The position numbers were made by a program, and so were the translations under genes. A stretch of DNA of 64,000 bases from an uncultured Gammaproteobacteria bacterium (GTDB lineage: Bacteria; Pseudomonadota; Gammaproteobacteria; CAWCPV01). The notes under the pieces were generated by a model. That model ran no database searches and had not been told where the DNA came from. It saw only the letters and a program-made list of their open reading frames with translations. Position 1 is the first letter of the stretch. The number at the start of each line of letters is the position of its first letter. This document shows positions 1 to 64,000 of this stretch, one piece after another. The stretch spans positions 1-64,000 of the forward strand of contig CAWCPV010000006.1 in the NCBI GenBank assembly GCA_963797555.1, in the 5' to 3' direction.

Positions 1-79
1 GCGCGCCATGCTCTCGCCCCGCTCACGGCCATTTCTTCCCAAGCGCTGAGCGACGACGTCACAGAGCCGACGCCGTAGC

Positions 80-1453
80 TCACAGCAGCAACCGTCGGAT
101 ATCGGACAGCACCGCGTTCAAGTAGGTGATGAAACGGGCCCCGGCTGCCCCATCGATCACGCGATGGTCGTAGGACAATGCGAGCGGCAGCATCAGTCGG
201 GGGACGAACTGTCCGTCGCAATAGACGGGCTTCATAGCCGCACGGGCGACCCCCAAGATGGCCACCTCGGGCGCATTGATGATGGGGGTAAAAGCTGTCC
301 CCCCGATCCCGCCCAGGCTGGAGAGGGTGAAGCAGCCGCCCTGCAGGTCGCTTGGAGTGAGCTTACGCTCGCGGGCGCGGGAGCTCACTTCCCCCAGCCG
401 CACCGCGAGATCGAACAAGCTTAGCCGATCCACATCCCGAATCACGGGCACGACGAGGCCGTGGGGTGTGTCGACCGCGATACCGATGTGAAAGTATTTC
501 TTGAGGACCAGACTGTCGCCGGAGATCGACAGCGAGGCGTTGAACTCGGGAAACGCGCGCAGGGCCGACACCGCGGCCTTCATGAGGAAGGCGAGCAGCG
601 TGAGCTTGACTCCTCGCTGGCTGGCCTCGTCGGTCTGGGCCCGTCGAAACTTGTCCAGCTCGGTGATGTCCGCCTCATCGAACTGGGTGACGTGCGGGAT
701 CGCGATCCAGTTGCGGTGCACGTTGGCCCCGGACAGCCTGCGGAGCTTGTTGAGAGAAACGGTCTCCACCTCGCCGAATGCAGAGAACTCCACCTCCGGC
801 ATCGAAGGCACCGCCAGACCTGCAGCTTCGGGCGCCCGGGTTTGCCGGGTCAGCTCGGTCTTCACGAACGCCTGCACATCTTGCTTCAGAATGCGACCTT
901 TCGGGCCGGTGCCGGATACCCGCCCTAGATCCACGCCGAGATCGCGGGCGAACCGGCGCACTGCCGGGCTCGCATGGGCCTTGCCGAAAGCGCTCTCGTC
1001 GATGCCGGGTGCGGACGCCGGGACGGCCTCGCGAGACGGTTCCCCACCGCGGGCGCTGGCAAGAGCAAGAGCGTCGGGCCGCGGCGCGGTGGAGCGGTCC
1101 GATTTCTCTTCCTTGACTCGGCTCGCGCTCCGCTGCTCCGACGCTGGCGGCCGTGCTCCGGCGGAGGTGGGCTCCTGTGCGCTCGCTGCGCCCTCCGCGA
1201 CCTCTGCGACCTCTGCGACCTCCATTGCAACCAGCGGTGCAGCCTTGGAGATCCGGTCACCGACCTTGACCCTCACCTCGCGCACCGTGCCGTCGTACGG
1301 CGAGGGCACCTCCATGGTGGCCTTCTCGCTCTCCAGGGTTATGAGGGAGTCCTCCTTGGCGATGAGGTCCCCAGGGGACACCAGGACCTCGATCACGTCA
1401 ACGTCCTTGAAGTCACCGATATCCGGCAGCAGGACTTCCTTCAGAGCACTCAC
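80..1453 (-). CDS. aceF: Dihydrolipoamide acetyltransferase, E2 component of pyruvate dehydrogenase
   Basis: N-terminal lipoyl domain (EKATMEVPSPYDGTV), Ala/Pro/Glu-rich linker, C-terminal catalytic domain ending in the DHRVIDGA motif. Immediately downstream of the E1 gene on the same strand. Confidence 0.9.
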   Translation of the reverse strand: MSALKEVLLPDIGDFKDVDVIEVLVSPGDLIAKEDSLITLESEKATMEVPSPYDGTVREVRVKVGDRISKAAPLVAMEVAEVAEVAEGAASAQEPTSAGARPPASEQRSASRVKEEKSDRSTAPRPDALALASARGGEPSREAVPASAPGIDESAFGKAHASPAVRRFARDLGVDLGRVSGTGPKGRILKQDVQAFVKTELTRQTRAPEAAGLAVPSMPEVEFSAFGEVETVSLNKLRRLSGANVHRNWIAIPHVTQFDEADITELDKFRRAQTDEASQRGVKLTLLAFLMKAAVSALRAFPEFNASLSISGDSLVLKKYFHIGIAVDTPHGLVVPVIRDVDRLSLFDLAVRLGEVSSRARERKLTPSDLQGGCFTLSSLGGIGGTAFTPIINAPEVAILGVARAAMKPVYCDGQFVPRLMLPLALSYDHRVIDGAAGARFITYLNAVLSDIRRLLL

Positions 1454-1551
1454 CGTGGAGCCTCCAAGACGCTACTGGGGAGAGGGCGGGTCATCGTTCC
1501 GGAGCAGGTTCGAGAACGCGCCTGGTACGTGTCCGCGCGGGTCCAATCGTC

Positions 1552-4203
1552 CTACACCGTCGCGGGATTCGGCCTCTCCGGGTCGATCTGGTACCTGCGG
1601 ATGGCCTCGGAGACGCGAGCTGCAGGGAGACGTCCTTCGTCGGACAATGCCTTGAGTGCAGCAACCACCACATGGTGCCGGTCCACCTCGAAGAAACGGC
1701 GCAACGCCCTGCGGGTGTCGCTGCGCCCGAAACCGTCCGTGCCGAGGACCGTGTAACGCCTCGGCACGAAAGGACGGATCTGGTCGGCAAAGATCCTCAT
1801 GTAGTCGGTGGCAGCGATGACGGGGCCGGAGCGGTCACCGAGGCACTGCTCGACGTAGCTCACACGCGGGGCCTCTTCGGGATGCAGCGTATTCCAGCGC
1901 TGCACGTCGAGCCCCTGACGCCGCAGCTCGGTGAAGCTGGTCACGCTCCACAGGTCGGCGGCCACACCGAAGTCGTGTCGTAACAGCTCCGCGGCGGCGA
2001 TCACCTCCCGTAGGATGGCGCCGCTGCCGAGGAGCTGGACGCGGAGATCCCCCTCGCCCTCGCGCAGCCTATACATCCCCTTCAGGATGCCAGCCTCGGC
2101 CCCCGAAGGCAGGGGCGGATGGCTGTAGTTCTCGTTCATCACGGTGATGTAGTAGAAGACACTCTCCTGGTCCACATACATCCGGCGCAGTCCCTCGCGG
2201 ATGATCACCGCCAGCTCGTATGCAAACGTCGGATCGTACGAGAGGCAGTTGGGGACCGTGGATGACAATACATGGCTATGTCCATCGTCGTGCTGCAGGC
2301 CCTCCCCCGACAGCGTGGTACGACCGGAAGTACCCCCCATCAGGAAGCCGCGCGCCTGAATATCACCGGCCGCCCACGCCAGATCACCGATGCGCTGAAA
2401 GCCGAACATGGAATAGAAGATATAGAACGGGATCATGTTGATGCCGTGGTTGGTGTAGGCGGTCCCTGCGGCCATCCACGACGCGAAGGCCCCGGCTTCG
2501 TTGATACCCTCCTCCAGGATCTGGCCGCGTTTGTCCTCCCGATAGTACATCAGCTGATCGGCGTCCACCGGCTCGTACAGCTGACCGACGGACGAGTAAA
2601 TCCCCAACTGGCGGAACAGCCCCTCCATGCCGAAGGTGCGCGCCTCGTCCGGCACGATGGGAACGAGATAGCGGCCGATGTGCTTGTCTCGCGTGAGCAG
2701 GGCGAGCAAGCGCACGAAGGCCATGGTGGTGGACATCTCGCGATCTTCCGTGCCCTGGAGCAGCAAGTTGAACGCGGAGAGATCCGGGATCTGCAGCGGC
2801 TCCGCCGCTCTGCGGCGCGCCGGCAGACAGCCTCCCAGCGCTTGCCGGCGCTCCTTGAGATGTTGGATCTCAGAGCTGTCCTCGGCGGGCTTGTAGAACG
2901 GCGCACCCGCGATCGCGTCGTCGGAGATCGGGATGTTGAAGCGGTCGCGAAAGGCTTTGATGGCCTTCTCGCCCATCTTCTTTTGCTGGTGGGTGACGTT
3001 CTGGCCCTCGCCGGCCTCGCCCATACCGTAGCCCTTGACCGTCTTGGCCAGTATGACGGTGGGCTGCCCCTCATGCTTCACGGCGGCCGCGTAGGCCGCA
3101 TAAATCTTGTGCGGATCGTGGCCGCCTCGGTTGAGCCGCCAGATATCCTCGTCCGTCATGTTGGCGACCATGTCCAGCAACTCCGGGTACTTACCGAAGA
3201 AATGCTGCCGGGTGTACGCACCTCCTTTCACCTTGTAATTCTGGTAGTCGCCGTCGACCGCCTCTTCCATGCGCTTTAGCAGTAGCCCCTTGGTGTCTTT
3301 GGCGAACAGGGGGTCCCAGTAGGAACCCCAGATGACCTTGATGACGTTCCACCCGGCGCCACGGAAGTCGGCCTCCAGCTCCTGGATGATCTTGCCGTTG
3401 CCGCGAACCGGCCCATCCAGCCGCTGCAAGTTGCAGTTGATCACGAAGATCAGGTTGTCCAGGCACTCGCGCGGGGGCAGCGAGATCGCGCCCATCGATT
3501 CGGGCTCGTCCATCTCTCCGTCGCCGATAAAGGCCCACACCTTTCGGCCTTCGGTATTGAGGACGCCCCGGTCGTGCAGGTAACGCATGAAGCGGGCCTG
3601 GTAGATCGCCATCAGGGGCGTAAGTCCCATGGAAACGGTGGGGAACTGCCAGAAATCGGGCATTAGCCACGGATGGGGATAGGAGGAAAGCCCGCCTCCG
3701 TCCACCTCTCGGCGGAACCGGTGTAGCTGCTCCTCGGTGATGCGTCCTTCCAGAAAGGCCCGCGCGTAGATCCCCGGGGCGGAGTGTCCCTGGAGAAACA
3801 CCAGGTCGCCGCCGTGCTTCTCGCTGGGAGCGTGGAAGAAGTGGTTGAAGCCCACATCGAAGAGCGTTGCCGCCGAAGCAAAGCTGGCGATGTGGCCGCC
3901 CAGCTCCGAACTCTCGCGATTCGCCTGCACCACCATGGCCAGCGCATTCCACCGGATGATGGAACGTATGCGCCGCTCAAGGGCCGCATCCCCGGGCAAG
4001 CGTTCTTCCAGATGAGGCGGAATGGTGTTGATGTAGGCGGTCTTCGCACTATAGGGCAGGTAGGCGCCCGAGCGGCGTGCCTTGTCGACCAGCCTCTCGA
4101 GCAAGAAGTGCGCCCGTTCCGGACCCTCGTACCGGAGCACGGAATCGAGCGCCTCCAGCCACTCCCGAGTTTCCTGTTCGTCGACATCAGGCAGCGCAGC
4201 CAT
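1552..4203 (-). CDS. aceE: Pyruvate dehydrogenase E1 component, homodimeric type
   Basis: 883 aa. Length and N-terminal pattern (…DVDEQETREWLEALDSVLRYEGPERAHFLLERL…) are typical of AceE. Forms an operon with the aceF-like gene. Confidence 0.92.
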   Translation of the reverse strand: MAALPDVDEQETREWLEALDSVLRYEGPERAHFLLERLVDKARRSGAYLPYSAKTAYINTIPPHLEERLPGDAALERRIRSIIRWNALAMVVQANRESSELGGHIASFASAATLFDVGFNHFFHAPSEKHGGDLVFLQGHSAPGIYARAFLEGRITEEQLHRFRREVDGGGLSSYPHPWLMPDFWQFPTVSMGLTPLMAIYQARFMRYLHDRGVLNTEGRKVWAFIGDGEMDEPESMGAISLPPRECLDNLIFVINCNLQRLDGPVRGNGKIIQELEADFRGAGWNVIKVIWGSYWDPLFAKDTKGLLLKRMEEAVDGDYQNYKVKGGAYTRQHFFGKYPELLDMVANMTDEDIWRLNRGGHDPHKIYAAYAAAVKHEGQPTVILAKTVKGYGMGEAGEGQNVTHQQKKMGEKAIKAFRDRFNIPISDDAIAGAPFYKPAEDSSEIQHLKERRQALGGCLPARRRAAEPLQIPDLSAFNLLLQGTEDREMSTTMAFVRLLALLTRDKHIGRYLVPIVPDEARTFGMEGLFRQLGIYSSVGQLYEPVDADQLMYYREDKRGQILEEGINEAGAFASWMAAGTAYTNHGINMIPFYIFYSMFGFQRIGDLAWAAGDIQARGFLMGGTSGRTTLSGEGLQHDDGHSHVLSSTVPNCLSYDPTFAYELAVIIREGLRRMYVDQESVFYYITVMNENYSHPPLPSGAEAGILKGMYRLREGEGDLRVQLLGSGAILREVIAAAELLRHDFGVAADLWSVTSFTELRRQGLDVQRWNTLHPEEAPRVSYVEQCLGDRSGPVIAATDYMRIFADQIRPFVPRRYTVLGTDGFGRSDTRRALRRFFEVDRHHVVVAALKALSDEGRLPAARVSEAIRRYQIDPERPNPATV

Positions 4204-4871
4204 CGATCATCTCCCAGACCTCGAAATATCCGCCGCGACGCTCCTGAGGCGGCGGGAGAGAACACCCTTCCTTCCCTCGAGAGCGGGCGTACATGGAGAG
4301 CATGCAGCCCGCCACTGCCCAGTGCCAGGCACTTACCTCTGCAGCCGTGGGTAACGGACCGCCCGGCGATGCGGGCCTCTCCCCGGAAGAAAATCGACGG
4401 CCTTAGCCCTCAGCCCGCCCCTAAGTGGAATCGTCGTGCTCCGCACCCGACGGGCTCGCGGGAGACTCCGGGCAGGCTCCACTGGGTCCGGCCGAGCCGG
4501 CCAACTCGCGCTCGCGCTCCTCGATGAGCCTGAGGCAGTAATAAATATCCTCTCGGGTTCGAATCCGTGAGCGGATGCCTCATTCCCGTGGCCACCGCGG
4601 TATCCTCGACCACCCCCGCGAGGGCCTGCCTCACGGTTTGCATGATGGCAAGCTCCTTCGTCCACGGCTCCTCGCTCATGGGAACTCCCAGGCCCGCCAC
4701 CGCCATGCGTCTCGGAGCAGTGCAAGCGACCGACCCGACCCCTGCACCGCCAACGCCACCAACTCTGGCAGCGAGCTACGCCTTAGCTGCGCCATGCGAC
4801 CCGAACCAACCCGTACCTCTGCCTCAGAGCCAGTGGACAAAGCTGCTGCGCGTCCCGAATGGCGGCGTCGC

Positions 4872-5035
4872 GGTGCTCATGGCGCACCTCCCTGCACGCC
4901 ACCTCTTGGGGCGTCCCGCGGACGTGCCGAATGGCTATTCTGCCATGCGGTCGCTCCGCGCCCATCGACCTGCTGGGTTTCATCGCTGCGCTCGCGGGCT
5001 GCTCTCGACGATTTCTTTACCAGCTCTCAATCGAT
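4872..5035 (+). repeat. Copy A of a dispersed ~180-bp structured intergenic repeat family
   Basis: Shares the core GGTGCTCATGGCG(C/T)ACCTCCCTG(C/T)ACGCCACC…GGGGCGTCCCGCGGACGTGCCGAATGGCT.T.CTGCCAT.CGGTCGCTCC…GCGCTCGCGGGC…CGACGATTTC…GCTCT.AA.CGAT with copies at ~13.2, 27.0, 29.3 and 36.1 kb. Abuts the pycB stop codon. Confidence 0.6.
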
Positions 5036-6847
5036 CTCGAGCACCGCCTCATCTGGTACGACGCTGTCACCCTTACGCACGTGCACCGCCCGCACGGTCC
5101 CATCGCGCGAGGCGCATACCTGATATTCCATCTTCATGGCTTCGATGACGAGGACCGCATCGCCCTCCTTGACGCGATCTCCGGCGCTCACCAAGACATC
5201 GATCACCGTACCGGGCATGGAGCTGCTCACGCTGCCGGGACGCCAGCCCGCCCCGCGCGGTGGGTCACCGACAAAGCCCCTCGCGCTGCCGGGTGCGGCA
5301 CCCGTCAGGCGCTCCAGGACTACTTCCTCGGGCACGCCATCGACCGTCACATAGAATGAGCCGCCGTCTCGCGCCGCCGGACCCATCCCGGTAACCCGGA
5401 TATGGTAGGTTTCCCCATGCAGGGTTGCGTTGAACTCGCTGGGAACGGGTGCAGAGCCAGCGGCTTTGTCGCTTCGCGGGAGCAACGGCTCGGGCTGCAG
5501 CGCCCCAGAGGCGCGCTCTTCGAGAAATTTCCGGCCGACCTCCGGGAACATGGCATAGGTGAGGACGTCCTCCTCCGACTGCGCCAGGTCGCCGATCTCC
5601 TCCCGTAGCCGGCGCATCTCCGCTGGAATCCGATCCGCTGGGCGACAGGCGATCACCTCCTCACCCGCGCCGATGGCCAGCCCTCGAACCGCCTCGTTCA
5701 CCGGGCCCGGCGCGCGACCGTAGCGGCCTTGTAGATAGAATCTCACCTCATTGGTGATCGTCTTGTAGCGCTGCCCGGTGAGCACGTTGACCACCGCCTG
5801 GGCGGCAACTATCTGGGAGGTCGGCGTCACTAGCGGCGGGAACCCCAGGTCCTCTCGGACCCGCGGAATCTCGGCCAGCACCTCTTCCATCCGCTGCATC
5901 GCGCCCATCTCCTTGAGCTGATGGTCGAGATTCGACATCATGCCGCCCGGCACCTGACTGACCTGCACGCGAGTATCGGTGCCGGAGTAATCACTCTCGA
6001 ACTGGTGGTACTTCTTGCGGACTTCCCGGAAATAAAAGGCGATCTCCTGCAGCCGCGCGAGCGGCAGCCCCGTGTCGTACGGGGTATCGCGGAAGGCCAC
6101 GACCATGCTTTCGGTGGCCGGGTGGCTAGTGCCCCAGGCCAGCGGGCTGATGGCCGTGTCGACGTGCCGCGCCCCATTCTCCGCCGCCTTGTAGAGGCTG
6201 ACGTTGGCGACGCCGGTGGTGCTATGGGAATGCAGGTGGAGTCGGAGGCGCACCGCCTTCGACAGGGCGGCGAACAGCCGCGCCGCCGCCTTGGGGGTGA
6301 TGAGGCCGGCCATGTCCTTGATGCAAACGCTGTGGCAGCCCATACGCTCCAGCGCCTGCGCCTGCTCGACGAAATGCTCCACTGTGTGCACCGGGCTGGT
6401 CGTATAGCAAATGGCGCCTTGCGCGTGTTTACCCGCAGCAACCGCCGCCTGCACCGCGACCTCCAGGTTGCGCAGGTCGTTCATGGCATCGAACATGCGG
6501 AATACGTCCACACCGTTGCGCGCCGCCCGCTCGACGAACGCGCGCACAACGTCGTCGGAGTAATGGCGGTAACCGAGGAGGTTCTGTCCCCGCAGCAGCA
6601 TCTGTAGCGGGGTGTTGGGCAGAGCCGCCTTCAGCTTGCGCAGCCGCTCCCATGGATCCTCCCTGAGGAATCGCAGGCCCGCGTCGAAGGTGGCGCCACC
6701 CCATGCCTCCAGCGACCAGAAGCCCACCTCGTCCAGGTTGCCGCAGATCGGCAGCATATCTTCCGTGCGCATGCGGGTTGCGAGCAGCGACTGGTGGGCA
6801 TCGCGCAGGACCACTTCGGTCACCCTGACGGGAGCGGCCGCTGCCAT
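5027..6847 (-). CDS. pycB: Pyruvate carboxylase subunit B / oxaloacetate decarboxylase alpha-type carboxyltransferase with C-terminal biotinyl domain
   Basis: Carboxyltransferase TIM-barrel (VRVTEVVLRDAHQSLLATRM…) and a C-terminal biotin-attachment motif (EAMKME). Overlaps and follows the biotin carboxylase gene. Start likely at the internal Met MAAAAPVRV (6847); the track ORF extends to 6898. Confidence 0.75.
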   Translation of the reverse strand: MAAAAPVRVTEVVLRDAHQSLLATRMRTEDMLPICGNLDEVGFWSLEAWGGATFDAGLRFLREDPWERLRKLKAALPNTPLQMLLRGQNLLGYRHYSDDVVRAFVERAARNGVDVFRMFDAMNDLRNLEVAVQAAVAAGKHAQGAICYTTSPVHTVEHFVEQAQALERMGCHSVCIKDMAGLITPKAAARLFAALSKAVRLRLHLHSHSTTGVANVSLYKAAENGARHVDTAISPLAWGTSHPATESMVVAFRDTPYDTGLPLARLQEIAFYFREVRKKYHQFESDYSGTDTRVQVSQVPGGMMSNLDHQLKEMGAMQRMEEVLAEIPRVREDLGFPPLVTPTSQIVAAQAVVNVLTGQRYKTITNEVRFYLQGRYGRAPGPVNEAVRGLAIGAGEEVIACRPADRIPAEMRRLREEIGDLAQSEEDVLTYAMFPEVGRKFLEERASGALQPEPLLPRSDKAAGSAPVPSEFNATLHGETYHIRVTGMGPAARDGGSFYVTVDGVPEEVVLERLTGAAPGSARGFVGDPPRGAGWRPGSVSSSMPGTVIDVLVSAGDRVKEGDAVLVIEAMKMEYQVCASRDGTVRAVHVRKGDSVVPDEAVLEID

Positions 6848-6848
6848 C

Positions 6849-8315
6849 TCAGACCACCTCAACGGCCTCGCCGCAGTGTAGCCCTCGATCGCAGGCAATG
6901 GCCGCCGTGACGGCCGCTACGATGTGCGCCAACGGACGTTCGTGCGGATAGTCCGTGAGTTCCGGGTGCGCCTCCACGAATCCCGTGTCGAAGCGCCCCG
7001 ACCTGAACTCCGGGGTCTCCAGCATCCGCCGGTAAAACGGTATGGCGTGCCGAATCCCGTACAGACCCATCTCTCCTAACGCTCGACTGGCTCGAGCCAG
7101 GGTCTGCTCCCAGGTGCGCGCCCATACCGTGAGCTTCACGCACAGCGAGTCGTAGTGGGGAGGCAACTCATAGCCGGTGTAGATCTGCCCGTCGGTGCGC
7201 ACACCTGGTCCGCCAGGGCTGTAGTAGCGAGTGATCTTCCCGAAGCTGGGCAGAAACCCTTGCTTCGGATCTTCCGCATTGATGCGCAACTGGATGGCAA
7301 AACCCCGTCGCTCTATGTCGTCCTGTCGAACGCTGAGCGGTTCTCCGGCGGCGACGCGAATCTGCTCCTGGACGATGTCGAGCCCGGTAATCTGCTCGGT
7401 AACGGTGTGCTCTACCTGCAGTCGTGTGTTCATCTCCATGAAGTAGATCCGGCCCTGTTGGTCCAGCAGGAACTCGACCGTCCCCGCGTTCTCGTACCCT
7501 ACTGCGCGCCCCGCACGCAGCGCCAGCTCATACAACCGCTCACGTTGCGCGTCGTTTAGCTGAGGAGAAGGTGCGACCTCCACCAGTTTCTGGTGACGCC
7601 GCTGAATGGAGCAATCTCGCTCGAACAGATGGACGAGGTTGCCGGCGCTGTCCCCCAAGATCTGGACCTCGATGTGCCGGGGCCTGGGGATGTACTTCTC
7701 CAGAAACAGCTCGGCGCTGCCGAATGCCTTGGTCGCCTCGGACACCACGCGCCCGTAATTCTGCTCGAGCTCGGCCGCGTCCTTGCAGCGTCGGATCCCA
7801 CGCCCGCCCCCTCCCCCCGTGGCCTTCAACATCACCGGGTAGCCTATGAGCTGGGCGGTCTGCAATGCCTCCTCGGCGCTGGCCAGATTCCCGGGACTCC
7901 CGGGCACCACGGGCACGCCCGCTTGCGCCATGGCTCTGCGCGCCTCCGTCTTATTGCCCATGCGGCGGATAACCTCGGGGGAGGGACCGATGAAGATCAA
8001 ACCTCGGCGCCTGCACAGCCCCGCCAGGAGCGGGTTCTCGGCGAGGAACCCGTAACCGGGGTGCACCGCTTGGCAGCAGCTCGCCAGCGCAAGGTCGACG
8101 ATGCCGCGCGCATTCAGGTAGCCCCCCAACGGGTCTGCGCCGACGCTGTAAGCCTCGTCGGCCTTCTTGACGTGCAAGGCGTGGCGATCGGCATCGGAGT
8201 AAATGGCCACGGAGCAAACAGCCATCTCGGCGCAGGCCCGCATGATGCGTACCGCGACCTCACCGCGGTTCGCCACCAGCAGCTTCGTGATCCTGCCTCG
8301 ATGGCAGGTCAGCAA
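6849..8315 (-). CDS. pycA: Biotin carboxylase (pyruvate carboxylase subunit A)
   Basis: ATP-grasp biotin carboxylase signature (KLLVANRGEVAVRIMRACAEM…). The start codon appears to be TTG. Stop lies 1 nt before the pycB start. Confidence 0.8.
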   Translation of the reverse strand: MLTCHRGRITKLLVANRGEVAVRIMRACAEMAVCSVAIYSDADRHALHVKKADEAYSVGADPLGGYLNARGIVDLALASCCQAVHPGYGFLAENPLLAGLCRRRGLIFIGPSPEVIRRMGNKTEARRAMAQAGVPVVPGSPGNLASAEEALQTAQLIGYPVMLKATGGGGGRGIRRCKDAAELEQNYGRVVSEATKAFGSAELFLEKYIPRPRHIEVQILGDSAGNLVHLFERDCSIQRRHQKLVEVAPSPQLNDAQRERLYELALRAGRAVGYENAGTVEFLLDQQGRIYFMEMNTRLQVEHTVTEQITGLDIVQEQIRVAAGEPLSVRQDDIERRGFAIQLRINAEDPKQGFLPSFGKITRYYSPGGPGVRTDGQIYTGYELPPHYDSLCVKLTVWARTWEQTLARASRALGEMGLYGIRHAIPFYRRMLETPEFRSGRFDTGFVEAHPELTDYPHERPLAHIVAAVTAAIACDRGLHCGEAVEVV

Positions 8316-8421
8316 GAGGCCGCTCCGAGAATCACCCGCGGCGCCGAGCGGGAGGTCAGCGCCATGCCATGCCCTGCCCCTGGAGCGGCCGCCGTGCCGC
8401 GGCCCAGTCCTCGGCGGGCGG

Positions 8422-8901
8422 TCACACCTTTGCGCTCCACTGCGACGACCAATCGGCCATGGACTGCTGGGCCGCCTTGATCGCCTCTTCCCAGGCGTTC
8501 AGCACGCTGCGGGCCTGCTTGTCCCACAGATCAGCGCCGGCACCCCCGCTCGGCTGCAACTGCCTGAGGGTGCTGAACCAGGTTTCCCATAGCTGCTTAT
8601 GCGCCTCGGTCCAGGCGCGCATCATCTCGTGGGTGCTTCTGGCGTAGGACGCGGCCGGGTCCGACGTGCCCTTCGCCGCACCGAGGGTGTCTGCCCACTG
8701 GCGGGTCCACACTAGCTGTGCGTCCAGCGCCTGCTTGACGGCAATCTCCCACACCCCCAAGGCCTGACGATAAGCGCTGCCGGCATCGGGTCCCACGCCA
8801 CCAGGCGTTCCTTTGAGAGGCGCAATCCAGGTCTCCCATACCCGCTTCTGAATGTCCGCCCAGTCCTTCACTGCCTCTTCGGTCTGTTTGCTCCAGTCCA
8901 T
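8422..8901 (-). CDS. Hypothetical Trp-rich helical repeat protein (possibly phasin-like)
   Basis: Internal ATG at 8901 is preceded by a GAGGAG RBS. Contains repeated W-x3-W helical segments (WETW, WEIAVKQALDAQLVW, LWETWF, LWDKQ). No confident family assignment. The upstream 60 codons of the track ORF are probably not translated. Confidence 0.45.
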   Translation of the reverse strand: MDWSKQTEEAVKDWADIQKRVWETWIAPLKGTPGGVGPDAGSAYRQALGVWEIAVKQALDAQLVWTRQWADTLGAAKGTSDPAASYARSTHEMMRAWTEAHKQLWETWFSTLRQLQPSGGAGADLWDKQARSVLNAWEEAIKAAQQSMADWSSQWSAKV

Positions 8902-9232
8902 GACGCTCTGCTCCTCTGGGATGCTTGTCTGTGAGAGAGATGCCGGGTCCGACGGCACTCGACCCGCCAAGACCGCGGATGACCATCCTTCCTGCCGGAG
9001 GCACGGCCCGCATGAGTCGCTACCCGGTCCTCGGCTCGGGAGGTCGCCGATACGCGCAATGGGCCTGCCCGAGAGCAGGCGCATCCGGCGTTTTATAACA
9101 GTTCGAGGCGCGTTATGGCAACGGCGCCCGCCGACCCTGCTGCACCTGGACCACGACGGCCCCTTGGCGCCGGCCCACGCAGGCTGGATGCGGTGAGAAT
9201 CACGCGGGCCAGCGCCGAAGAAGCTGCGGCAG

Positions 9233-12200
9233 TCAGGCGCGCGTGCGCTCCCACTGCCGCTGCAGACGCTTGAGCGACACCGGAAGGAGCGTCTTCAGCT
9301 CCTGCGCGAAGAACGAAACCCGAAGCTCCTCCAGCATCCAGCGGTAGGTCTCGAGATCCGTGTCCACGAGACCTCGCAGCCGATGTGTCTGGACGCGCTG
9401 CAGGTACGCATCCCAGAGCGGCGCGAGCTCGGCGAGGCGCTGGGCGTCCCTGGCCGGGGCAACGCAGAGCTTGTCGAGCCGGAGGTCGACGGCCTTCAGG
9501 TAGCGCGGCAGTTGCTGCAGCCACGGGTCGGGTGTGTCGGTCACGAAGCCGGGATAGACCAAGTGCTCAAGCTGCCGTGTTACGTCGGCTGCAGCCTCGG
9601 GATACGCCCGCCAATCGGTCGCCAGCCGCCCCCGGACATGACGGTATAGGCGCAGAACATCGGTCACCACAGCGCAGGTGTCGTCCGCGACGCCACCGAG
9701 CCGCGCCCTGCCCTTCTCACTGCATTGCTCGAAGGCCTCGGCCGAGCGGGGCGGCGGATGATCCGCAAAAAATGCCCGGTCCACGATGGCACGCACGAGG
9801 TCTTCCTTCAGCTCCGCGCCGGTTCCGAGCGCGGCGTAGTCGATGCACATCCGTTCGATACCCGGCAGATTCCTTTCCAGGTATCTGCGCTGAGAAGGCA
9901 GATGCAACAAGAGCAGACGCCTGACGCCAACGCGCATCTGCCGCGACGCCTCGAAAGGGGAATCGGCCAGGCGCAGGGCCACCGCGTCTCCCTCGTCGAC
10001 CAAGGTCGGGTACGCCTTCACGGTCAGGCCGTGGCGCGCGACTTCCAGCTCCGCCGGCAGGTCGCCGAAGTCCCAGCGCGTGATACCGGAGCGCTCGAAT
10101 TCCCCGAGCGGGAGCGCCCGGAAGCTGCGCTGCACCTCTGCGCCGAGACCACGCCGGAGGACATCGAGGTCTCTTCCGAGGGCGAGATCGCGGCCGTCCA
10201 GGTCCACTATCCGGAAGTTCATTTTCAGATGCTCGGGAACCACCGCCGGATGCCAGGCATCCGGCGGAACGTTCACACCCGTCATCCTCTCCAGAGCCAT
10301 GGCGAGAGCTTCGGTCAGCGGTGCCTGCCCGGGCGCCAGCTCCTGCAGGCAGGCGTCGGCGAAATCTGGTGCCGGGGCGAAGCTGCGTCTCAAGGACTTG
10401 GGCAGCGACCGGATCAGGGCGATCACCCGGTCCCGCAGCAGCCCGGGGACCAGCCAGTCAAATGGGGCAGGGTCCAATTGATTGAGGACAGCCACGGGGA
10501 TGCAGGCCGTCACGCCGTCAGCCGGATCGCCGGGTTCGAACCGATATTCCAAGGGAAACCTTATCCCGCCCCGCTCGATCACGTCGGGAAACTGTTCCGC
10601 GGTCACTTCCGCCGCGGCATGCTGCATCAGATCCTCCCGGGTCATGAACAGGAGCCGCGGCTGCCCAGACTCCGCCTCGCGGCGCCAGCGTTCGAACAGC
10701 GCGCCGCTGTGTATCCCGCGCGGGATGCGCCGGTCGTAGAACCGGAAGACCTGCTCCTCGTCCACCAACACATTGCGGCGGCGAGACTTGGCCTCCATCG
10801 TCTCGATCTCTTCGATCAGACGGCGGTTATGCTCGAAGAACGGGCCGCGCGTTCGATACTCGCCCTGCGTCAACGCGCTGCGGATGAATATGCTCCGGGC
10901 CGCTTCCGGATCGATGGGACCGTAGTGCACCTTGCGCCGCGCGACGAGGGTCAGGCCATAGAGCGTTACCCGCTCATAAGCCGCCGCCTGGGCCAGCGAC
11001 TTCTCCCAGTGGGGCTCCAGATAACTGCGCCGCACCAAGTGGGCGGCCGCCTGCTCGACCCATTCCGGCTGGATGGCGGCCGCGGTGCGGGCGTAGAGCT
11101 TGGTGGTCTCCACGAACTCCGCAGCCATGATCCACTTCGGCCCCCTCTTGAACAGGGCCGAGCCCGGAAACACAGCGAGCCGCGCACCGCGCACGGCTGC
11201 ATATTCCGTCCCTTCGCCGCGGCAGGCCACATGCCCTAGGAGGCCCGGCAGCAACGCTCGGTGGATGGCATCGTATTCCGCCGGCGTTCGGTTCAATTGA
11301 AACCCCATGTCCTTCACCAGCCCATACAGCTGTTTGTGGACGTCCGACCAGTCGCGCATCCGCACATAGGACAGGAAGTGCTCCCGGCAGTACTGGCGCT
11401 GCTTGTTGTTGGAGAGGCGGCGCACCTGCTCCGCAAAATCGTCCCACAGCTTCAGGAAGCTCAGGAAATCCGAGCGCTCGTCCCTGAACCGCGCGTGCGC
11501 CTGATCCGCCTGTGGGCGCGCGTCCATGGGACGCTCTCGCGGGTCTTGAATGCTCAGGGCCGCTGCGATCACCAGCACTTCGGCGAGACAGCCTTCTGCT
11601 TCGGCGGAGAGGATCATGCGCCCCACGCGTGGGTCCACGGGCAGCCGCGCGAGCCGCCTGCCGGTGTCGGTCAGTCGACCGGTCGCCTCCAGCGCGCCCA
11701 GCTCCCTCAGGGTCTGGTAGCCGTCCTTGACCAAGCGCGGGTCGGGCATGTCCAGGAAAGGGAACGCCTCCGGCTCCCCGAGGCCGAGAGCCTTCATCTG
11801 CAAGATGACGGCAGCCAGGTTGCTGCGCAGGATCTCGGGATCGGTGTAAGCCGGCCGCAACGCGTAGTCCTCTTCCCCGTAGAGGCGAATACACACGCCG
11901 GCCGTCACGCGCCCGCAGCGCCCCTTGCGCTGATCGGCGGACGCCCGAGACACGGGCTCCACCAGCAGCCGCTGGACTTTGGTCCGATGGCTGTAACGGC
12001 TGATGCGGGCATATCCCGGGTCCACGACAAAACGGATCGCAGGCACGGTCAGAGAAGTCTCCGCCACGTTGGTGGCCAGCACGATACGACGCCCAACGTG
12101 GGGCTCGAATACCCGCTCCTGCTCCGCGGTGGACAGGCGGGCGTAGAGCGGCAAGATCTGGGTCCGGGGCGGGTGGTGCTTGCGCAGCGCCTCGGCGGTC

Positions 12201-13156
12201 TCCCGGATCTCGCGCTCGCCCGGCAGGAACACCAGGATGTCGCCGGGGCCGATGCGGGAAATCTCGTCCACGGCCTCCAGAAGAGCCTGCTGCAGGTCCC
12301 GGTCGCGGGTATCCTCTTCCGTTTTCTCCAACGGCCGGTAACGCACCTGTACGGGGTAGGCGCGCCCCGAGACGTCGATCACCGGCGCGTCCCAGAAGTG
12401 CCGGGCGAAGCGCACGGGATCGATGGTCGCCGAGGTCACGATGAGCTTGAGATCCGGTCGCCTGGGGAGGATATGTCTGAGATAACCCAGCAGGAAGTCG
12501 ATGTTGAGGCTGCGCTCATGGGCCTCGTCCAGGATGATGGTGTCGTACTGCTCCAGTAGCCGATCACCCTGGGTCTCCGCCAACAGCATCCCGTCGGTCA
12601 TCACCTTGACGTAGCTATCCGGGCTCACACGGTCCCCGAACCGTACCTTGTAGCCGACCGGGCCGCCGACCTCACCGCCGAGCTCCTCGGCGATGCGGGC
12701 TGCGATGCTGCGTGCTGCAATGCGCCGCGGCTGGGTATGGCCGATCAGGCCGCTCACACCTCGCCCCAAGGAAAGGCAAATCTTCGGGAGCTGGGTGGTC
12801 TTGCCCGAGCCCGTCTCACCGCATAGCACCACGACCTGGTTGCGCTTGATGACGTCGGCGATGTCCTGTCGCAGCGCGACGACCGGCAGCTTCGACGGGA
12901 ATGTCGGCACCGGCAGACCTTGTCGGCGCGCCTGAACACGCTGCGCCGAGCGCGCCACCGCCGATTCGAATCTTTCCAGCTCAGGGGCGCTGAGCCGCTG
13001 GCGCTGAGCCGCCTCCTGCAAGCGACGGAGATCCCGCCGCAGATGCCGCCGGTCGCAGAGCATTGTGTCCTCGACGCGGGCCAGGAGATCCTTCAGTCGG
13101 GCCGAAGCTGATGTGCCCTCGCGGCCGCCCTCGGCAGTCTCAGTGAGGCTCCGCAC
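9233..13156 (-). CDS. hrpA: ATP-dependent RNA helicase HrpA (DEAH-box)
   Basis: 1307 aa. Walker A GETGSGKTTQLP and DEAHERS motif, with HA2/OB and long C-terminal HrpA-specific regions. Confidence 0.9.
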   Translation of the reverse strand: MRSLTETAEGGREGTSASARLKDLLARVEDTMLCDRRHLRRDLRRLQEAAQRQRLSAPELERFESAVARSAQRVQARRQGLPVPTFPSKLPVVALRQDIADVIKRNQVVVLCGETGSGKTTQLPKICLSLGRGVSGLIGHTQPRRIAARSIAARIAEELGGEVGGPVGYKVRFGDRVSPDSYVKVMTDGMLLAETQGDRLLEQYDTIILDEAHERSLNIDFLLGYLRHILPRRPDLKLIVTSATIDPVRFARHFWDAPVIDVSGRAYPVQVRYRPLEKTEEDTRDRDLQQALLEAVDEISRIGPGDILVFLPGEREIRETAEALRKHHPPRTQILPLYARLSTAEQERVFEPHVGRRIVLATNVAETSLTVPAIRFVVDPGYARISRYSHRTKVQRLLVEPVSRASADQRKGRCGRVTAGVCIRLYGEEDYALRPAYTDPEILRSNLAAVILQMKALGLGEPEAFPFLDMPDPRLVKDGYQTLRELGALEATGRLTDTGRRLARLPVDPRVGRMILSAEAEGCLAEVLVIAAALSIQDPRERPMDARPQADQAHARFRDERSDFLSFLKLWDDFAEQVRRLSNNKQRQYCREHFLSYVRMRDWSDVHKQLYGLVKDMGFQLNRTPAEYDAIHRALLPGLLGHVACRGEGTEYAAVRGARLAVFPGSALFKRGPKWIMAAEFVETTKLYARTAAAIQPEWVEQAAAHLVRRSYLEPHWEKSLAQAAAYERVTLYGLTLVARRKVHYGPIDPEAARSIFIRSALTQGEYRTRGPFFEHNRRLIEEIETMEAKSRRRNVLVDEEQVFRFYDRRIPRGIHSGALFERWRREAESGQPRLLFMTREDLMQHAAAEVTAEQFPDVIERGGIRFPLEYRFEPGDPADGVTACIPVAVLNQLDPAPFDWLVPGLLRDRVIALIRSLPKSLRRSFAPAPDFADACLQELAPGQAPLTEALAMALERMTGVNVPPDAWHPAVVPEHLKMNFRIVDLDGRDLALGRDLDVLRRGLGAEVQRSFRALPLGEFERSGITRWDFGDLPAELEVARHGLTVKAYPTLVDEGDAVALRLADSPFEASRQMRVGVRRLLLLHLPSQRRYLERNLPGIERMCIDYAALGTGAELKEDLVRAIVDRAFFADHPPPRSAEAFEQCSEKGRARLGGVADDTCAVVTDVLRLYRHVRGRLATDWRAYPEAAADVTRQLEHLVYPGFVTDTPDPWLQQLPRYLKAVDLRLDKLCVAPARDAQRLAELAPLWDAYLQRVQTHRLRGLVDTDLETYRWMLEELRVSFFAQELKTLLPVSLKRLQRQWERTRA

Positions 13157-13159
13157 CGG

Positions 13160-13560
13160 CTACTCTAGCGTCCGCGCCAATCCGCCACGCCTGACGCTCC
13201 GGGAACGCATACAGACAGGCACACGACCAGTCTGCCCATGCTCATGGTGTAGTCGGGTACAACCGTAGCTGTCCGGAGAGCCATCGAGGGCTGAGAAGAA
13301 CGCGGTAAGTCGTGTGCTTGGCGGCGGTGTGGAACCCGAGCATCGATAAGTCAGGGCTGGTGAAGACACCGTCACGAGCTGCCCGCGAGCAAGGCACAGG
13401 GATCGCAGCGACGAGGCATATCGAGCAGATAAGCGAGGCGCGACCAAATGGCAGGACAGCCATTCGGCACGTCCGCGGCACGCCCCAAAGGGGTGGCGTA
13501 CAGGGAGGTACGCCATGAACGCCGTGCGAAGCGGCTGTCAAGAGGTGCAGCAGATCTGTT
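13160..13560 (-). repeat. Copy B (longest, ~400 bp) of the dispersed structured repeat family
   Basis: Reverse-oriented copy containing the GGCGTAC-AGGGAG-GTACGCC and CCGAATGGC…GCCATTCGG hairpins. Lies in the ~830-bp gap between hrpA and the encapsulin gene. Confidence 0.55.
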
Positions 13561-13989
13561 CACAACGTTTCAGCGTAGAGCACCGCCTGCGAAGGGCGGA
13601 CGTTCCGGTCGAACCGCAGGGCCTTGCGGCTCGTACCGGATTCTGTCCGCACCCCGCCGATAGCGTACCTCGCACCGAGTGACAAGGGCGGCTGGCCGAG
13701 ATCATCGGTCTCAAAGAGCTGATGGGCATCCTGCGTCGACACTCGCTCCGGGATCCCCTTGACCTGCGGCGACGGCACCTCGCACTGAACCGCTTCCCAA
13801 TCTCCCGCTTCGGCCGGCCCGGAAGTTCCGGGAGGCCGAATCGGCGCGGCAGGGTGGCAGATTCCTCGCAGTACCCACCCTCCGCTCTCGACCTCGCCTC
13901 GGGAGCACAGTGCTAGACATGGATCTCCCGGTCGTGCATCCTTAGCAACCGCTTGAGCCCAGGGGGGGCCCTGCGAAGAGGAGATCGCC

Positions 13990-15255
13990 ATGGCTAGCGA
14001 AGGCTATCACGAACCGTTCGACCAATTGTGCAACGAGACACGGGACATGCACCGCGCGCTCACCTCCCTTATGGAAGAGCTCGAGGCGGCCGATTGGTAC
14101 AACCAGCGCGTGCAGGCCTGCCATGACGAGGAACTGCGGGCCATACTGGCCCATAACCGAGACGAGGAGAAGGAACACGCCGCCATGGTGCTGGAATGGA
14201 TTCGCCGCCGTGATCCGCGGTTCGATCGGGTGCTGCGGACCTACCTGTTCAGCTCCGGGAAAATCACGGAGCTGGAGGAGGCAGACCAAGCGGCGGGAGC
14301 GACTCCCCCTGAGATCCTCGACGGCGACTCCCCGGAACGTCGTCCCCGCAGCGCGGCTCACCGTCGGCAGCCTTCTCGGAGAACACCAATGATCGAGCGT
14401 TTTCTTGACCACGCATCGAGCCCTCTCAGCCAGGCACAGTGGGAGGATCTCGATCGGGCGGTCTTCGACACCGCCAGGAACGCCCTTGTCGGCAGGCGTT
14501 TCATGCCCGTGTTCGGTCCGCTCGGCGCGGGCATCCAGACGGTGACCCTGGACCAGTTCGACGGCGCCTGCATGGGTGAGCTGGATCTGACGGGGGAGGC
14601 GGAGTGCGGAACCATCCGCACCGCGGGCGTGAAACACCTTACCCTGCCCATCATCCACAAGGATTTCTTGCTCCTGTGGCGTAACATCGCCACCAGCCAG
14701 CAGTTGGGATTGCCCCTGGACGTTTCGGCCGCGCGCAGTGCCACGGCCTTTGCTGCGCGCAAGGAGGACGACCTTATCTTCAACGGCCACCCCGGCATGG
14801 GCATCGATGGTCTGTTGACCGCCGACGGCCGGGGCGTTCTCCCACTCAGCAACTGGGAGAAGGTGGGGAATGCGTTCGCAGATGTCACGAAGGCCATCGA
14901 GCATCTGGTGCAGGAAGGTTTCTATGGGCCTTACGCCCTGGTGGTACCACCTGTCCTTTATTCCCGCATGCATGGTGTCCACGAACGGACGGGCGTGCTG
15001 GAAATCCGCAACGTGGAGGAGCTCACTGCTGCCGGCGCGTTCCGCTCACCGGTCATGCCGGAGGATCGTGCCATCGTCCTCTCCACCGGCGGACAGAACT
15101 TGGACTTGGCGGTAGGGCAGGACATGGTCGTAGCCTACCTCGGTCCGGAGAAGATGAACCACCTCCTGCGGGTGCTCGAGATCCTGGCGCCACGAGTCAA
15201 GCGTCCCAAAGCGATAGTCACTCTGGAAGCCACGAAAACTTCTAGGCGAGCGTGA
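13990..15255 (+). CDS. Encapsulated ferritin-like protein (EncFtn/Flp) fused in frame to a Family 1 encapsulin shell protein
   Basis: Residues 1-~95 match EncFtn (EELEAADWYNQRVQACHDEELRAILAHNRDEEKEHAAMVLEWIRRRD). Residues from M134 match the Linocin-M18/HK97-fold encapsulin (MIERFLDHASSPLSQAQWEDLDRAVFDTARNALVGRRFMPVFGPLG…). No stop codon separates them. A GGAGAA RBS sits 5 nt upstream of the internal ATG at 14389. Confidence 0.8.
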   Translation: MASEGYHEPFDQLCNETRDMHRALTSLMEELEAADWYNQRVQACHDEELRAILAHNRDEEKEHAAMVLEWIRRRDPRFDRVLRTYLFSSGKITELEEADQAAGATPPEILDGDSPERRPRSAAHRRQPSRRTPMIERFLDHASSPLSQAQWEDLDRAVFDTARNALVGRRFMPVFGPLGAGIQTVTLDQFDGACMGELDLTGEAECGTIRTAGVKHLTLPIIHKDFLLLWRNIATSQQLGLPLDVSAARSATAFAARKEDDLIFNGHPGMGIDGLLTADGRGVLPLSNWEKVGNAFADVTKAIEHLVQEGFYGPYALVVPPVLYSRMHGVHERTGVLEIRNVEELTAAGAFRSPVMPEDRAIVLSTGGQNLDLAVGQDMVVAYLGPEKMNHLLRVLEILAPRVKRPKAIVTLEATKTSRRA

Positions 15256-15638
15256 TGACGCTGGCGCGGGACTCTGACGCCCGAGGACGCCAAGAGGATG
15301 GCAGAGGCCATGGCTGGCCAAGGTTTCGACGCTCCGCAGGCACGGCGTGAGCCGGAACGTATTTTCGCTCATTTCGTTGGCGCCAGCGTGTCCGGCGAAC
15401 GCGGTCGAGAGCGACGACCTCGAGCGGTGCGAGACTGCGGCCAAGGAGGCCGGCGCCTATACACCACATCGCATATCCGCCTGCGCAGCATTCCCCAACA
15501 GAATCGGTACGGTCACCTGGCGACCGGCCACAACGCAGGTGAGCCGCATCGGGCCAGCGCTCTTAAACAACCTCTGTACCCAGAGGAGAGGCTTGCGAGG
15601 CCATCGATGGCTTGTCCGGCCCTGCGGCAGTGGACAGT

Positions 15639-15845
15639 CTACGCGTCCAAGTCTGGAATGAGCCTGCTCTCCAGCTTCGCTATCATGTCCTTCAGCAGCA
15701 GCTTGCGCTTCTTCAGACGGCGTAGCTGAAGCTGATCCACCAACGGGTCCTGCGACAGTCTCACGATGACGTCATCCAGATCGCGGTGCTCCACCCGCAG
15801 CTCCGCGAGCTGGCGCCGAACCCCTTCCTCCTCGCCGTTGTCCAT
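15639..15845 (-). CDS. DUF465 (YdcH-like) family small protein
   Basis: 68 aa with a DUF465-like helical pattern (…HRDLDDVIVRL…LQLRRLKKRKLLLKDMIAKLE). Confidence 0.55.
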   Translation of the reverse strand: MDNGEEEGVRRQLAELRVEHRDLDDVIVRLSQDPLVDQLQLRRLKKRKLLLKDMIAKLESRLIPDLDA

Positions 15846-16128
15846 CGCCCGAAGCTCCTAATCTTAGCGGCCCACCTTACCACAAAACGGGCAGCCCCGG
15901 CTCGCGGTCCGGGCGTCGTGACGGTCGTTGGCCCGAGGAAGCCGGGTCCTCCGAGCCATCCTTGCCGACGGGTCCCGTAGCATCTCGTATACCGCGCTGA
16001 TATACTTTTTGGTTGTGCAGTTTGTGGACGCCGGTCGCTCCGAAAGTCTCTCGCAGTCTTCTGCCGCAGTCCGCTCCACGACCTGCACGCAACACCCACC
16101 TACTACAATCTATGTTCGAGGTTATTTG

Positions 16129-16335
16129 ATGCGTACCGGCACCGTAAAGTGGTTCAACGAGTCGAAGGGTTACGGCTTCATCACGCCGCAGGATGGCGGC
16201 GAAGACGTGTTCGTTCATTTCTCGGCCATACAAGGTAACGGCTTCCGAACCCTGACCGAAGGGCAGACCGTAACCTTCGAAGCGGAGCGGGGTCCCAAGG
16301 GCCTTCAGGCGCGACAGGTCAGCTCGGCCCGCTGA
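16129..16335 (+). CDS. Cold-shock protein, CspA family
   Basis: [20 protein letters not shown]…[10 protein letters not shown] with RNP1/RNP2 motifs. 68 aa from the ATG at 16129. Confidence 0.9.
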
Positions 16336-16362
16336 GGCTCCGGCCTGCTCAAAGCATCCACA

Positions 16363-16391
16363 GACCCCGCCGTACGGCGGGGTCTTCGTTT
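16363..16391 (+). terminator. Rho-independent terminator after the csp gene
   Basis: GACCCCGCCG-tac-CGGCGGGGTC hairpin followed by TTCGTTT. Confidence 0.6.
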
Positions 16392-16464
16392 CGCCGCCAG
16401 CGGCCCGCCAACCCAGCGTCCAGGTCGTCCTGGGTGCCGGTCGCTCGCCTTCGCTGCCCGCTGC

Positions 16465-18042
16465 TTGCAGACCATGAACGAGATCGCCAGTCGCCGTACG
16501 TTCGCCATTATCTCCCACCCCGATGCGGGCAAGACCACGCTGACCGAAAAGCTCTTGCTGTTCGGGGGCGCCATACAGCTCGCCGGCACAGTGAAGGGCC
16601 GCAAGGCATCACGCCACGCAACGTCCGACTGGATGGAGCTGGAAAAGCAGCGTGGTATCTCTGTGACCTCCTCGGTCATGCAGTTCAAATATGAGGGGCG
16701 GATCATCAACCTGCTCGACACGCCCGGGCACGAGGACTTCTCCGAGGACACTTACCGGACGCTGACGGCGGTCGATTCGGCGCTCATGGTCATCGACAGC
16801 GCCAGAGGCGTGGAGGAGCGCACCGTCAAGCTCATGGAGGTCTGCCGCCTGCGCCGCACACCCATCATGACCTTCATCAACAAGCTGGATCGGGAGAGTC
16901 GCGAGCCGGTGGAGCTGTTGGACGAGATCGAGACCGTTCTCGGCATCCGCTGTGCTCCCGTCACTTGGCCGATTGGGAGCGCTCGCCGCTTTAGAGGGGT
17001 ATATCATCTACTGCACGACAGCGTTCACTTCTTCACCCCGGGCCAAGGCGCTCGGCTGCCCAAGGGAAAGCTCATCCGCGGCCTGGACAATCCGATGTTG
17101 GACGAGGTGCTGGGCGACCAGGCCGCCGAGCTGCGGGAGGCCATCGCGCTGGTCAGGGGGGCGAGCCATGAGATGAACCTTCGAGCTTATTTGGAGGGTA
17201 CTCTGACACCGGTATTCTTCGGCTCCGCCATCAATAACTTCGGGGTGCAGGAGCTGCTGGACAGCTTCGTTCAGCATGCTCCTGCCCCGCAAATGCGGCG
17301 GACTCAGGGCCGCAACGTGTTACCCGAAGAGGACCAGTTCACTGGTTTCGTGTTCAAGATACAGGCGAATATGGACCCCAAGCACCGGGACCGTATCGCC
17401 TTCCTGCGCATCACTTCGGGCCGCTATACCCGAGGCATGAGGATGCATCACGTGCGCATCGGCCGCGACGTTCAGGTGGCGAACGCCATCACGTTCATGG
17501 CGCAGGATCGCGAGCACGTCGATACCGCCCACGCGGGCGACATCATCGGTCTGCATAACCACGGCACCATTCATATCGGCGACACCTTCAGCGAGGGAGA
17601 AAAGCTCAAGTTCACCGGCATACCGAGCTTCGCGCCGGAGCTGTTCCGGCGCGTGGTATTGCGCGACCCGCTGCGCGCCAAGGCACTGCAGAAGGGATTG
17701 GACCAGTTGAGCGAAGAAGGTGCCACGCAGATCTTCCGTCCCTTGCGCAGCAACGACCTCATCCTCGGGGCCGTGGGGGCACTGCAGTTCGATGTCATCG
17801 CGTACCGCCTGAGGCACGAATACGCAGTGGAGTGCAGCTACGAGGCGGTGAATGTGGCCACGGCTCGCTGGATCGAGTGCGAGGACGACGGCAAGCTGAA
17901 TCAGTTTCGCGACCACATGGAATCGCATCTGGCGTTGGACACAGGGCGTGACCTCGTCTACCTCGCACCCACACGCGCCCACCTGAGCCTCACCATGGAG
18001 CGCTGGCCGGCGATCGGCTTTCGCCCGACCCGGGAGCACTAG
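16465..18042 (+). CDS. prfC: Peptide chain release factor 3
   Basis: N-terminal G-domain ([22 protein letters not shown]…DTPGHEDF). 525 aa, typical RF3 length. Confidence 0.92.
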
Positions 18043-18419
18043 CAGGCGGCTAATGCCGTCATATGGAGTCGGTGTCGTCGGGACTCCTCCAGTTTGCGGC
18101 GGCGGGCGCGCTGGCCAAAAACGACTGCCCGGGTAGGTGCTGGCGACCCGAAATCGGGTTTTGCACCACTGCCTGCGGAGCGGCATCAAGACCGATCCCA
18201 AAGGATCGACTGTGGGCCGCGATACTCATGGGCGCGCCGTCCGAACTCGGGGACTGGCGTCGTGGTGCGAGCCACCCGCGCAGAAGCCCGCCATCCGGGA
18301 TGAGCGCTCCGGGCAAGCTCCGGTAACATGGACCGCCGATCCAGGCGTCGTGCGGCAGACGCAAAGAGGTCGAGCCCCTGCCACTACCTGACTATCGCGG
18401 CGGAAGCCTCGTTAACCTC

Positions 18420-19538
18420 ATGGCCTGCGTGCTGGAGGCGCTCGGGGACGGGCCGGGACCGTATTCCCCTCTGACGCAGATCCCGCTGTCGCGGCTGCGC
18501 CAGGCGCAGAATGTCGTACTGCTCGTCATCGATGGACTCGGCTACGAGTTCCTGACGCGCGCGGGGGCGGAAACGGCACTCCACGCCCATCTGGTGGGTC
18601 GCATCACGTCGGTGTTCCCGAGCACGACAGCAACGGCCATCACCACCTTGCTCACCGGCACGGCGCCCCAGCAGCACGGCCTGACCGGCTGGTTCACCTA
18701 CTTCGAGGAGATTGGCACGGTGACCGCCGTACTGCCATTCAAGGCCCGCCATGGCGGGGGCTCCCTGGGCACCAGCGGCGTCCGAGCGAGCACGCTGTTC
18801 CAGACAACACCGCTCTTCAACCGGCTCCATGTCCGCTCCTACGTCGTCGTGCCGCAACGCATCGCGGGCAGCGACTACAACGTGGCCCACGCCGGCATCG
18901 CCGAGCGACGCCCCTACGGTTCTCTGAACCAGCTCTTCGGAGTCCTGCAACGCACTCTGCGCGAAGGCGACCACCGCAAGTATGTGTACGCCTATTGGCC
19001 CGAGCTCGACGGCCTCGCCCACACCCACGGCATTGGCAGCAAGGTCGCGGCGGCCCACCTTGCGCAGATCGACGGCGCCTTCCGCTCGTTTCTGGAGAGC
19101 TGCAAGGGAAGTCGGACGGTGGTTCTGGTGACAGCCGACCACGGCATCGTCGACTCGCCGCCGGAACGCCTCATCGAGCTGGAGAGCCATCCGGACCTCG
19201 CCGCCACACTGCTGCTGCCGCTCTGCGGCGAGGCGCGCACGGCGTACTGCTACGTACATCCCGGCAAGCGAGAGGAGTTCGAGGCCTATGTCCGAACCCA
19301 TCTGGCGGAATGCACCACGCTGTTCAGGAGCGAGGACCTCGTAGAGCAGGGTTATTTCGGACTGGGACCGCCGCACCCCCGCCTGTTGGAGCGCATCGGC
19401 CATTACACCTTGAGCATGCGGGACAACTACCGGATCAAGGACTGGGTGCCGGGAGAGCGTCGCTATACCCACATCGGCACCCACGGTGGCTTGACGGAGG
19501 GGGAGATGTACGTGCCGCTGGTCGTCGTCGAGCTGTGA
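18420..19538 (+). CDS. Alkaline phosphatase superfamily protein (type I phosphodiesterase / nucleotide pyrophosphatase family)
   Basis: Metal-site motifs VVLLVIDGLGYEF and TADHGIV; ~370 aa. Confidence 0.6.
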   Translation: MACVLEALGDGPGPYSPLTQIPLSRLRQAQNVVLLVIDGLGYEFLTRAGAETALHAHLVGRITSVFPSTTATAITTLLTGTAPQQHGLTGWFTYFEEIGTVTAVLPFKARHGGGSLGTSGVRASTLFQTTPLFNRLHVRSYVVVPQRIAGSDYNVAHAGIAERRPYGSLNQLFGVLQRTLREGDHRKYVYAYWPELDGLAHTHGIGSKVAAAHLAQIDGAFRSFLESCKGSRTVVLVTADHGIVDSPPERLIELESHPDLAATLLLPLCGEARTAYCYVHPGKREEFEAYVRTHLAECTTLFRSEDLVEQGYFGLGPPHPRLLERIGHYTLSMRDNYRIKDWVPGERRYTHIGTHGGLTEGEMYVPLVVVEL

Positions 19539-19557
19539 GAATCGCGGTGCGTCCGTG

Positions 19558-21054
19558 TTACTGCGGATAGATCACGAGGTGTCGCAGGGGCTCGCTGCCC
19601 ACGCTCTCCGCGACCAGGCGATGCCGAGCCACGATGCGGTGCTGCAGCCGTCGCAGCGCGGATCGGCGCGGCGCCAAATCCACCCCTAGCCCATCGGCCA
19701 TCACGCGCTGCACCGCTTCTTCCGCCTCACGCACCGCTGCGGCTACCTCGGTCTCGCCCAGCCCCGGCGCCATGTTGAAGAGCCCCTGCAGAAGGCGGCG
19801 GATCTGCGCCGTGGTGTTTCTCTTGACCACGTGCACTGGGACACCCCGCGTGGCAACGATCCGCTTCAGGCGTGCATCGTCGGCCCGCGAGCGCAACGCT
19901 ACCACCAAGTCCGCCCGATCCGGCTGGGACACGGTGCGTGCATCCAGCCGCAGGTCTCGCAGCACACGATCCACCGAGTCTCGGCTGAGGGCGTAGGGAT
20001 AAATGCGGGGTGACCACTCAGCTTCGGTCGGTGGAGAGCCAAGGGGCTGCCGCTCCAGGGGCTCCGGGGGCTCGCCGACCACCCCGCCAGCGCACCGGCG
20101 CTCGCTGGGCGGCTCGATACCGGACAGAAGGTCATCGACGGCGCGCGCCGTGTCGGAATGCACGACCACCTCGTCCCAGCCGGCGATTTCCACCACGGCG
20201 TCGAAGGCGGGAGGGGCCTTGCGCTCGCTGATGGTCTTCTGGGTACCGCGCAGCCGGGCCTCCTCGTCGCTCAGGGTCACCGTGTGGACCCCTCCCACCA
20301 AGTCGCAGAGGGTCGGGTTCATCACCAGATTCCGCAGAGTGTTCCCATGGGCGGTTCCGATGAGCTGCACCCCTCGCTCCGCGATGGTGCGCGCGGCCAG
20401 CGCCTCGGCCGCATTGCCAATCTCGTCCACGATGACGACCTCCGGCATGTGGTTCTCCACCGCCTCGATCATGACGGCGTGCTGGCGCTCCGGGTGGGGC
20501 ACCTGCATGCGCCGTGCGCTGCCGATGGCGGGGTGCGGGACGTCGCCGTCTCCGGCAATCTCGTTGGAAGTGTCGATCACGATGACGCGTTGACCCAGGT
20601 CATCGCCGAGCACACGGGCGATCTCGCGCAGCTTGGTGGTCTTGCCGATGCCAGGCCGACCCAGCAGGAGGATGCTCGCACCACGCTCCACGAGGTCTCG
20701 GACGAGGTCGATGGTGCCGTAGACCGCGCGCCCGACCCGCAGGGTGAGCCCGATGATCTCGTCGCGCCGATTGCGCAATGCCGAGATTCGGTGCAGGGTC
20801 CCCTCGATCCCGGCCCGATTGTCCGCCCCGAACTCGCCCACTGCTGCCACCACGTGCTCGAGGTCCGCCCGGCTCACGGGCTCGCTGGACAGGTCCAGCG
20901 CGCGATGCGGAAAGCGCGCCTGGGGACGCCGCCCCAAGTCCATCACGACCTCCAGCAGGTCCTCCTGCGGAAACCCTTGCACGGCCTCCCGCAACGCCTC
21001 GGGCAGCGTGGCCAGAAGCAACTGCAGGTCATCGGTTCGAGCCTTGGCGGTCAT
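19558..21054 (-). CDS. AAA+ ATPase with C-terminal R3H-like region (SpoIIIAA/Ycf45-like)
   Basis: Walker A LLGRPGIGKTTKLREIARVL and Walker B VIVIDTSNEIAG. Start placed at the internal ATG (MTAKARTDD) at 21054. The 130-aa upstream extension of the track ORF is Gly/Arg low-complexity. Confidence 0.6.
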   Translation of the reverse strand: MTAKARTDDLQLLLATLPEALREAVQGFPQEDLLEVVMDLGRRPQARFPHRALDLSSEPVSRADLEHVVAAVGEFGADNRAGIEGTLHRISALRNRRDEIIGLTLRVGRAVYGTIDLVRDLVERGASILLLGRPGIGKTTKLREIARVLGDDLGQRVIVIDTSNEIAGDGDVPHPAIGSARRMQVPHPERQHAVMIEAVENHMPEVVIVDEIGNAAEALAARTIAERGVQLIGTAHGNTLRNLVMNPTLCDLVGGVHTVTLSDEEARLRGTQKTISERKAPPAFDAVVEIAGWDEVVVHSDTARAVDDLLSGIEPPSERRCAGGVVGEPPEPLERQPLGSPPTEAEWSPRIYPYALSRDSVDRVLRDLRLDARTVSQPDRADLVVALRSRADDARLKRIVATRGVPVHVVKRNTTAQIRRLLQGLFNMAPGLGETEVAAAVREAEEAVQRVMADGLGVDLAPRRSALRRLQHRIVARHRLVAESVGSEPLRHLVIYPQ

Positions 21055-21089
21055 CGCGTTAGCGCGCACCCACCCTCCGGGAAGATGTC

Positions 21090-23151
21090 TCAGCCGCCCT
21101 CGGGCACGCCCTGAAGTGGTCGGACCGACTCCAGCGGCAGCACTCGCAGGCGCCGGCCTGTAGCGGCGAAGAGGGCATTGGCCACTGCGGGGGCCACCGG
21201 CGGCACACCAGGCTCGCCCACACCGCCCGGCGCATCCCTGCTTTTGAGGAGATGGACTTCCACCGCGGGGACCGTTGCCATGGTAAGCAATGGATAGTCT
21301 CTGAAGTTGCTCTGCACCACCCGGCCCTGCTCGACGGTGATCTCCCCGCACAGAGCCGCGGTCAGCCCATAGATCACCCCTCCCTCGATCTGGGCCGCGG
21401 CGGCATCCGGGTTCACGACCGTGCCGCAGTCCACCGCACACACGACCCGGTGCACGTTGATCCGCCCCTCGGGCGTGACGCTCACCTCCGCGACTTGGGC
21501 CACGAAGCTGCCAAAGGACCGGTAGGCGGCGATGCCCCGGGCCCGCCCGTCGGGCGGGCTTCGATGCCAGCCGGCCTTCTCGGCTGCCAGGTCGAGAACG
21601 GCCCGGTGCCGTGGAGAAGCCGTCAGGAGCGCGTGCCGGAAGGCGAGGGGGTCCCGTGCCGCGGCATGGGCCAGCTCATCGATGAACCCCTCTACCGCGA
21701 AGGCGTTCTGCGATGCCCCGACTGACCGCCAGGGACCGGTCGGTACCCCGGGGTCCTCCCGGACATGCTCTTCGCGAAGGTTCGGGATGTCGTACGGGAC
21801 ATCGACGCCGTCGAGCGCCAACTCGGGCCCTGCTATGCGCTGGAGCCAGGCAGTGGGTCTGCCGCCGGGGTCGAGGGCGGCGCGCAGGAAACAGCAGCTA
21901 GCGGGGCGGTAGAAATCGTGCTGCATGTCGTCACTACGCGTCCACACCACCTGCACCGGAGCCCCGGTTGCCTTCGAGACTTGCACGGCCTCCGCGACGA
22001 AGTCCTGCTCCAGGCGCCGCCCGAAGGCTCCGCCCAAGAAGGTTGTATGGACTCTTACCGCGCTGCGCGGCAGGCCGCAGATGCGCGCGGCAGCGTCCTG
22101 AGCGCCGCCCTGCGCCTGGGTGGGAACCCAGAACGTCGCAGCCGTCCGCCCGCACATGCGCGGTACAGTTCATCGGCTCCATCGGCGCGTGGGCCAGATA
22201 CGGGGTCTCGTAGAAGGCGTCGATCGGCCTTTGGCTCCGCCCGAGGGCGCCCGCCACGTCGCCGTGCTCTCGCGCCACGACGCCGCGGGACTGTGCCGCC
22301 CGCCGCAGGCTGGCGCGGATGGCGCCGCTACAGAGCTGGGCATGCGGCCCCCCGTCCCAGGCGACCTCTAGCTTTTCCCGCCCGCAGAGCGCCGGCCAGA
22401 ACGAGTCGGCCACCACCGCGATGCCGGAATCGATCTGCAGGACATCACGCACGCCCGGAACCGCCCGCGCCGCCCGATCGTCGAATGCGCTCATGCGACC
22501 GCCGAACACTGGGCAGCGCAGCACCGTCGCGAACAACATTCCAGGCACCTGTACGTCCATGCCGAACACCGTCCGGCCCGTTACCATGTCGGGAATCTCG
22601 ATGCGCGGGGCAGGCGTGCCTAGGAGGCGCCACTGGCCCGGCTCCTTCAGACGAACGACGGGCACACGCAGTTTCGCCGCGCGATCGATGAGATCCCCGT
22701 AGGCAACCATGCGCTGCGTCGGCAAGTGCCAGACCCTGCCGCGTTCGGCCCGACACTCGGCCCGGGCGACGCCCCAGAGATCCGACGCCGCCATGAGAAA
22801 CATCTCCCGGACCTCGGCACCAGCCCGCCGCAAAGGCTCCCAGGCAGCCCGCACGCTGGTGCTGCCGCCTGTGGTCTGCTCATCGAACATGCGGTTGTTG
22901 TACTGGGGATGCGCCGGCGCAAACTCGAAGTCCACCTGATCCAGGCTCACTTCCAGCTCCTCGGCCACCAGCATCGCCAGCCCGGTAACGACCCCCTGCC
23001 CCATCTCGGATCGGTCGATGATCACGGTGATCGTGCCGTTGCGAGCGATCCTCACCCATGGGTTGGGGGACCAAGTGCCATCGATGACGGGCCGGCGCTT
23101 GCCACCCACGCGCCCAGTGACCCGCCGCAGCAAGTCTCTGGCCTTAGCCAC
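21090..23151 (-). pseudogene. IorB-type molybdopterin-binding aldehyde/isoquinoline oxidoreductase large subunit, disrupted by a frameshift
   Basis: Two overlapping track ORFs (21934..23151 and 21090..22157) together align colinearly with the intact 711-aa paralogue at 40012..42147. The frame breaks near 22120-22135: …[17 protein letters not shown] then shifts, continuing in another frame as WVPTQAQGG…. One extra nucleotide (GTTCTGGGTT versus the expected GTTTGGGTT) explains the shift. Confidence 0.6.
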
Positions 23152-23614
23152 CGCCGCGAGACCCGGCGATTCGCGCGGCGCGATGAATGGCCCGGCGGAT
23201 CCTGTGGTAGGTCCCGCAGCGGCAGAGTACCGCCGACATCACCGCATCGATGTCGGCGTCGGTGGGCGTTGGGATGTCGCCCAACAGCGCGGCGGCGGCC
23301 ATGATCTGTCCGGTCTGACAGTACCCGCACTGCGGAGCCTGTTCGGCGATCCAAGCCTGGATGAGAGGATGATCCGGCTGCCGCGCCAGCCCCTCAATGG
23401 TGGTGATGGCCTGGCCCGCCACCTCCGCAACCGGAGTGACGCACGAGCGTACAGGCCGCCCCGCGGCCAGCACGGTGCAAATCCCGCAGACGCCCACCCC
23501 GCACCCGTACTTGGTGCCCTTGAGGCCGAGGGTGTCGCGCAGCACCCACAGCAGAGGGACGTCCGGGTCGGTCTGAACCTCGACGCGCTCACCGTTCATC
23601 TCCAGCGTCATCAC
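23144..23614 (-). CDS. (2Fe-2S)-binding small subunit of Mo-hydroxylase (IorA-like)
   Basis: [18 protein letters not shown]…CGYCQTGQIMAAAALL and CRCGTY motifs. Paralogue of 42149..42658. Confidence 0.8.
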   Translation of the reverse strand: MMTLEMNGERVEVQTDPDVPLLWVLRDTLGLKGTKYGCGVGVCGICTVLAAGRPVRSCVTPVAEVAGQAITTIEGLARQPDHPLIQAWIAEQAPQCGYCQTGQIMAAAALLGDIPTPTDADIDAVMSAVLCRCGTYHRIRRAIHRAARIAGSRGGG

Positions 23615-23798
23615 CTTGCGGGTCCTTCATCTGTGCCGGTATGGGCGGCTTGCCGAGGGTGTCAGTATACGACGCGGGTTCGCAAGGGTAGAGCCTGGGG
23701 GTATAGTCTCGGAGTCGAGACCGTTCGCTGAGCGGAGCATCGGGCACCAGCGTGGCGAGATCGCGCCTGCTACCCGCCCGACGCGCGCAAGGTACCGC

Positions 23799-25406
23799 AT
23801 GAGGCTCAGGGATCACAACCTTCGGCGGATTGCCCGGGAGCGTTACGACGCTCTGGTGGTCGGGGCCGGCGTCAACGGCGCCGCCGCGGCGGCGGCCTTG
23901 TCGACAGCTGGCTTAAAGGTTGCCCTGATCGACCGGGGAGACTTCGCCAGCGGCACCAGTCAGGAATCTTCAAACCTCGCCTGGGGCGGCATCAAATACC
24001 TGGAATCCCTGGATTTGCCGCTGGTCCGGCAGCTCTGCCTGGCGCGAAACGAGCTGCTGCGGCGTTACCCATCCAGTATCCGCGAGGTGAGATTCCTGGT
24101 CACGGTCCCCGCCGGCTTTCGTCGCTCGCGCCCGCTCCTGTGGTTGGGAGCCTGGCTCTACTGGCTCTTGGGCAACGGCGTTACCCGGCCTCCGCGCTGG
24201 CTGTCGAGGCGGGAAATCGAACAGCAAGAGCCGCTCATCAACGCGCAGGACGCGGCGGGAGCCCTGGAGTACTCCGATGCCCTGTTCGTGGACGGTGACG
24301 CCCGTTTCGTCTTGGGCCTGGTCAGGTCTGCCATGGACCGCGGCTGCACCGCGGTCAACTACGTGGAATCGCTCGGCGCACGACGCGGCCCAGCAGGGGT
24401 CTGGACCACCGCCGTGCGCGACCTGATTGGGGGCCGCGCCACCGAGATCCGCTCCAGGATACTCGTGAACGCCGCCGGGCCTTTCGCGGACGAGCAAAAC
24501 ACCCGCTGTGCACAGCGGACCGTACACCACCACGTGTTCTCCAAGGGCATCCACCTGATGGTAGAACCAGTCATAGCCCGACGCCGCGTCCTGGGCTTCT
24601 TCGCCAGCGACGGACGGCCGTTCTTCGCCGTCCCGCTAGGCGGCAGAACGTGTATCGGCACCACCGATACCTCCGTCGAAGGGCCTTCCGTCCGGGTTAC
24701 CGACCAGGACCGACGTTTCCTGCTGGAGAACGCCAACGCGTGCCTCAAGCTCAGCCGTCCGCTTGCGGAGGGCGATGTCATCGGCGAACGCTGCGGCGTG
24801 CGCGCGCTCGTCGTCAGGGGACGGAGCGTCGGGCATCGGGACCGGACGCTCATCTCCCGACGCCACGTCATCGAGGCCGACAGAAGGACCTCCCACGTCA
24901 CTATCTTCGGGGGAAAGCTCACGGACTGCATCAACGTGGGCAATGAGCTAGTGCAGGCGGTGGGGCGCCTCGGCCTTCCGGTGCCTTGCGGGGCTCGACG
25001 ATGGCACGGGGAAGCGCCCAGCTCGGCCCGAGAGGCATTCATGGCACAGGCCCGCGCCATGGGCGTCGACCGGCACGCGGCCTCGGGAGCGACGGAGCCG
25101 CTCGCCGCTCTCCTGTGGCGCAGATACGGCGAGGAGGCCGGCGCCCTGCTCGACGCCATCCGCAGGGACCCGCGCCAGGCGGAACCAGTCGTCGAGGGCA
25201 CCGGGTACATGCGGTGCGAACTGCAGCATGCAGCCCGGCGGGAAATGGTGGTCAAGCTCGAAGATCTATTGCGACGGCGTACGCTGGCCGCCCTGGTCAC
25301 CCGGCGGGGCAGACTGGAGGGCTCGCCCGGATTGCTCGACGCGTGTCGCCGATTGTTCGGCGATGCGGCGCAGGAGCGCCTGGACGAATATTTCCAGGGT
25401 CGTTGA
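23799..25406 (+). CDS. FAD-dependent glycerol-3-phosphate dehydrogenase family oxidoreductase (GlpD-like)
   Basis: FAD-binding motif DALVVGAGVNGAAAAAAL…DRGDFASGTSQESSNLAWGGIKYLE. Start chosen at the ATG at 23799. Confidence 0.7.
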   Translation: MRLRDHNLRRIARERYDALVVGAGVNGAAAAAALSTAGLKVALIDRGDFASGTSQESSNLAWGGIKYLESLDLPLVRQLCLARNELLRRYPSSIREVRFLVTVPAGFRRSRPLLWLGAWLYWLLGNGVTRPPRWLSRREIEQQEPLINAQDAAGALEYSDALFVDGDARFVLGLVRSAMDRGCTAVNYVESLGARRGPAGVWTTAVRDLIGGRATEIRSRILVNAAGPFADEQNTRCAQRTVHHHVFSKGIHLMVEPVIARRRVLGFFASDGRPFFAVPLGGRTCIGTTDTSVEGPSVRVTDQDRRFLLENANACLKLSRPLAEGDVIGERCGVRALVVRGRSVGHRDRTLISRRHVIEADRRTSHVTIFGGKLTDCINVGNELVQAVGRLGLPVPCGARRWHGEAPSSAREAFMAQARAMGVDRHAASGATEPLAALLWRRYGEEAGALLDAIRRDPRQAEPVVEGTGYMRCELQHAARREMVVKLEDLLRRRTLAALVTRRGRLEGSPGLLDACRRLFGDAAQERLDEYFQGR

Positions 25407-25774
25407 TCGCTCCGCGGCGCTGGCGGTAGCTGCCCCGGCGAGCGGGAGGCATGGCCGTGCGCTCCCATCACGCGACGGCCCTGCACTCGGGCTCTCCGAC
25501 GGGGCCATTGCAGTCGGTCCGGGCTTTGGCTAATCTCCACGCTGGTTCGTGACCCCGAATCTTCGTCTGAACCGGGGCGTCTGGGGGACGGGTAGGTCCC
25601 GTGGAGCTGATTTCGGCGAATGGAGAGGACGGGACCGACCAAAGGATGGCCCTGTAAAGTGCTGGGCGTTGACGTTCTCTCGGGACGGCGCGCCTATCGC
25701 CCCGACTCGGGGCCGAACGGAGGTGGCGAGGGGTTGCCCTACGACGGGAACCTTCGCGCGCGGAGTAACAAGTC

Positions 25775-26053
25775 ATGGCGAAATCGATTTACGTGGGCAA
25801 CCTGCCTTTCAACACCACGGACTCCCAGCTTCACGACCTGTTCGCGCCGCATGGCACGGTGCACTCGGCTAAGGTCATCATGGACCGAGAGACCGGACGA
25901 CCGCGGGGCTTCGGGTTCGTGGAGATGGATGACGATGCCGCCCTCGTGGCCATTCGGCAGTTGGACGGCAAAGACTTTCAAGGACGATCCCTCCGGGTGA
26001 ACGAGGCACAGCAGCGCGCTGCCGTTCCCCGTAAACCGGGTCGTCGCCCCTGA
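25775..26053 (+). CDS. RNA-binding protein with RRM domain
   Basis: RNP-2 (IYVGNL) and RNP-1 (RGFGFVEM) motifs; 92 aa. Confidence 0.85.
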   Translation: MAKSIYVGNLPFNTTDSQLHDLFAPHGTVHSAKVIMDRETGRPRGFGFVEMDDDAALVAIRQLDGKDFQGRSLRVNEAQQRAAVPRKPGRRP

Positions 26054-26081
26054 GCGCACCCGGTCCCGCCCCGGTCGTGCC

Positions 26082-26112
26082 CAGCCGGCCGCGGCGTCCC
26101 CGCGGCCGGCTG
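26082..26112 (+). terminator. GC-rich stem-loop, putative terminator after the RRM gene
   Basis: Perfect 13-bp inverted repeat CAGCCGGCCGCGG-cgtcc-CCGCGGCCGGCTG. No U-tract, which is common in high-GC genomes. Confidence 0.4.
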
Positions 26113-26198
26113 CTCGGCCCTACACGTGCGCGAACGGTAGCCGCAATGGCGTATCTTAGTCTATGGAATGGCAGACCACCCGTTGGAACCCGGCCCGT

Positions 26199-26786
26199 CT
26201 ACTGAGACAAGTAGAAGAACGCCCAATCACCATGCGAGGTGCAACGCACCGCCGCCAACAGCCTGTCGCTGGGGATCGCCTCGTGGGGGTAAACCCCCCA
26301 GATCTCGATGGAGAACCGGGTGAAAGCGGCACCTCGGCGCCAGTCGAGCGTCCATAGCGGGGCGGTGTATCCGCAGTTGGGGCATCGCCATAGCTGCATC
26401 GCACCCCCGGACCCCACAGGGGCCAAACGCGCCCAGTCTGCCACGTCACGGCGACAGGCGCGGCACCGCGGCGGTCGCATGTTCTCTGCGCCAAGCAACC
26501 GCGCCTCGGGGTACGCGGCTACATCCAATCGAACGTGACAGAACGCCTCTGCGAGGGTGGACGGGGCTGCCTCTGCTCCCGCGGGCGGATCGATGGCCAC
26601 ACGGGGCGAGCACCCCAGGAACGCCACGAGCTGCAAGAAGCTCTCGCCAGGCAAGTGGTGCACGCGCCCGGCAAGCTGGAACTCCCGTCCCAACAATCCG
26701 ATGTCTTGCAGAGCGCGGCGCAACAGGGGAACGTCCCGCGGGGCGTCCTCCGGCTCGCCGGGGTGCAGGATAAGCTTGTGGGCCAT
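26199..26786 (-). CDS. Hypothetical protein with putative Cys-X2-Cys zinc-ribbon
   Basis: 195-aa ORF with CxxC…CPNCGY motifs; no family recognised. Coding status rests on length and context only. Confidence 0.4.
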   Translation of the reverse strand: MAHKLILHPGEPEDAPRDVPLLRRALQDIGLLGREFQLAGRVHHLPGESFLQLVAFLGCSPRVAIDPPAGAEAAPSTLAEAFCHVRLDVAAYPEARLLGAENMRPPRCRACRRDVADWARLAPVGSGGAMQLWRCPNCGYTAPLWTLDWRRGAAFTRFSIEIWGVYPHEAIPSDRLLAAVRCTSHGDWAFFYLSQ

Positions 26787-26996
26787 GGCAGGGATCAGGC
26801 GGCAAAGGGTCCGATCATGCTAGCCCCGGACACGCCGCTCGCCAATCGGCTGACGGGTCCCAAGCCGCGACCCCGGCCCCCGTTCCCCATTGCCGGCACG
26901 GGTCGTCGGCGCCCATCCCTGGTTGGGCCGTCCGGAGTCTGAGAGCTGGGTGGATAGACCTGCTGCGCGTGCCCATAGCGGCGTTGCCCCGTGCTC

Positions 26997-27175
26997 GTGG
27001 CGTACCTCCGTGTACGGCACGCCTATGGGGCGTCCCGCGGACGTGCCGAGTGGCTGTCGTGCCATTCGGTCGCTCCTCGTCTGCCGACCGGATATGCGTC
27101 GTCGTTGCGCTCCGTGCGCCTCGCTCTCGGGCCGCTCGCGACGATTTCCTCACCGGCTCTGAACCGATGTTCGAG
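26997..27175 (+). repeat. Copy C of the dispersed structured repeat family
   Basis: Core GGCGTACCTCCGTGTACGGCACGCC…GGGGCGTCCCGCGGACGTGCCGAGTGGCTGTCGTGCCATTCGGTCGCTCC…CGACGATTTCCTCACCGGCTCTGAACCGATG. Its 3' end supplies the ppk2 ATG. Confidence 0.55.
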
Positions 27176-28657
27176 ACAGCGGAGCTAGGACGGCAGGTCT
27201 CCAAGGCCGATTACAAGGCCCAGGCCCCCACGTTGCGGACCGAGCTGCTGCGCGTGCAGTCGGAGCTGCGTGACGCCGATTTCCCGGTTCTCATCGTCAT
27301 CTCCGGGGTCGACGGAGCCGGTAAGGGGGAGACTATCAACCTGCTGCACACGTGGATGGACCCGCTTTACCTCGAAACCTACGCCTTCGGCCCGCCCTCG
27401 GACGAAGAGCGGGAACGCCCCGAATACTGGCGCTTCTGGCGGACCCTGCCGCCGCGCGGCCGAATCGCCATCTATTCGGGCTCCTGGTACAGCCACCCGA
27501 TTGCGGGGTGGGTACAGGGGGACATGGACGAGGCTGCCGTGACGCCGACCCTCGTCCGCATCAACACGTTCGAGAAAGAGCTGGTCGATGATGGGGCGCT
27601 CATCGTCAAGCTGTGGTTCCATCTGAGCAAAGAGGCCCAAAAGAAGCGGCTCAAGGCGCTGCAGCGCTCGCCCAAGACCAGTTGGCGGGTCACCGAGCTG
27701 GACCGTAAGCACCTCAAGACATACGACCGCTTCCGGGACGTCGCCGAGCGTGTGGTGCGGACGACGAGCACGGGGGAGGCACCCTGGCTCATCGTCGAAG
27801 GGGCCGACGAAAACTACCGCAGCCTCACCGTGGGCCAGTACTTGGTCGACCGCATCTCGGCACGTCTGTCCGGCCCGCCAGCGCGGGCTCGACAGGAGGC
27901 CGTCGCCATCACTCCGCAGACCAGCAAGGGGCAGCCCACGATACTCAGCTCCCTGGACCTGTCCAAGACGCTCCCCAAGGCCCGCTACCAGCGCCAGTTG
28001 GGCGTCTGGCAAGGGCAGCTCAACCAGCTCTGGCGCAAGGCGATCCTCAAGAAGCTATCCAGCATCCTGGTGTTCGAAGGTTGGGACGCGGCGGGAAAGG
28101 GAGGGATCATCCGGCGCATTACGCCAGCGATGGATGCACGCTACTACCAGGTCATTCCCATGGGGCCGCCGACCGACGAGGAACGTGCCCGCCACTACCT
28201 GTGGCGTTTCTGGCGCCACCTGCCCCGAGCAGGACGAGTCACCATTTTCGACCGGAGCTGGTACGGGCGGGCACTGGTGGAACGCATCGAAGGCTACGCC
28301 GCCAAAGACGAATGGATTCGCGCCTACACCGAGATCAACGACTTCGAAGAGCAGCTCACGGACCACGGTATCGTGTTGGCGAAGTACTGGATCCATATCG
28401 ATCGCGACGAGCAGCTCGCGCGTTTTCAGGCACGAGAGAACTCCCCCTTCAAGCAGCACAAGATTACCCCGGAGGACTACCGTAATCGGGAGAAGTGGGA
28501 TGAGTACGAGCAGGCGGTCAACGACGTCATCGAACGCACTACTACTCGTCATGCCCCTTGGAAGCTGATCGAGGGGAACGACAAACGCTATGCGCGCATC
28601 CGCACCTTGCAAGTGTTCTGCGAGCATTTGGAGCAAGCCCTGCAAGAGAGTCCATAA
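27167..28657 (+). CDS. ppk2: Polyphosphate kinase 2, two-domain type (polyphosphate:AMP/nucleotide phosphotransferase)
   Basis: Two tandem PPK2 domains, each with a Walker A motif (ISGVDGAGKGETI and FEGWDAAGKGGII) and lid motifs. Start at the ATG at 27167; the upstream track extension lies within the repeat. Confidence 0.85.
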   Translation: MFETAELGRQVSKADYKAQAPTLRTELLRVQSELRDADFPVLIVISGVDGAGKGETINLLHTWMDPLYLETYAFGPPSDEERERPEYWRFWRTLPPRGRIAIYSGSWYSHPIAGWVQGDMDEAAVTPTLVRINTFEKELVDDGALIVKLWFHLSKEAQKKRLKALQRSPKTSWRVTELDRKHLKTYDRFRDVAERVVRTTSTGEAPWLIVEGADENYRSLTVGQYLVDRISARLSGPPARARQEAVAITPQTSKGQPTILSSLDLSKTLPKARYQRQLGVWQGQLNQLWRKAILKKLSSILVFEGWDAAGKGGIIRRITPAMDARYYQVIPMGPPTDEERARHYLWRFWRHLPRAGRVTIFDRSWYGRALVERIEGYAAKDEWIRAYTEINDFEEQLTDHGIVLAKYWIHIDRDEQLARFQARENSPFKQHKITPEDYRNREKWDEYEQAVNDVIERTTTRHAPWKLIEGNDKRYARIRTLQVFCEHLEQALQESP

Positions 28658-28758
28658 ACCACACCGGGATCCATGGATCCTCGCGCAGAGCTTCGTGCTA
28701 GAGTACTGCGAAACCTCGCCGGCGACACCGCACCGCTTGCGGCAGCAGGAGCATCGAT

Positions 28759-29160
28759 ATGCCGAACCTCCCCCATGAAGACCGCCTCGCGGTGACGCGC
28801 ATCGTAATGAGCCTGCTGGATCAGTGGGGCGTCTCCCCCGCTGATCAGATCGCTGTCCTGGGGTTACCCGCTGGCACGCGAGTTCGTGTCCTGCGCCGCT
28901 ACCAGCAAGACACCCCCCTCCCCGACGAAGCTCCGGTAAACGAGCGCGTCGGACACGTGCTGGCCATCGGGGAGGCGCTACGGACGACCTTCCCTCGCAA
29001 CGCGCACATGGGCCCGCGCTGGATGAACCGCCCGCATCGGCGGTTCCACTTCCGCTCCCCCGTCGCCACCATGGTGCAGGACGGGGTCGAGGGCCTCGTC
29101 GCTGTTCGCTCGGACCTCGACTGCTCCTACGGCTGGTCGCAAACCGAGCCGACTTCCTAA
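28759..29160 (+). CDS. Hypothetical protein, possibly a DUF2384-like (Xre/MbcA/ParS antitoxin C-terminal) domain protein
   Basis: Middle region (VLAIGEALRTTF…PRWMNRP…) loosely resembles the toxin-binding domain of RES-Xre antitoxins. No RES toxin gene is adjacent. Confidence 0.35.
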   Translation: MPNLPHEDRLAVTRIVMSLLDQWGVSPADQIAVLGLPAGTRVRVLRRYQQDTPLPDEAPVNERVGHVLAIGEALRTTFPRNAHMGPRWMNRPHRRFHFRSPVATMVQDGVEGLVAVRSDLDCSYGWSQTEPTS

Positions 29161-29234
29161 GCGACTCCACGGCACGGCTGCCGGGGCCACAGGGCCCCCG
29201 TGAGTTTGTGGATAAAATCTGCAGCGGAGCCCGG

Positions 29235-29440
29235 CAGCGGCGTCGAGCGGTGGTCATGGCGTACCTCCCTGTACGCCACCCCTTCGGGGCATCCCGCGAC
29301 GTGCCGAATGGCTGTCCTGCCATTCGGTCGCTGCTCACCTATCGAGTTGGTGGGTGTCGTGACTTGCGCTCCGTGCGCTTCACCCTCGGGCCGCTCGCAA
29401 CAGTTGCGTCACAAGCCCTGAGCCGCGGATTGCGTCCACC
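29235..29440 (+). repeat. Copy D of the dispersed structured repeat family
   Basis: GGTGGTCATGGCGTACCTCCCTGTACGCCACCCCTTCGGGGCATCCCGCGACGTGCCGAATGGCTGTCCTGCCATTCGGTCGCTGCTC… Lies between convergent genes. Confidence 0.55.
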
Positions 29441-29462
29441 CCCACAGGCGCCGTGACGGGGC

Positions 29463-29870
29463 TCAGCCGCTCGGGCTCTTCAGCCCGTCGTGGACCGCTT
29501 CCTCGTCCGGCAGGACGCGCTCCTGGACAACGCGCCAAGCGCCGTCTTCCTCCCGCTCGATGACGACCTCTATGCCCCTGGTGTCCGCTGTACCGTCCGA
29601 CGCCTCCACGGTCTCGAGGGTCTTGAACATGACCCGGGTCGGCCTATCGACCAGGACCTTCAGCCCCCGATAGGACACGCATTTGAGAATCCCTTCCCGG
29701 AATTCATGCTCGCATTGCCTGGCCCAATCGTCGTAGCCCATGGCCTCGAAGCCAGGGACGCCCAAGACCTGCACTCGCCGGGAAACCAGGGCCATGTGCG
29801 CTTCGTAGGCCTTGTCGTTGGCAGTGCGGGCGCGCTCAGTCAAGAACCGTTTTGCGATGTCGTTTGGCAC
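29463..29870 (-). CDS. Hypothetical protein
   Basis: 135-aa ORF, non-repetitive composition. No family recognised. Confidence 0.4.
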   Translation of the reverse strand: MPNDIAKRFLTERARTANDKAYEAHMALVSRRVQVLGVPGFEAMGYDDWARQCEHEFREGILKCVSYRGLKVLVDRPTRVMFKTLETVEASDGTADTRGIEVVIEREEDGAWRVVQERVLPDEEAVHDGLKSPSG

Positions 29871-29966
29871 TCTTCACCTTCGCGCCCCGGGACGCCAACT
29901 GCCGCCCCAGAGGACCCGTTGGACACCCAGCGTGCAACCACGTCCGCAGAGGATACTGCCAGGCGG

Positions 29967-31070
29967 CTACGGGGACGGCGTTATCTGAATCGGCTCGAAC
30001 TTCTGGCTCTCCGAACGCCAGGCCAGCGTCACGTCGTAGAACTTGCCGTCGGCCAGCACGTGAAACAAGTGCACACCGGCCGCGTCCACGGAAGCGCCCG
30101 CACCACCGAGGCTCACAGCCGACGGATCGGCGATGAAGGGGTTATCGAACCTCACCACGCTGAACGTCGCTGAAGCGCCGGCAGACACGGCGTCCTTCCC
30201 GACCGCGGTCACATCGATCGTGTGGCTCCCTGGCGAGAGATTTCCGTAGTTGTAGGCCATGGAGAAGCCCCCGGTGAACGAATCGGGATAGCCCGGGTAG
30301 TTCGCCTGGACATCGTCGCGCCTGCCCCCGCTCGGGATGTTGCCCAAGAACGCGCCGTCGATGCTGAGCTCCACATGATCGATCCCGGCTTGACCGATGG
30401 CCCAGCCTCGGATGTTGGCGACCCCGGAGCTGATGCTGCCCTCGCTCGGGGCCTCCAAGTGGACGATCACGTCCGCCAGGGCGGCGGCTCCGTACAACGC
30501 ATCCACGCAGGAAATGTCGTGGGCCGTGGGGGTCTCAGTGTCCCCGACAAACGTCTGCATGATGGTGGGCACCCCGCTGTCGTCGTGGTCCAGCCCGATA
30601 ACATGTCCCAGCTCGTGCACGGCGACGCGCCGGAAGTCCGCTTGCGAGCTTGACCACGGGCCCCCGTACACGCCCCAGGTTACGTTGCTGTTGAACTGGG
30701 TGCCGGCCTGTCCCGTTGTCCCTCCGGCGGACCACGTTAGCGTCTCGGCCAGTACGCCAGCACCCCACGCCGTGCCGCAGTCGGTGCTGGCAAACTTGAC
30801 GCCGTTCTTGGGCGTGGACTGGTTAGGATTCGAGCAAGGGTCCGCGGTGGCGTCCTGGCTGACGGAGAAGCCGAACACCGTGGCCGACGTCCAGCTCTGC
30901 GTGGCCTGCTGAAAGGCCCCGAGGAAGGTCGATCCCAGGGAGGGCGCCGGGGACATGGTGGCAAATGGGCTGGGCCACTTGGAGTTCTCGTACACGCATG
31001 CAGCGGCCGACGCCCACCCAGCCGCTAGCGCCAGCGTTCCCCCCAAAAGCCTAGCCAGCGCCTTCGGCAT
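29967..31070 (-). CDS. Secreted zinc metalloprotease (metzincin/matrixin-like)
   Basis: Signal peptide and an HELGHVIGLDH zinc-binding motif (HExxHxxGxxH). C-terminal beta-rich extension. Confidence 0.75.
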   Translation of the reverse strand: MPKALARLLGGTLALAAGWASAAACVYENSKWPSPFATMSPAPSLGSTFLGAFQQATQSWTSATVFGFSVSQDATADPCSNPNQSTPKNGVKFASTDCGTAWGAGVLAETLTWSAGGTTGQAGTQFNSNVTWGVYGGPWSSSQADFRRVAVHELGHVIGLDHDDSGVPTIMQTFVGDTETPTAHDISCVDALYGAAALADVIVHLEAPSEGSISSGVANIRGWAIGQAGIDHVELSIDGAFLGNIPSGGRRDDVQANYPGYPDSFTGGFSMAYNYGNLSPGSHTIDVTAVGKDAVSAGASATFSVVRFDNPFIADPSAVSLGGAGASVDAAGVHLFHVLADGKFYDVTLAWRSESQKFEPIQITPSP

Positions 31071-31074
31071 CGCC

Positions 31075-31686
31075 TTACTTCCCCCGCCTCAGGAGGTCGC
31101 GCAGCCCCTGCTTGAATTCCTCCACGCTGAGCGCGCCGGTGGAGGCTTGGTCTCGCCGCACAGACAGACCCAAGGCGTAGCCGCGGCTGAGCCCTTGAGG
31201 TCGCGCCGGCGCCTGCGAGCTGAACGCCGTGACGGCGTGCAGCCCGCGCGTGTAGACCTTCTCCTGGCCGTCCACCGGGTCCGCACGCACCACGTAGTGG
31301 CCCTGGTCCCAGCCATAGAACGGGTTGGTCTGCGGGCGCTGGAGCGACTCCACGAAGTAGAAGCCTCGCTCGCCGATCGAGGGAATGTGCATATCCGAGA
31401 CATGCAAGGTCAGATCCCCCAGGCTGCCGCCCGTGAAGGCGAGCTGCACGGTATCCCCGGGCGCCTTCCCTTTGATCACGTCCATCACCTGGAAGGTGAC
31501 GTAAGTGTAAATCTGGCGCTGGTCGGGGCCGGGACGAACCTCCGCACCGACGACGCGCCCCTCGAACACCAGCTCGGAGCCATTGAGGACCTCGCTGAGT
31601 CCCATCTGCTGGATGGCGGTCGCCCCTACTTGCACCGACCACCAGAGCGCCATGGAGAGTGCGGCCAGCGGAAATGAACGAGTCAT
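31075..31686 (-). CDS. Hypothetical secreted protein (co-oriented, 5 bp downstream of the metalloprotease gene)
   Basis: Signal-peptide-like N-terminus from the internal Met (MTRSFPLAALSMALWWSVQVGA). No family recognised. Confidence 0.45.
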   Translation of the reverse strand: MTRSFPLAALSMALWWSVQVGATAIQQMGLSEVLNGSELVFEGRVVGAEVRPGPDQRQIYTYVTFQVMDVIKGKAPGDTVQLAFTGGSLGDLTLHVSDMHIPSIGERGFYFVESLQRPQTNPFYGWDQGHYVVRADPVDGQEKVYTRGLHAVTAFSSQAPARPQGLSRGYALGLSVRRDQASTGALSVEEFKQGLRDLLRRGK

Positions 31687-32229
31687 GTCCAGCCCTCGAA
31701 GAAGGAGAGGAGATCCAGCGGACGACCGCTGTCTCCACAAGCTAGGCAGCGGGCAACGCTCGATTGGTGATGGGCACTGCGGGGAAGCCAGGGCGACACG
31801 GAATGGTCCTTGAACCGGCCGGGATTATACCACCCCGGCAGTCCCTCTTGCCGGAGATCGCCATGGACTCGCGCCGGTGTCTTGCCTGGCGGTGTCTTGC
31901 CGGACCGTTGCTGTCGCGCCTCGCCCAACCCGGACGAGATCTCACCCGAGCGCACGGTACGCGCCGTCCGTCGAATCTGCGGGCGACGCGGAGCCGAGGC
32001 ATCTCGGGCGCCTGAAGAGACCCCGAGGCACTCCGGGACGCGGCGCGGCATACGCGGCGGGCCCGCATGTGCTGAAGGTGCGGTTCTCAGGTCGCATCCG
32101 GCAATGCCTGCCGACCTACGCTACAGAGCACGCGCGACGTACGCGCTGCGGGCGGGTGAGGCCGGCACTTCTGCGCCGAGGGCGCAGGCGGTGCCGACGG
32201 CGTCCGCTCGCTCGTCGCTCGTCCACTCA

Positions 32230-33189
32230 TCACTGCGCGGGCGCGCCGGACGTTCGGGGCGCTGCACCCGGGGATCCAGCCGCCGGCGGGGATGGTGGGC
32301 CCCCCGGTGCAGGCGCTGCGCTCCCCTGGGGAGCCGCGGGCGGTGGCGTCACGGGCGGGGCGGGTGGCGCCGGCCCTGGCCCAACCGGTGGCGCAGGCAT
32401 GGGCATGCCCGGCGGCACCTCCTGTGCGGGCAATGGTGTCGAAGGCGCCGCAGGTGCCGGTCCAGGGGCCTGCTGGATGCGCGCAGGAGTCTCCTCACCC
32501 GTAGCCCGCCCTTGCAGTGTAAACGCCATGTCGGTCCTCACGTGCTCTTCGGCGTAAGGGACCTGAGACGCCGGCACCGGGTCCTTGCCGACGCCGTATC
32601 CCTTCCCGGGCGTGTAAAACTGGTGCTCGTTACCGGCCACCTTTTCCGTGGACAGCCAAAACCACTGCCCTCCCGTACTCAGCGGCCGCACCACGTAAAC
32701 GGATACCCAGTACTGTCCGGGGGGAAGCCGCTGGCCGCCGAAGTTGATTACCAGCGTTCCGGTCTTCATCTCCTCGCCGCCGCTCACGGAGCCCATCACT
32801 TTGTGTCCCCCGAAGGATCCCGGTAGACCTTCCCAGATCTCCGCCACCACGCTGTTGTTCTTGACCGCTTCGTTGGGCTGCCCACTCGCGGCGGCGTCCA
32901 GGATCTCCGCAGCGTCGACCCACAACCGCGTTCCTTTGCTGGATCCCTTGCCCTCGGACGCAGTCTGTGGTCCGGCCTCGAAGCCGGGAGCGGTCAGCCT
33001 GTCGAGATAGTAGGGCTGCGTCGTGGTGAAATCGTCGAGTTGGAATGCGGACAGAGTCGACGCATCACTGAAGTCCTGCGCGATGAAGGCCCCCGCGTTC
33101 CCGTCCCATGGCTGATCCCAGATGATCTCGGCGGACACGACCGTGGACCACAGGAGCGCCGCAACAGGCATCGTACGTAGCCACACCAT
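32230..33189 (-). CDS. Secreted protein with C-terminal Pro/Ala-rich low-complexity tail
   Basis: Signal peptide. ~230-aa globular region, then PAPAAPSTPLPAQEVPPGMPMPAPPVGPGPAPPAPPVTPPPAAP…. Confidence 0.5.
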   Translation of the reverse strand: MVWLRTMPVAALLWSTVVSAEIIWDQPWDGNAGAFIAQDFSDASTLSAFQLDDFTTTQPYYLDRLTAPGFEAGPQTASEGKGSSKGTRLWVDAAEILDAAASGQPNEAVKNNSVVAEIWEGLPGSFGGHKVMGSVSGGEEMKTGTLVINFGGQRLPPGQYWVSVYVVRPLSTGGQWFWLSTEKVAGNEHQFYTPGKGYGVGKDPVPASQVPYAEEHVRTDMAFTLQGRATGEETPARIQQAPGPAPAAPSTPLPAQEVPPGMPMPAPPVGPGPAPPAPPVTPPPAAPQGSAAPAPGGPPSPPAAGSPGAAPRTSGAPAQ

Positions 33190-33817
33190 TGTTCTTGTCC
33201 CTCAAGTCACCGGTCGGCTGTCCCGGCCTTCGGCAGGCCGATCAGCCGCCCTGCCTGAGACGAGGGCATGCCGCATACCGCGGCACATCGCTGCGTCTCG
33301 GCTCGGTCGGAATTGGACGCACCGCGTGTGTCGCCAGTCGGACCTGCGCGCAAGCTGATCCTGCGCGCGGCGGTTAGATTACCACAGCCGCGCGGACCCA
33401 GGCGTTCTAGACCTCGGGATCGCTTCGGCCCGTAGGCTAGAGCCCGCGGATTCCGAGGCCAGCAAGATCGTTTCCTCATTGGAACATCGGGACCAGAGCT
33501 TCGCGCGGCGGGTCGGCCGTATCCGGCGGCAGCTCATCGACAAGGACAGCCACGACCTGGTGCCGGGCGAGGTGCCAAGATTGACAGCAGCGGTGGCGCC
33601 CTCTTCAATGGGACACCCTCGCCCGCCGGCACGTCCTGCGCTGTCTGCTCTTGGACAAGTGACGGTCTCCGCGGGAACGACGCTGCACCGAACGCTGCGG
33701 TGCGCGTCGCCGTTCAATCGGAACGCGGCGCCACGGCAGAGTGTGGTGAAGCCCGTCACCTCATCCCGGGCTGCTGCGCCGTTGCGCACCGGCACGGCGC
33801 CGCGGTAGGCGGTCAGG

Positions 33818-34531
33818 ATGAGCGGCCCCAGCCGGCGCAGCCAGGAACTGCTAGGCACTGCACACATGGCCTCAAGCACATCTTCGGTCGATCCCATCCA
33901 GGACCAGGCGAGCCTGGGTCGTTGCGCCCTGGCGACGGGATCCTTTGTCGCCCTGCTCTGGGTGATCTGGGCGGTCGGCGCCGCCCTCCACCTGCATCTC
34001 TACCGCTATGGCGTTTACCCGCGGGCGGTCAACGGTCTTCTGGGGATCCTGACCGCGCCCCTGATTCACGGCTCCTGGAGCCACATGTTCGCCAACACTC
34101 TCCCGCTGTTCGTGCTCGGAACGGCTGTCATATATGGTTACCCGCGCTCGGCGGCCATCGTGATCCCCGCCGTGTACCTCGGCTCGGGGCTGGGTGTCTG
34201 GCTGTTCGGTCGGGCCAGCTATCACATCGGAGCGAGCGGCCTCGCCCACGGACTGATGTTCTTCGTGTTCGTGGTCGGCATACTACGCCGGGACCGGCGC
34301 GCCATCGCGCTATCGCTGCTGGTGTTCTTCCTCTATGGAGGGATGGTCTGGACCATCCTGCCTTACGACCCAAAGGCCTCCTTCGAGTACCACTTGTTCG
34401 GGGCGCTGACCGGAGCAATCCTGGCGTTCCTGCTCAGGCATCGGGATCCTCCCCCGCCGCAGAAGCGCTACAGTTGGGAGGAAGAACCCGACGGCCCGGA
34501 CGAGGGGACCCCAACCCAGCCCGGGCCATGA
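33818..34531 (+). CDS. Rhomboid family intramembrane serine protease
   Basis: Multiple TM helices. Catalytic GASG (GASGLAHG) serine motif, with His in a later TM helix. Confidence 0.8.
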   Translation: MSGPSRRSQELLGTAHMASSTSSVDPIQDQASLGRCALATGSFVALLWVIWAVGAALHLHLYRYGVYPRAVNGLLGILTAPLIHGSWSHMFANTLPLFVLGTAVIYGYPRSAAIVIPAVYLGSGLGVWLFGRASYHIGASGLAHGLMFFVFVVGILRRDRRAIALSLLVFFLYGGMVWTILPYDPKASFEYHLFGALTGAILAFLLRHRDPPPPQKRYSWEEEPDGPDEGTPTQPGP

Positions 34532-34535
34532 GGGC

Positions 34536-35255
34536 CTACCTCACATCGCCGATAGCGTAAGTTACGGTGACCTCGGCACGGAACTCCAGCTCACCGGCCG
34601 CCACCGGGACGCCGGTTTCGCCCCTCGCCATCATCATCTGCGGTCGTATGGGTCCCGGCTTGGCCGCGGCCTGCTCGTCGATGTGAAGCACGCGGCCAAG
34701 AGCTGCTCCGGCCGCCTGGGCGTATAGTTCGGCCCTGCGCTTCGCGTCCTCCATAGCTTTGCGGCGGGCCTGGTCCATGAGGGCCGATGCATCCGCGACC
34801 GAGAAGCTGATGCTCTCCACGGTGTTCGCCCCTTCGGACACGAGCTGATCCAGCATCGCGCCGAGGCTGTCCAACTGCCGCACGGTGACTCGGACCTGGT
34901 TGGTCGCCTGATAGCCGACCAGCGTGCGCGGCTTCCCGGAGTGCTCGTACTCGTATCGAGGCGAGACGGCGAAGCTCACGGTCTGGACGTCTTCGTTCGC
35001 GATCCCGCGTTTAGCAAGCACTTCGAACAGCTTCTTCATGTCCCGCGTGTTCATCTGCAAGGCGTTGGCCGCGGCGGGCGCCTCCGAAGTCACGCCCGCG
35101 ACGACCTCCGCCGTGTCCGGGGTGGCGGAAACCTCGCCCGCCCCGACGACCGTGATCCCCGTCCCCCGGTCACTTCCGCAGTCGGCGGCCAGCACGGCGC
35201 AGGAGAGCGCCAAACCGAGTGCCAGCACCGCCGCTCCTAGCATCCTCCTATTCAT
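34536..35255 (-). CDS. SIMPL/DUF541 domain periplasmic protein (BP26-like)
   Basis: Signal peptide. Profile typical of SIMPL-domain proteins (…QTVSFAVSPRYEY…VGYQATNQVRVTVRQLDSLGAMLD…). Confidence 0.7.
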   Translation of the reverse strand: MNRRMLGAAVLALGLALSCAVLAADCGSDRGTGITVVGAGEVSATPDTAEVVAGVTSEAPAAANALQMNTRDMKKLFEVLAKRGIANEDVQTVSFAVSPRYEYEHSGKPRTLVGYQATNQVRVTVRQLDSLGAMLDQLVSEGANTVESISFSVADASALMDQARRKAMEDAKRRAELYAQAAGAALGRVLHIDEQAAAKPGPIRPQMMMARGETGVPVAAGELEFRAEVTVTYAIGDVR

Positions 35256-35456
35256 ACTGGGTCCTCAGCAATCATGGTTGAGCCGTGCGCTATCATTGGT
35301 GGCCGCATGCTTTCCGTCAACCCAGCCGTCGCCCCATGGAACGGCAGCATCGTCCCGGAGCAGAATCTCCCGCGGTGGCTCGTCGACCCCGCAGCCGCCC
35401 TCCAGCTCGCTGTCCGGAACGAAACCTTGCGGGAGGACCGCCGCGAAGCCCGCCCG

Positions 35457-35948
35457 CTAGCGCGTCCTACCCCATTTCAGCACGTCCACCCTCACGCGCG
35501 CGTGCCCCGCGCCGGCGAACCTCAGCGCCCGCGCGGCAGCGAGCGAGAGGTCGATGATGATGCCCTTGCGCCGGAGCCTGCGGGAGGGCCCTCAATCGAT
35601 GATACGGACCTCGACCGAGCGGCCATTTGCGAGGTTGGTGACGCGGACGACCGACCCGAAAGGCCAGCGAGGGTGGGCTGCGACCAGCGCGTTCTTGTCC
35701 ATCCGCTCGCCGCTCGCGGTCTTTCTGCCATGCCGCTTGGGCCCGTAGAAGGTTGCCTCGCCCACGTGGCTTTCCAGGACATGCTCGTGCCGGGAGGCGT
35801 GATGACCAGCGGAGGGAGCCCCGCGGGCAGGCCCGGGCGCGCCCGTCGTCAGGGTGAAGAGCAACGCAAGCCAGAGGGCGCGAGAATGAGCAAAATGAGG
35901 TCTCACCTTTAGCCTCTGCGGACGTGCCAACGCGACGGTCGGCCCCAA
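35457..35948 (-). pseudogene. RlpA-like double-psi beta-barrel (DPBB) lipoprotein gene interrupted by an in-frame TGA
   Basis: The track ORF ends at …VRVTNLANGRSVEVRIID-TGA. The same frame continues GPSRRLRRKGIIIDLSLAAARALRFAGAGHARVRVDVLKWGRTR to a TAG at ~35457. In RlpA homologues this continuation is the conserved IDRGPF…IIDLS…AA..LG segment. The TGA sits where an Arg (CGA) is expected. Confidence 0.55.
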
Positions 35949-36039
35949 TCAAAAGATAGTCTCCCGAGGCAGCTATGGGGCGGAAGAAGGTTGAATGCTC
36001 GCCCGAGGCTGGCGACCAAGGCACCACCGGCGCCGCATC

Positions 36040-36130
36040 GTGGCAACTGACTCGGCGGTCGCAGCACCGCGCGCGGGGCCGGGCCCCGGCTCGTCCGCAG
36101 GACGCCCCACAGGGGTGGGCGTACAGGGAC
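36040..36130 (-). repeat. Copy E (partial) of the dispersed structured repeat family
   Basis: The reverse complement gives GGTGGTCACGGCGTACGTCCCTGTACGCCCACCCCTGTGGGGCGTCCTGCGGACGAGCC…, matching the 5' ~60 bp of the element. Confidence 0.4.
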
Positions 36131-36182
36131 GTACGCCGTGACCACCTCGAAACGCCGCGGTGGGGACGCACCGCAGATCGAT

Positions 36183-37688
36183 TCACGAACTCTCGGAAAC
36201 CAACGTCGGCCAGCGGCGGTAACTGCCGCACTCCTCGTCGGATAGCCCCTCCTTGAGGGCGTAGCGGCGCGGCGGGTGAAAGTGAGCAGCATAGAGAAAC
36301 GTCCAGGGCTGCCGGAACAAGCACACCTCCCCCCCGTCGGGAATGGCCCGCAGGACGCGTGGATCGAGGTGCTCCTGCATCAATGCCTCGACGGGGAAGA
36401 AACGCGGTAGCAGGTACCTGCCGTGTGTTACGGTGATGACCAGGGCCAGCGCCCCGCACAAGAGGAGTCCCAAGGCACGTCGAACAGCGACGGGATTTGC
36501 TGCAGCCGGCACCGACGGGTTGAACGCCAGGTACAGGTTCAACGAGACCAGAGTGATCATCCAGAACATATAGTAGCGAAGCGTGTGGGACTGGGGCATC
36601 ACGGAGGCCACGGCAGACATGAAGGCAACGAATAGGACGGCGACGAGGGTCTGCCCATCGCGAGAGCGCAGCGCCTGGTACACCAGCAGCGCAAGGTTGA
36701 AGAGCACGTAGACCACGGAGAAGCCGCCCATCGCAGATCCCATCGAGCCTCGGGGCATGTATTGGTCGATGCTCCAGCGCCTCGGGTCGGTGAAGGGCCG
36801 GATGCCGACCTCCAGCAAGGAAAGAAGCCAACGCCTGGCGGGCGATGCGTACACGAGGTATTCGGGCACGAAAGGAAGCGCTTGCCTGCCGGAAGGCACC
36901 GGCTCATTACCGTGAAGAGACATGCCGAACAGGTGAAGGTCCACGGGGAAAAGGGGGTTGTGGTAGAGGACCAGGTTCTTGATAGGGGTCAAAAAGATCA
37001 GCGGAAGCGCCATCAATGACAGTGCCAGGAGAACGGGCCGGCGTCCCGCGCGCATGGGTGTCTTGGGCTCCCCGTCCAGGAGGAGCAATCGCATCCCGAT
37101 GACGCACAGCGCGATGAACGCCAGTGGCATCAGTTGCAGCTTGGTGTTGACGGCGACCGCAGCCGAGATCGCGGCCAGCAGGAGGTTGCGCCCCGTTATC
37201 GAGTCTCGGCGGATCAGGAAGAGATACGTCAAGAGCAGAAGCGCCGACAGGGCGAGGTTGGCAGGCAAGTCGACGTAGCAGGCCGTCGCGTGGACCTGGA
37301 CCAACGGGATAGCGAGTAGACCAATGGTGGCGTATGCCAGGGGAATCCCGAGGCAAGTTCTCAAGAAGAAGACAAACAGACACAGCCCCCCCAACGCGAC
37401 GAAGTTGGCAGCCTGCAGCCTGCCGAATCCCCGCCACAGCAGACCTTGTAGAAACTCTCCGAGCAGCGGAAAGCCGTCATAGCGAAACGCCTGGCCCGTC
37501 GTGTAGGCGTAGTCCGTGGCCGGGACGATGCCGGAGAGTCTGGCGGCGAACGGCAGGTGGTACATCCAGGTGTCATAGGAGTAATCCACGTCCACCCATG
37601 CCTTCACGCTCAGCAGGAGGATCGCAAGGATGGCGACCACGTCGAGGAAGACGGGCAGGCCCCGTATCCGCGAGTTCGAAGAAGACAT
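36183..37688 (-). CDS. Polytopic membrane protein, GT-C-like glycosyltransferase family (ArnT/PMT-like)
   Basis: More than 10 predicted TM helices with loop patterns reminiscent of family 39/83 glycosyltransferases. Start at the ATG at 37688 with a GAGAGG RBS. Confidence 0.5.
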   Translation of the reverse strand: MSSSNSRIRGLPVFLDVVAILAILLLSVKAWVDVDYSYDTWMYHLPFAARLSGIVPATDYAYTTGQAFRYDGFPLLGEFLQGLLWRGFGRLQAANFVALGGLCLFVFFLRTCLGIPLAYATIGLLAIPLVQVHATACYVDLPANLALSALLLLTYLFLIRRDSITGRNLLLAAISAAVAVNTKLQLMPLAFIALCVIGMRLLLLDGEPKTPMRAGRRPVLLALSLMALPLIFLTPIKNLVLYHNPLFPVDLHLFGMSLHGNEPVPSGRQALPFVPEYLVYASPARRWLLSLLEVGIRPFTDPRRWSIDQYMPRGSMGSAMGGFSVVYVLFNLALLVYQALRSRDGQTLVAVLFVAFMSAVASVMPQSHTLRYYMFWMITLVSLNLYLAFNPSVPAAANPVAVRRALGLLLCGALALVITVTHGRYLLPRFFPVEALMQEHLDPRVLRAIPDGGEVCLFRQPWTFLYAAHFHPPRRYALKEGLSDEECGSYRRWPTLVSESS

Positions 37689-37845
37689 GAATCTCAAACG
37701 CACCTCTCTGGGCGCCGCGGGTGAACGTGAGCCGAGGCCGTACCGGCGCCGCGAAGAGCCGCCCAATGCGCATGAGCTCCCAGCGGGGGTCGGTCGAGCC
37801 TGGATCTCCCGGAGCGGGAGAGGAAGACTGGAGCACGCCGTGCGC

Positions 37846-38625
37846 TCAAGCCCTGATTCCCACCCCGCGGTTCAGCAGTACCAAAGCAGCCGCAAAAAGG
37901 GCCGCAATGAACAGCGATACGATCGCGAAGGCGCTGGCCAGGCCAACGTCGCTCACCCCCAGCAAGCCATAGCGGAAGGCGTTCACCATATAGAGGATGG
38001 GGTTGAGCAGGGAGGCTCTCTGCCAGAAATCCGGCAGCAAATGAATGGAGTAGAACACGCCGCCCAGATAGGTGAGCGGGGTGAGAACGAAAGTGGGGAC
38101 GATGGAGATGTCGTCGAAGCTCTTCGCGAAGATGGCGTTGATGAAGCCTCCCAGCGAGAACAGGGCCGCCGTCAGCACCACCACGCACATCGTCACGGCC
38201 CAGTCGTGCACCCTGAGATCGGTGAAGATCATGGCGACGGTCGTCACCGCCAGGCCCACGACGAGCCCCCGGGCGACCCCGCCCGAGACGTAGCCGACGA
38301 GGATGATCCAGTTGGGAATGGGCGACACCAGCATCTCTTCCACGTGGCGCAGGAGCTTGGCACCGAAGAATGACGACACCACGTTGGAGTAGGCATTGTT
38401 GATGATCGCCATCATGATGACTCCCGGCATGATGTAGTCGAGGTAGCTGTGGCCCGCCATGTCGCCGATGCGCGGTCCCATCAAACGTCCGAAGATGACC
38501 AGGTACAGCCCCATGCTGACGGCTGCGGGCAATATGGTCTGAACCCAGATCCTCGCAAAGCGCCGGATCTCCTTGAGAGCGATCGTCTCAAAGGCGATAT
38601 AGTTCCTTCGAGCGAGCGGACTCAC
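37846..38625 (-). CDS. ABC-2 type transporter permease
   Basis: 6-TM ABC-2 permease profile. Overlaps the upstream ATPase gene by 4 nt. Confidence 0.8.
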   Translation of the reverse strand: MSPLARRNYIAFETIALKEIRRFARIWVQTILPAAVSMGLYLVIFGRLMGPRIGDMAGHSYLDYIMPGVIMMAIINNAYSNVVSSFFGAKLLRHVEEMLVSPIPNWIILVGYVSGGVARGLVVGLAVTTVAMIFTDLRVHDWAVTMCVVVLTAALFSLGGFINAIFAKSFDDISIVPTFVLTPLTYLGGVFYSIHLLPDFWQRASLLNPILYMVNAFRYGLLGVSDVGLASAFAIVSLFIAALFAAALVLLNRGVGIRA

Positions 38626-39602
38626 CGCTCGGCGGGCTCATAGTCGAGCGCCTGCGCTTGCGCCTCCGGAACCGGCGTGCGCGCCCGCCCATCTCCGCCT
38701 GTCAGTCTGATGAACAGCTCCTCGAGGCGATTGGTCTTGTTGCGCATACTGGGCACCTCGATATCGCGACTGGACAGCTCGGCGAACAGCCCGTTGACGT
38801 TCTGCTCTTTGGATACGTCCGCCTCCAGCGTGGTGGCATCCAGCCAGCGCACGGCGTAGCCGGGAAGGCTGGGAGCGGCGTCCAACGGGCTCTTGAGGTC
38901 CAGCACGAAGGTCTCCAGGTGCAGCTTATTGAGCAGCACCTTCATCTTCGTGTCCTCGATGATTTCGCCCCCATCGATGATGGCGATGCTCTTGCAGAGG
39001 CTCTCCGCCTCCTCCAGATAATGGGTGGTGAGAATGATGGTGGTGCCGCCGCGGTTGATCTCCCGCAAGAAGTCCCACATCGAGCGCCGGATCTCGATAT
39101 CCACGCCCGCCGTGGGCTCGTCCAGGATCAGCAGCCTGGGCTCGTGGACCAGGGCGCGGGCGATCATCAGCCGCCGCTTCATCCCGCCCGACAGGTCCCG
39201 AGCCTGGCTGCGGCGTCTGTCCCAGAGGCCGAGCTGGCCCAGATAGCGCTCGGCACGCCGCTGCGCCGTATGCCGGTCGATGCCATAGTAGCCTGCCTGA
39301 TTCACCACGATGTCGATGACCGGTTCCCAGACGTTGAAGTTGATCTCCTGGGGAACCACGCCGATGTGAGCTTTGGCAGCCGCGAGATCGACGTCGGTAT
39401 CGGTACCGAAGACATACACCTTGCCGCGAGTCTTGTTGACCAGCGAGGTGACGATACCGATCAGCGTGGACTTGCCGGCGCCGTTGGGTCCGAGCAGGGC
39501 GAAGAAATCACCCTCGTCAACGTCCAAGTCGACGCCTCTCAGCGCCACAGACCCAGTGCGGTAGGTCTTGTGTAGGGCGCGGATAGTCAGCGCACTGATC
39601 AT
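38622..39602 (-). CDS. ABC transporter ATP-binding protein
   Basis: Walker A GPNGAGKST, signature LSGGMKRR, Walker B LLILDEPT. Confidence 0.85.
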   Translation of the reverse strand: MISALTIRALHKTYRTGSVALRGVDLDVDEGDFFALLGPNGAGKSTLIGIVTSLVNKTRGKVYVFGTDTDVDLAAAKAHIGVVPQEINFNVWEPVIDIVVNQAGYYGIDRHTAQRRAERYLGQLGLWDRRRSQARDLSGGMKRRLMIARALVHEPRLLILDEPTAGVDIEIRRSMWDFLREINRGGTTIILTTHYLEEAESLCKSIAIIDGGEIIEDTKMKVLLNKLHLETFVLDLKSPLDAAPSLPGYAVRWLDATTLEADVSKEQNVNGLFAELSSRDIEVPSMRNKTNRLEELFIRLTGGDGRARTPVPEAQAQALDYEPAER

Positions 39603-40011
39603 GCAGGCGAGTCCCGGGGGTCAGAGCTGTCGGCAGCGCATTATACAGGCCGGCCATCGGTCCCAGCTCACAACTAGCATCGATTCAAGGCCAGTCTCCG
39701 TTGTTTTCTCGTTGTTTTGTAGTCGGCAACGCGGCGCGCGAGCGATGTCCATGAGGAGGCCGCAGCCGTCCGCCGCTGCGCGGCCGAGCCGGTACCGATG
39801 CTGCTGTACCGTGGCGCCGGCCCGAACGTCCACGCAGATCTCTCGAATCGCTGGAAGGCGGGAGTAAAGGCGGCCTCCCCCAGCGTGCTGGGGCACCGTC
39901 GGAGCACGATCCGGTCCCTCCCAGACACCGAGCCCCTGCCATGCTCATCCGCCACCCCGGCACACGCTCGGGCGCGCCTGGCCGATGGGCGCCGCGATTC
40001 CGATGCTGTCA

Positions 40012-42147
40012 TCACAGGCGGATGGGGAGACGCCGCACCGGCGTCCCGGTAGCGGCGAACACTCCATTCGCCACCGCAGGCGCGATCGGCGGGGTGCCGG
40101 GCTCGCCGACCCCGCCGGGGTGCTCGTCGCTCCTGACGATGTGCACCTCCACGGCCGGCATCTCGGCGATGCGCAGCATCGGATAATCGTCGAAGTTGCC
40201 CTGCTGAACCCGACCGTCCTTGACCGTGATCTCGCCCTTCAGGGCCGCCGTAAGCCCGTAAACGATTCCGCTCTGCATCTGCGCCTCGATGGTGTTCGGG
40301 TTCACCACCGTGCCGCAATCGATGGCGCACACCACCCGATGGACCCGTACGTCCTTGTCTGCAACGGAGACCTCGGCGACCTGGGCGACATAACTCCCGA
40401 ACGAGTGGGCGACGGCGATACCTCGTTGACGGCCGGCCGGCAATGACTTTCCCCAGCCTGCCTTCTCGGCGGCCAACTGCAGCGCCCCCAGGTGCCGGGG
40501 ACTGCTCCCGAGCAGTTGGCGGCGCAACTCATACGGGTCCTTGCCGAGGGCAGCGGCCACTTCATCGAAGAAGCATTCCGTCACATAAGCGTTTTGCGAG
40601 CTTCCGACGGAACGCCAGTACCCCACCGGCACCCCTGGATTCACCATCGCGTAGGTAACCTCCAGGTTCGGGATCATATAGGGGATATTGGCCGCTGCCT
40701 CCACGGAAGATTGGTCGATGCCGTCCTTGATGCGACCCGGGGCAGCGCGGGCGCTGATGGACGGACCGGCGATCCGATGCACCCAGGCGACCAGGGCGCC
40801 GCCCTCCCCGAGCCCTGCGGAGAAGCGGCTGTAGGCGGCAGGCCGGTAAAAGTCGTGGCGGATATCGTCCTCCCGGGTCCACATCACCTTTACCGGCGCC
40901 TTGACGGCCTTGGCGATAGCCACGGCATCCTCGACGAAGTCGGTCTCCCCCCGGCGCCCGAACCCGCCCCCCAGGAACGTGGTGTGGACCCGGATGCGTT
41001 CGGGCGGCAGCCCGGTGATCTTCGCTGCGACCTGCTGCGTGGCGCCCTGGGCCTGGGTCGGGACCCAGATGTCGACGCCGTCCGCCCGCACGCCGGCAGT
41101 GCAGTTCATGGGCTCCATGCACGCATGGGCGAGATAGGCCACCTGGTAAACCGCATCGAGCGTCCTGGCGGCGCCTTTCAGGGCCGTCATGGCATCACCC
41201 TCGCGCCGAGCCACCACGCCCTTGTCCACGGCCTCCCGGAAGCGCCGGAAGATCTCGTCGCTGCTCAGCGTCGCATTGGGTCCTTCGTCCCAGTCCACCT
41301 TCAGGGCATCCCGCCCCTGCTTGGCGGCCCAAAAGCCGTCTGCGACGACCGCCACGCGGTCCCCCAGATTCACGATGTCGCGCACGCCGGTCACTTTCTT
41401 GGCGGCGCTCCCCTCCACGGACCGGACGTTGCCTCCGAACACCGGACAGCGCTGCACCGAGGCAATCAGCATTCCGGGAAGCCTGACGTCCTGACCGAAG
41501 CGCGCACTGCCGTCGACCTTCGCAGGCGTATCCAAGCGAGCTTTGGAGGTGCCGATGATCCGAAACTCCGGCGGCTCCTTGAGAAATACGGTCTGCGGCA
41601 CCGGCAATGTCGCCGCTTTCCCGACCAACTGACCGTAGCGCAGCCGCCGCCCGGTGGACTCGTGAATCACCTCACCCGCCTGGGCGCGGCAACTCCCCGG
41701 GTCGACGCCCCAGGTCGCGGCCGCCGCCTGCACCAGCATCTGGCGACCGGCGGCGCCGGCCTCACGGAGCTTCTGCCAAAAGCCCCGCACGGCGGTGCTC
41801 CCGCCGGTGAGCTGACGGCCGAGGATGGGATTGACGTAGGCGTCGCCGACCGGGGCGAACTCCGCGCGCACCTTGGACCAGTCGGCGTCGAGTTCTTCGG
41901 CCACGAGCATCGGGATGGAGGTCATGACCCCCTGCCCCATCTCCGAGCTTGCCACCCTGATGGTGACCGAGTCGTCGGGGTCGATGCGGATCCACGCATT
42001 CGGCTCGAAGGTCTTCTGCGGCACGGCGGTCTCCGCGAGTCCGTCGCGCACGAACGCAGGGAGATGCATCCCGATGAGGAGCCCGCCTCCCGCGGCGGCG
42101 CTCACCTTGAGGAAGGTCCTGCGGTCCATCTCGGGCCCGTCCGCCAT
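40012..42147 (-). CDS. IorB-type molybdopterin-binding oxidoreductase large subunit (aldehyde/isoquinoline 1-oxidoreductase beta-like) with Tat signal
   Basis: [14 protein letters not shown] twin-arginine signal. Colinear with CoxL/IorB MoCo-binding domains. 711 aa. Confidence 0.8.
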
Positions 42148-42148
42148 C

Positions 42149-42658
42149 TCATGCCTCCTTGGCAGCCAGCTCGGCGGCTCTCTTGATGGCGCGCCGGATG
42201 CGCTGGTAGGTCCCGCAGCGGCAGATGATGCCGGTCATGGCCTGATCGATGTCCGCGTCGCTCGGCTGGGGGGTCTTGGCGAGCAGGGCAGCAGCCGTCA
42301 GGATCTGCCCCGACTGGCAAAACCCGCACTGAGGCACGTCCTCGGTAATCCAGGCGCGCTGTACCGGGTGGCTCCGGTCCGCCGACAAGCCCTCGATGGT
42401 CACGACCCGCTTCCCGGCAACCGCCGACAACGGGGTCACGCACGAGCGCACGGCATCGCCATCGACCTGCACGGTGCAGGCCCCGCACAGGCCGACTCCG
42501 CATCCGTACTTGGTCCCGGTCATTCCGAGCACGTCCCGCACGGCCCAGAGCAGCGGCATACCGGGATCGGCCTCCACCTCCCGTTTCTCTCCGTTCAAGA
42601 CCAGTTGGACCATAGACCCTCCTTGTGCCGGAGCCATCGGGACAGGGGTTCGAAACAC
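42149..42658 (-). CDS. (2Fe-2S)-binding small subunit (IorA-like)
   Basis: [18 protein letters not shown]…[16 protein letters not shown]…CRCGTY. 1-nt gap to the large-subunit gene. Confidence 0.85.
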
Positions 42659-42857
42659 TAAGCGAGCATCATACGCCAGGGCGGCGCCTGTTCAATCCGA
42701 GCCCCCTGGGCCGACATCGGCTAGCGCTTGGGTTACGATTGCCACGAGCGGGCTGCTGCGGCGCCGGCTGTGGGGGGTGCGGCGCCCTCGATCCGGCCTC
42801 TAGCTGCTTCAGAGGCGGAAGGGGAAGACCGGCGGCCGATCGACGGAGAGCGAGACC

Positions 42858-45836
42858 ATGGCACAGGACGACAGGGAAAGGGGCGGCCAGAAAAGGGCCT
42901 TCATCTCCAGCACCTCCATCGACCTGCCGGAGCACCGCAAGCAGGTGATCGAGGCCTGCCTGCGCATGGGCTACCATCCGGTGGGGATGGAGCACTGGCC
43001 CGCCCAGGATGCCGACGCCGAGACGGTGTGCCTGCGGGCGGTCGACCGGGCGGATCTGTTCATCGGCGTCTACGCCTTCCGTTACGGCTGGGTTCCGCCG
43101 GGACACGCGGTGTCCATCACCGAGCTGGAGTACCAGCGGGCGGTCGACAAGAAGAAGCCGCGGCTGCTGTTCTTCATGGACGAGGACTACCCGCTTCCCC
43201 CACGCCTGGTGGAGAAGGGGGAAGGCGGGAAGAAGCTGGAGGCGTTCAAGAAACGGGTCGGGACCGAGCGGGTGGGGAGCTTCTTCACCACCGAGAACGA
43301 CCTGCGCGGGCTGGTCGTCCAGGCCCTCGCCGCGCACCGCGAGACCGTCCCCCCGGAGCGGGAGCGCGCCGGCTCCCCCATCCCCGCAATCCCGCAGCCT
43401 TATGTCGCGCACCCCTATACCCTGCTCCAGTCCCGCCGCCTGGTGGGGCGCGATCGGGAGCTGAGTCTCCTCACCGACTGGGTGGCCAAGCCCATGAGCG
43501 AGGTATACGCGAGCCCGGTCCTCAACTTCATCGCCATCGGCGGGATGGGCAAGAGCGCGCTCACCTGGCACTTCTTCCAGGTCATCGCTCCCCAGGAGAT
43601 GCGCCCGCTCGCCGGGCGGCTGTGGTGGAGCTTCTACGAGCGCGACGCCGGCTTCGAGCGCTTCCTGCCCCACGCTCTGGCCTACTGCTCGGGCGAGCCC
43701 CTTGCGGAGGTGGAGCGGCTCGACCCCGAGACCCAGCAGGAGCGCCTGTGGCAGCTCCTCGATCAGCGGCCTTTCCTTCTGGTTCTGGATGGCCTCGAAC
43801 GCATCCTGGTGGCGTACAACCGCCTGGATGCCCCGCGCCTGCTCGACGACGAGTTGGACGAGGCCACCGTCAACCGCGTCGCCGACGCTGGCGGCCTGCC
43901 TCCGGGCAGCGGCGAGACCTACCTCGCCCGCCACCACCTGCGTGCCTGCACCGACCCGCGCGCCGGGCGCTTCCTGCAGCGGCTCACCCGCCTCCGCACC
44001 TCGCGCATCCTCGTCAGCAGCCGGCTCTACCCCGCCGAGATCCAAACCCGTACCGGTTCGCCTCTAGCCGGCAGCACCGTGGTCTTCCAGCAGGGGCTGG
44101 AGCCCGCCGACGCCTTGGCTCTCTGGCGGGAGCTGGGGGTGCGCGGGGCGCGCGACGAGCTGCTGCCCCTGTTCGAGAGCTTCGGCTACCACCCCCTTCT
44201 GCTCCAGGCCCTGGCCGGGGAGGTGGCGGACTTCCGTCCCGCGCCTGGCGACTTTGCCGCCTGGCGCGCGGCCCACCCCGCCTTCGACCCCGGCGCCCTG
44301 CCCCTCGCCCAGCGCCACCACCACATTCTGGAGCACGCCCTGGGAGGACTGGCCGAGGCCTCGCGCCGGGTGCTGTACACCCTGGCCGGCTTTCGCATGC
44401 CCACCGGCTACGCCACTCTGCGCGCCCTGCTGGTGGGGGAAGGGGCGCCCTGCGCCGACGAGGCGGCGCTCGACCGCACCCTCACCGAGCTGGAGGACCG
44501 GGGACTGGTGGGCTGGGAGCGGCGGAGCAACCGCTACGACCTCCATCCCATCGTCCGGGCTGTGATCTGGGCGGCCCTGCCCGAGGGCGACCGCCGCGCC
44601 GTGCTGGAGGAACTGCACGACTACTTCCGGGCCCAGCCCCTGGTGAAGGATTGGCGGAAGGAGGAGTCCCTCGCCGACCTGGAGCCGGCCATCGAGCTGT
44701 ACGACAAGCTCGTCGGCCTCGGCCGCTACCAGGAGGCATTCGAGCTGTTCCGCGACCGTCTCGATGACGCCACCCTCTACCGCCTGAGCGCCGCCCCCCG
44801 CCGGCTGGAGCTGCTGCGCGCGCTGTTCCCGGACGGGGAGGAGGCCCCGCCGCGCCTGGAGAAGGCTGAGGACCAGGGCTGGACCCTGAACGCTATGGCC
44901 CAGGCATATCAGTTCAGTGGCCAGCCGGGGGCTGCGGTGGGACTGTTCCGGCAGGGGGCGACCATCGCCGAGCGGGAAGGGAACAAGCGCAACCTCGGGG
45001 TCGGTCTCCGCAACGTCTCCGACGCGCAGCGGCTGAGCGGTGGACTCCACGGGGCGGAGCGGGCGGCGCGCGGGTCCCTGGTGCTGACGCGGCAGCCTGG
45101 GGAGGCATTCCGGGAGGCGGTGAGTCTCCAACGGCTCGGCACCGCCCTCGCCGCCCGGGGCGAGGGCGGTGCCGCCGCTCGGGCACTGATCCGTTCCAGC
45201 CGCCTTCAGGAAGCCCGGGATAATCGTCAGGGTGAGGGGGTGGTCGCCGCCTACCGCGCCGAGCTGGCGCTCTCCCAGGGCCGGGCCACCGAGGCCCGCG
45301 ACCTGGCCGAGCGCGCCCGGGCGCTGGCCGGGGTCTGGCGCCACGAGCATGACTTCATCCGCACCGCCCGCTTGCAGGGTGCCGCCGCCCTCCTGCTCGA
45401 CGACCTCGCCACCGCCGCCGAGCGTCTGCACCACGCCCTGCAGCGCGCCCGGACCGTGGAGCTGGCCGAGGAGGAGTTGCCCGTCCTCGTCGCCCTGGCC
45501 GAGCTGCACCGCCGGTGCGGCGAGCCCCAGATCGCCCGCGAGCTGCTGGAGCAGGTCTGGGAGCCCGCCGAGCGGGGCCCCTATCCCCTGTTCCACGCCG
45601 ACGCCCTGGTCGTGTTGGCCCAGATCGAGCGCGATGCCGGCAATACGCCGGGCGCCATCGCCGCCGCCACACGCGCCTTCCAACTCGCCTGGTGCGATGG
45701 CCCTCCCTACGCCTATCACTGGGGCCTGGAGGCCGCCCGCGCCCATCTGAAGGCCCTCGGTGCTCCCGAGCCCGAGCTGCCGCCCTTCGACCCGACCGCC
45801 CACGAGCCCATGCCGGAGGTAGAGATAGAGCCCTGA
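42858..45836 (+). CDS. NLR-like STAND NTPase: DUF4062-like N-terminal domain, NB-ARC/AP-ATPase core and TPR array
   Basis: N-terminus AFISSTSIDLPEHRKQ…LFIGVYAFRYGW…SITELEYQRA carries the conserved SST motif of DUF4062. Walker A FIAIGGMGKSALT and Walker B LLVLDGLE. C-terminal ~450 aa is TPR-like helical repeats. Confidence 0.75.
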   Translation: MAQDDRERGGQKRAFISSTSIDLPEHRKQVIEACLRMGYHPVGMEHWPAQDADAETVCLRAVDRADLFIGVYAFRYGWVPPGHAVSITELEYQRAVDKKKPRLLFFMDEDYPLPPRLVEKGEGGKKLEAFKKRVGTERVGSFFTTENDLRGLVVQALAAHRETVPPERERAGSPIPAIPQPYVAHPYTLLQSRRLVGRDRELSLLTDWVAKPMSEVYASPVLNFIAIGGMGKSALTWHFFQVIAPQEMRPLAGRLWWSFYERDAGFERFLPHALAYCSGEPLAEVERLDPETQQERLWQLLDQRPFLLVLDGLERILVAYNRLDAPRLLDDELDEATVNRVADAGGLPPGSGETYLARHHLRACTDPRAGRFLQRLTRLRTSRILVSSRLYPAEIQTRTGSPLAGSTVVFQQGLEPADALALWRELGVRGARDELLPLFESFGYHPLLLQALAGEVADFRPAPGDFAAWRAAHPAFDPGALPLAQRHHHILEHALGGLAEASRRVLYTLAGFRMPTGYATLRALLVGEGAPCADEAALDRTLTELEDRGLVGWERRSNRYDLHPIVRAVIWAALPEGDRRAVLEELHDYFRAQPLVKDWRKEESLADLEPAIELYDKLVGLGRYQEAFELFRDRLDDATLYRLSAAPRRLELLRALFPDGEEAPPRLEKAEDQGWTLNAMAQAYQFSGQPGAAVGLFRQGATIAEREGNKRNLGVGLRNVSDAQRLSGGLHGAERAARGSLVLTRQPGEAFREAVSLQRLGTALAARGEGGAAARALIRSSRLQEARDNRQGEGVVAAYRAELALSQGRATEARDLAERARALAGVWRHEHDFIRTARLQGAAALLLDDLATAAERLHHALQRARTVELAEEELPVLVALAELHRRCGEPQIARELLEQVWEPAERGPYPLFHADALVVLAQIERDAGNTPGAIAAATRAFQLAWCDGPPYAYHWGLEAARAHLKALGAPEPELPPFDPTAHEPMPEVEIEP

Positions 45837-46005
45837 ACAGCCCCTCGGGACCCGCGGAGCGCACGTGGCTGGCCCCGCCCTGCCCACCGCCCCTCCCCTC
45901 GGGTAGGAGAGGATTCATCCGCGACCTTGCAAGCCTCGGCGAGCTTGGACGGTCGCAGACCCATACGGATTCACAACCAGGCTGCGCCCCACAAGGCGTA
46001 GCCAT

Positions 46006-46080
46006 GTAGGTCGGGTTAGCGCAGCGTAACCCGACATCTCCCAACGTCGGGTTACGGCCTTGGGGCCTAACCCGACCTAC
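46006..46080 (+). promoter_or_regulatory. Nested perfect palindromes upstream of the second STAND gene
   Basis: GTAGGTCGGGTTAG…CTAACCCGACCTAC (14-bp perfect inverted repeat) encloses GTAACCCGAC…GTCGGGTTAC (10-bp inverted repeat). Lies ~120 bp upstream of the 46203 start. Confidence 0.4.
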
Positions 46081-46202
46081 CGTCTTGACGACACCCGCAA
46101 GCGAGCGGGATTTTTCGGGTGTCTTCGGCGCATTTTGACGCTAAATGCCTTGCAGCTTGAAACGATCTCGCGGGCTATACTCGCCCCGAGGGCCGGGCGC
46201 GC

Positions 46203-48908
46203 GTGACCACGATCTATCTCTCCTCCACCTACCGGGACCTGCAGGACCATCGTCGCGCCGTGTTCGACGCGCTGCGCCAGTCCGGCTACGCGGTCATCGC
46301 CATGGAGGACTATGTCGCCCGCGACGACCGGCCGGCGCCAGCGTGTCTCGCCGACGTGGAGCGCTGCAACGTCTACGTGGGGCTGTTCGCCTTCCGCTAC
46401 GGCTACTGCCCGCCGGCGGAGCACGGCAACCCCGATGGCCTGTCCATCACCGAGCTGGAGTTCCGCCGCGCCGACGCCAATCCGCGGGTCCACTGTCTGA
46501 CCTTCCTGCTGGACGAGAAGGCACCGTGGCCTCCCGACCAGATGGACGCCGTCACCGGTGAGAACGAAGGCGGAAAGCGCATCAAGGCGCTGCGCGAGTA
46601 CCTTGGCCGGGAGAAGATGGCGAGCTTCTTCGCCGCGCCCCAGGAGCTGGCCAGCAAGGTCCAGTCCGCGATCACCAAGCTCCTCGCCGGTGAGAGATCG
46701 GTGCCCAGTCCCGGCGAAGACCGGCAAGCGCCGGTCACCTGGGATGTCGATGAGCTGGGCTCACCCTATCCGGGCCTGATGCACTTCACCCCGCGTTACG
46801 CCCCTGTCTACTTCGGCCGGGAGGCCAAGGTGCGCGAGGTGCTGGACCGGCTGCACCTGCCGGCGGGGCGGTTCGTCATCGTCAGCGGCGACTCGGGCAC
46901 GGGCAAGTCCTCGCTGGTGGACGCCGGAGTGCTCCCGCGGCTCGCGGCCGGGGCCTTGCCGGGGGGTGTCGCGGCCGAAACGGTACGCATCGTGCCGAGC
47001 CAGGGGACCGACCCCTTCGACGCCCTCCTTCGCGGCCTGCACACTCAGGCTGAGGAGGCGGGCCTCGACCCGTTCACGACGGCCCGGACGCTGGCCCGGC
47101 GCCCGGCCGACCTGAGCCCGACGCTGAGCCAAATCATCGAACGGGGTCTGACGCGCGACGCCCTGGTCCTGTTCTTGGACCAGATGGAGGAGCTGTTCGC
47201 GGGCACCGACCGCGCGGCACTGGAGGTCAACTCCGCCGGGCCGTTCCTCGCCGGCCTTTACCGCACCGCCCAGAACGGCAGGCTCTGGGTGATCGCCACC
47301 ATCCGCAGCGACTGGCTGCATCGCTGCTACGCCCACCCGGATATGCTCGCCGTGCTGCGCGGCCCCGGCCATTACCCCTTGGGACAGGTGTTTCCCCACA
47401 CCATGCACGACATGATCGTGCGGCCCGCCCACTGTGCCGGCCTGCAGGTGTCCGAGTCCCTCGCCAGCCGGCTCATCGCGGATGCCGGGGCCGAGCCGGG
47501 CAGCCTCCCCCCGCTCGCCTTCGTGCTGCAGCGGCTGTTCGAGCTGCGCCGGGACGATGCCTTGAGCGAGGACGTGTACCTGCGGGACCTGGGCGGACTG
47601 GAGGGAGCGCTTTCCGGCCATGCGGCCGAGGCGGAGGCGGCAATGGGCCAGGACCTCGGCCCGCAAGCGATCGAGGATAAACTGCCGCAGGTCTTCGAGT
47701 CGCTGGTCCGGGTGAGCGTCCAGGGCCTGCCGACTCGCCGCCGTGCCAAGCTCTCCGCCATCCCGGGCGACGTGCGCCCGGTGATCGAGCACCTATTGCG
47801 GGCCCGGCTGTTGACGGCGGAGGGCGAGGGCGCGGAGGCCCTGGTGTCCGTGGCCCACGGGCGCCTGTTCGATGCCTGGCCGAGCCTCGCCCGCTGGGTC
47901 GCGGCCCACCAGGACGACCTGCGCCTGCTGCGCCAGGGGGAGCTGGACGCCGCGGAGTGGGCGCGGCAAGGCTATGACCTGGTCCACCTCTGGCACCCGA
48001 AGCGCTTGAAGCGTCTGCAGCGGGTCATCGATGCCCTGCCGCCCGACCGGGCTGACCCCGAGGTGCGCGAATTTGCCTGGCCCCAGACGCGGATGCTCCA
48101 GCGGGTGGTCGCAGGTGCCATGAGCCACGACCACGAGGAGCGGCGCACGGTAGGGACCTACCTCGCCGAGCTGGGCGACCCGCGACCCGGGGTCGGCGTG
48201 GGTTCCGACGGCAACCCCGACATCGACTGGGTGCCCATCGCTGGCGGCAAGGTGGTCCTGGAGGAGAAGGCGGGTCAGGCCAATGTCGAACCCTTCGAGC
48301 TGGCCCGCTATCCCGTCACCAACGCTCAGTTTCATGCCTTCACAGCCGCCGAGGATGTCTACCGCGACCCCCGCTGGTGGCAGAACATGCCGGATGGCGC
48401 GAGCGACGGACCCGCCGCATCCCGCTGGCCCGAGACGAGCCACCCGCGGGTGGAGGTCTCCTGGTACGAGGCGGTAGCCTTCTGTCGCTGGCTGTCCCAC
48501 CGGCTCGGGTTCGAGGTGCGCCTGCCCACGGAGTTCGAGTGGCAGCAGGCAGCGACGGGCGGTGATCCCCAAAACGTCTACCCGTGGGGCGGGGAGTGGG
48601 ACGCCGCGCGCTGCAACAGCGCCGAGAGCGGCCTCAACCGCACCACCGCAGTTGGGCTCTATCCTGCCGGGGCGAGCGCTCAGCGCGTACTTGACCTGGC
48701 GGGGAACATCTGGGAATGGTGCCTGAACAAGTACGACGAACCGACTGAGCCGATGGGGTCCCCTGAGGACCGGGGGGCGTTGCGCGGCGGTTCGTGGAAC
48801 TTCAACTCCGACTACTGTCGCGCCGCCTCCCGCACGTCCGTGCACCAGGACTTCCGCAACGACAACATCGCGTTTCGTGTGGTTCGTCCCGTATCTTCAG
48901 ATCACTGA
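46203..48908 (+). CDS. STAND-like NTPase: DUF4062-like N-terminal domain, P-loop NTPase core, C-terminal FGE-sulfatase (C-type-lectin fold) domain. Putative DGR target.
   Basis: N-terminus TIYLSSTYRDLQDHRRAV…VYVGLFAFRYGY…SITELEFRRA, with the SST motif, is paralogous to the N-terminus of 42858. Walker A VSGDSGTGKSSL and Walker B LVLFLDQMEE. C-terminus RYPVTNAQFHAF…WYEAVAFCRWLS…WEWCLN…GGSWN…FRVVRP matches the FGE/SUMF1 fold. Apparent GTG start. Confidence 0.75.
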   Translation: MTTIYLSSTYRDLQDHRRAVFDALRQSGYAVIAMEDYVARDDRPAPACLADVERCNVYVGLFAFRYGYCPPAEHGNPDGLSITELEFRRADANPRVHCLTFLLDEKAPWPPDQMDAVTGENEGGKRIKALREYLGREKMASFFAAPQELASKVQSAITKLLAGERSVPSPGEDRQAPVTWDVDELGSPYPGLMHFTPRYAPVYFGREAKVREVLDRLHLPAGRFVIVSGDSGTGKSSLVDAGVLPRLAAGALPGGVAAETVRIVPSQGTDPFDALLRGLHTQAEEAGLDPFTTARTLARRPADLSPTLSQIIERGLTRDALVLFLDQMEELFAGTDRAALEVNSAGPFLAGLYRTAQNGRLWVIATIRSDWLHRCYAHPDMLAVLRGPGHYPLGQVFPHTMHDMIVRPAHCAGLQVSESLASRLIADAGAEPGSLPPLAFVLQRLFELRRDDALSEDVYLRDLGGLEGALSGHAAEAEAAMGQDLGPQAIEDKLPQVFESLVRVSVQGLPTRRRAKLSAIPGDVRPVIEHLLRARLLTAEGEGAEALVSVAHGRLFDAWPSLARWVAAHQDDLRLLRQGELDAAEWARQGYDLVHLWHPKRLKRLQRVIDALPPDRADPEVREFAWPQTRMLQRVVAGAMSHDHEERRTVGTYLAELGDPRPGVGVGSDGNPDIDWVPIAGGKVVLEEKAGQANVEPFELARYPVTNAQFHAFTAAEDVYRDPRWWQNMPDGASDGPAASRWPETSHPRVEVSWYEAVAFCRWLSHRLGFEVRLPTEFEWQQAATGGDPQNVYPWGGEWDAARCNSAESGLNRTTAVGLYPAGASAQRVLDLAGNIWEWCLNKYDEPTEPMGSPEDRGALRGGSWNFNSDYCRAASRTSVHQDFRNDNIAFRVVRPVSSDH
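48801..48890 (+). repeat. Variable repeat VR1 at the 3' end of the DUF4062-NTPase-FGE gene
   Basis: ~90 bp that is ~80% identical to the template repeat at 49062..49151. Most mismatches fall where the template has adenines (AAC codons). Confidence 0.55.
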
Positions 48909-49061
48909 TCACTGAGATGCGCGCGGAGCGCCGACATCGCCGATCCGGTCGCCCGTGGAACGGCGGGCGGTGCGTGGCGGCTCGCGGACCGTTTCCTCCG
49001 GACCGAAACGGGCCGCACGTAGTGCGCCCGAATGGGGCACGCCAGGATGGCGTGCATCAAC

Positions 49062-49151
49062 ATCGACTCCGACAACTGTCGCGCCGCCAACCGCAACAAC
49101 AACCACCCGGACGACCGCAACGACAACATCCGGTTTCGTGTGGTTCGTCCC
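49062..49151 (+). repeat. DGR template repeat TR_B (adenine/AAC-rich copy of the FGE 3' end)
   Basis: ATCGACTCCGACAACTGTCGCGCCGCCAACCGCAACAACAACCACCCGGACGACCGCAACGACAACATCCGGTTTCGTGTGGTTCGTCCC. Lies in the track ORF 49032..49427, which translates as NIDSDNCRAANRNNNHPDDRNDNIRFRVVRP. No promoter or RBS context found. Confidence 0.6.
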
Positions 49152-49362
49152 ACATCCTGCCCGCTTCCAGGCGCGGCTCCGGCGGCGTGGGGCCGGGCCC
49201 CGCGGGGGCACCACCCTCCCGCAACGCCGGTCGAGCACGCTTGGCCGGCCGAGGCGGAAAGGGCTAGATGGCGCAGGTCGATCCGGTCCGCACCGGGGCA
49301 CATCCCTCCGGTCGGGCGCATACCAAACCAGGGCGCATCCTGGAGGCGACTCCCGATGCGCC

Positions 49363-49520
49363 CTACCTTCCATCCGCCTCGACGCGCCGGCGCCAACCGC
49401 CGAGCAGCCGCCCGATCTCCGCGGTGATCCGGCTCACGTGCTCGTACTGCCCGTCCTTCAGCCACGCCCAGCGGTTGATGAGACGCAGGTAGACCCGCAG
49501 CGATTGCAGCGCCACGTCGG
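49363..49520 (-). pseudogene. Avd-like (accessory variability determinant) C-terminal remnant
   Basis: …LRVYLRLINRWAWLKDGQYEHVSRITAEIGRLLGGW aligns with the C-terminus of the intact Avd at 62360..62758 (…LRLEKLRFLFRLSKDLGYLDLRRYEHVARSVDEVGRLVGGW). The N-terminal half is missing. Confidence 0.35.
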
Positions 49521-49576
49521 CGCGCTGCAGGGCGCGCGCCCGGGCGAAGCGTGCCCTAGTCGAGCGGCTCGCTGCC

Positions 49577-49927
49577 GTGCGGCTCACCCTGCACGCGGAC
49601 AGCGCCCAGGTCCTGCCGGTCGCGTGCGGCATTCCCTGGCTCGGCTTTATCGTGTACCCGGACCATCGGCGCGTGAAGCGGCGCAAGGTGGTGGCCGCGA
49701 GCCGCCGGCTCACCGCCCGCTACGACGCCTGGCGCCGGGGCGACATCACCTTCGCCGAACTGGACGCCAGCGTGCAGGGCTGCATCGGCCACGTGCGCTA
49801 CGCCGATTCCTGGGGACTACGGGAACATGTGCTGGCCCGGTTCGACCTGTCCGAGCGATGGCCGTGGAAGCCCAGGACCCGGAAACAACCGCGAAGGCGC
49901 GCTGCGCGCGCCTTCAGAAACCAGTGA
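49577..49927 (+). pseudogene. DGR-type reverse transcriptase 3' fragment (thumb region only)
   Basis: LHADSAQVLPVAC..PWLGFIVYPD…R…L…G…E……H…R…L is colinear with the C-terminal ~110 aa of the intact RT at 61282..62373 (LHPDKTLVLATAEPATFLGFELHANG…). No finger/palm motifs are found upstream in any frame. Confidence 0.5.
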
Positions 49928-52801
49928 TCAGCGATCTGGAGATGGGGGACGAACCACCCGAAAACCGTAGTAGTCGTTGCGGGAATCCGGGCCGCCCCCG
50001 CTGCGGCGGGCGGCACGACAGAGGTAGCGAAGGGAGCACCAGCAACCGCCGCGCAGCGCCCGCAACTCGTCGCCCTTTGTGCCCGTGCGTTCGGGGTTTT
50101 GGTATTCGTTCAGGCACCACTCCCAGACGTTTCCCGCCAGATCGAACACGCCGTGGGGGCTCGCCCCGCCGGGGTAGAGCCCGACGGCGGTGGTGCGGTC
50201 GGGGCCGCCCTCGGCGCTGTTGCAGCGCGCGGCATTCCACTCCCGGCCCCAGGGGTAAACGTTGTTCGGGTCGCCGCCCGTCGCCGCCTTCTCCCACTCG
50301 ACCTCCGTCGGCAGCCGAACCTCGAAGCCGAGCCGATCCGAGAGCCAGCGGCAGAAGGCCACCGCCTCGTACCAGGCAACCGTCTCGCGCGGATGGTTGC
50401 CCTCCGGCCACCTAGGCTCCCAGGCCGCATCGAATCGCTGCGCAAGGCCCTTCCACCACGCGGGATTCGCAAAGCCCGACGGGTCGTCCAGGAAGCAACG
50501 GAACTGGCGATTCGTGACGGGGTAGCGGGCGATGTGGAAAGCGGGCAGGGTGCGCCGCTCGCCCTCTTGGTAGCGGAACTCGCCAGCGGGGACGTCGCCC
50601 CAGTCGATGTCCGGGAGCCACAGCCCAGTCTTCGGGTCCCGGGCGACGCCAACGCCGGGGCGGGTGTCCAGCATCTCCCCCTCCACCTCCACCGCGAGAG
50701 CCTGGCCAATGGCAGCGCGGGCAGCAGGGTCGGGGTCCCGATCGAGGTCGCTGAGCCGCGGGGTCCAGGCGGCCCGCACCCGCTCGAGGGTCGCGGCCGG
50801 AACCCTGGCCCCGCTGCGGGCGAGGCACTGGCCGGCCACCCAGGGCTGGGCGTCGGCCAGCCAGTCGATGATGAGGGTGCAGTCCTCCGGGTAGATGCCC
50901 GCGAGGAGCACCGTCGCCTCCTCCCAGCCGCTGCGCTGCCACCAGCGCTGCACCGGCCAGAGGTCGGCCGCGGCCAGCTCGCGGGCTTGGATCTTGGCCT
51001 GCATCCCCAGGGCGACGAAATACTCCTGCAGGAGCTGGTGGCCGAAGCGGACGTACCCGCCCGTGGGCTCGATCAGGCTCGCCCTGACCGCGAGGCGGTA
51101 CAGCTCCGGCTGCAAGAGCAGGGCGGCATCCCGCGCCGACACCGAGGTCACCGCCTCCGCGCGCCCCGTGTCCTCGCCGTAGCGCTGCATGCTCCAGGCC
51201 ATGCGCCCGGCGGCATCGAGCAGCCGCTCACCGTCAGGGGTCACTACCAGCGACCGGCCGGCCGGGTCCCGCCGACCGAGCCCCTCGCGCTCGATGAGGG
51301 TGTCGACGAAGTAACGGAACAGCACGCCGCGGTTGGCCGGAACCGTCCCGCTGCGCCGATACACCCCGAGCAGCATGACCAGCATGTAGGGGTTGCGCGC
51401 GAGGCGCATGAGGTTGCGGGGCGAGGCCACCTGCTCCGCCCAGACCCGGTAGTCGTGCCCGCTGGTCTTGTGGTAGACATCCGGGCTATCGCGCGGGACC
51501 TCCCGCGCCGAGAAGAACAGCTCCAGGTCGGCACCGGCCGCCTGCCACCTATCCCAGACGGAGCGCACCGCCTCGCCGCCGGCGACAGCCCAGAAGAATG
51601 CCTCGGCGGCCTCGGCGCCGCGCCGGGCACGCTCGGCAGCAGGCAGGTCTTCGGGCTGGGCGGCCGTGAGATAACGCTCGGCGAAGTCGGCGATGCCCGC
51701 AATGGTCAGGGGCTGGATGCGGATGGTGTCGAGCGCGAGGGCCAGGTCCTCACCGTAGTCGTCCTGACGGCAGGTGGCCAGCACCGGAATCGCTTGCGGG
51801 CGGGTCCTGTTCAGCCAGGTCTTTATCCGGCCCGCCTTGTCGGCCCAGGCGCCGGTGGGCAGCTCGTTCAAGCCGTCGAGGAGCAACACGGCGCGGCGGT
51901 CGGTCATCAGGGGGGGAAGGTCGGGCTGCAGCGGCTCGACCTGGCCGGCAAGAAAGTCTTCGAAGGGCGTTGCGTCAGTCCAGTCCCCGAGCTTCACGAG
52001 CAGCGGCAGCGGGGCCCGACCGTCCTCCCGCGCCCGGGCGGCGAGATCCGCGGCGAGCCGCCACAGGGTCGTGGTCTTGCCAGCCCCGGGCGGGCCGAGC
52101 AGCACGGCGCGCGTGATGTCGGGCGTCGGGAAAGCTTCGGTGATGTCCTCGAAACGCCGGGTCTGCTTCTGGCTGCCCGCGCTTCCCACGGCCTCGAAGG
52201 GGATGTGCTGCAGCTCCGGCCGGGCCACCAGCATGGGCAGCGGCGCCTTGTCGTCGCCGCCCAGCTCGGCGGTGCCGGCGAGCGGCGTGTACAGGTCCAC
52301 GTGCTGAAGCTCCCGCAGCTCCAAGCGCCGCAGGTAAGCCAGCTCCCGCTCGCGCGGCTGCTGGGCCGCGAGCGGCGGGGCGGGCACCGGGGCCGGACCT
52401 GGGGCCGGCAGACTCGCCAGCAGCCGGTCCAGGGCACCCTGGTAGTCGCGGAAGAGATCCAGCGCCTGGAGTCGGGCCAGGTCCGCGGGCAGCGGACAGT
52501 CCTCGACCCGCACCGGGAAGATGGGCCGGTCGCGCCGCCGCGCCATGCGCCGCTCCCGCGCCACCCAGGGCCGGGCGTTGGCGGTCGCGCTCACCAGCAC
52601 CACGAACGCGTAGGCCGCAGCGATGGCGTCTGCGATGCGCTGCTCCCACTCGGCTCCCGGCTGGATGTCGCTCACGTCGATCCAGCAGCGGTGGCCGGCC
52701 TCCTCCAGGTCACGCCCAATCTCGCGAGCAAGATCGGCGTTCTCCCGCGCATAGCTGATGAAGATGACGCTGTCCACAGAAAAAGACCGGGTTGGAGCCA
52801 A
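49928..52801 (-). CDS. NLR-like STAND NTPase: N-terminal TIR domain, NACHT-type NTPase, C-terminal FGE-sulfatase (C-type-lectin fold) domain. Putative DGR target.
   Basis: TIR: VIFISYARENADLAREIGRDLEEAGHRCWIDVSDIQPGAEWEQRIADAIAAAYAFVVLVS. Walker A LLGPPGAGKTTTLWRL and Walker B VLLLDGLNEL. C-terminus RYPVTNRQFRCF…WYEAVAFCRWLS…WEWCLN…GGCW…FRVVRP. Its stop codon abuts the RT-fragment stop (tgatca). Confidence 0.75.
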   Translation of the reverse strand: MAPTRSFSVDSVIFISYARENADLAREIGRDLEEAGHRCWIDVSDIQPGAEWEQRIADAIAAAYAFVVLVSATANARPWVARERRMARRRDRPIFPVRVEDCPLPADLARLQALDLFRDYQGALDRLLASLPAPGPAPVPAPPLAAQQPRERELAYLRRLELRELQHVDLYTPLAGTAELGGDDKAPLPMLVARPELQHIPFEAVGSAGSQKQTRRFEDITEAFPTPDITRAVLLGPPGAGKTTTLWRLAADLAARAREDGRAPLPLLVKLGDWTDATPFEDFLAGQVEPLQPDLPPLMTDRRAVLLLDGLNELPTGAWADKAGRIKTWLNRTRPQAIPVLATCRQDDYGEDLALALDTIRIQPLTIAGIADFAERYLTAAQPEDLPAAERARRGAEAAEAFFWAVAGGEAVRSVWDRWQAAGADLELFFSAREVPRDSPDVYHKTSGHDYRVWAEQVASPRNLMRLARNPYMLVMLLGVYRRSGTVPANRGVLFRYFVDTLIEREGLGRRDPAGRSLVVTPDGERLLDAAGRMAWSMQRYGEDTGRAEAVTSVSARDAALLLQPELYRLAVRASLIEPTGGYVRFGHQLLQEYFVALGMQAKIQARELAAADLWPVQRWWQRSGWEEATVLLAGIYPEDCTLIIDWLADAQPWVAGQCLARSGARVPAATLERVRAAWTPRLSDLDRDPDPAARAAIGQALAVEVEGEMLDTRPGVGVARDPKTGLWLPDIDWGDVPAGEFRYQEGERRTLPAFHIARYPVTNRQFRCFLDDPSGFANPAWWKGLAQRFDAAWEPRWPEGNHPRETVAWYEAVAFCRWLSDRLGFEVRLPTEVEWEKAATGGDPNNVYPWGREWNAARCNSAEGGPDRTTAVGLYPGGASPHGVFDLAGNVWEWCLNEYQNPERTGTKGDELRALRGGCWCSLRYLCRAARRSGGGPDSRNDYYGFRVVRPPSPDR
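49946..50035 (-). repeat. Possible decayed variable repeat VR2 at the 3' end of the TIR-NACHT-FGE gene
   Basis: Related to TR_B (…TGTCG.GCCGCC.GCCGCAGCGGGGGCGGCCCGGATTCCCGCAACGACTACTACGGTTTTCGGGTGGTTCGTCCC). Many mismatches fall at template adenines, but additional non-adenine differences are present. Confidence 0.35.
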
Positions 52802-53163
52802 GAAATCGGTTCATTGTAGAGATATCTACCGTGCTCTGGCCCCGTCTTTCTCTCGGCCAACTGGCGCTAAATTTCTGGCTACTGCACCATGGTGTGCACG
52901 AGTACTGGCTCGTCCACCCGCTCGATCGGGTCCTGACTGTCTACCATTCAGTAACGGGTGAGTACCGCAAGCCCGGAATCCGCGTAACCACGGGTGCAAC
53001 GCCTGTGGGCATCCTGCCGGGGCTCCAGATCGACTGGGGCCGGCTCTCCCCCACCGGCGTACCGACAGGGATTGGGCGGGCCGGAGCGCCACGGAGAGGC
53101 GTTGCGCCCGCAGGTCCGAAAAACGGGAAGGCGCGCTGCGCGCCTCCAGCAATCAGCAATTAG
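52792..53163 (+). pseudogene. Possible Uma2-family (DUF820) endonuclease C-terminal fragment
   Basis: …HEYWLVHPLDRVLTVYHSVTGEY… resembles the C-terminal motif of Uma2/DUF820 proteins. The N-terminal catalytic part is absent and the ORF overlaps the TIR gene start. Confidence 0.25.
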
Positions 53164-53280
53164 TTTAATGATCGGAGGCCAGGCGCCATGCGGACCACGC
53201 CGAGCGCTAACCCGGTCTCGGCAGCAGACGTCGCAATCTTCAACGTCCTTGTCGCTGACCGGCAGCTTCGGCACCGGCCA

Positions 53281-54063
53281 TCACCAGACCGCCATTCCGA
53301 TGACTCCGAACGCCACCAGCGCCAGTACCAGGATCGGGCCGAACGGCTGGTCCAGGACCAAAGCCAGCTCGAACGCGAGAAGGTAGGCGAGGATGCTCGT
53401 CCCCACCGCGATGGCCAGCGAGATCTTCCAGTTGGGGCCGGCCCGGTATGCGACCATGGGAGGCACGAAAACCAGCCCGAACGCGGCCATGACGCCGATC
53501 GACGACGTGGCGAGGGCAATACCGGCGGCAATCAACAGGTCGAAGTACAGGTGAAAGCGTCTGGGTGAATGCCCGCTCGCCAGAAAGAAATCCGGAAACA
53601 TGCGCTCCAGCAGCAACTTCGGCGACAGCCAGCGCATCACCACCGCGCACACCATCATGAACGCCGCCGCGACCGTCAGGTGGGAGGCGCTCGTAAAGTA
53701 GAGCTGGCCATCGTACAGCGCGTGCCCCAGGTGTTCGGCCATTGGCACGTTGGCGAGCACCAGAATTCCGCATCCCCACCCCAGCAGCATGAACAATGCG
53801 TAGCCATTGTTGCCGCCCCGCGATGTCCACGCCTTTACGACCGCAGCGGAAGCCGAAGCGACGATCGCGCCGACATAAAAGGGAGCGGCCACGATGGCGG
53901 CAGCCAGCGACCCGGCTGCGGCCAACTGGGCAAGGGCCAGCGCGGCGAGCCATTCCTCGCGCAGCAGCAGGTACATGCCGAGGAGCGGGAGCACGAAGGC
54001 GAACACCAGGCCGGTGAAGAAGGGCAGCCGGAACACCGGGTCGAAGACCGCCAGAGGGCTCAT
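53281..54063 (-). CDS. Metal (Zn/Mn) ABC transporter permease, ABC-3/ZnuB-like
   Basis: 8-TM ABC-3 permease profile from the ATG at 54063. An ATGA start/stop overlap with the upstream ATPase gene. Confidence 0.8.
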   Translation of the reverse strand: MSPLAVFDPVFRLPFFTGLVFAFVLPLLGMYLLLREEWLAALALAQLAAAGSLAAAIVAAPFYVGAIVASASAAVVKAWTSRGGNNGYALFMLLGWGCGILVLANVPMAEHLGHALYDGQLYFTSASHLTVAAAFMMVCAVVMRWLSPKLLLERMFPDFFLASGHSPRRFHLYFDLLIAAGIALATSSIGVMAAFGLVFVPPMVAYRAGPNWKISLAIAVGTSILAYLLAFELALVLDQPFGPILVLALVAFGVIGMAVW

Positions 54064-54632
54064 TTGCCGACCTCTACGAGACGGGTGCAGACCTTGTCCA
54101 GGAACCGGTGGTCGTGGCTGATCAAGATGATGGCGTGGCCGTCGGTCAGCTTGACCAGCTCGTGTTCCATATACTCCAGGCCCTTGGGATCCACATTGTT
54201 GGTCGGCTCGTCCAACATCACTAGGTCGACGGGTGCCTTCAGGCAGGCCCACACCTGCAGAAATTGCAGTTGTCCGCCGCTCAACCGGTCGAGCCGCCTG
54301 TCCAGGAGTTGTCGAATCCAATTCGGCAGCGAGTCGCTGTCGGCTCCGGTCAAGGCCAGGAGCTCGCGGCCCGAGAGGGGGATGTCTTCCAGAGGAAGGG
54401 GATTCTGCTGCTGATGAGCGATGCGCAGCCCCGGTCGCTTCTCGATGCGGCCGGCAAAGACCTTGACGGTGCCCCCGATCGCTTTCATCAGGGTGGATTT
54501 GCCCGAACCGTTGGGGCCGCGGATGCAGACGATCTCGCCCCGAGCGACGGAGAAGCTTATCGGACCAACCACCGGACGCTCATAGCCCGCCGCAACGCCC
54601 TCGACCGACAGCAATGCCGAATCCGGCGGCAT
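54060..54632 (-). CDS. Metal ABC transporter ATP-binding protein (ZnuC-like)
   Basis: Walker A GPNGSGKST, signature LSGGQLQ, Walker B LVMLDEPT. ATG at 54632. The track ORF extends to a GTG at 54719 that overlaps the binding-protein gene. Confidence 0.75.
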   Translation of the reverse strand: MPPDSALLSVEGVAAGYERPVVGPISFSVARGEIVCIRGPNGSGKSTLMKAIGGTVKVFAGRIEKRPGLRIAHQQQNPLPLEDIPLSGRELLALTGADSDSLPNWIRQLLDRRLDRLSGGQLQFLQVWACLKAPVDLVMLDEPTNNVDPKGLEYMEHELVKLTDGHAIILISHDHRFLDKVCTRLVEVGK

Positions 54633-54708
54633 TTCCGCGGCCGCATCCTCTATCGAATGGGTCCCGAGCGCACCCGGCTGACGCCCGCCGGACCCCGCTG
54701 CAGCCGTG

Positions 54709-55644
54709 TCAAGGGCCACGGGTGTGGGACTCGATCGCGGCCAGCAAGCGGCTGATCGTGTCGTCGTAAAGGCTGAACAGGTCCTTCGCCTGCGGGGTCC
54801 CCCCGATGGTCGCGGCGACTGCGACCGCCGGGATGTGAATGCGCTGGGCCAGCCAATCGGAGGCGTCCGGCGACTTGTAGGTCGCCCTGACGATGAGCTT
54901 GGCCGGGTGCACTCGCTGCTGGTCCAGCAGCTCTTCCAGATGCGCAGAAGTGGGTTCCACGCCCGGCTTGGGCTCCAGAGAGCCCATGACCGGCATGCCT
55001 ATCCAGTGAAAGAGATAGGTGATCTCCTTGTGGTGCTCGATCACGGGCACTCCCTTCAGTGGTGCAGCTTCCTGCTCCCACTTCCTCATCGCAGCCTCCC
55101 AGCGCTCGGTGAACGAGCGCAGACGGGACTGGTAGGCGCTGGCACCTTGGGGGTCTGTCTCGATCAAGCGCTTGGTCAGCTCATCGGCCGCCAGCAGGAT
55201 ATTCTGCGGGTCGTAAACCAGGTGCGGATTGCCCACCGGATGAAGATCGCCGAGCGAACGGTCGAGCACGGCCGGCCGCTCGATGACTTGGACGTAATCC
55301 GCCACTTCCAGATGTCCCGGCTTTCCGAGCTGGATCTTGTCGTTCCCGGATTGGGCCAGGACCGGCGGCAGCCAACCGACCTCGAGCTCGGCCCCCGCGC
55401 ACACCACGAGGTCGGCGCGGCGTGCCGCGGCGATCAAGCTGGGCTTTGCTTGAACCCGATGCGGGTCTTGTAGGCCCGTCGTGGCGACAAAGACGCGGGC
55501 CCGGTCGCCCGCGATCTCGGTCGTGAGAGCGCCCCACTCCGGCTCACACGCGAACACCTCGACGGCCGCGGATGCGGGTGCGGGTGCGGGTGCGACAGCC
55601 GCCCATAACGTCAGACAAATGAACCACTTAGGCCAATTTCTCAT
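54709..55644 (-). CDS. Metal ABC transporter substrate-binding protein (TroA/ZnuA-like)
   Basis: Signal peptide and a cluster-9 SBP profile with conserved metal-ligand His/Glu/Asp positions. Confidence 0.8.
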   Translation of the reverse strand: MRNWPKWFICLTLWAAVAPAPAPASAAVEVFACEPEWGALTTEIAGDRARVFVATTGLQDPHRVQAKPSLIAAARRADLVVCAGAELEVGWLPPVLAQSGNDKIQLGKPGHLEVADYVQVIERPAVLDRSLGDLHPVGNPHLVYDPQNILLAADELTKRLIETDPQGASAYQSRLRSFTERWEAAMRKWEQEAAPLKGVPVIEHHKEITYLFHWIGMPVMGSLEPKPGVEPTSAHLEELLDQQRVHPAKLIVRATYKSPDASDWLAQRIHIPAVAVAATIGGTPQAKDLFSLYDDTISRLLAAIESHTRGP

Positions 55645-55676
55645 GTGCTGTCGTCCTGTTTAAACGGGCCGCCGGC

Positions 55677-57179
55677 CTAGAATTTGTGAGCGCCGTGGGT
55701 ACCCAGACTCATGATGTACTGCAGGAACACCTGGTTGTCGGTGAGCCCGCGTTGGTATTGGTCCTGGTTGAACTGCAGCCTGAGACGGCTGAACTCGGAA
55801 GGGCTCCAATCGATCATCTCGGAGAAACGCTGCGGCTTGAAGCTGGTCGCGGTAACGCCGTTCGCCGCGTTCAGCCCTGCGCCGATGCTTCCGGGATCGA
55901 GCTGGTCGTAACGCAGGCCCACGCGCCAATAGGGGTGAAACTGATATACGCCCTGCAGGTACCAGCCCGACTGATTGCTGTTGAAGGAGTCGATGCTGTC
56001 GATGCTTGTCGTGTCGAACGCCAGTTGCCCGCCGCGCTTGAGCTGCATCCACTCGGTGACGAACTTGAAGTTCTTGTAGTAGTAGTCGCCGTTGGGCGCC
56101 CACTTGTACACGAAGTCCACGCCGTTCACCTGCGTGTCGCCGGTGAAGCTGTTGCTGACTCCGGTACGCTCGTCCAGATCCGCGATCGGTACGCCGTTGC
56201 TGCCCGTCGCGGTGCGCAAGGTCCACAGCCCAAACCGATAGCTGCCCCCGGTCCCGATGTCCCCGCCGACGTGCGCGAATGCCGTGCCGGCGCCGACTCC
56301 GTTCTGGTTGCGGTCCGACCCGGGCGGTTCCGCGCCGCGCCCGACCTCGCCCCCCAGCTCGAGGAAAACAGGAGTCGGGGCGACCCAGTTGAGCTGCAGA
56401 CCGTCGTCACCGTAGTTGTCACCCAGGAACACGCGTTGCACCAGCGCCGGATCGACGAAGTCCCACGCATGGGCGTGAACCGAGTTCTCGTAGCCGATCG
56501 CTGAAAAGAACCGGCCTCCCTTGACGCTCAGGCCGTGGCCCAATCCCAGGGTCTGGAAATACGCTTCCTCCACCGAGACCGTGTTGTCCGGTTCCACGGC
56601 CAGGTTCATGGCTCCGCTGAACCACGGGTCCACGCTGGCCGAGATGAACAGCTCGGACTCGTCGAGAGTGAATCCTCGCCTCCCGGGCAGCTTGTCTTGC
56701 TTGACCGCATCGGCATTGGACAGGAAGCCCTCCACCTTGTAGTCGTTCGGATTGTGCTGCAGGTTGGCGTATTGGCCGTTTAGGATCAGGGAGATCGCGG
56801 GATTGAAGGCATTGGGCGTGCTCTGCTTGGTCGACGCCTGGACCGCGGAGGATTGCGCCTGGACCGCAGACGATTGCGCTTGGGCCGCGGACGATTGGGC
56901 TTGGGCCGCGACCGTCTGCGCCCGCGTGGCCGCAGCCTCGGCCCTGCTCGCTCGGGCCTCTGCTTCGTCGAGACGTTTTTCCAGTGCTCGGGTCTGGGCT
57001 TCGTAGCTCTTCTTCAGCTCCTTGATCTGTTCGCGGATCTGGGCCAGCTCGGCATCGCCAGCAGCATACAGCGGGGCCGGACACCCCACCGCCAGCACGA
57101 TAGCGAGCGCTCCGACTTTCGGCTGAAACTGCCGCAAACCGATAGCCCCGGGCGCCACCCGCAGGGTGCGTTGGTTCAT
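55677..57179 (-). CDS. Putative outer-membrane beta-barrel (porin-like) protein with N-terminal coiled-coil
   Basis: Signal peptide. Coiled-coil with three AQAQSSA(A/V)Q repeats, then ~380 aa of alternating beta-strand pattern ending in a C-terminal Phe. Co-oriented with the metal ABC genes. Confidence 0.55.
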   Translation of the reverse strand: MNQRTLRVAPGAIGLRQFQPKVGALAIVLAVGCPAPLYAAGDAELAQIREQIKELKKSYEAQTRALEKRLDEAEARASRAEAAATRAQTVAAQAQSSAAQAQSSAVQAQSSAVQASTKQSTPNAFNPAISLILNGQYANLQHNPNDYKVEGFLSNADAVKQDKLPGRRGFTLDESELFISASVDPWFSGAMNLAVEPDNTVSVEEAYFQTLGLGHGLSVKGGRFFSAIGYENSVHAHAWDFVDPALVQRVFLGDNYGDDGLQLNWVAPTPVFLELGGEVGRGAEPPGSDRNQNGVGAGTAFAHVGGDIGTGGSYRFGLWTLRTATGSNGVPIADLDERTGVSNSFTGDTQVNGVDFVYKWAPNGDYYYKNFKFVTEWMQLKRGGQLAFDTTSIDSIDSFNSNQSGWYLQGVYQFHPYWRVGLRYDQLDPGSIGAGLNAANGVTATSFKPQRFSEMIDWSPSEFSRLRLQFNQDQYQRGLTDNQVFLQYIMSLGTHGAHKF

Positions 57180-57251
57180 GGTTTTTCCTCACCGCCAGGC
57201 AACACTGCAACACAGACCCCAACGGGGGCCTGCCGTTACGGGCTTTGAGGC

Positions 57252-57569
57252 TCAGGCGAGAGGCGGTGGGGCGCGGGAGAAATAGGGACGGCAGATACGG
57301 CAGATGATGCGCGGGGCCGCCGGGAGCGCGGGCGCAGCGACGGCCCGCGGCGGCTCCACGAAGAGCGGCACCGAAGGCAAGGCCCCCCCTAGCTGGGCGA
57401 ACGCGACACACTGCTCGCATACGTGGGAATGCGGCAGGTGTTTGTCGGGCTGCCCCGGTCCAGAGAGCGGATCGCTCAGGTGGGAGAGCGGATGCACCGC
57501 CGCTCGCCCCTGGGCGACGAGCACCAGTAGTGCGAGCAGGACAATCGCGACGGGGCGGCGATGCAGCAT
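57252..57569 (-). CDS. Small periplasmic His/Cys-rich protein, possibly DUF2946-like
   Basis: Signal peptide from the ATG at 57569, then HPLSHLSDPL…HLPHSHVCEQCVAF…CRICRP. Confidence 0.35.
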   Translation of the reverse strand: MLHRRPVAIVLLALLVLVAQGRAAVHPLSHLSDPLSGPGQPDKHLPHSHVCEQCVAFAQLGGALPSVPLFVEPPRAVAAPALPAAPRIICRICRPYFSRAPPPLA

Positions 57570-57853
57570 GGCGAAGTAGCATGCTGCGCGTCCGGCGCGG
57601 CTGTCAAGCGGGGTTTCTTCCCGCATAGACTAGAGAGAGTCCGCGGGATGGGGGCGTGTCAGGACGCCCCCCCCGCATCCCGAAGACTGCTACCATCTTG
57701 CCCGCCAGCGCCCGCCCGGATGGCTCGGCGAGGGGTGCGGGAGGATCCGGGTGACGCTGACCCAGCGAAGCGAGGGCCGGTCAGGGGGCGTTCAGGTTGT
57801 GCGGTTATACTGGGGCCATCGGATTTCCGGAGGCGCCGAGAGGAGAGATTGAG

Positions 57854-58696
57854 ATGTCAACGCAAGGCGATGCCCACACTGGGGCGCATACGCGCCGACG
57901 GCAAGAGCATGTGCTCCCGAAGGTGCTCGCAGCCGGCCTGCTCCTCTTGGCGCCCCTCGGACGGGTGTCGGCAGAACCGGCGCGGGACTGCCAGGTCCGC
58001 GACTTCCCCATCCATCAGACGGTGCACAAGGAGGACTCGCTCGATCTTCGCGTCCCGCCAGGATACGTGGACTCCGTCGCAGTCCGCTGGGATGACGCCA
58101 TCGGAAAGGGACACAACGCCCGTGGGGAGGTGTTTCTGGACGGACAGCCCTTGGGAAACACGGACATCAAATCGGCCGGGAACACGTCGGTGTTCCGAGC
58201 GGACCGCTACGCCTCGCGCGGGCGGGTGACGGTCCGCATCCGCAGGGACGACGCCCACGTCCATTCGGTCAAGGTCGTCCTGTGCGCTGACTCGTCCCGC
58301 GACGGTCGCGGGGCGGAGGAGTCCGTAGCCCCTCTGGCCGAGGAACTGGTCCACCGGACACGGCGCCTGCACCGGGACGCCGAGCGGGAGGCGCAGGGAT
58401 CGCGTCGCTGGAGAGCGGTGCGCGACCTGGAGGCGCTCGAAGCCTCCGCGGAGGACTTCTACCGCCTCGCGGCCGGCGTCCCCCCCGCCGGACGCGAGGC
58501 GCACAGGGCGTACCGGCGGCTGGAGGATGACTACCGGCGCGCGGGCTCGACCCTGGACCAAGCCGATTTCTCCCGCCGCGTGGAAGCCCAGTGGGCTGAC
58601 CTGGCTCCTATCATGCGCCGCCTGGATGAGCGCTTCGACCGTGAACGGCCCCCGGAGAGATCGCGGGAAGGCCGCCCCTGGGAGGGCAGGGACTGA
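57854..58696 (+). CDS. Hypothetical secreted protein
   Basis: AGGAGAG RBS 6 nt upstream of the ATG at 57854. Signal peptide, then an Arg/Glu-rich C-terminus. No family recognised. Confidence 0.45.
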   Translation: MSTQGDAHTGAHTRRRQEHVLPKVLAAGLLLLAPLGRVSAEPARDCQVRDFPIHQTVHKEDSLDLRVPPGYVDSVAVRWDDAIGKGHNARGEVFLDGQPLGNTDIKSAGNTSVFRADRYASRGRVTVRIRRDDAHVHSVKVVLCADSSRDGRGAEESVAPLAEELVHRTRRLHRDAEREAQGSRRWRAVRDLEALEASAEDFYRLAAGVPPAGREAHRAYRRLEDDYRRAGSTLDQADFSRRVEAQWADLAPIMRRLDERFDRERPPERSREGRPWEGRD

Positions 58697-58815
58697 CCCG
58701 ACCGGCGCGCGGCGGCTGTCCGCCACGTCCGGCTCCCGGGGCGCGGCCCGGCGTGCTCACCGGGTGAGAGTACCTCGCACTCGTCGACAGGACCGGCTGG
58801 ATGATCTTGCCCCGC

Positions 58816-60903
58816 TCAGGGGGCCGCTGGCGGCGGCTCCTGCTCGGGAATCGAGTCCAACTGGGAGAGCCACGCCGCCGCCTCGCCGTCGCTGGGCGCC
58901 CGGTAATCGCCGCGCGGTGACAGCGAGCCGCCCGACCCGACCTTGGGCGCGTTGGGCATGGCGCTGCGCTTGAACTGGCTGAGCTGGAAGAAGCGCTCGA
59001 GGAAAACCCCGAGCCACCGGCGTATTTCGGCGATGGTGTACTCGCGGCGCTCGGACTCCGGGATATCCGGCCACACGCCGCGCGCCGCATCGTGCCAGGC
59101 GCACCAGGCGAGGAAAGCGACCTTCGGCGGGGCGTAGCCGAAGCGCAGGATTTGGTAGAGATTGAAGTCCTGCAGCTCGTAAGGACCGACCACCGCTTCG
59201 GTGCGCTGATTCGGCTGCCCGCCCTCCCCGTCCGGCTCCGCGGGGACCAGCTCGGGACTGATCTCGGTCTCCAGCACCTCCTCCAGCACCGCACTCACCT
59301 CGGGGCCGAGCTGACGCGTCTTCGCTACCCAGCGGATCAGGTACTGGATCAGCGTCTTCGGGACGCTGGCGTTCACGCCGTAGTGGGCCATCTGGTCGCC
59401 CACGCCGTAGGTGCACCAGCCCAGGGCCAGCTCGCTGAGATCGCTGGTCCCGACCACCAGGCCGCCGTGGCGGTTCGCCAGCCGGAACAGCAGGCTGGTG
59501 CGTGCGCCCGCCTGCACGTTCTCGAAGGTCACGTCGTACACCGGCTCACCCCGCGCGTAGGGGTGATCGATGTCGCGCAGCATCTGCAGGCAGCCGGGGC
59601 GGATGTCCACCTCCCGCGCGGGGCACCCCAGGGCCGCGATGAGGCGCCGCGCCTGCGCCAGGGTGCGGGCGCTGGTCGCGAAGCCCGGCAGGGTATACGC
59701 AAGCACATGGCTGCGCGGCAGCCCCAGCACGTCCATGGCGTGGCCGCACACCAGCAGCGCCTGGGTCGAGTCGAGCCCCCCCGAGACGCCGATGACCACC
59801 TTGTCCACTTGCGCGGCGTGCAGGCGCTTCACCAGCCCCTGCACCTGGATCTCGTACACCTCCCGGCAGCGCTCGTCGCGCCGGTTCGGATCGCTCGGAA
59901 CATAGGGGAAACGCTCGTAAGCCCGCTCCGGCAGCAGCACGCCCCGGCTGGGAAGGTCGAGCGGCACCGGCACCGTACGATAGTCCTGCAGGTCCTGCCG
60001 GTGGCGGTAGCGTGCCTGGGCGAAGGTGCCCTGGCGCATCCTGTCCTGAACGAGACGCTCCAGGTCGACGTCCCCGGTGACGAGCTGGGCGCTATAGCGG
60101 AACCGCTCCGACTCCGCGATCCGCGTCCCGTTCTCGTAGATCAGGGCGTGCCCGTCCCAGGCCAGCTCCGTGGTCGACTCCCCGCTCCCGGCCGCGCAGT
60201 ACACGTAGGCCGCGAGGCAGCGCCCCGACTGGTTCTCCACGAGCTGGCGGCGGTAGTCCGCCTTGCCCACGGTGATGTTCGACGCGGACAGGTTCACGAG
60301 CACCGTGGCGCCCGCCAGCGCCGCATAGCTCGAAGGCGGGATGGGCACCCAGAGGTCTTCGCAGATCTCCACCGAGAAGGTCAGCAGCGGCTGACTCTCG
60401 GCCGCGAACAGCAGGCGGTTGCCGAAGGGCACGTCGCGGCTCCCGAGCAGGTCCACGGTGCTCCTGCCGGCCACGTCCGCCGGCGTGAACTGGCGCAGCT
60501 CGTAGAACTCCCGGTAGTTGGGGAGGTAGGTCTTGGGGACGATCCCCAGCAGCTTGCCGCGGTAAAGCACCGCCGCGCAGTTGTAGAGCAGCCCGTCCAC
60601 TTGGAGCGGCAGCCCCACTACCGCGACCACGGGCAGCGCATGGGAGGCGTGCAGGATACGCGACAGAGCGTCCACGCAGCCGTCCAGCAGCGCCTGCTGG
60701 TGGAACAGGTCCTCGCAGGAATAGGCCGACAGCCCCAATTCCGGGAACACGACCAGCGCCGCCCGCCGCGCCGCCGCCCGTTCCAGCAGCGCGATGGTCT
60801 GGGCGGCGTTGAACGCCGGGTCCGCCACCTTCACCTCGGGCGACGCGGCCGCGACCCGCACCATACGGTGGCGGTAAAGGTTGAAGAAGTCTTCGGTTTC
60901 CAT
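58816..60903 (-). CDS. nadE: Glutamine-dependent NAD+ synthetase
   Basis: N-terminal nitrilase/CN-hydrolase domain (…[16 protein letters not shown]…) and C-terminal NAD-synthetase domain with the PP-loop GVSGGLDST. Start at the ATG at 60903. The track's 120-aa N-terminal extension is the DGR template repeat, not coding. Confidence 0.88.
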
Positions 60904-61154
60904 GGCCTGTCGCGGAGCTTCGAGCCAGACCACTCTAGTGGAGCGAGCGCTGCCGCCGCAAGGGCGCTGAATCCTCGGTCCGGTAGCCGGCTGGAGGGCG
61001 ACCCCGATTCCCTGTGTAAGACATCCCGGCGGCTGTCGCTCCCGCCGGGAGCCAGGACAGCCGCCGGGCACCGCTCTCATCATGACCGGCGTTGGACGCG
61101 CGAGCGCACTCCTGGCCCGTCCTTGAACGGGCCGGCTCCCGCCTCGCAGCGTAC

Positions 61155-61267
61155 TGGCAACACGAAACCCCAGGTTGTTGTTCCGATCGGAGACGGTATT
61201 CCTGTTGCGGTTGGCGGAGCGCACGTTCTGCGGGGTATTGTTCCAACTGCCGCCGCGGTTCACGCGC
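61155..61267 (-). repeat. DGR template repeat TR_A
   Basis: On the minus strand it reads …AACCGCGGCGGCAGTTGGAACAATACCCCGCAGAACGTGCGCTCCGCCAACCGCAACAGGAATACCGTCTCCGATCGGAACAACAACCTGGGGTTTCGTGTTGCCAG. Compared with the VR at 62805-62920 there are 18 substitutions at TR adenine positions and only 2 elsewhere. Confidence 0.75.
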
Positions 61268-61281
61268 CGCCCTGACGCCGG

Positions 61282-62373
61282 TCAGGCTCCCGCGGGCCGG
61301 TCGGACCCGGCAGGTGCCGGGTCGAACCAGCCGCCGCGAAAGATGGCGTGGCGCAGCCGCCGCGTGTGCCCATGCGCGGCGTGCGCGACCCAGGACTGCA
61401 CCCGTTGGCGCACCTCCTTCTCGGTGACGGTCCCCTGCCCCCAGCGGTCGCGCAGCCCCCGCAAACGGTTGCGGAAGCGCCGGACATTGGATTCCGGCAG
61501 GCGCCGCCGCCCGTTTGCGTGCAGCTCGAAGCCGAGGAACGTCGCCGGCTCGGCGGTCGCCAGAACCAGGGTCTTGTCCGGGTGCAGCGACAGGCGGCGC
61601 CGGGCGAGATATTCGGCGATGCGCTCCCGCCATGCCGCGAGCTGCGCCGGGTCGTCGTGGAACAGTGCCAGATCGTCCACGTAGCGGACATAGCCGGGCG
61701 CGCGCAGGACTTCCTTGACGAAGTGGTCCAGGCCATCCAGGTAGACGTTGGCGAAGAGCTGGCTGGTCAGGTTGCCAATGGGCAGCCCGCGGCGGCGCTC
61801 GAAGGGTGTGAACAGGCCGTCACCCGGGTAGTAGAGATGGACCGGCTCCTGGGGATTGGAGCCGTCGACGATCAGGTCCAGCAAGCGCAAGGCGCGCGCG
61901 CAGGCGATGCGCCGGCGCAGATCCCGCTTCAGGATGGCGTGGTCGATCGCCGGAAAGTACCGGTAGATGTCGGCGCGCAGCACGTATCGGTGGCGGTCGC
62001 GGTAATGCTCGTAGCGGGCAACGGCGCGGTGGGTGCCCTTGCCCCGGCGGTTGGCGAAGCTGTCCGGGATGAAGCCGCGCTCGAACAGCGGCTCCACCAC
62101 GGCGCAAAGGGCATGATGCACCACCCGGTCGCGAAACGGCGCGGCCGACACCCGCCGCGGCTTGGGGTCGCGCACCTCCATCACCGTGTAGCCGCCGGGC
62201 CTCCACGAGCCGTCGCGCAGCGCCCGCTCCAGGACCAACAGGTTCGTCTCCAGTCCCGCCAGGAAGGCGGCGACGCCGGCCTTGGCGCGCTTGCCGCGCG
62301 CCGCCCGCTGTGCCGCCGCGTGCAGGGCGTGAAAGTTGGCGATGCCCTCGAACAGATGATCAGCCCTGCGCAC
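61282..62373 (-). CDS. DGR reverse transcriptase
   Basis: 363 aa. RT motifs include LPIGNLTSQLFANVYL (the DGR-specific [I/L]GxxxSQ) and YVRYVDDLALF (YxDD box). Compact size is typical of Brt-like DGR RTs. Confidence 0.85.
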   Translation of the reverse strand: MRRADHLFEGIANFHALHAAAQRAARGKRAKAGVAAFLAGLETNLLVLERALRDGSWRPGGYTVMEVRDPKPRRVSAAPFRDRVVHHALCAVVEPLFERGFIPDSFANRRGKGTHRAVARYEHYRDRHRYVLRADIYRYFPAIDHAILKRDLRRRIACARALRLLDLIVDGSNPQEPVHLYYPGDGLFTPFERRRGLPIGNLTSQLFANVYLDGLDHFVKEVLRAPGYVRYVDDLALFHDDPAQLAAWRERIAEYLARRRLSLHPDKTLVLATAEPATFLGFELHANGRRRLPESNVRRFRNRLRGLRDRWGQGTVTEKEVRQRVQSWVAHAAHGHTRRLRHAIFRGGWFDPAPAGSDRPAGA

Positions 62374-62758
62374 CGCGGTCGGCCTTCATCCAGCCCCCCA
62401 CCAGCCGCCCCACCTCGTCCACGCTGCGGGCGACGTGCTCGTAACGGCGCAGATCGAGGTAGCCGAGATCCTTCGATAGCCGAAACAGAAAACGCAGCTT
62501 CTCCAGCCGCAGGTTCACCCGGCGCAGGATCGGCGCCGCCTCGCGCGTGTAGGTGGCCTCGATCAGCCCTTCCAGCAAGTCCAGCGCCGTGCCCTGGATG
62601 CGGTCGCCCAGCAGGAAGCGCTGGCTGCGCGGGAACTTCTCCACCGTCGGGATCATCCACAGCAGAAACTGGTAGGCCCGCTCCAACGCCGGGCCGTGGC
62701 GCCGCGCCGGGTCGGGCTGCCGACCCGGCGCGGCGCGCGGTGGCTGGGTGCTCGCCAC
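62360..62758 (-). CDS. Accessory variability determinant (Avd), four-helix-bundle protein
   Basis: 132 aa. ERAYQFLLWMIPTVEKFPRSQRFLLGDRIQGTALDLLEGLIEA matches the bAvd / TIGR02436 four-helix-bundle family. Overlaps the RT start by ~14 nt. GTG start. Confidence 0.75.
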   Translation of the reverse strand: MASTQPPRAAPGRQPDPARRHGPALERAYQFLLWMIPTVEKFPRSQRFLLGDRIQGTALDLLEGLIEATYTREAAPILRRVNLRLEKLRFLFRLSKDLGYLDLRRYEHVARSVDEVGRLVGGWMKADRGAQG

Positions 62759-62801
62759 GACGGGGTAAAGGGGTAAAGAAGCTAAGCCCTAAGCTGCCGT
62801 T

Positions 62802-63968
62802 TCACGGCAGCGTCCTGGCAACACGAAACCCCGGGGCGCCGTTCCGAGCGGAGACGGGATACCAGCCGCGGCTGGCGGAGCGCACGAACAGCGGGGAAGA
62901 GTCCCAACTGCCGCCGCGGTTAACGCGCCGCCCGCAGTCGCCCCGGTGGCTGGCGCTGCCGTCGGCCGGCGCGCCCGCGTAGCTCTCGTCGTAGCAGTCC
63001 TCGGTCCATTCCCAGACGTTTCCCAGCATGTCGTAGAGCCCGAATGCGTTCGGCCGGAAGGAGCCCACCGGGGCGGTGTCGGGGTAGCCGTCGTCGCAGG
63101 CGAAGGCCGGCCAAGGGTACCGCGACGAATATTTGGTCTCGCCGGACCAATCATAGACGTTGGCGAACTGACAGGCGCGGTCCGTCGACGTGCCCCAGAA
63201 CCGGGGCTTCTGCGATCCGGCGCGCGCCGCGTACTCCCACTCCGCCTCGCTCGGCAGACGGTATCCCTTGCCGGTCTTCTCCGACAGCCACTCGGTGAAG
63301 CCCACCGCCTCCTCCCAGGTGACGTTGATGACCGGCTGGCGACCGCGGCCCCAGCCCTCGTCTCCCACCTGCCCACAGTCCCCGGCACGCGCGCACGCGT
63401 CCCACTCGTTGAAGGTCACCTCGTACTTGCCCAGCGCAAAGGGCTTCGCCAAGGTGACCTCGTGGGCGGGCCCCTCGTTGTTGTCGCGCCCCGCCTCGCT
63501 GGGCGGCGAGCCCATCACGAAGGACCCGGCCGGGATGACCACCATCGCCGGGCAAACGTCGCAGTCCTGGAACTCGGTGCCGGGCTTAGGGTAACGCGGC
63601 GCGGCGCTGGCGGTGCCCTTCCCGGACAGCTCGGCGAGGCGGCGCTTCGCCTGGGGTGCCACCGGGCTGTTCGGGTCCGCCTTGAGCGAGGCATCGAAGC
63701 GCGCGCGGGCCTGGTCCTTCTTGCCCAGCGCCAGATAGGTCTCGCCCAGGTAGTAGTTCGCCGGGGCATTGTCGGGCTCGACCTTGAGCCCTTGCTCGAA
63801 CTTGGCCGCCGCTGCGTCGAGCTTGCCCGCCTTCCTCAGCTCGAAGGCGTCGAAGAACAATTGCTGCGCGCCCCCTTGCTGCGCATGGCCATTGCCCGAC
63901 CCGACAGCGGTAGAAAAAAGCACCAACCACACCATGAGCCCAAACGGTTTCAGCAGAACCTTCCCCAT
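62802..63968 (-). CDS. Secreted TPR + FGE-sulfatase (C-type-lectin fold) protein, DGR variable protein
   Basis: Signal peptide, TPR segment (YYLGETYLALGKKDQARARFDASLKADPNS), then FGE/SUMF1 domain (…WEEAVGFTEWLS…WEWTEDCY…GGSWDSS…FRVARTLP). The C-terminal codons coincide with the VR. Confidence 0.8.
   Translation of the reverse strand: MGKVLLKPFGLMVWLVLFSTAVGSGNGHAQQGGAQQLFFDAFELRKAGKLDAAAAKFEQGLKVEPDNAPANYYLGETYLALGKKDQARARFDASLKADPNSPVAPQAKRRLAELSGKGTASAAPRYPKPGTEFQDCDVCPAMVVIPAGSFVMGSPPSEAGRDNNEGPAHEVTLAKPFALGKYEVTFNEWDACARAGDCGQVGDEGWGRGRQPVINVTWEEAVGFTEWLSEKTGKGYRLPSEAEWEYAARAGSQKPRFWGTSTDRACQFANVYDWSGETKYSSRYPWPAFACDDGYPDTAPVGSFRPNAFGLYDMLGNVWEWTEDCYDESYAGAPADGSASHRGDCGRRVNRGGSWDSSPLFVRSASRGWYPVSARNGAPGFRVARTLP
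62805..62920 (-). repeat. DGR variable repeat VR_A (last ~37 codons of the target gene)
   Basis: …AACCGCGGCGGCAGTTGGGACTCTTCCCCGCTGTTCGTGCGCTCCGCCAGCCGCGGCTGGTATCCCGTCTCCGCTCGGAACGGCGCCCCGGGGTTTCGTGTTGCCAG. Followed by a GCTGCCG-tgaaa-CGGCAGC hairpin that spans the stop codon. Confidence 0.75.
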
Positions 63969-64000
63969 CTTTGCCTCCCTTGCGGCGTGGCCGCTTACCA

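Follow-up and report, generated by a model that had tools for sequence, protein, structure and literature searches.

Three large genes lie side by side in the window (the whole 64-kb stretch of DNA that was analysed, from whose first letter all positions are counted): g1 (42858-45836, plus strand, 992 aa), g2 (46203-48908, plus strand, 901 aa) and g3 (49928-52801, minus strand, 957 aa from a TTG codon). In Pfam searches, all of them follow the same layout of an N-terminal effector, an NTPase and a C-terminal sensor, which are represented in g1 by a DUF4062 head, a putative STAND-type P-loop NTPase and a TPR array, in g2 by DUF4062, nSTAND1 and FGE-sulfatase, and in g3 by TIR_2, NACHT and FGE-sulfatase. 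An earlier note, written from the sequence alone, had placed three large adjacent genes here and read them as STAND receptors of the NLR-like kind, in which NADase-type heads are combined with sensors made of TPR repeats or of the C-type-lectin (FGE) fold. The open reading frames are found where it put them, its DUF4062, TIR, FGE and TPR calls are all borne out by Pfam profile matches, and its reading of the receptors is correct. In addition, g2 and g3 appear to be former DGR targets (1 and 2, respectively).

The island is bracketed by an IorAB-like oxidoreductase pair, 2Fe-2S and molybdopterin, on the left (40012-42658) and by ZnuB-like and ZnuA genes on the right (53281-55644), with a Uma2-family endonuclease fragment at its right edge (52792-53163, plus strand). 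These flanks are as the earlier note described them, with the Uma2 match below the Pfam cut-off (24.9 bits, cut-off 27) and covering positions 120-170 only of the 172 in the profile. The G+C content ranges from 0.68 to 0.74 within the island, as against 0.61-0.69 for its flanks. The earlier note had also set a variably present island against conserved core synteny; in other genomes, homologues lie in unrelated neighbourhoods, near genes for MmeI-type restriction-modification, DarT/DarG, transposases and TraG, which fits a variably placed accessory island and not core synteny. The nearest relatives of g2 and g3 are found in gammaproteobacterial MAGs and Chromatiales, at approximately 60-72% identity. 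Rfam and tRNA scans of the 64-kb window gave no matches, and PADLOC returned no system-level match, with g1 and g2 free of any match and g3 matched by TIR-domain models only. Likewise, the parts of the MoxR-vWA ternary conflict system (MoxR AAA+ ATPase, vWA, VMAP) have no Pfam matches among the island's open reading frames.

Domains and key residues of the three proteins

The head of g1 spans approximately residues 10-160 and matches DUF4062 over residues 13-95 (PF13271, 86.2 bits, E 1.7e-24; cut-off 24.7). Its putative catalytic residue, E91, aligns with the E97A position of KpSwz (PDB 10wc, E 3e-11). The head is followed by Walker A (G228-S233) and Walker B (L310-E314) motifs, by helical and winged-helix domains, and by a C-terminal sensor (residues ~576-966) that is matched by TPR_12 and, below its cut-off, by TPR_MalT. 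The NTPase matches no curated STAND profile in Pfam or NCBIfam, AAA_16 in Pfam being its only match, at a sub-threshold score. In a Foldseek search with the AlphaFold (AF2) model, the best PDB match is the archaeal STAND-TPR protein 6mfv (E 2e-12, 801 columns), and NRC2 and Apaf-1 come lower in the list. The assignment of g1 to the STAND class is supported by this predicted fold and not by profiles, with an NTPase core modelled at low confidence (pLDDT 30-60 over residues 162-412). In the family alignment, SST, E89/E91, GGMGKS and LDGLE are invariant, and the 2,233 homologues, spread across phyla, share full-length identities of 54-69%. The close homologues of g1 stand alone, each in a different and unrelated neighbourhood, which places g1 outside the DGR cassette described below and rules out its membership; it is a highly conserved, stand-alone single-gene receptor, unrelated to g2 and g3 and beside them by chance.

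g2 combines a DUF4062 head (PF13271, 77.9 bits, E 6.7e-22; cut-off 24.7) with nSTAND1 at residues 188-591 (Pfam, 269.6 bits, E 9e-80; cut-off 27.1) and an FGE-sulfatase domain at residues 687-895 (Pfam, E 9.4e-41). As the earlier note had recognized, the DUF4062 modules of g1 and g2 are paralogous (37% identity, E 1e-33). Like E91 of g1, the putative catalytic E86 of g2 aligns with the mutated Glu (E97A) of KpSwz in 10wc; it lies inside the same SITELE motif, and this motif is retained together with the other invariant motifs of the family alignment, SST, GxGKSS and DQxEE. Among PDB entries, g2 matches the DUF4062 domain of TEP1 (11gz, E 1.5e-8) and the DGR variable protein TvpA (2y3c). Its architecture and length are common to more than 100 homologue clusters, and about three-quarters of the full-length homologues in species-representative genomes have no reverse transcriptase (RT) within 10 kb.

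g3 is matched by TIR_2 (103 bits, E 2e-29; cut-off 28), NACHT (49.1 bits, E 7.7e-13; cut-off 26.7) and FGE-sulfatase (E 5.7e-43) in Pfam, and carries a Walker A motif at G236-T244 and a Walker B motif at L307-E313. Its database entry begins eight codons later and is 949 aa long, and the start probably lies there, at 52777. The TIR domain aligns to TIR-APAZ and PdTIR, which places the putative catalytic E83 on the glutamate of an 'LKE' motif that is conserved in TIR-APAZ and is taken to hold the catalytic residue. E83 is invariant among 14 homologues, the other family-invariant residues are kept, and the architecture is common to more than 100 homologue clusters.

For the FGE domain of g2 and g3, the NCBIfam FGE equivalogs and related models (EgtB, SenA, PvdO, GldK) reach 45-61 bits against cut-offs of 350-500, and these scores rule out an FGE enzyme function; with its matches to PDB 2y3c, the domain belongs with the TvpA-like CLec folds of DGR variable proteins. 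Decay of g2 or g3 into pseudogenes is ruled out by their full-length reading frames and the retention of all family-invariant residues. Each of the three proteins has kept its putative catalytic Glu and its Walker motifs, all of which are invariant in the family alignments.

DUF4062 was only recently identified as a TIR-like NADase, for which NADase and abortive-infection activity have been demonstrated experimentally (preprint, 10.64898/2026.05.01.722283; 10.64898/2026.06.25.731849). On the strength of these domains, g1, g2 and g3 would act as three independent single-polypeptide NLR-like STAND receptors, whose heads may hydrolyse NAD+, those of g1 and g2 as TIR-like DUF4062 domains and that of g3 as a canonical TIR. 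The central P-loop module would serve as an oligomerisation switch and the C-terminal region, TPR in g1 and C-type-lectin/FGE in g2 and g3, as the ligand sensor. By analogy with Avs, bNACHT and Swarozyc, a ligand on the sensor would release the NTPase, and oligomerisation would join the TIR or TIR-like heads, leading to NAD+ depletion and abortion of the infected cell.

Alternatively, the receptors may not be antiviral at all, but perceive endogenous or kin ligands and, in bacteria that aggregate or live in a multicellular form, control signalling or regulated cell death. We consider this quite unlikely. It would agree with the lack of PADLOC models for g1-g3 beyond the TIR-domain models and with the conservation of g1, TPR sensor included, at 54-69% across phyla, which is unusual for an arms-race sensor. 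Such conservation is, however, also typical of the sensors of those Avs proteins that detect conserved phage proteins. DGR-linked STAND sensors are, moreover, enriched in multicellular and aggregate-forming bacteria (PMC7159879; PMC10907252), but both DUF4062 and TIR heads have experimental antiphage NADase roles, and homologues adjoin restriction-modification, DarT/DarG and mobile-element genes.

Remnant DGR features between g2 and g3

g2 and g3 converge on a spacer of 1,019 bp. The 3' end of g2 carries a variable repeat (VR_g2, 48798-48895, plus strand), which forms the direct repeat D8 with an AAC-rich template repeat in the spacer (TR1, 49059-49156, plus strand). The 3' end of g3 carries another (VR_g3, 49941-50038, minus strand), which forms the inverted repeats I5, I6 and I9 with TR1 and VR_g2. 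Directly 3' of TR1 lies a structured RNA element (49226-49377, plus strand), followed by an avd remnant (49387-49518, minus strand), which comprises codons 67-110 of ~112-117, and an RT remnant (49556-49891, plus strand), which comprises codons 254-359 of 359, with the fingers/palm and YVDD absent. A G+C-rich hairpin read from the sequence (49893-49915; 10-bp stem GAAGGCGCGC/GCGCGCCTTC), 13 nt past the g3 stop codon, may act as a terminator or be a hairpin of the kind that flanks VRs.

The two coding remnants are recognizable by their relatives. In tblastn comparisons, the avd remnant is 69-73% identical to the intact Avd of loci L001 and L085, and the RT remnant is 74% and 57% identical to the RTs of L001 and L085, respectively. 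Pfam bAvd matches the avd remnant below its cut-off and over its C-terminal half only, and the RT remnant has no RVT_1 match in Pfam. Avd residues 1-66 and RT residues 1-253, including YVDD, are lost here, with the deletion junction within 49519-49555.

The 3' core of TR1 occurs in three copies only within the window, in TR1, VR_g2 and VR_g3. TR1 lacks a 5' segment, GCGCGGCGG-TCCTGG, that is present in the TRs of all intact relatives. It is ~80-81% identical to VR_g2 (20 mismatches in 100 nt, with template A accounting for 11) and 72% identical to VR_g3 (24 in 87 nt, with template A accounting for 14). Template A is over-represented among these mismatches (P = 2e-3 for VR_g2 and 4e-5 for VR_g3); 9 of the 20 and 10 of the 24 fall elsewhere, and six of these non-A differences are third-position changes that, by the codon table, are synonymous with the codon expected from adenine mutagenesis alone.

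Of what makes up a DGR functioning in cis, the locus retains a TR/VR arrangement at the 3' end of a CLec target, while a full RT, an Avd and A-confined mismatches are missing. The earlier note had taken the receptors to be apparently DGR-diversifiable, which would amount to a programmable set. On this reading, g2 and g3 would be a currently programmable pair, diversified by an active DGR in cis. The triplet of template and variable repeats with its A-enriched mismatches would suit this reading, but a local RT without its catalytic domain and an avd without its N-terminal 66 codons refute cis activity and leave it highly improbable; the missing 5' segment of TR1, the degraded TR/VR pattern and the incompatible template of the other RT in the window (see below) likewise speak against a programmable set.

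The RNA element is predicted to form 46 pairs, 16 of which show compensatory changes in a five-locus alignment, and scores 138 bits here with its covariance model, R1. Both TR1 and the adjacent element are well preserved, and all conserved stems fold. In the model DGR, bRT, Avd and template-flanking RNA are all needed for cDNA synthesis (PMC6182149; 10.1101/2023.10.23.563531), and the element here probably corresponds to that flanking RNA, on which the priming of cDNA by RT and Avd depends.

Intact relatives and a second DGR

The same cassette is intact at three loci, L001, L005 and L085, whose spacers measure ~1.9-2.1 kb; compared with the 1,019 bp found here, this points to a deletion of ~1 kb. 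L005 carries the same pair, DUF4062-nSTAND1 and TIR-NACHT, and the g3 homologue in L085 is 72% identical to g3. With the search for TRs confined to the spacer between the targets, A-site mismatches in intact relatives amount to 20/21, 24/25, 19/19, 11/11, 16/17 and 10/10, i.e. 95-100% in most, and non-A mismatches number 0-1 per pair in L001, L046, L023, L027 and L029. L005 shows 7/21 and 12/35 non-A mismatches, and since its RT is intact yet its non-A fraction sizeable, the mismatch ratio alone is not decisive.

Pfam and tblastn searches also reveal a second DGR in the window, intact and separate from the island (61146-63968, minus strand throughout). It consists of a target gene with TPR and FGE-sulfatase domains (62802-63968; VR at 62807-62933), an intact avd (~62381-62686), the only intact RT in the window (RT2, 61282-62373; YVDDL present) and its template (TR2, 61146-61272). 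TR2 differs from its own VR at 21 positions, 18 of them at A, but from VR_g2 at 49 and from VR_g3 at 74, and its 3' end is different, which rules it out as a template for g2 and g3. RT2 is 46-47% identical to the cognate RT clade of the g2/g3 cassette (tblastn), and model R1 detects no TR1-type RNA element either in the vicinity of TR2 or at DGR loci of the Nitrospira type.

This raises the question of whether g2 and g3 might still be diversified in trans, with RT and Avd supplied by the second DGR or from outside the window and with TR1 and its RNA as the template. The good preservation of TR1 and of the RNA element may mean continued use, the second DGR offers an intact RT and avd at a distance of 11 kb, and the genome beyond the 64-kb window could contain a cognate RT/Avd or a TR that matches better. 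Trans activity at incomplete DGR loci has furthermore been inferred in Thiohalocapsa (PMC10907252), and the frequent absence of a nearby RT from g2 homologues could be read in the same way. Against this stand the high non-A fraction and the synonymous third-position drift in the VRs, the loss from TR1 of the 5' homology segment of all intact TRs, and the second DGR itself, given the distance of RT2 from the cognate clade, the lack of an R1 element at TR2 and the inability of TR2 to template the VRs. On balance, we regard diversification in trans as unlikely.

We favour the reading in which g1, g2 and g3 are three NLR-like, NADase-headed receptors and g2 and g3 are fossil DGR targets of frozen specificity, and give it a probability of roughly 0.7. 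In this reading, g2 and g3 are the convergent targets in a cassette of the order target, TR, RNA element, avd, RT, target, and their ligand-binding C-termini were once rewritten from TR1 by adenine mutagenesis. The ~1-kb deletion took away the 5' portions of avd and RT, which are divergently oriented, and the 5' homology segment of TR1 is missing as well. TR1 and both VRs have since gathered ordinary non-A substitutions, so that g2 and g3 are intact, but have frozen, germline-like specificities.

A broader idea, which we think rather unlikely, is that DGRs are transient on NLR-like receptors, such that deletion of RT and avd fixes a useful specificity and turns an adaptive into a germline innate receptor. 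The stump cassette, an independent DGR loss in Thiorhodococcus drewsii and the absence of an RT near about three-quarters of the g2 homologues fit it. Alternatively, the preserved TR1 and RNA element could reflect a hub-and-spoke arrangement with a distant RT.

Comparison with known systems

The earlier note had implied that FGE sensors on DGR-linked TIR/DUF4062 NTPases were new. The kind has already been published: FGE/CLec sensors on cytoplasmic STAND NTPases, DGR-diversified and in some cases TIR-headed, have been described (Kaur 2020, PMC7159879; Doré 2024, PMC10907252), as have FGE-sulfatase STAND sensors (preprint, 10.64898/2026.01.04.697583). The locus belongs to this described kind of DGR-diversified STAND/CLec sensors, with the DUF4062 NADase, and it neither overturns current understanding nor reveals a new kind of system.

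The heads of g1 and g2 resemble those of Swarozyc (KpSwz) and Evangelion in their DUF4062 domain, SST motif and catalytic Glu in the S-x-T-E-x-E-[YF] region (10.64898/2026.05.01.722283; 10.64898/2026.06.25.731849). Swarozyc, which is triggered by phage portal, and Evangelion are short proteins with a small auxiliary domain, whereas in g1 and g2 the head continues into a STAND NTPase and then a sensor, TPR or CLec, in proteins of ~900-1,000 aa. The eukaryotic DUF4062-NACHT proteins TEP1, NWD1/2 and NPHP3 likewise carry DUF4062 directly upstream of a STAND NTPase, with repeats as sensors; they differ in their WD40-repeat sensors and eukaryotic contexts, and no orthology is implied. The reference positions of the catalytic Glu, E97 in KpSwz and E1008 in TEP1, are conserved in g1 (E91) and g2 (E86).

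g1-g3 share the effector-NTPase-sensor logic of Avs and bNACHT, from which the activation model is borrowed, but no PADLOC Avs/NLR model matches them, the NACHT antiphage model EruA of NCBIfam reaches 24.6 bits where its cut-off is 1000, and the sensors of g2 and g3 are CLec/FGE, not TPR. PH0952-type STAND-TPR proteins (6mfv) are the best structural match for the NTPase, winged-helix and TPR portion of g1; unlike g1, they and the MalT-like TPR regulators have no NADase head and serve a regulatory function.

Among the closest counterparts of g2 and g3 are the clade 5D DGRs of multicellular bacteria (PMC10907252; PMC7159879). These likewise have two targets, in each of which the central NTPase is nSTAND1 or NACHT and the VR lies in an FGE/CLec domain at the C-terminus. 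Their loci are of the same cassette type, with one TR, avd and RT and with TIR heads in some cases, and the reports include incomplete loci and remote targets. In contrast to them, RT and avd are stumps here and the TR/VR pattern is degraded. The DUF4062 head of g2 is a domain that the main text of neither paper names (0 occurrences), and with the present locus it joins the effector heads of STAND sensors that are targeted by DGRs. For this DGR clade, the locus also adds an RNA element 3' of the template that is conserved and covaries. For annotators of defence islands, and for DGR biologists weighing frozen against trans-served targets, it offers a clean natural case of a DGR-targeted NLR-like pair after the loss of its diversifying machinery, with intact relatives available.

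Three receptors with predicted NADase heads

The three adjacent large genes of the island, g1 (42858-45836, forward strand, 992 aa), g2 (46203-48908, forward strand, 901 aa) and g3 (49928-52801, reverse strand, 957 aa), had been assigned DUF4062/DUF4062/TIR heads and TPR/FGE/FGE sensors in the earlier note, and these domain calls are borne out by Pfam profile searches. g1 matches DUF4062 (E = 1.7e-24) and carries C-terminal TPR repeats (TPR_12, plus TPR_MalT below the cut-off), g2 matches DUF4062 (6.7e-22), nSTAND1 (9e-80) and FGE-sulfatase (9.4e-41), and g3 matches TIR_2 (2e-29), NACHT (7.7e-13) and FGE-sulfatase (5.7e-43). The DUF4062 modules of g1 and g2 share 37% identity (E = 1e-33 in a sequence alignment) and are paralogous. 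g2 and g3 are alignable only over their last ~260 residues (53% identity), and the STAND clade of the NTPase module differs between the two. The NTPase of g1 is not matched by curated profiles (AAA_16 remains below the cut-off, NCBIfam gives nothing); in the family alignment, both its Walker A motif, GGMGKS, and its Walker B motif, LDGLE, are invariant. In the PDB, the best match to its AlphaFold2 model (mean pLDDT 75, just 30-60 in the NTPase core) is the STAND-TPR protein 6mfv (E = 2e-12, 801 columns), with NRC2 and Apaf-1 lower in the list.

DUF4062 has been shown to act as a TIR-like NADase and to carry out abortive infection, both for Swarozyc (KpSwz) and human TEP1 (10.64898/2026.05.01.722283, 2026 preprint) and for Evangelion (10.64898/2026.06.25.731849, 2026 preprint). 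The g1 head matches the KpSwz structure (PDB 10wc, E = 3e-11); in this alignment E91, in the motif S-I-T-E-L-E-Y, falls on the alanine that replaces the catalytic residue in the E97A mutant. The motif recurs in g2 (SITELEF, E86), whose head matches structure 11gz of the TEP1 domain. For g3, the counterpart of E83 in TIR-APAZ chains is the glutamate of their conserved 'LKE' motif, which we take to be the catalytic residue. Because alignments with 13-24 homologues each show no variation in these three glutamates, in the SST motif or in the Walker motifs, all three proteins look functional as judged from their sequences. By analogy, we infer an NADase-armed activation mechanism for them. Each protein opens with its effector domain, which leaves no room for a signal peptide or membrane segment ahead of it, and all three are presumably cytoplasmic.

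The island, whose G+C content of 0.68-0.74 is above that of its flanks, is flanked on its left by an IorAB-like 2Fe-2S/molybdopterin pair and on its right by ZnuB-like/ZnuA genes, as previously noted; the Uma2 gene at its right edge is a fragment with a Pfam match below threshold. The IorAB-like pair (40012-42658) has a paralogous copy at ~21090-23614 of the window, seen as direct repeats D1, D3, D9 and D13 with 70-76% identity.

The g2/g3 diversifier has been deleted

The convergent genes g2 and g3 are separated by a spacer of 1,019 bp (48909-49927). Within it, an AAC-rich template repeat, TR1 (49059-49156), matches the 3' ends of g2 (VR_g2, 48798-48895) and g3 (VR_g3, 49941-50038); the 3' core TTTCGTGTGGTTCGTCCC occurs at just these three sites in the window. 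The earlier note had regarded the receptors as apparently DGR-diversifiable and hence programmable, a proposal that does not hold at this locus, since both the reverse transcriptase (RT) and avd are reduced to C-terminal stumps. On the minus strand of the spacer, Pfam detects a fragment of bAvd, and it finds no RVT_1 match in the RT-like ORF. In tblastn comparisons with the intact proteins of relatives, the RT remnant (49556-49891) retains codons 254-359 and thus begins downstream of the YVDD motif position (codons 231-235), and the avd remnant (49518-49387, reverse strand) retains codons 67-110. As intact avd and RT genes are divergent with abutting starts, one deletion of ~960 bp with a junction in 49519-49555 explains both stumps. 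Both window VRs and the TRs of four homologous loci (L001, L005, L046 and L085) share a 5' segment (…GCGCGGCGG-TCCTGG…), which TR1 also lacks. The g2/g3 DGR is therefore a fossil in this window.

Intact cassettes in relatives provide the reference. The metagenomic locus L001, which encodes a g2 homologue (62% identity), has the order target 1 (+), TR, bAvd (-, 117 aa), RT (+, 372 aa) and target 2 (-), a DUF4062-NACHT-FGE protein, with a spacer of 2,057 bp. The same cassette is found in L005, a gammaproteobacterial MAG, whose second target is a TIR-NACHT-FGE protein with 40% identity to full-length g3, and in L085 a g3 homologue (72% identity) lies beside RT and bAvd genes that are both intact (359 and 112 aa). 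This closest intact relative of g3 directly adjoins a DarT/Macro (DarG-like) toxin-antitoxin defence pair (3106-4865).

At most intact loci, the TR/VR mismatches fall almost exclusively on template adenines (20/21 and 24/25 in L001, 19/19 in L046, 11/11 in L023, 16/17 in L029 and 10/10 in L027), as do 18/21 in the second DGR of the window; the counts for TR1 are 11/20 with VR_g2 and 14/24 with VR_g3. Adenines are still enriched in the TR1 pairs (hypergeometric P = 2e-3 and 4e-5), and therefore adenine mutagenesis once shaped both VRs, while about 40-45% of the differences lie at other bases. Six of these are third-position changes (ACG and GTG in VR_g2; CGT, GGG, GAT and CGG in VR_g3) that, by the codon table, leave the amino acid that adenine mutagenesis alone would give, a pattern that marks ordinary drift under purifying selection since the last homing. 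At further sites, both VRs differ from TR1 (e.g. GAC in TR1, AAC in the TRs of relatives), which is best explained by mutation in TR1 itself. The mismatch ratio alone favours decay without deciding the matter, as L005 has an intact RT and yet shows non-A mismatches of 7/21 and 12/35.

TR1 is followed directly on its 3' side by a structured RNA that is conserved in this DGR clade (49226-49377, forward strand), with copies in L001 (9500-9645), L005 (13016-13165), L046 (13020-13175) and L085 (9965-10166, reverse strand). In the five-locus alignment, 16 of its 46 predicted pairs show compensatory changes. Its covariance model scores 138 bits at TR1 and finds no match near the template repeat of the second DGR (TR2) or in Nitrospira-type DGR loci, and the RNA has no Rfam match. 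In the Bordetella phage DGR, a TR-flanking RNA is required for bRT-Avd priming (PMC6182149; 10.1101/2023.10.23.563531), and the structured RNA is plausibly its counterpart. The window also holds an interspersed repeat family (~90-210 nt, 68-85% identity, both orientations; 4870-5033, 13351-13563, 26950-27166, 29217-29425 and 36106-36178) with a GGAGGTACGCCATG-like motif, no Rfam match and no convincing ORF at the one copy examined.

Supply in trans and loss of the RT in relatives

Incomplete DGR loci have been described for which activity in trans is possible (Doré et al., 2024; PMC10907252), and the window contains a complete and apparently active second DGR (61146-63968, reverse strand), with a TPR+FGE-sulfatase target (62802-63968), avd (~62381-62686), RT2 with YVDDL (61282-62373) and, downstream of it, TR2 (61146-61272). 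TR2 is ruled out as a template for g2 and g3, since it has 49 mismatches with VR_g2 and 74 with VR_g3 and its 3' end is unlike theirs. Since, in addition, the TR1-type RNA is absent at TR2 and RT2 is just 46-47% identical to the cognate RT clade, trans-complementation by RT2, the one intact RT in the 64-kb window, is unlikely. A long NAD-synthase/CN-hydrolase (NadE-like) ORF (58816-61263, reverse strand) begins within TR2; its weak FGE-sulfatase match (residues 3-36) is only translated template repeat, so that its true start is probably further downstream.

The exact architecture of g2 recurs in >100 clusters (40-62% identity, about 890-915 aa) from Chromatiales, Nitrospira, Desulfuromonadales and others, annotated as 'nSTAND1 domain-containing NTPase', 'SUMF1/EgtB/PvdO family' or 'DUF4062 domain-containing protein'. 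We surveyed 40 loci from species-representative genomes that encode a full-length homologue of g2. Among the 34 with usable flanks, a near-full-length RT lies within 10 kb in 7/34, fragments in 2/34 and none in about 25/34. In Thiorhodococcus drewsii AZ1 (L004/L006, 12680-13768), both convergent targets are kept, the RT is an inverted 41-codon scrap and neither avd nor TR is detectable in the cassette, an independent decay of the same cassette type. Targets without an RT are thus the rule, not the exception. The g3 architecture likewise occurs in >100 clusters, with variable heads (TIR, trypsin-like, CHAT, Mrr, EAD). The g1 family is very large (2,233 matches), shows 54-69% identity over the full length across phyla and consists of solitary genes in unrelated contexts. 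Such conservation is unusual in an immune-type receptor: columns average 68% identity in an alignment of 25 members that come from several phyla, TPR sensor included. Conserved core synteny, which would have spoken against the immune reading of the earlier note, is disfavoured, as the neighbours differ in every genome (an MmeI-type RM system and TraG in T. drewsii, DarT/DarG in L085, a transposase in L001).

Relation to known systems

Most likely, the island comprises three independent NADase-armed NLR-like receptors, of which two were once DGR targets and have lost their diversifier by deletion; of the earlier proposal, the NLR-like receptors with TIR/DUF4062 heads and TPR/FGE sensors stand, and the 'programmable' aspect falls with the loss of the DGR at the locus. 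Searches with PADLOC and NCBIfam models rejected membership in the named Avs, bNACHT or EruA families, NCBIfam scores rejected an FGE-type enzyme for the FGE domains of g2 and g3, and a MoxR-vWA ternary system was dismissed, as Pfam finds no such genes among the island ORFs.

The kind of system seen here is already described: NTP-dependent conflict systems include DGR-diversified FGS/CLec effectors (Kaur et al., 2020; PMC7159879), 'clade 5D' DGR loci have two targets that join nSTAND1 or NACHT to a CLec VR, some with TIR heads (Doré et al., 2024; PMC10907252), and FGE-sulfatase sensors occur among defence-associated STAND clades (10.64898/2026.01.04.697583, 2026 preprint). Neither a DUF4062 head on DGR-targeted STANDs nor the make-up of a decayed cassette in detail is set out in those three texts. 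The clade 5D loci are among the systems most like the island, with which they share two STAND/CLec targets and, in some cases, TIR heads.

Follow-up and report, generated by a model that had tools for sequence, protein, structure and literature searches.

Two genes for STAND-type sensors converge on a short interval in the genome of an uncultured gammaproteobacterium, and the interval between them holds pieces of a DGR. The question raised by this locus is whether these pieces still diversify the two receptors, by themselves or through machinery encoded elsewhere. Evidence from the window (the whole 64-kb stretch of DNA that was analysed) points to a negative answer: the region from 48.77 to 50.06 kb, called cassette B here, is very likely a degenerate, non-autonomous DGR belonging to the clade 5D group of chromosomal elements with two STAND targets, inactive and with its sensors frozen. 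A decayed second DGR cassette had been proposed at this place in a first-pass annotation, and this description holds, the cassette being syntenic with intact relatives and its machinery being present as 3' fragments; all of the pieces named there were recovered at or near their expected positions. Two-STAND-target clade 5D DGRs, degenerate loci, diversification in trans and population data have been reported by Doré et al. (2024, PNAS; PMC10907252). The earlier statement that diversification of TIR/STAND receptors by a DGR is uncharacterised is therefore outdated for the class, and remains right as to biochemical function.

Target genes and layout of the cassette

The elements of cassette B and of its two target genes are as follows.

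46203-48908, + strand: target gene 1, DUF4062-nSTAND1 NTPase-FGE-sulfatase (CLec-type), 901 aa, intact ORF
48774-48890, + strand: VR1, 117 nt, at the 3' end of gene 1, a direct repeat of TR_B
48921-48931, + strand: eroded VR1 target hairpin, GCGC-GGA-GCGC, best perfect stem 4 bp
48964-48987, + strand: 5' piece of TR_B, 24 nt, encoding the RGGS(W>R) framework
48988-49058, unstranded: insertion splitting TR_B, 71 nt, with small hairpins such as GCACGCCA-GGA-TGGCGTGC at 49037-49055
49059-49151, + strand: TR_B core, 93 nt, adenine-rich and AAC-rich, syntenic with the TR of intact relatives
49224-49366, + strand: structured RNA scaffold, 143 nt, intact, with three main helices, an A-rich segment and the conserved unpaired motif GAUGGCGCRGG
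49363-49560, - strand: avd remnant, the C-terminal part with its stop codon, about 49 residues by tblastn and up to about 60 by Pfam
49545-49560, unstranded: deletion junction, at which the first 70 or so codons of avd, the first 250 or so of RT and the intergenic region between these divergent genes are missing
49547-49927, + strand: RT remnant, the thumb/C-terminal part past the YxDD box, located by tblastn with RT_A and relatives
49893-49915, - strand: intact VR2 target hairpin, GAAGGCGCGC-GCA-GCGCGCCTTC, perfect over 10 bp
49928-52801, - strand: target gene 2, TIR-NACHT-FGE-sulfatase, 957 aa, intact ORF
49946-50062, - strand: VR2, at the 3' end of gene 2, an inverted repeat of TR_B

The two target genes are convergent, and TR_B, the C-terminal Avd remnant on the minus strand and the RT thumb fragment lie between their 3' ends; the ORF of the RT remnant ends at 49927 and abuts the end of the gene 2 ORF at 49928. 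Domain assignments are clear for both proteins, with Pfam E-values of 9e-80 (nSTAND1), 9e-41 (FGE-sulfatase) and 7e-22 (DUF4062) for gene 1, and of 6e-43 (FGE), 2e-29 (TIR_2) and 8e-13 (NACHT) for gene 2. The best database homologue of gene 1 shares 62% identity and the same domain architecture, and no identical gene 1 protein was returned by exact-protein look-up. The ZnuA protein encoded nearby was found on one 2.8-kb Logan contig only, and scans of metagenome DNA with a degenerate VR1/TR_B pattern and with a scaffold-specific 39-mer gave no match. A scan for sigma-70-like promoter sites found none, such a scan being uninformative at the 67% GC of this genome.

Relatives of the RT fragment are encoded at 476 loci in GTDB genomes. 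Where both genes were detected in relatives, avd (-) and RT (+) point away from each other across a gap of about 40 bp, and three loci (L006, L009 and L011) have the layout VR1(+)-TR(+)-avd(-)-RT(+)-VR2(-), with spacings as in the window. Cassette B shows the order, the orientation and the STAND-CLec targets of a two-target clade 5D-type cassette, an assignment resting on synteny, scaffold, target domains and the published description.

Loss of avd and RT, probably by one deletion

Neither machinery gene is intact. The avd remnant covers Pfam bAvd profile positions 51-106 of 107 at 37.5 bits, below the gathering score of 40; residues 82-123 of Avd_A, the Avd of the separate cassette A described below, match 49518-49393, and Avd proteins of relatives match 49518-49360 with 57-69% identity (both tblastn). 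The N-terminal half of Avd has been deleted. In the RT remnant no Pfam RVT_1 match was obtained and the catalytic palm is absent, so that the catalytic domain (motifs 1-5, YxDD) is not intact. What remains corresponds to residues 252-345 of RT_A (49556-49834, tblastn), shares about 70% identity with the RT C-termini of relatives, and lacks about 250 N-terminal codons relative to L006, L009 and L011. Changes affect 2/43 of its conserved columns, which is inside the range of intact relatives.

Collinearity with L009, of which positions 6217-7040 align with 48700-49545 of the window and positions 8055-8495 with 49634-50063, puts the deletion at about 0.9-1.0 kb. Since intact relatives carry avd (-) and RT (+) in divergent orientation, one internal deletion accounts for both 3' remnants. 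The earlier view that avd and RT are reduced to 3' fragments therefore stands, and the rearrangement invoked for their loss is not needed. An inversion of avd and the RT N-terminus was dropped for the same natural divergence of the two genes, and no sequence coding for the RT N-terminus turned up in the rest of the window.

Other origins of the RT fragment were considered. The best 120 matches of a first protein search with this fragment were all fragments of at most 215 aa, a search in which the query itself selects for kept C-termini. A conserved, functional mini-RT was rejected, as the genome scan shows that most relatives are full length, and the RT fragments carry about twice the change at conserved columns; 5'-truncated RT loci make up 17/74 relatives in the clade. 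A 5'-truncated (LINE-like) retrocopy would have the wrong orientation relative to the VR.

The interrupted template and its two VRs

TR_B had been described as a 90-bp, adenine-rich copy of the FGE 3' end; its nature is as described, and its extent is longer and interrupted. The 24-nt 5' piece can be aligned both to the TR starts of five relatives and to the 5' portions of the two VRs. Between this piece and the core lies the 71-nt insertion, which is present in one copy within the window and in neither VR1, VR2 nor any aligned TR of relatives, so that TR_B is no longer contiguous and co-linear with its VRs. The joined 5' piece and core translate to RAVRGGSRNIDSDNCRAANRNNNHPDDRNDNIRFRVVRP, and the translation given for TR_B in the first-pass annotation was correct. 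Two framework codons are altered destructively, TGG to CGG (W to R) and GGN to CGG (G to R), and both are among the changes private to TR_B, at sites where VR1, VR2 and relatives agree with each other. TR_B keeps 24 adenines, mostly within AAC codons.

A 20-mer at the 3' end common to TR_B and the VRs occurs three times in the window (0.01 expected). VR1 (48798-48890) and the TR_B core (49059-49151) are 81% identical and differ at 10/24 A sites and 7/69 non-A sites (Fisher p = 1.4e-3), as anticipated from the earlier description of differences mainly at adenines with a few elsewhere. VR2 is, also as anticipated, more diverged, with differences from the core at 17/24 A sites and 15/69 non-A sites (p = 2.5e-5). 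With the joined TR_B, the counts become 10/24 A and 12/93 non-A sites for VR1 (13% non-A; p = 2.9e-3), and 17/24 A and 21/93 non-A sites for VR2 (23% non-A; p = 1.7e-5). When VR1 or VR2 was taken as the template instead, A-specificity was not significant. The adenine bias is real and not random, and it is impure: differences are enriched at template adenines yet not confined to them, which is not the pattern of a functional DGR. Full-length TR/VR pairs of intact relatives (at least 120 nt) have 0-4 non-A mismatches per approximately 100. Some pairs of relatives are also rich in non-A mismatches, mostly short or partial ones plus a 256-nt pair in L044, and because a few pairs mismatch heavily too, this measure is strong but not absolute. 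In VR1 and VR2, non-A mismatches come as close as about 20 nt to the 3' end, and therefore neither VR has been reset by a homing event. Many non-A sites also differ between VR1 and VR2.

Target hairpins downstream of the VRs

A GC-rich hairpin downstream of the VR is needed for target recognition (PMC3240598). Among the VRs of relatives, 27/40 have, within 80 nt, a CGC-GNA-GCG-type hairpin that pairs perfectly over 7 bp or more, and the stems in these cases measure 7-11 bp. VR2 retains such a hairpin, which probably doubles as a terminator, and the 4-bp remnant after VR1 is all that is left of the other. A hairpin at 48950-48969 had been put forward as the IMH hairpin. It was rejected, as it lies outside the conserved position and overlaps the 5' start of the TR, and folding around it is not significant (z-score only -0.67).

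The scaffold RNA after the template

The RNA scaffold that follows TR_B is still intact. A covariance model built without the window sequence matches the scaffold over its full length with 112.5 bits (E = 1.7e-21) and no non-standard pairs flagged, a score that is mid-range among the 42-135 bits of relatives. The structure is supported by covariation, with 96.7% of cells paired versus 36-47% in slid controls, and 0/500 shuffles reach the observed values. An Rfam search of the locus gave no match to the motif. With a structurally intact scaffold, TR_B could in principle bind a cognate RT-Avd, but nothing in its sequence suggests that it has been loaded by one since decay began. As a by-product of this analysis, a covariation-backed RNA motif of about 140 nt past the TR, absent from Rfam, could help to find TRs and orphan templates.

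Can the sensors still be diversified in trans?

A separate and apparently complete DGR, proposed earlier as a donor in trans and not part of cassette B, lies near the end of the window.

61146-63968, - strand: cassette A
62802-63968: target of cassette A (TPR + FGE)
62807-62933: VR_A, with a hairpin at 62793-62811
62360-62758: Avd_A
61282-62373: RT_A
61146-61272: TR_A

TR_A and VR_A differ at 18/28 A sites and 3/99 non-A sites, and RT_A and Avd_A look intact. In this cassette, avd is followed by a co-directional RT and the TR is downstream of RT. RT_A shares 42-47% identity with the RTs of four intact relatives over most of its length and 31% with the RT remnant over the thumb. TR_A is unrelated in sequence, and the scaffold model finds no match near it (best score 5.4 bits).

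The first-pass annotation had suggested that VR1 may still be serviced by the RT and Avd at 61.3-62.8 kb. Such a reading, in which TR_B would still be the template and VR1, perhaps also VR2, would be diversified by RT_A/Avd_A from 11 kb away, could draw on the kept AAC codons and scaffold RNA of TR_B, on the apparent integrity of RT_A and Avd_A and on the trans diversification of remote targets documented in Thiohalocapsa PB-PSB1 (PMC10907252). It is nevertheless very improbable. In the documented cases the VR equals the donor TR at all non-A sites, whereas 12/93 and 21/93 of these sites differ here; the 71-nt insertion and the framework changes of TR_B are not present in the VRs, and VR1 is without a target hairpin. 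Cassette A also has a different architecture, an RT only 42-47% identical to those of the four relatives and no scaffold homologous to that of TR_B, and recognition of RNA by RT-Avd is extensive and specific in the one solved system (bioRxiv 10.1101/2023.10.23.563531). Judged on these sequences, cassette A is not a plausible donor. Could another TR, acting as master from elsewhere in the genome, template the VRs, TR_B being a dead paralogue? Non-A mismatches to TR_B would follow from this, and remote targets matching TRs of other loci were described by Doré et al. (PMC10907252). However, no TR matching VR1 or VR2 at all non-A positions is present within the 64-kb window, where the 3' motif has three copies only, and neither VR qualifies there as a trans-serviced remote target sensu Doré et al.; VR1 would still be without its hairpin. 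Moreover, given the many non-A differences between VR1 and VR2, a single TR could not match both at present. The chance of a master TR is accordingly minimal.

A somewhat stronger case, although still an improbable one, can be made for a satellite, that is, an RT-less module of TR and scaffold served by a cognate clade 5D RT-Avd outside the window, with selection keeping the scaffold. The scaffold is intact and scores mid-range among intact relatives, it is common for a genome to carry several clade 5 DGRs (PMC10907252), and the 64 kb covered here are a part of a genome in which a cognate RT-Avd could lie elsewhere. In addition, two RT-truncated cassettes among the relatives (L013 and L029) have TR/VR pairs that are still almost perfect, showing no more than 2/103 non-A mismatches, a pattern expected of trans servicing or of very recent loss. 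However, the evidence of mismatches, insertion and hairpin counts against a satellite whichever RT serves it: complete homing from TR_B would copy its non-A bases, and full-length homing also the 71-nt insertion, and neither VR shows this. It is likewise unlikely that TR_B and its scaffold are a maintained satellite in a clade whose truncated-RT loci are trans-dependent satellites or 'locked' receptor alleles rather than wreckage.

A model of decay and its meaning

An inactive, degenerate cassette thus remains the preferred reading, and the following history is proposed for it. The ancestral order would have been gene 1 with VR1(+), TR(+), a structured RNA of about 140 nt, avd(-), RT(+), and gene 2 with VR2(-). 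By analogy with characterised DGRs, RT-Avd would have bound the TR RNA via its flanking scaffold, and adenine-mutagenised cDNA would have homed into the two VRs, with the GC-rich hairpin that follows each VR as its mark. A single deletion of about 0.9-1.0 kb, spanning the 5' ends of the two divergent genes, avd and RT, probably then removed the intergenic region together with the N-terminal half of Avd and the catalytic domain of RT. Template decay would have comprised the 71-nt insertion and the changes TGG to CGG and GGN to CGG, together with loss of the VR1 hairpin and drift of both VRs from TR_B at non-adenine sites. The sensor ORFs have stayed intact, and their ligand-binding tails would be frozen alleles under ordinary mutation. 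The unevenness of this decay counts against the proposed history, with an unbroken scaffold, 2/43 changed columns in the RT thumb and 24 adenines kept; it would be in keeping with a deletion of recent date or with a TR-RNA module that is still under selection.

So understood, the locus provides a clear and datable anatomy of the death of a chromosomal DGR that diversified NLR-like (STAND) sensors, leaving a once-hypervariable receptor frozen while the sensor genes are still intact. For annotation, it would be wrong to count loci of this type as active DGR targets, and adenine bias alone misleads unless non-adenine mismatches are compared with those of intact relatives. No new mechanism is implied, as the class has already been published together with its degenerate loci and with cases that act in trans (PMC10907252).

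Comparison with known systems

The closest described system is the clade 5D DGRs of Thiohalocapsa PB-PSB1, which likewise have two convergent targets with C-terminal CLec/FGE domains, central STAND NTPases (nSTAND1/NACHT) and TIR-type effectors. One PB-PSB1 locus (L049) encodes an RT of the same family, 63% identical to the RT remnant over 97 residues. In that genome, loci with missing or pseudogenised machinery stand beside complete ones (PMC10907252), and most of the incomplete loci are still diversified, their VRs equalling a TR at all non-A sites. Cassette B is unlike them in its mismatched VRs, its interrupted TR and the loss of one target hairpin, and the main text of PMC10907252 makes no mention of DUF4062, the N-terminal domain of gene 1.

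The RNA after TR_B can be likened in its general layout to the TR-flanking elements of the BPP-1 type, namely an Avd-binding stem-loop and a cPRT-stop stem-loop followed by adenosines (Handa et al., bioRxiv 2023/2024). In both, stem-loops lie just downstream of the TR, and one stem-loop here is followed by the A-rich stretch GGGCGCAUAnCAAA; the motif described here is clade-specific, belongs to no Rfam family and is supported by covariation across taxa. With the DGR of Bordetella phage BPP-1 (mtd-avd-TR-brt), cassette B also shares adenine-specific TR/VR differences, Avd, a GC-rich hairpin past the VR (PMC3240598), intact here at VR2, and a structured RNA after the TR, which binds RT-Avd in the characterised system (10.1101/2023.10.23.563531). 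The BPP-1 element is phage-borne and has a single target, with avd and brt co-directional and the TR between them. Cassette B, in contrast, is chromosomal and has two cytoplasmic STAND targets, its avd is divergent from RT with the TR beyond the avd 3' end, and its machinery has been deleted.

Remnants between the convergent STAND genes

In the window (67% G+C), two STAND genes with FGE tails have convergent 3' ends, and the 1.0 kb between them contains all the pieces listed by the first-pass annotation: an adenine-rich template repeat (TR_B), a minus-strand Avd C-terminus and a plus-strand RT thumb. Together with the variable repeats at the gene ends, VR1 and VR2, these form a diversity-generating retroelement (DGR) remnant, cassette B.

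46203-48908, +, gene 1: 901 aa, DUF4062, nSTAND1 and FGE-sulfatase domains
49059-49151, +, TR_B core: 93 nt, adenine-rich
49363-49713, -, ORF with the Avd remnant: bAvd profile positions 51-106, the C-terminal half only
49556-49834, +, RT remnant: matches residues 252-345 of the intact RT at 61282-62373
49928-52801, -, gene 2: 957 aa, TIR_2, NACHT and FGE-sulfatase domains

The RT remnant corresponds to the region past the YxDD box, and no RVT_1 match was found in it by Pfam domain search. Its ORF ends at 49927 and that of gene 2 at 49928, so the two stops abut, as had been noted. VR1 (gene 1 end, 48798-48890) is 81% identical to TR_B and VR2 (gene 2 end) is 74% complementary to it; a 20-mer common to the 3' ends of all three is present in 3 copies in the window (0.01 expected). 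A third STAND-like gene (42858-45836, +; 992 aa), with DUF4062 and a MalT-like TPR region and without an FGE tail, immediately precedes gene 1, which makes the DGR remnant part of a small island of genes of the conflict-system type. The flanks are housekeeping genes, with a molybdopterin-binding oxidoreductase upstream and znuABC-like genes downstream.

Adenine specificity of the repeats

VR1 had been described as differing from TR_B mainly at template adenines but also at some other sites, and VR2 as more diverged. Both descriptions hold in the A-specificity test that had been suggested, run against both VRs in the register first proposed: mismatches fall at 10/24 adenines and 7/69 other sites for VR1 (Fisher one-sided p = 1.4e-3), and at 17/24 and 15/69 for VR2 (Fisher p = 2.5e-5). 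No bias appears when VR1 or VR2 is taken as template in the same test; the TR-to-VR direction and the adenine bias at cassette B are therefore real. The separate, apparently complete DGR of the window, cassette A (61146-63968, -), is much cleaner, its TR_A (61146-61272, -) and VR_A (62807-62933, -) differing at 18/28 adenines and 3/99 other sites.

Ancestral layout and a probable deletion

Scanning one genome per species with the RT fragment returned 476 related loci, from sources including Accumulibacter, uncultured Gammaproteobacteria, Bryobacterales, Anaerolineae and Thiohalocapsa sp. PB-PSB1 (L049). Wherever both genes were detected by tblastn in 80 retrieved loci, avd lies on the opposite strand, divergent from RT, with ~40 bp between starts. 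Repeat analysis of three loci (L006, L009, L011) gave the full order VR1(+), TR(+), avd(-), RT(+), VR2(-), the TR lying ~220-320 nt downstream of VR1; this order and spacing are those of the window. The window is collinear with L009 on the left (48700-49545 = 6217-7040; VR1, TR, spacer and avd 3' part) and on the right (49634-50063 = 8055-8495; RT 3' part through VR2). The segment absent relative to L009 measures ~0.9-1.0 kb and takes in about the first 70 codons of avd, the first 250 of RT and the sequence between the two genes. One deletion across the divergent 5' ends of avd and RT would have removed it, leaving both genes as 3' fragments only. The proposal of a once-autonomous DGR, now decayed, is thus borne out by the 3' remnants and by synteny with relatives; a rearrangement need not be invoked for its loss, since one deletion suffices where avd(-) and RT(+) are naturally divergent.

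A structured RNA downstream of the template

Relatives have in common a ~140-nt motif between the TR and the avd 3' end. It consists of a hairpin, a single-stranded conserved GAUGGCGCRGG, a stem closing a variable hairpin (GUCCGCAC...GUCGGGC), an A-rich stretch and a terminal hairpin. RNAalifold assigns it 28 pairs, 21 with compensatory changes. Pairing holds in 96.7% of cells of the alignment that omits the window, versus 36-47% with slid partners; 133 cells are changed on both sides versus 17-28 in slid controls, and the observed covariation values were reached by 0/500 shuffles. A covariance model likewise built without the window sequence matches 49224-49366 (+) at 112.5 bits (E = 1.7e-21), full length and with no non-standard pairs flagged. 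The motif is present in 57/81 loci (relatives' scores 42-135 bits), spanning several phyla (among loci L006-L085, for example L017 768-899 and L053 3690-3828), and has no match in Rfam. By analogy with Bordetella phage (below), it would be the RT-Avd docking scaffold of this DGR family. Its 3' half (49312-49366) is identical by eye to L009 6812-6864 at ~53/55 nt, in loci only ~69% identical overall; other relatives have different, covarying stems there.

Decay of template and targets

Template and targets have decayed beyond the deletion itself. Alignment with the TRs of five relatives and both VRs splits TR_B into its core and a 24-nt 5' piece (48964-48987), which matches relatives' TR starts and VR1 48774-48797. 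The 71 nt separating them (48988-49058) are found in none of the five TRs, VR1 or VR2, and are single-copy in the window. This insertion consists of short GC-rich hairpins whose loops are 3 nt long (CGCAC-GTA-GTGCG and GCACGCCA-GGA-TGGCGTGC among them) and which resemble those downstream of VRs; a REP/MITE-like element and a local duplication are candidate sources. Joined TR_B translates as RAVRGGSRNIDSDNCRAANRNNNHPDDRNDNIRFRVVRP, with Arg at the framework Trp of GGSW (Trp in both VRs and relatives) and Arg at the Gly of GFR (Gly in VR2 and relatives, Ala in VR1). TR_B also stands alone at several non-A positions where VR1, VR2 and relatives share a base, so TR_B itself has drifted. Over the joined 117 nt, non-A mismatches to TR_B number 12/93 (VR1) and 21/93 (VR2), and they come as close as ~20 nt to the 3' end. 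Intact relatives have 0-4 per ~100 sites in their full-length TR/VR pairs (at least 120 nt), higher counts being limited to shorter or partial matches, one 256-nt pair of L044 and a degenerate Accumulibacter locus (L001).

In the Bordetella phage system, from which hairpin function is carried over to this family, homing is efficient only where a hairpin or cruciform directly follows the VR (Guo et al., PMC3240598). Of 40 VRs of related loci, 27 have within 80 nt a perfect GC-rich stem of 7 bp or more, typically ...CGC-GNA-GCG.... The hairpin downstream of VR2 (49893-49915) has 10 bp, and that of VR1 is reduced to GCGC-GGA-GCGC. CGCCCG-n8-CGGGCG (48950-48969), earlier put forward as a candidate in looking for IMH-like motifs and hairpins, is not this VR-downstream hairpin: it overlaps the TR start and lies in sequence folding no better than shuffles (z = -0.67).

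The thumb remnant has changes at 2/43 conserved columns (W to C, N to G), within the intact range (mean change 2.7% in intact and 5.0% in truncated relatives). Decay is thus uneven, with an unbroken scaffold and a nearly unchanged thumb versus several private changes in TR_B. Such a pattern could arise if homing was lost some time before a recent deletion, if discrete events struck the TR, or if some selection still acts on the scaffold, for example because its last hairpin is a terminator or because an unseen RT uses the RNA.

Suggested servicing in trans

It had been suggested that VR1 may be serviced in trans by the RT and Avd ~11 kb away. Cassette A, to which they belong, is a different kind of DGR: target, avd, RT and TR follow one another in a single orientation, the avd and RT genes overlap, and the TR comes after RT. 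Its RT is 42-47% identical to the RTs of four intact relatives over most of its length, and 31% identical to the RT remnant over the thumb. The scaffold model finds no match near TR_A (best 5.4 bits, noise), whose sequence is unrelated to VR1 and VR2. Where servicing in trans has been published, remote VR and donor TR agree at every non-A site; VR1 and VR2 show no such agreement. On these grounds the suggestion is unsupported. The genome may encode a cognate RT beyond the 64 kb, but the sequence of VR1, VR2 and TR_B still shows no recent homing: complete homing from TR_B by any RT would copy its private non-A bases, and full-length homing the 71-nt insertion as well, and neither VR carries either. 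We conclude that VR1 and VR2 are very probably frozen alleles.

A long ORF (58816-61263, -) with NAD synthase (CN_hydrolase + NAD_synthase) runs upstream through TR_A. The TR inside it gives a spurious N-terminal FGE-like match (NRGGSWNN...), an annotation trap; the true nadE start is probably an internal Met (METEDFF...) near 60900.

Truncated relatives and comparison with known DGRs

Internally 5'-truncated RTs were found in 17/74 assessable related loci (L010, L012-L016, L029, L031, L032, L036, L046, L047, L058, L071, L076, L078, L083), a count to which loci without the RT C-terminus, used as query, are invisible; about six more are interrupted. In the truncated loci avd is usually missing or cut. 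Two of them, L013 and L029, have near-perfect TR/VR pairs (at most 2/103 non-A mismatches), as would be expected of an RT-less cassette that is serviced in trans or of a very recent loss. An insertion of ~3.4-3.7 kb splits the RT in two uncultured Gammaproteobacteria (L023, 3834-4442 + 7815-8261; L085, 3455-4084 + 7788-8258) and is flanked by a duplication of ~12-23 RT residues; a mobile element is possible. In a protein database search with the RT fragment, the best 120 matches were all C-terminal pieces of at most 215 aa, whereas most genomic relatives are full length, which cautions against a mini-RT family; the short matches probably stem from word-index preselection, from pseudogene ORFs called as genes and from the shortness of metagenome contigs.

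In Bordetella phage, a structured TR-flanking RNA envelops RT-Avd (10.1101/2023.10.23.563531); the docking role proposed for the ~140-nt motif is carried over from that system for the RNA as a whole. The motif could serve as a TR finder. 'Degenerate' loci with machinery missing or pseudogenised have been reported beside complete ones (Doré et al., PMC10907252). From architecture and similarity rather than phylogeny, cassette B would be placed in clade 5D, the two-STAND-target group of Doré et al. 2024, and its kind of DGR is already described in the literature.

Follow-up and report, generated by a model that had tools for sequence, protein, structure and literature searches.

Given the minus-strand arrangement of a gene for a predicted secreted protein, a small accessory gene, a reverse transcriptase (RT) and a repeat of the first gene's 3' end, we asked whether these parts form a complete diversity-generating retroelement (DGR), what such an element would diversify, and whether it is still at work. 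Microbial genomes known to carry a DGR already number in the tens of thousands. More than 30,000 have been catalogued, according to a passage in Roux et al. (2021, PMC8144416). The window analyzed here is the whole 64,000-nucleotide stretch, in which the cassette reads, on the minus strand, target gene, accessory gene (avd), RT, template repeat (TR) and then a structured RNA. Wu et al. (2018, PMC5758913) name the order target-avd-RT-TR architecture B2. We consider it highly probable that this cassette is a complete, chromosomal DGR of the avd-RT-TR (B2) type. It is a well-preserved element of ordinary, textbook kind, and all three protein partners are assigned to families. The setting is chromosomal, with no phage genes in the neighborhood, and GC content is flat (0.67-0.72), so that composition gives no support to recent horizontal acquisition. 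The main components are the following.

62802-63968, minus strand: target gene, 388 aa, encoding a signal sequence, TPR repeats and an FGE-sulfatase/C-type-lectin-fold domain, with the variable repeat (VR) as its last ~42 codons
62807-62933, minus strand: VR, a 127-nt ungapped repeat with the TR, whose mutagenized core (62836-62903) corresponds to protein residues 356-378
62360-62758, minus strand: avd, accessory variability determinant, 132 aa (NF033474, PF22296)
61282-62373, minus strand: reverse transcriptase of the DGR type (363 aa; IGNLTSQ and YVDD motifs), whose best PDB match is 8ub7
61146-61272, minus strand: TR, a 127-nt ungapped repeat with the VR, with an adenine-mutagenized core at 61175-61242
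61012-61165, minus strand: structured non-coding RNA domain joined to the TR 3' end, supported by covariation across 33 loci

The TR and VR form a direct repeat that aligns over 127 nt without gaps, at an offset of 1661 and with 83% identity. A preliminary description of this DNA had placed a 113-bp template at 61155-61267; the repeat is real, its length was understated, and the partner of that segment is 62816-62928 rather than 62805-62920. The VR does lie at the C-terminal end of the target gene, as had been proposed, where it makes up the final ~42 codons. The shorter segment holds 20 mismatches, of which TR adenines account for 18, in full agreement with the earlier count, and the codon examples given in that description (AAC to GAC, TTC, AGC, GGC or GCC, and AAT to TCT or TAT) were all right on recheck. 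Alignment of the two repeats, the check that it had put forward, gives 21 mismatches over the full 127 nt, again with 18 at TR adenines; the mismatch rate is 18/28 at A and 3/99 at non-A positions (Fisher one-sided p = 4.1e-12). In the 68-nt core, 18 of 23 adenines and none of 45 other bases differ. The changes at adenines are A to G (7), A to T (7) and A to C (4). Every one of the 23 core adenines sits at codon position 1 or 2, and the 14 variable codons comprise nine AAY codons, two ACC, and one each of CAG, AGG and GAT. DGR VRs typically encode the C-terminus of a C-type-lectin-fold domain, with AAY variable codons that preclude stops. The variant space here is ~4^23 at the DNA level and ~3e13 at the protein level across the 14 codons, and no stop codon can arise.

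The direct observation of adenine-specific divergence bears on an alternative in which the repeats arose by ordinary duplication or gene conversion that linked the end of the FGE-fold gene with a copy in intergenic DNA, the RT being nearby by coincidence. Short direct repeats are frequent in GC-rich DNA, and 36 repeat families were found in 6 kb of this region; however, the families other than the TR/VR pair are all ≤39 nt and of low identity, no neutral process puts 18 of 21 differences on the adenines of one copy (p = 4e-12), and the same arrangement and bias recur in dozens of loci from several phyla. Adenine bias and recurrence across related loci already refute the duplication, which we regard as having a negligible probability.

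The family-wide record points the same way as the single pair in favor of a DGR. Among 80 related loci, most carry similarly A-biased TR/VR pairs, and hypervariability among 43 homologues sits exactly on the 14 TR-A codons (3.1 bits, versus 0.67 bits at interleaved positions). The closest relative, a Chromatiaceae metagenome-assembled genome (L001, RT identity 85%), has a TR 90% identical to the one described here, and the two VRs differ at 30/127 positions. A scan of both strands of the 64-kb window with the TR, its A positions ignored, yielded this VR and no other, whether the TR was used entire or cut into 40-nt pieces.

The RT provides the second line of evidence. The motif [I/V/L]GxxxSQ of DGR RTs replaces the QGxxxSP of group II intron RTs, and the catalytic motif is YxDD. 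The 363-aa protein carries IGNLTSQ, as the preliminary description had noted, and also YVDD, which align with IGSLTSQ and YMDD of bRT. Its best PDB match is 8ub7, the bRT of phage BPP-1 (E 5e-44), followed by the group II RT GsI-IIC (1e-18), a margin of bRT over group II RTs of 25 orders of magnitude among PDB matches; identity to BPP-1 Brt is 33% over 342 aa (3e-51). Placement in the DGR clade is thus supported by motifs and best matches. An RT of another class (group II intron, retron or DRT) might be suspected from the NCBIfam search, in which the top-scoring model was TIGR04416 (group II intron RT/maturase, 121.5 bits) and no DGR-specific RT model matched, but that score is far under the cut-off of 300, and the retron St85 (42 bits, cut-off 235) and Drt2-5 models (15-42 bits, cut-offs 200-550) also fall far short. 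No group II intron or retron RNA was matched by Rfam anywhere in the 64-kb window at gathering scores. A group II intron and a retron or DRT defense RT were both rejected on these grounds, and together with the wide margin of bRT among solved relatives and the presence of IGNLTSQ rather than QGxxxSP, they make another RT class exceedingly improbable.

The DGR reading extends to the accessory protein. Avd occurs in most DGRs, not all. The 132-aa product of the gene that overlaps the RT start by 14 nt scores 107.5 bits against NCBIfam NF033474 (DivGenRetAVD, cut-off 80) and 62.2 bits against Pfam PF22296 (bAvd, cut-off 40), and the Avd partner named in the preliminary description thereby clears the curated cut-off. 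Because the BLAST match to BPP-1 Avd is negligible, extending over 21 residues only, the assignment rests on these profile HMMs.

The target protein begins with a Sec-type signal sequence, identified by inspection, followed by TPR repeats at residues ~44-113 (Pfam TPR families) and an FGE-sulfatase/C-type-lectin-fold domain at residues 139-385 (Pfam PF03781, 5e-60). PDB sequence matches are to PvdO, FGE and TvpA (phmmer 1.5e-11 to 2y3c). The AF2 model (pLDDT 87.6) has Foldseek matches to PvdO (TMt 0.87), FGE (~0.7) and TvpA (0.68, E 2.7e-14). Domain match, predicted signal peptide and structural neighbors together uphold the earlier proposal of a secreted FGE/C-type-lectin-fold target with a C-terminal VR. 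As part of the whole DGR reading, and with the same high confidence, we propose that the element diversifies the C-terminal ligand-binding surface of this single exported TPR/FGE-fold protein.

Downstream of the TR lies nadE, which had been described as abutting it, with an N-terminal extension formed by the TR. The extension is indeed TR read-through in the 815-aa ORF at 58816-61263; the long "nadE" reported by the ORF finder is artefactual and stems from the TR. From its ATG at 60903, nadE encodes 695 aa and scores 1051 bits to the NAD+ synthase model NF002730; this 695-aa protein is also the recorded gene call. The two do not abut, as 242 nt separate the TR end (61146) from this ATG. About 150 nt of the gap are a structured RNA that belongs to the element, whose parts are as follows.

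61149-61152 with 61096-61099, minus strand: helix H1, pairing ACGC of the TR with downstream GCGU
61111-61135, minus strand: hairpin H3, 10 bp with a CAAG loop
61025-61068, minus strand: long hairpin H4
61076-61081, minus strand: conserved single strand GAUGAG
61275-61285, minus strand: 5' arm of the bracket duplex, CUGACCGGCGU, spanning the RT stop codon (61282-61284)
61082-61092, minus strand: 3' arm of the bracket duplex, pairing with 61275-61285 in the MFE fold

The structure and its covariation are directly observed. In the 33-locus alignment, 94.9% of cells are paired, versus 36-47% with partners slid, and compensatory changes occur at 27/33 pairs; the observed values were reached in 0/500 shuffles. 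The long-range duplex of 11 bp encloses the TR, with each pair intact in this locus, and across almost all of the 33 loci its arms co-vary, as in CUGGCCGCCCC/GGGGCGGCCAU or GCUUGCCCAUCC/GGAUGGGCAAAGC. Run on held-out loci, a covariance model of the clade detects the domain in 23, always adjoining the TR and scoring 35-128 bits; the present locus scores 132 bits, the top of all loci, as a member of the training set. No Rfam family matched the domain, either in the region at E ≤ 1 or in the whole window at gathering scores, and the clade model matched neither the BPP-1 genome (Sp) nor distant avd-TR-RT loci. As described by Handa et al. (bioRxiv 10.1101/2023.10.23.563531), the BPP-1 RNA contains, in order, an Avd-binding stem-loop (11-bp stem, tetraloop), a template:primer duplex, an 11-bp upstream:downstream duplex and a long stem-loop that binds the RT. 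The RNA elements described here stand in the BPP-1 order of those needed for self-primed cDNA synthesis, and because the covariance model misses the BPP-1 Sp, the likeness is claimed on order and shape alone.

By analogy with phage BPP-1, roles can be proposed for the individual RNA elements, together with a priming site. Transcription of the minus strand would run across target, avd, RT and TR and continue into the ~150-nt structured RNA, which would be bound by RT and Avd. The hairpin directly 3' of the TR is predicted to be the Avd-binding stem-loop, the long terminal hairpin the RT-binding stem, and the bracket duplex (11 bp), in which the region of the RT stop codon pairs with RNA further downstream, a stop for cDNA synthesis. 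The short helix between ACGC at the TR 3' end and downstream GCGU would fix the self-priming site and would therefore set the cDNA start near 61153, running 5' through the TR. The RT is expected to be faithful at C, G and U and to insert any base opposite A, after which the cDNA would replace the VR, guided by the invariant 3' homology (IMH) and by a flank present only at the VR (a GC hairpin and possibly a tandem CTTTACC). Over 60700-64000, no sigma-70-like promoter was found by simple scan, and a terminator scan gave one terminator-like site, inside avd, no more than chance expectation.

At the VR 3' end, two non-A differences lie 3' of the last A-to-N site, 61172 T>C and 61153 T>G, so that the VR end and its TR counterpart are non-identical, as is characteristic of an IMH/IMH* pair. 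The IMH of BPP-1 is a pure GC stretch, and this one is not. At position 61153, 31/33 loci have a pyrimidine in the TR against a purine in the VR, and this base is located immediately 5' of the predicted priming helix. Beyond the end of homology, two further elements were identified.

62793-62811, minus strand: inverted repeat rich in GC, GCTGCCGT-GAA-ACGGCAGC, located where TR/VR homology ends, with an 8-bp stem in the DNA fold centroid
62762-62792, minus strand: pyrimidine-rich element TTAGGGCTTAGCTT-CTTTACCCC-TTTACCCC, with tandem CTTTACC, between the hairpin and avd

The inverted repeat, which places the target stop codon TGA (62802-62804) in or beside its loop, occurs after the VR only and is missing after the TR. 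It conforms to the rule for DGR target hairpins, a 7-10 bp stem with a GRNA loop (Guo et al. 2011, PMC3240598), and is common to L001, L002, L009, L016 and L018, the last with an exact 8-bp stem and a GAAA loop. We consider it a candidate hairpin or cruciform target-recognition element. The tandem CTTTACC motif is likewise a candidate for a cis-acting part of the target site. Its profile, derived from 30 loci, matches solely directly 3' of VRs and always on the RT strand, including in held-out loci and at remote VRs, and it has one match in the 64-kb window. A function solely as promoter or ribosome-binding site of avd was rejected, since the motif is also present after remote VRs without avd downstream. 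Most clade members have no BPP-1-type hairpin. This raises the tentative and rather less favored proposal that the recipient site in the clade is set by the ~30-nt CTTTACC element and the single-base TR/VR switch, two features with clade-wide conservation, not by a hairpin of the BPP-1 type. If true, element and switch together would distinguish donor from recipient, and transferring them could retarget such DGRs.

Present-day activity of the DGR is predicted by analogy with phage BPP-1. The element may instead once have been active and now be silent or decaying, with parts that look intact and a present VR that is a frozen allele. In a second assembly of the locus (L081, Logan ERR11718635), the sole other one, the VR is identical and the locus differs by one nadE SNP; the target protein formed a singleton cluster in a search for near-identical proteins, and a pattern degenerate at the TR-A positions gave 0 matches in JGI metagenomes, leaving no allelic variants in either source. 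In addition, the T>C change at 61172 gives proline (L379P) where 32/43 homologues have leucine, a conserved scaffold residue within the VR; this could be a defect, and fresh retrohoming would probably have erased it. Against a frozen allele, the RT, Avd and target ORFs are full length with catalytic motifs intact, the RNA domain has the top covariance score of all loci (as a training member) with all bracket-duplex pairs preserved, and two assemblies are too few for detecting variation, minor alleles being collapsed by assemblers. A passage in Roux et al. (2021, PMC8144416) describes DGRs as broadly active in nature, which also argues against silence. On balance we judge a silent or decaying element unlikely.

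The element shares with the prototype BPP-1 DGR (mtd-avd-TR-brt) a homologous RT, an Avd-family partner, an adenine-specific TR/VR pair whose VR closes a gene of C-type-lectin fold, and a GC hairpin after the VR. Common to both as well is the series of elements in the RNA beyond the TR 3' end, namely an Avd-type stem-loop, a helix between TR and downstream RNA, a TR-bracketing duplex of 11 bp and a long terminal stem-loop. The present element differs in that the TR and RNA follow the RT rather than lying between avd and RT, its target is not a phage tail fiber but an exported protein of TPR/FGE fold, the element is chromosomal with no nearby phage genes, the RNA has no detectable sequence homology, and Avd is too diverged for BLAST. 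Like TvpA (2y3c), the target of the Treponema denticola DGR, its target has a C-type-lectin domain of the FGE type that carries the VR at its very C-terminal end. According to Wu et al. (2018, PMC5758913), such category 'b' targets (FGE-sulfatase domain, CLec1 VR) are the largest class, at 19% of DGRs, and the Treponema element, of architecture C, uses HRDC as its accessory gene and serves several targets at dispersed sites; the present element has instead avd, one VR in 64 kb and an N-terminal TPR module. Closest to it are the architecture B2 DGRs of Wu et al. (2018) and an environmental proteobacterial RT clade identified here (L001-L055), which share gene order, target family, TR length (~115-135 nt), TR-3' RNA domain and VR-flank motif. 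The preliminary description correctly placed the TR downstream of the RT in the order target-avd-RT-TR and considered this one of the less common arrangements; in this RT clade it is the rule, found in ~40/44 related loci with RTs ~45% identical or more and a detected TR/VR pair. Relative to the clade, the VR hairpin here is a minority feature, the terminator-like hairpin seen in the target-avd interval of many relatives is absent, and the neighbor gene is nadE.

DGRs, FGE-type targets and the avd-RT-TR order are all already known, and the contribution to the field is small. A useful by-product is a covariation-backed model of the TR-3' RNA for a clade that has no Rfam family, according to which the RNA moves with the TR, be the TR before or after the RT. 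The two candidate cis determinants of target choice may be of use for DGR-based protein engineering. For the genome in hand, the finding means that one exported TPR/FGE-fold protein is very probably a programmed hypervariable binder, with ~3e13 possible variants.

Every part of the diversity-generating retroelement (DGR) lies on the minus strand:
63968-62802, minus strand: target gene, 388 aa
62758-62360, minus strand: avd, 132 aa
62373-61282, minus strand: reverse transcriptase (RT) gene, 363 aa, overlapping avd by 14 nt
61272-61146, minus strand: template repeat (TR)
242 nt between TR and nadE, minus strand: non-coding stretch
from ATG 60903, minus strand: nadE, 695-aa product

The RT start codon, GTG at 62373, falls within the end of avd, and this overlap (62360-62373, minus strand) suggests coupled translation. 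The 815-aa open reading frame at 58816-61263 is nadE read through into the TR, as the preliminary description had recognized; the 695-aa product from 60903 is the recorded gene call and aligns with NAD+ synthase NF002730 over its full length (1051 bits). Nothing here points to a phage or to recent transfer; GC content is flat around the locus and the whole 64-kb window holds no tRNA gene. No Rfam family reaches its gathering score anywhere in the window.

A repeat search returned a single long direct repeat, pairing the TR with a variable repeat (VR, 62807-62933) over 127 ungapped nucleotides at 83% identity. Compared base by base, the copies differ at 21 positions, 18 of them adenines of the 61-kb copy (18/28 adenines versus 3/99 other bases, p = 4e-12); within the shorter interval of the preliminary description the count is 18 of 20, exactly as claimed there. 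In the 68-nt core (61175-61242), 18 of 23 adenines and none of the 45 other bases differ, and all 23 adenines occupy codon position 1 or 2 of the target frame. The 14 affected codons (nine AAY, two ACC, and CAG, AGG and GAT, with one codon added by hand to the computation) allow 4^23 variants at the DNA level and about 3e13 at the protein level, and can never produce a stop codon. The bias of the differences towards adenines proves at least one mutagenic transfer in the past. The window contains no second VR, but it stops 32 nt short of including more than the start of the target gene's upstream side, so further targets may lie beyond 64000. Loci L005, L008, L028, L029 and L039 of the relatives described below differ in having two or three VRs per TR, some past the end of the RT/TR cassette.

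The three non-adenine differences all lie outside the core: a synonymous G>T on its 5' side, and T>C at 61172 and T>G at 61153 on its 3' side, where DGRs have non-identical repeat ends (IMH in the VR, IMH* in the TR; Wu et al. 2018, PMC5758913). The T>C change (VR 62833) makes target residue 379 a proline at a scaffold position where the TR codes for leucine and 32 of 43 homologues have leucine. It may be a spontaneous mutation of the VR or a sign that retrohoming has not occurred recently. That the element is now silent is improbable, and is kept as an explanation on account of this proline, the identical VR in the one further assembly that covers the locus, the singleton status of the target protein in the protein collection, and the lack of any match to the degenerate VR pattern in JGI metagenomes.

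The DGR interpretation first offered is right, and the finding real. Among solved structures the RT is closest to bRT, the DGR enzyme of a Bordetella phage (8ub7, E 5e-44; the best group II intron RT reaches E 1e-18). Direct alignment with Brt of BPP-1, the prototype DGR phage, gives 33% identity across 342 residues, with IGNLTSQLFANVY opposite IGSLTSQLFANVY and YVDD opposite YMDD. NCBIfam models for group II, retron and DRT enzymes all scored far below their cut-offs. Avd exceeds both curated models (NF033474, 107.5 bits, cut-off 80; PF22296, 62.2 bits, cut-off 40). The target is composed of a Sec-type leader (by inspection), TPR repeats and an FGE-sulfatase domain reaching residue 385 of 388. 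Its sequence matches PvdO, FGE and the Treponema DGR target TvpA, and its AlphaFold model (pLDDT 87.6) superposes on them with TM scores of 0.87, about 0.7 and 0.68, respectively. Across 43 aligned homologues, mean entropy is 3.1 bits at the 14 positions templated by TR adenines and 0.67 bits at the interleaved positions; the target family as a whole is thus diversified at the same sites.

A scan of one genome per species gave 80 loci with related RTs, from Chromatiaceae (85% identity), Burkholderiales, Alphaproteobacteria, Binatia, Latescibacterota, Dehalococcoidia and others. In most of these loci a simple comparison of the sequence with itself revealed A-biased TR/VR pairs. The TR shares 90% identity with its counterpart in the closest relative, and between the two VRs 30 of 127 positions differ. 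Among the closer RTs, about 40 of 44 loci have the TR 10-100 nt past the RT and the VR upstream of avd, so the order target-avd-RT-TR, named architecture B2 (Wu et al. 2018, PMC5758913), is a lineage trait; loci with RTs of 36-41% identity have the order avd-TR-RT.

The 150 nt past the TR, which the preliminary description did not include, are conserved throughout the clade and clearly structured:
61149-61152 with 61096-61099, minus strand: H1, last TR bases ACGC paired with GCGU
61111-61135, minus strand: H3, hairpin of 10 bp with a loop of four bases, enclosed by H1 and by H2, a helix of two pairs
after H1/H3 and before H4, minus strand: near-invariant single strand, GUCCA...GGUCAUGAUGAG
61025-61068, minus strand: H4, long hairpin
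61082-61092 with 61275-61285, minus strand: bracket duplex, ACGCCGGUCAU complementary to CUGACCGGCGU

The second arm of the bracket duplex lies just 5' of the TR and includes the RT stop codon, and both arms co-vary in nearly every locus. Standard pairs fill 94.9% of cells across 33 loci, and sliding the partners by 1-3 columns lowers this to 36-47%. Compensatory changes occur in 27 of 33 pairs, and none of 500 shuffles reached the observed values. A covariance model trained on these 33 loci recovered the domain in 23 further loci (35-128 bits), always directly 3' of the TR, including four in which the TR precedes the RT. The RNA is therefore part of the TR and not of the RT gene. No Rfam family matches the domain. 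TR and structured RNA lie upstream of the RT, in the order avd-TR-RNA-RT, in L038 (3342-3516), L039 (3423-3610), L043 (3082-3257) and L049 (3405-3619), so the two move as one module. H4 is followed by a U-tract in L001, L019, L024 and L045 and lacks one in the window, where transcription may consequently read through into nadE, 120 nt downstream of this terminal hairpin on the same strand.

In the BPP-1 RT-Avd-RNA particle solved by Handa et al. (bioRxiv 10.1101/2023.10.23.563531), the RNA past the TR presents an Avd-binding 11-bp stem capped by a tetraloop; a strand paired with the TR 3' end that supplies the priming nucleotide; two bases on, an 11-bp duplex with TR-upstream sequence that halts cDNA synthesis; a single-stranded thumb ring; and a long stem-loop that binds RT. 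The RNA described here has an equivalent series in identical order. From this order and shape, H3 is predicted to be the Avd-binding stem-loop, H1 the template:primer helix, the bracket duplex the stop for cDNA synthesis and H4 the RT-binding stem. The corresponding BPP-1 region, Sp, gave no match with the clade covariance model.

Two features of the DNA adjoin the VR:
62793-62811, minus strand: GC hairpin GCTGCCGT-GAA-ACGGCAGC, after the VR and absent after the TR
62762-62792, minus strand: tandem CTTTACC pyrimidine-rich element of ~30 nt between VR and avd, consensus about CCTTGAATCTTTACCTCTTTACCTC
L008 1095-1122 and 7505-7534, L028 6972-6998, L029 1519-1543, L014 8879-8902: CTTTACC element in other loci

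The hairpin fits the 7-10 bp GC stem with a GRNA loop needed for retrohoming (Guo et al., PMC3240598), and in the relative L018 the 8-bp stem is exact and the loop is GAAA. The hairpin is missing from most clade members, which retain the CTTTACC element; that element, present after VRs across the clade, is therefore a candidate target-site determinant. Its profile matches only directly 3' of VRs on the RT strand, held-out loci and remote VRs with no avd downstream included, with no other match across about 0.5 Mb of loci or in the 64-kb window. TTGAY-type repeats take its position in more distant DGRs (L065-L073). The avd start codon, GTG, lies 3 nt past the element (62756-62770, minus strand) with no purine-rich Shine-Dalgarno sequence visible. 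Directly 5' of the TR strand of H1, the predicted priming helix, 31 of 33 loci have a single-base difference between donor and recipient, with a pyrimidine in the TR where the VR has a purine; in the window these bases are T61153 and G62814. Absent from the window is a feature of many relatives, a strong hairpin (about GGGGTCCAGGGGGCG-AGCCCCCTGGTCG) with a T-run behind it that resembles an intrinsic terminator for the target gene. It separates the VR-flank motif from avd, about 30-70 nt past the VR, in L004, L007, L008, L011, L023, L033, L040 and others.

With more than 30,000 DGRs catalogued by the account of Roux et al. 2021 (PMC8144416), FGE-type proteins the largest target class (Wu et al. 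2018, PMC5758913) and its gene order already named, the element is a standard DGR; only the RNA model and the two candidate cis elements merit more study.
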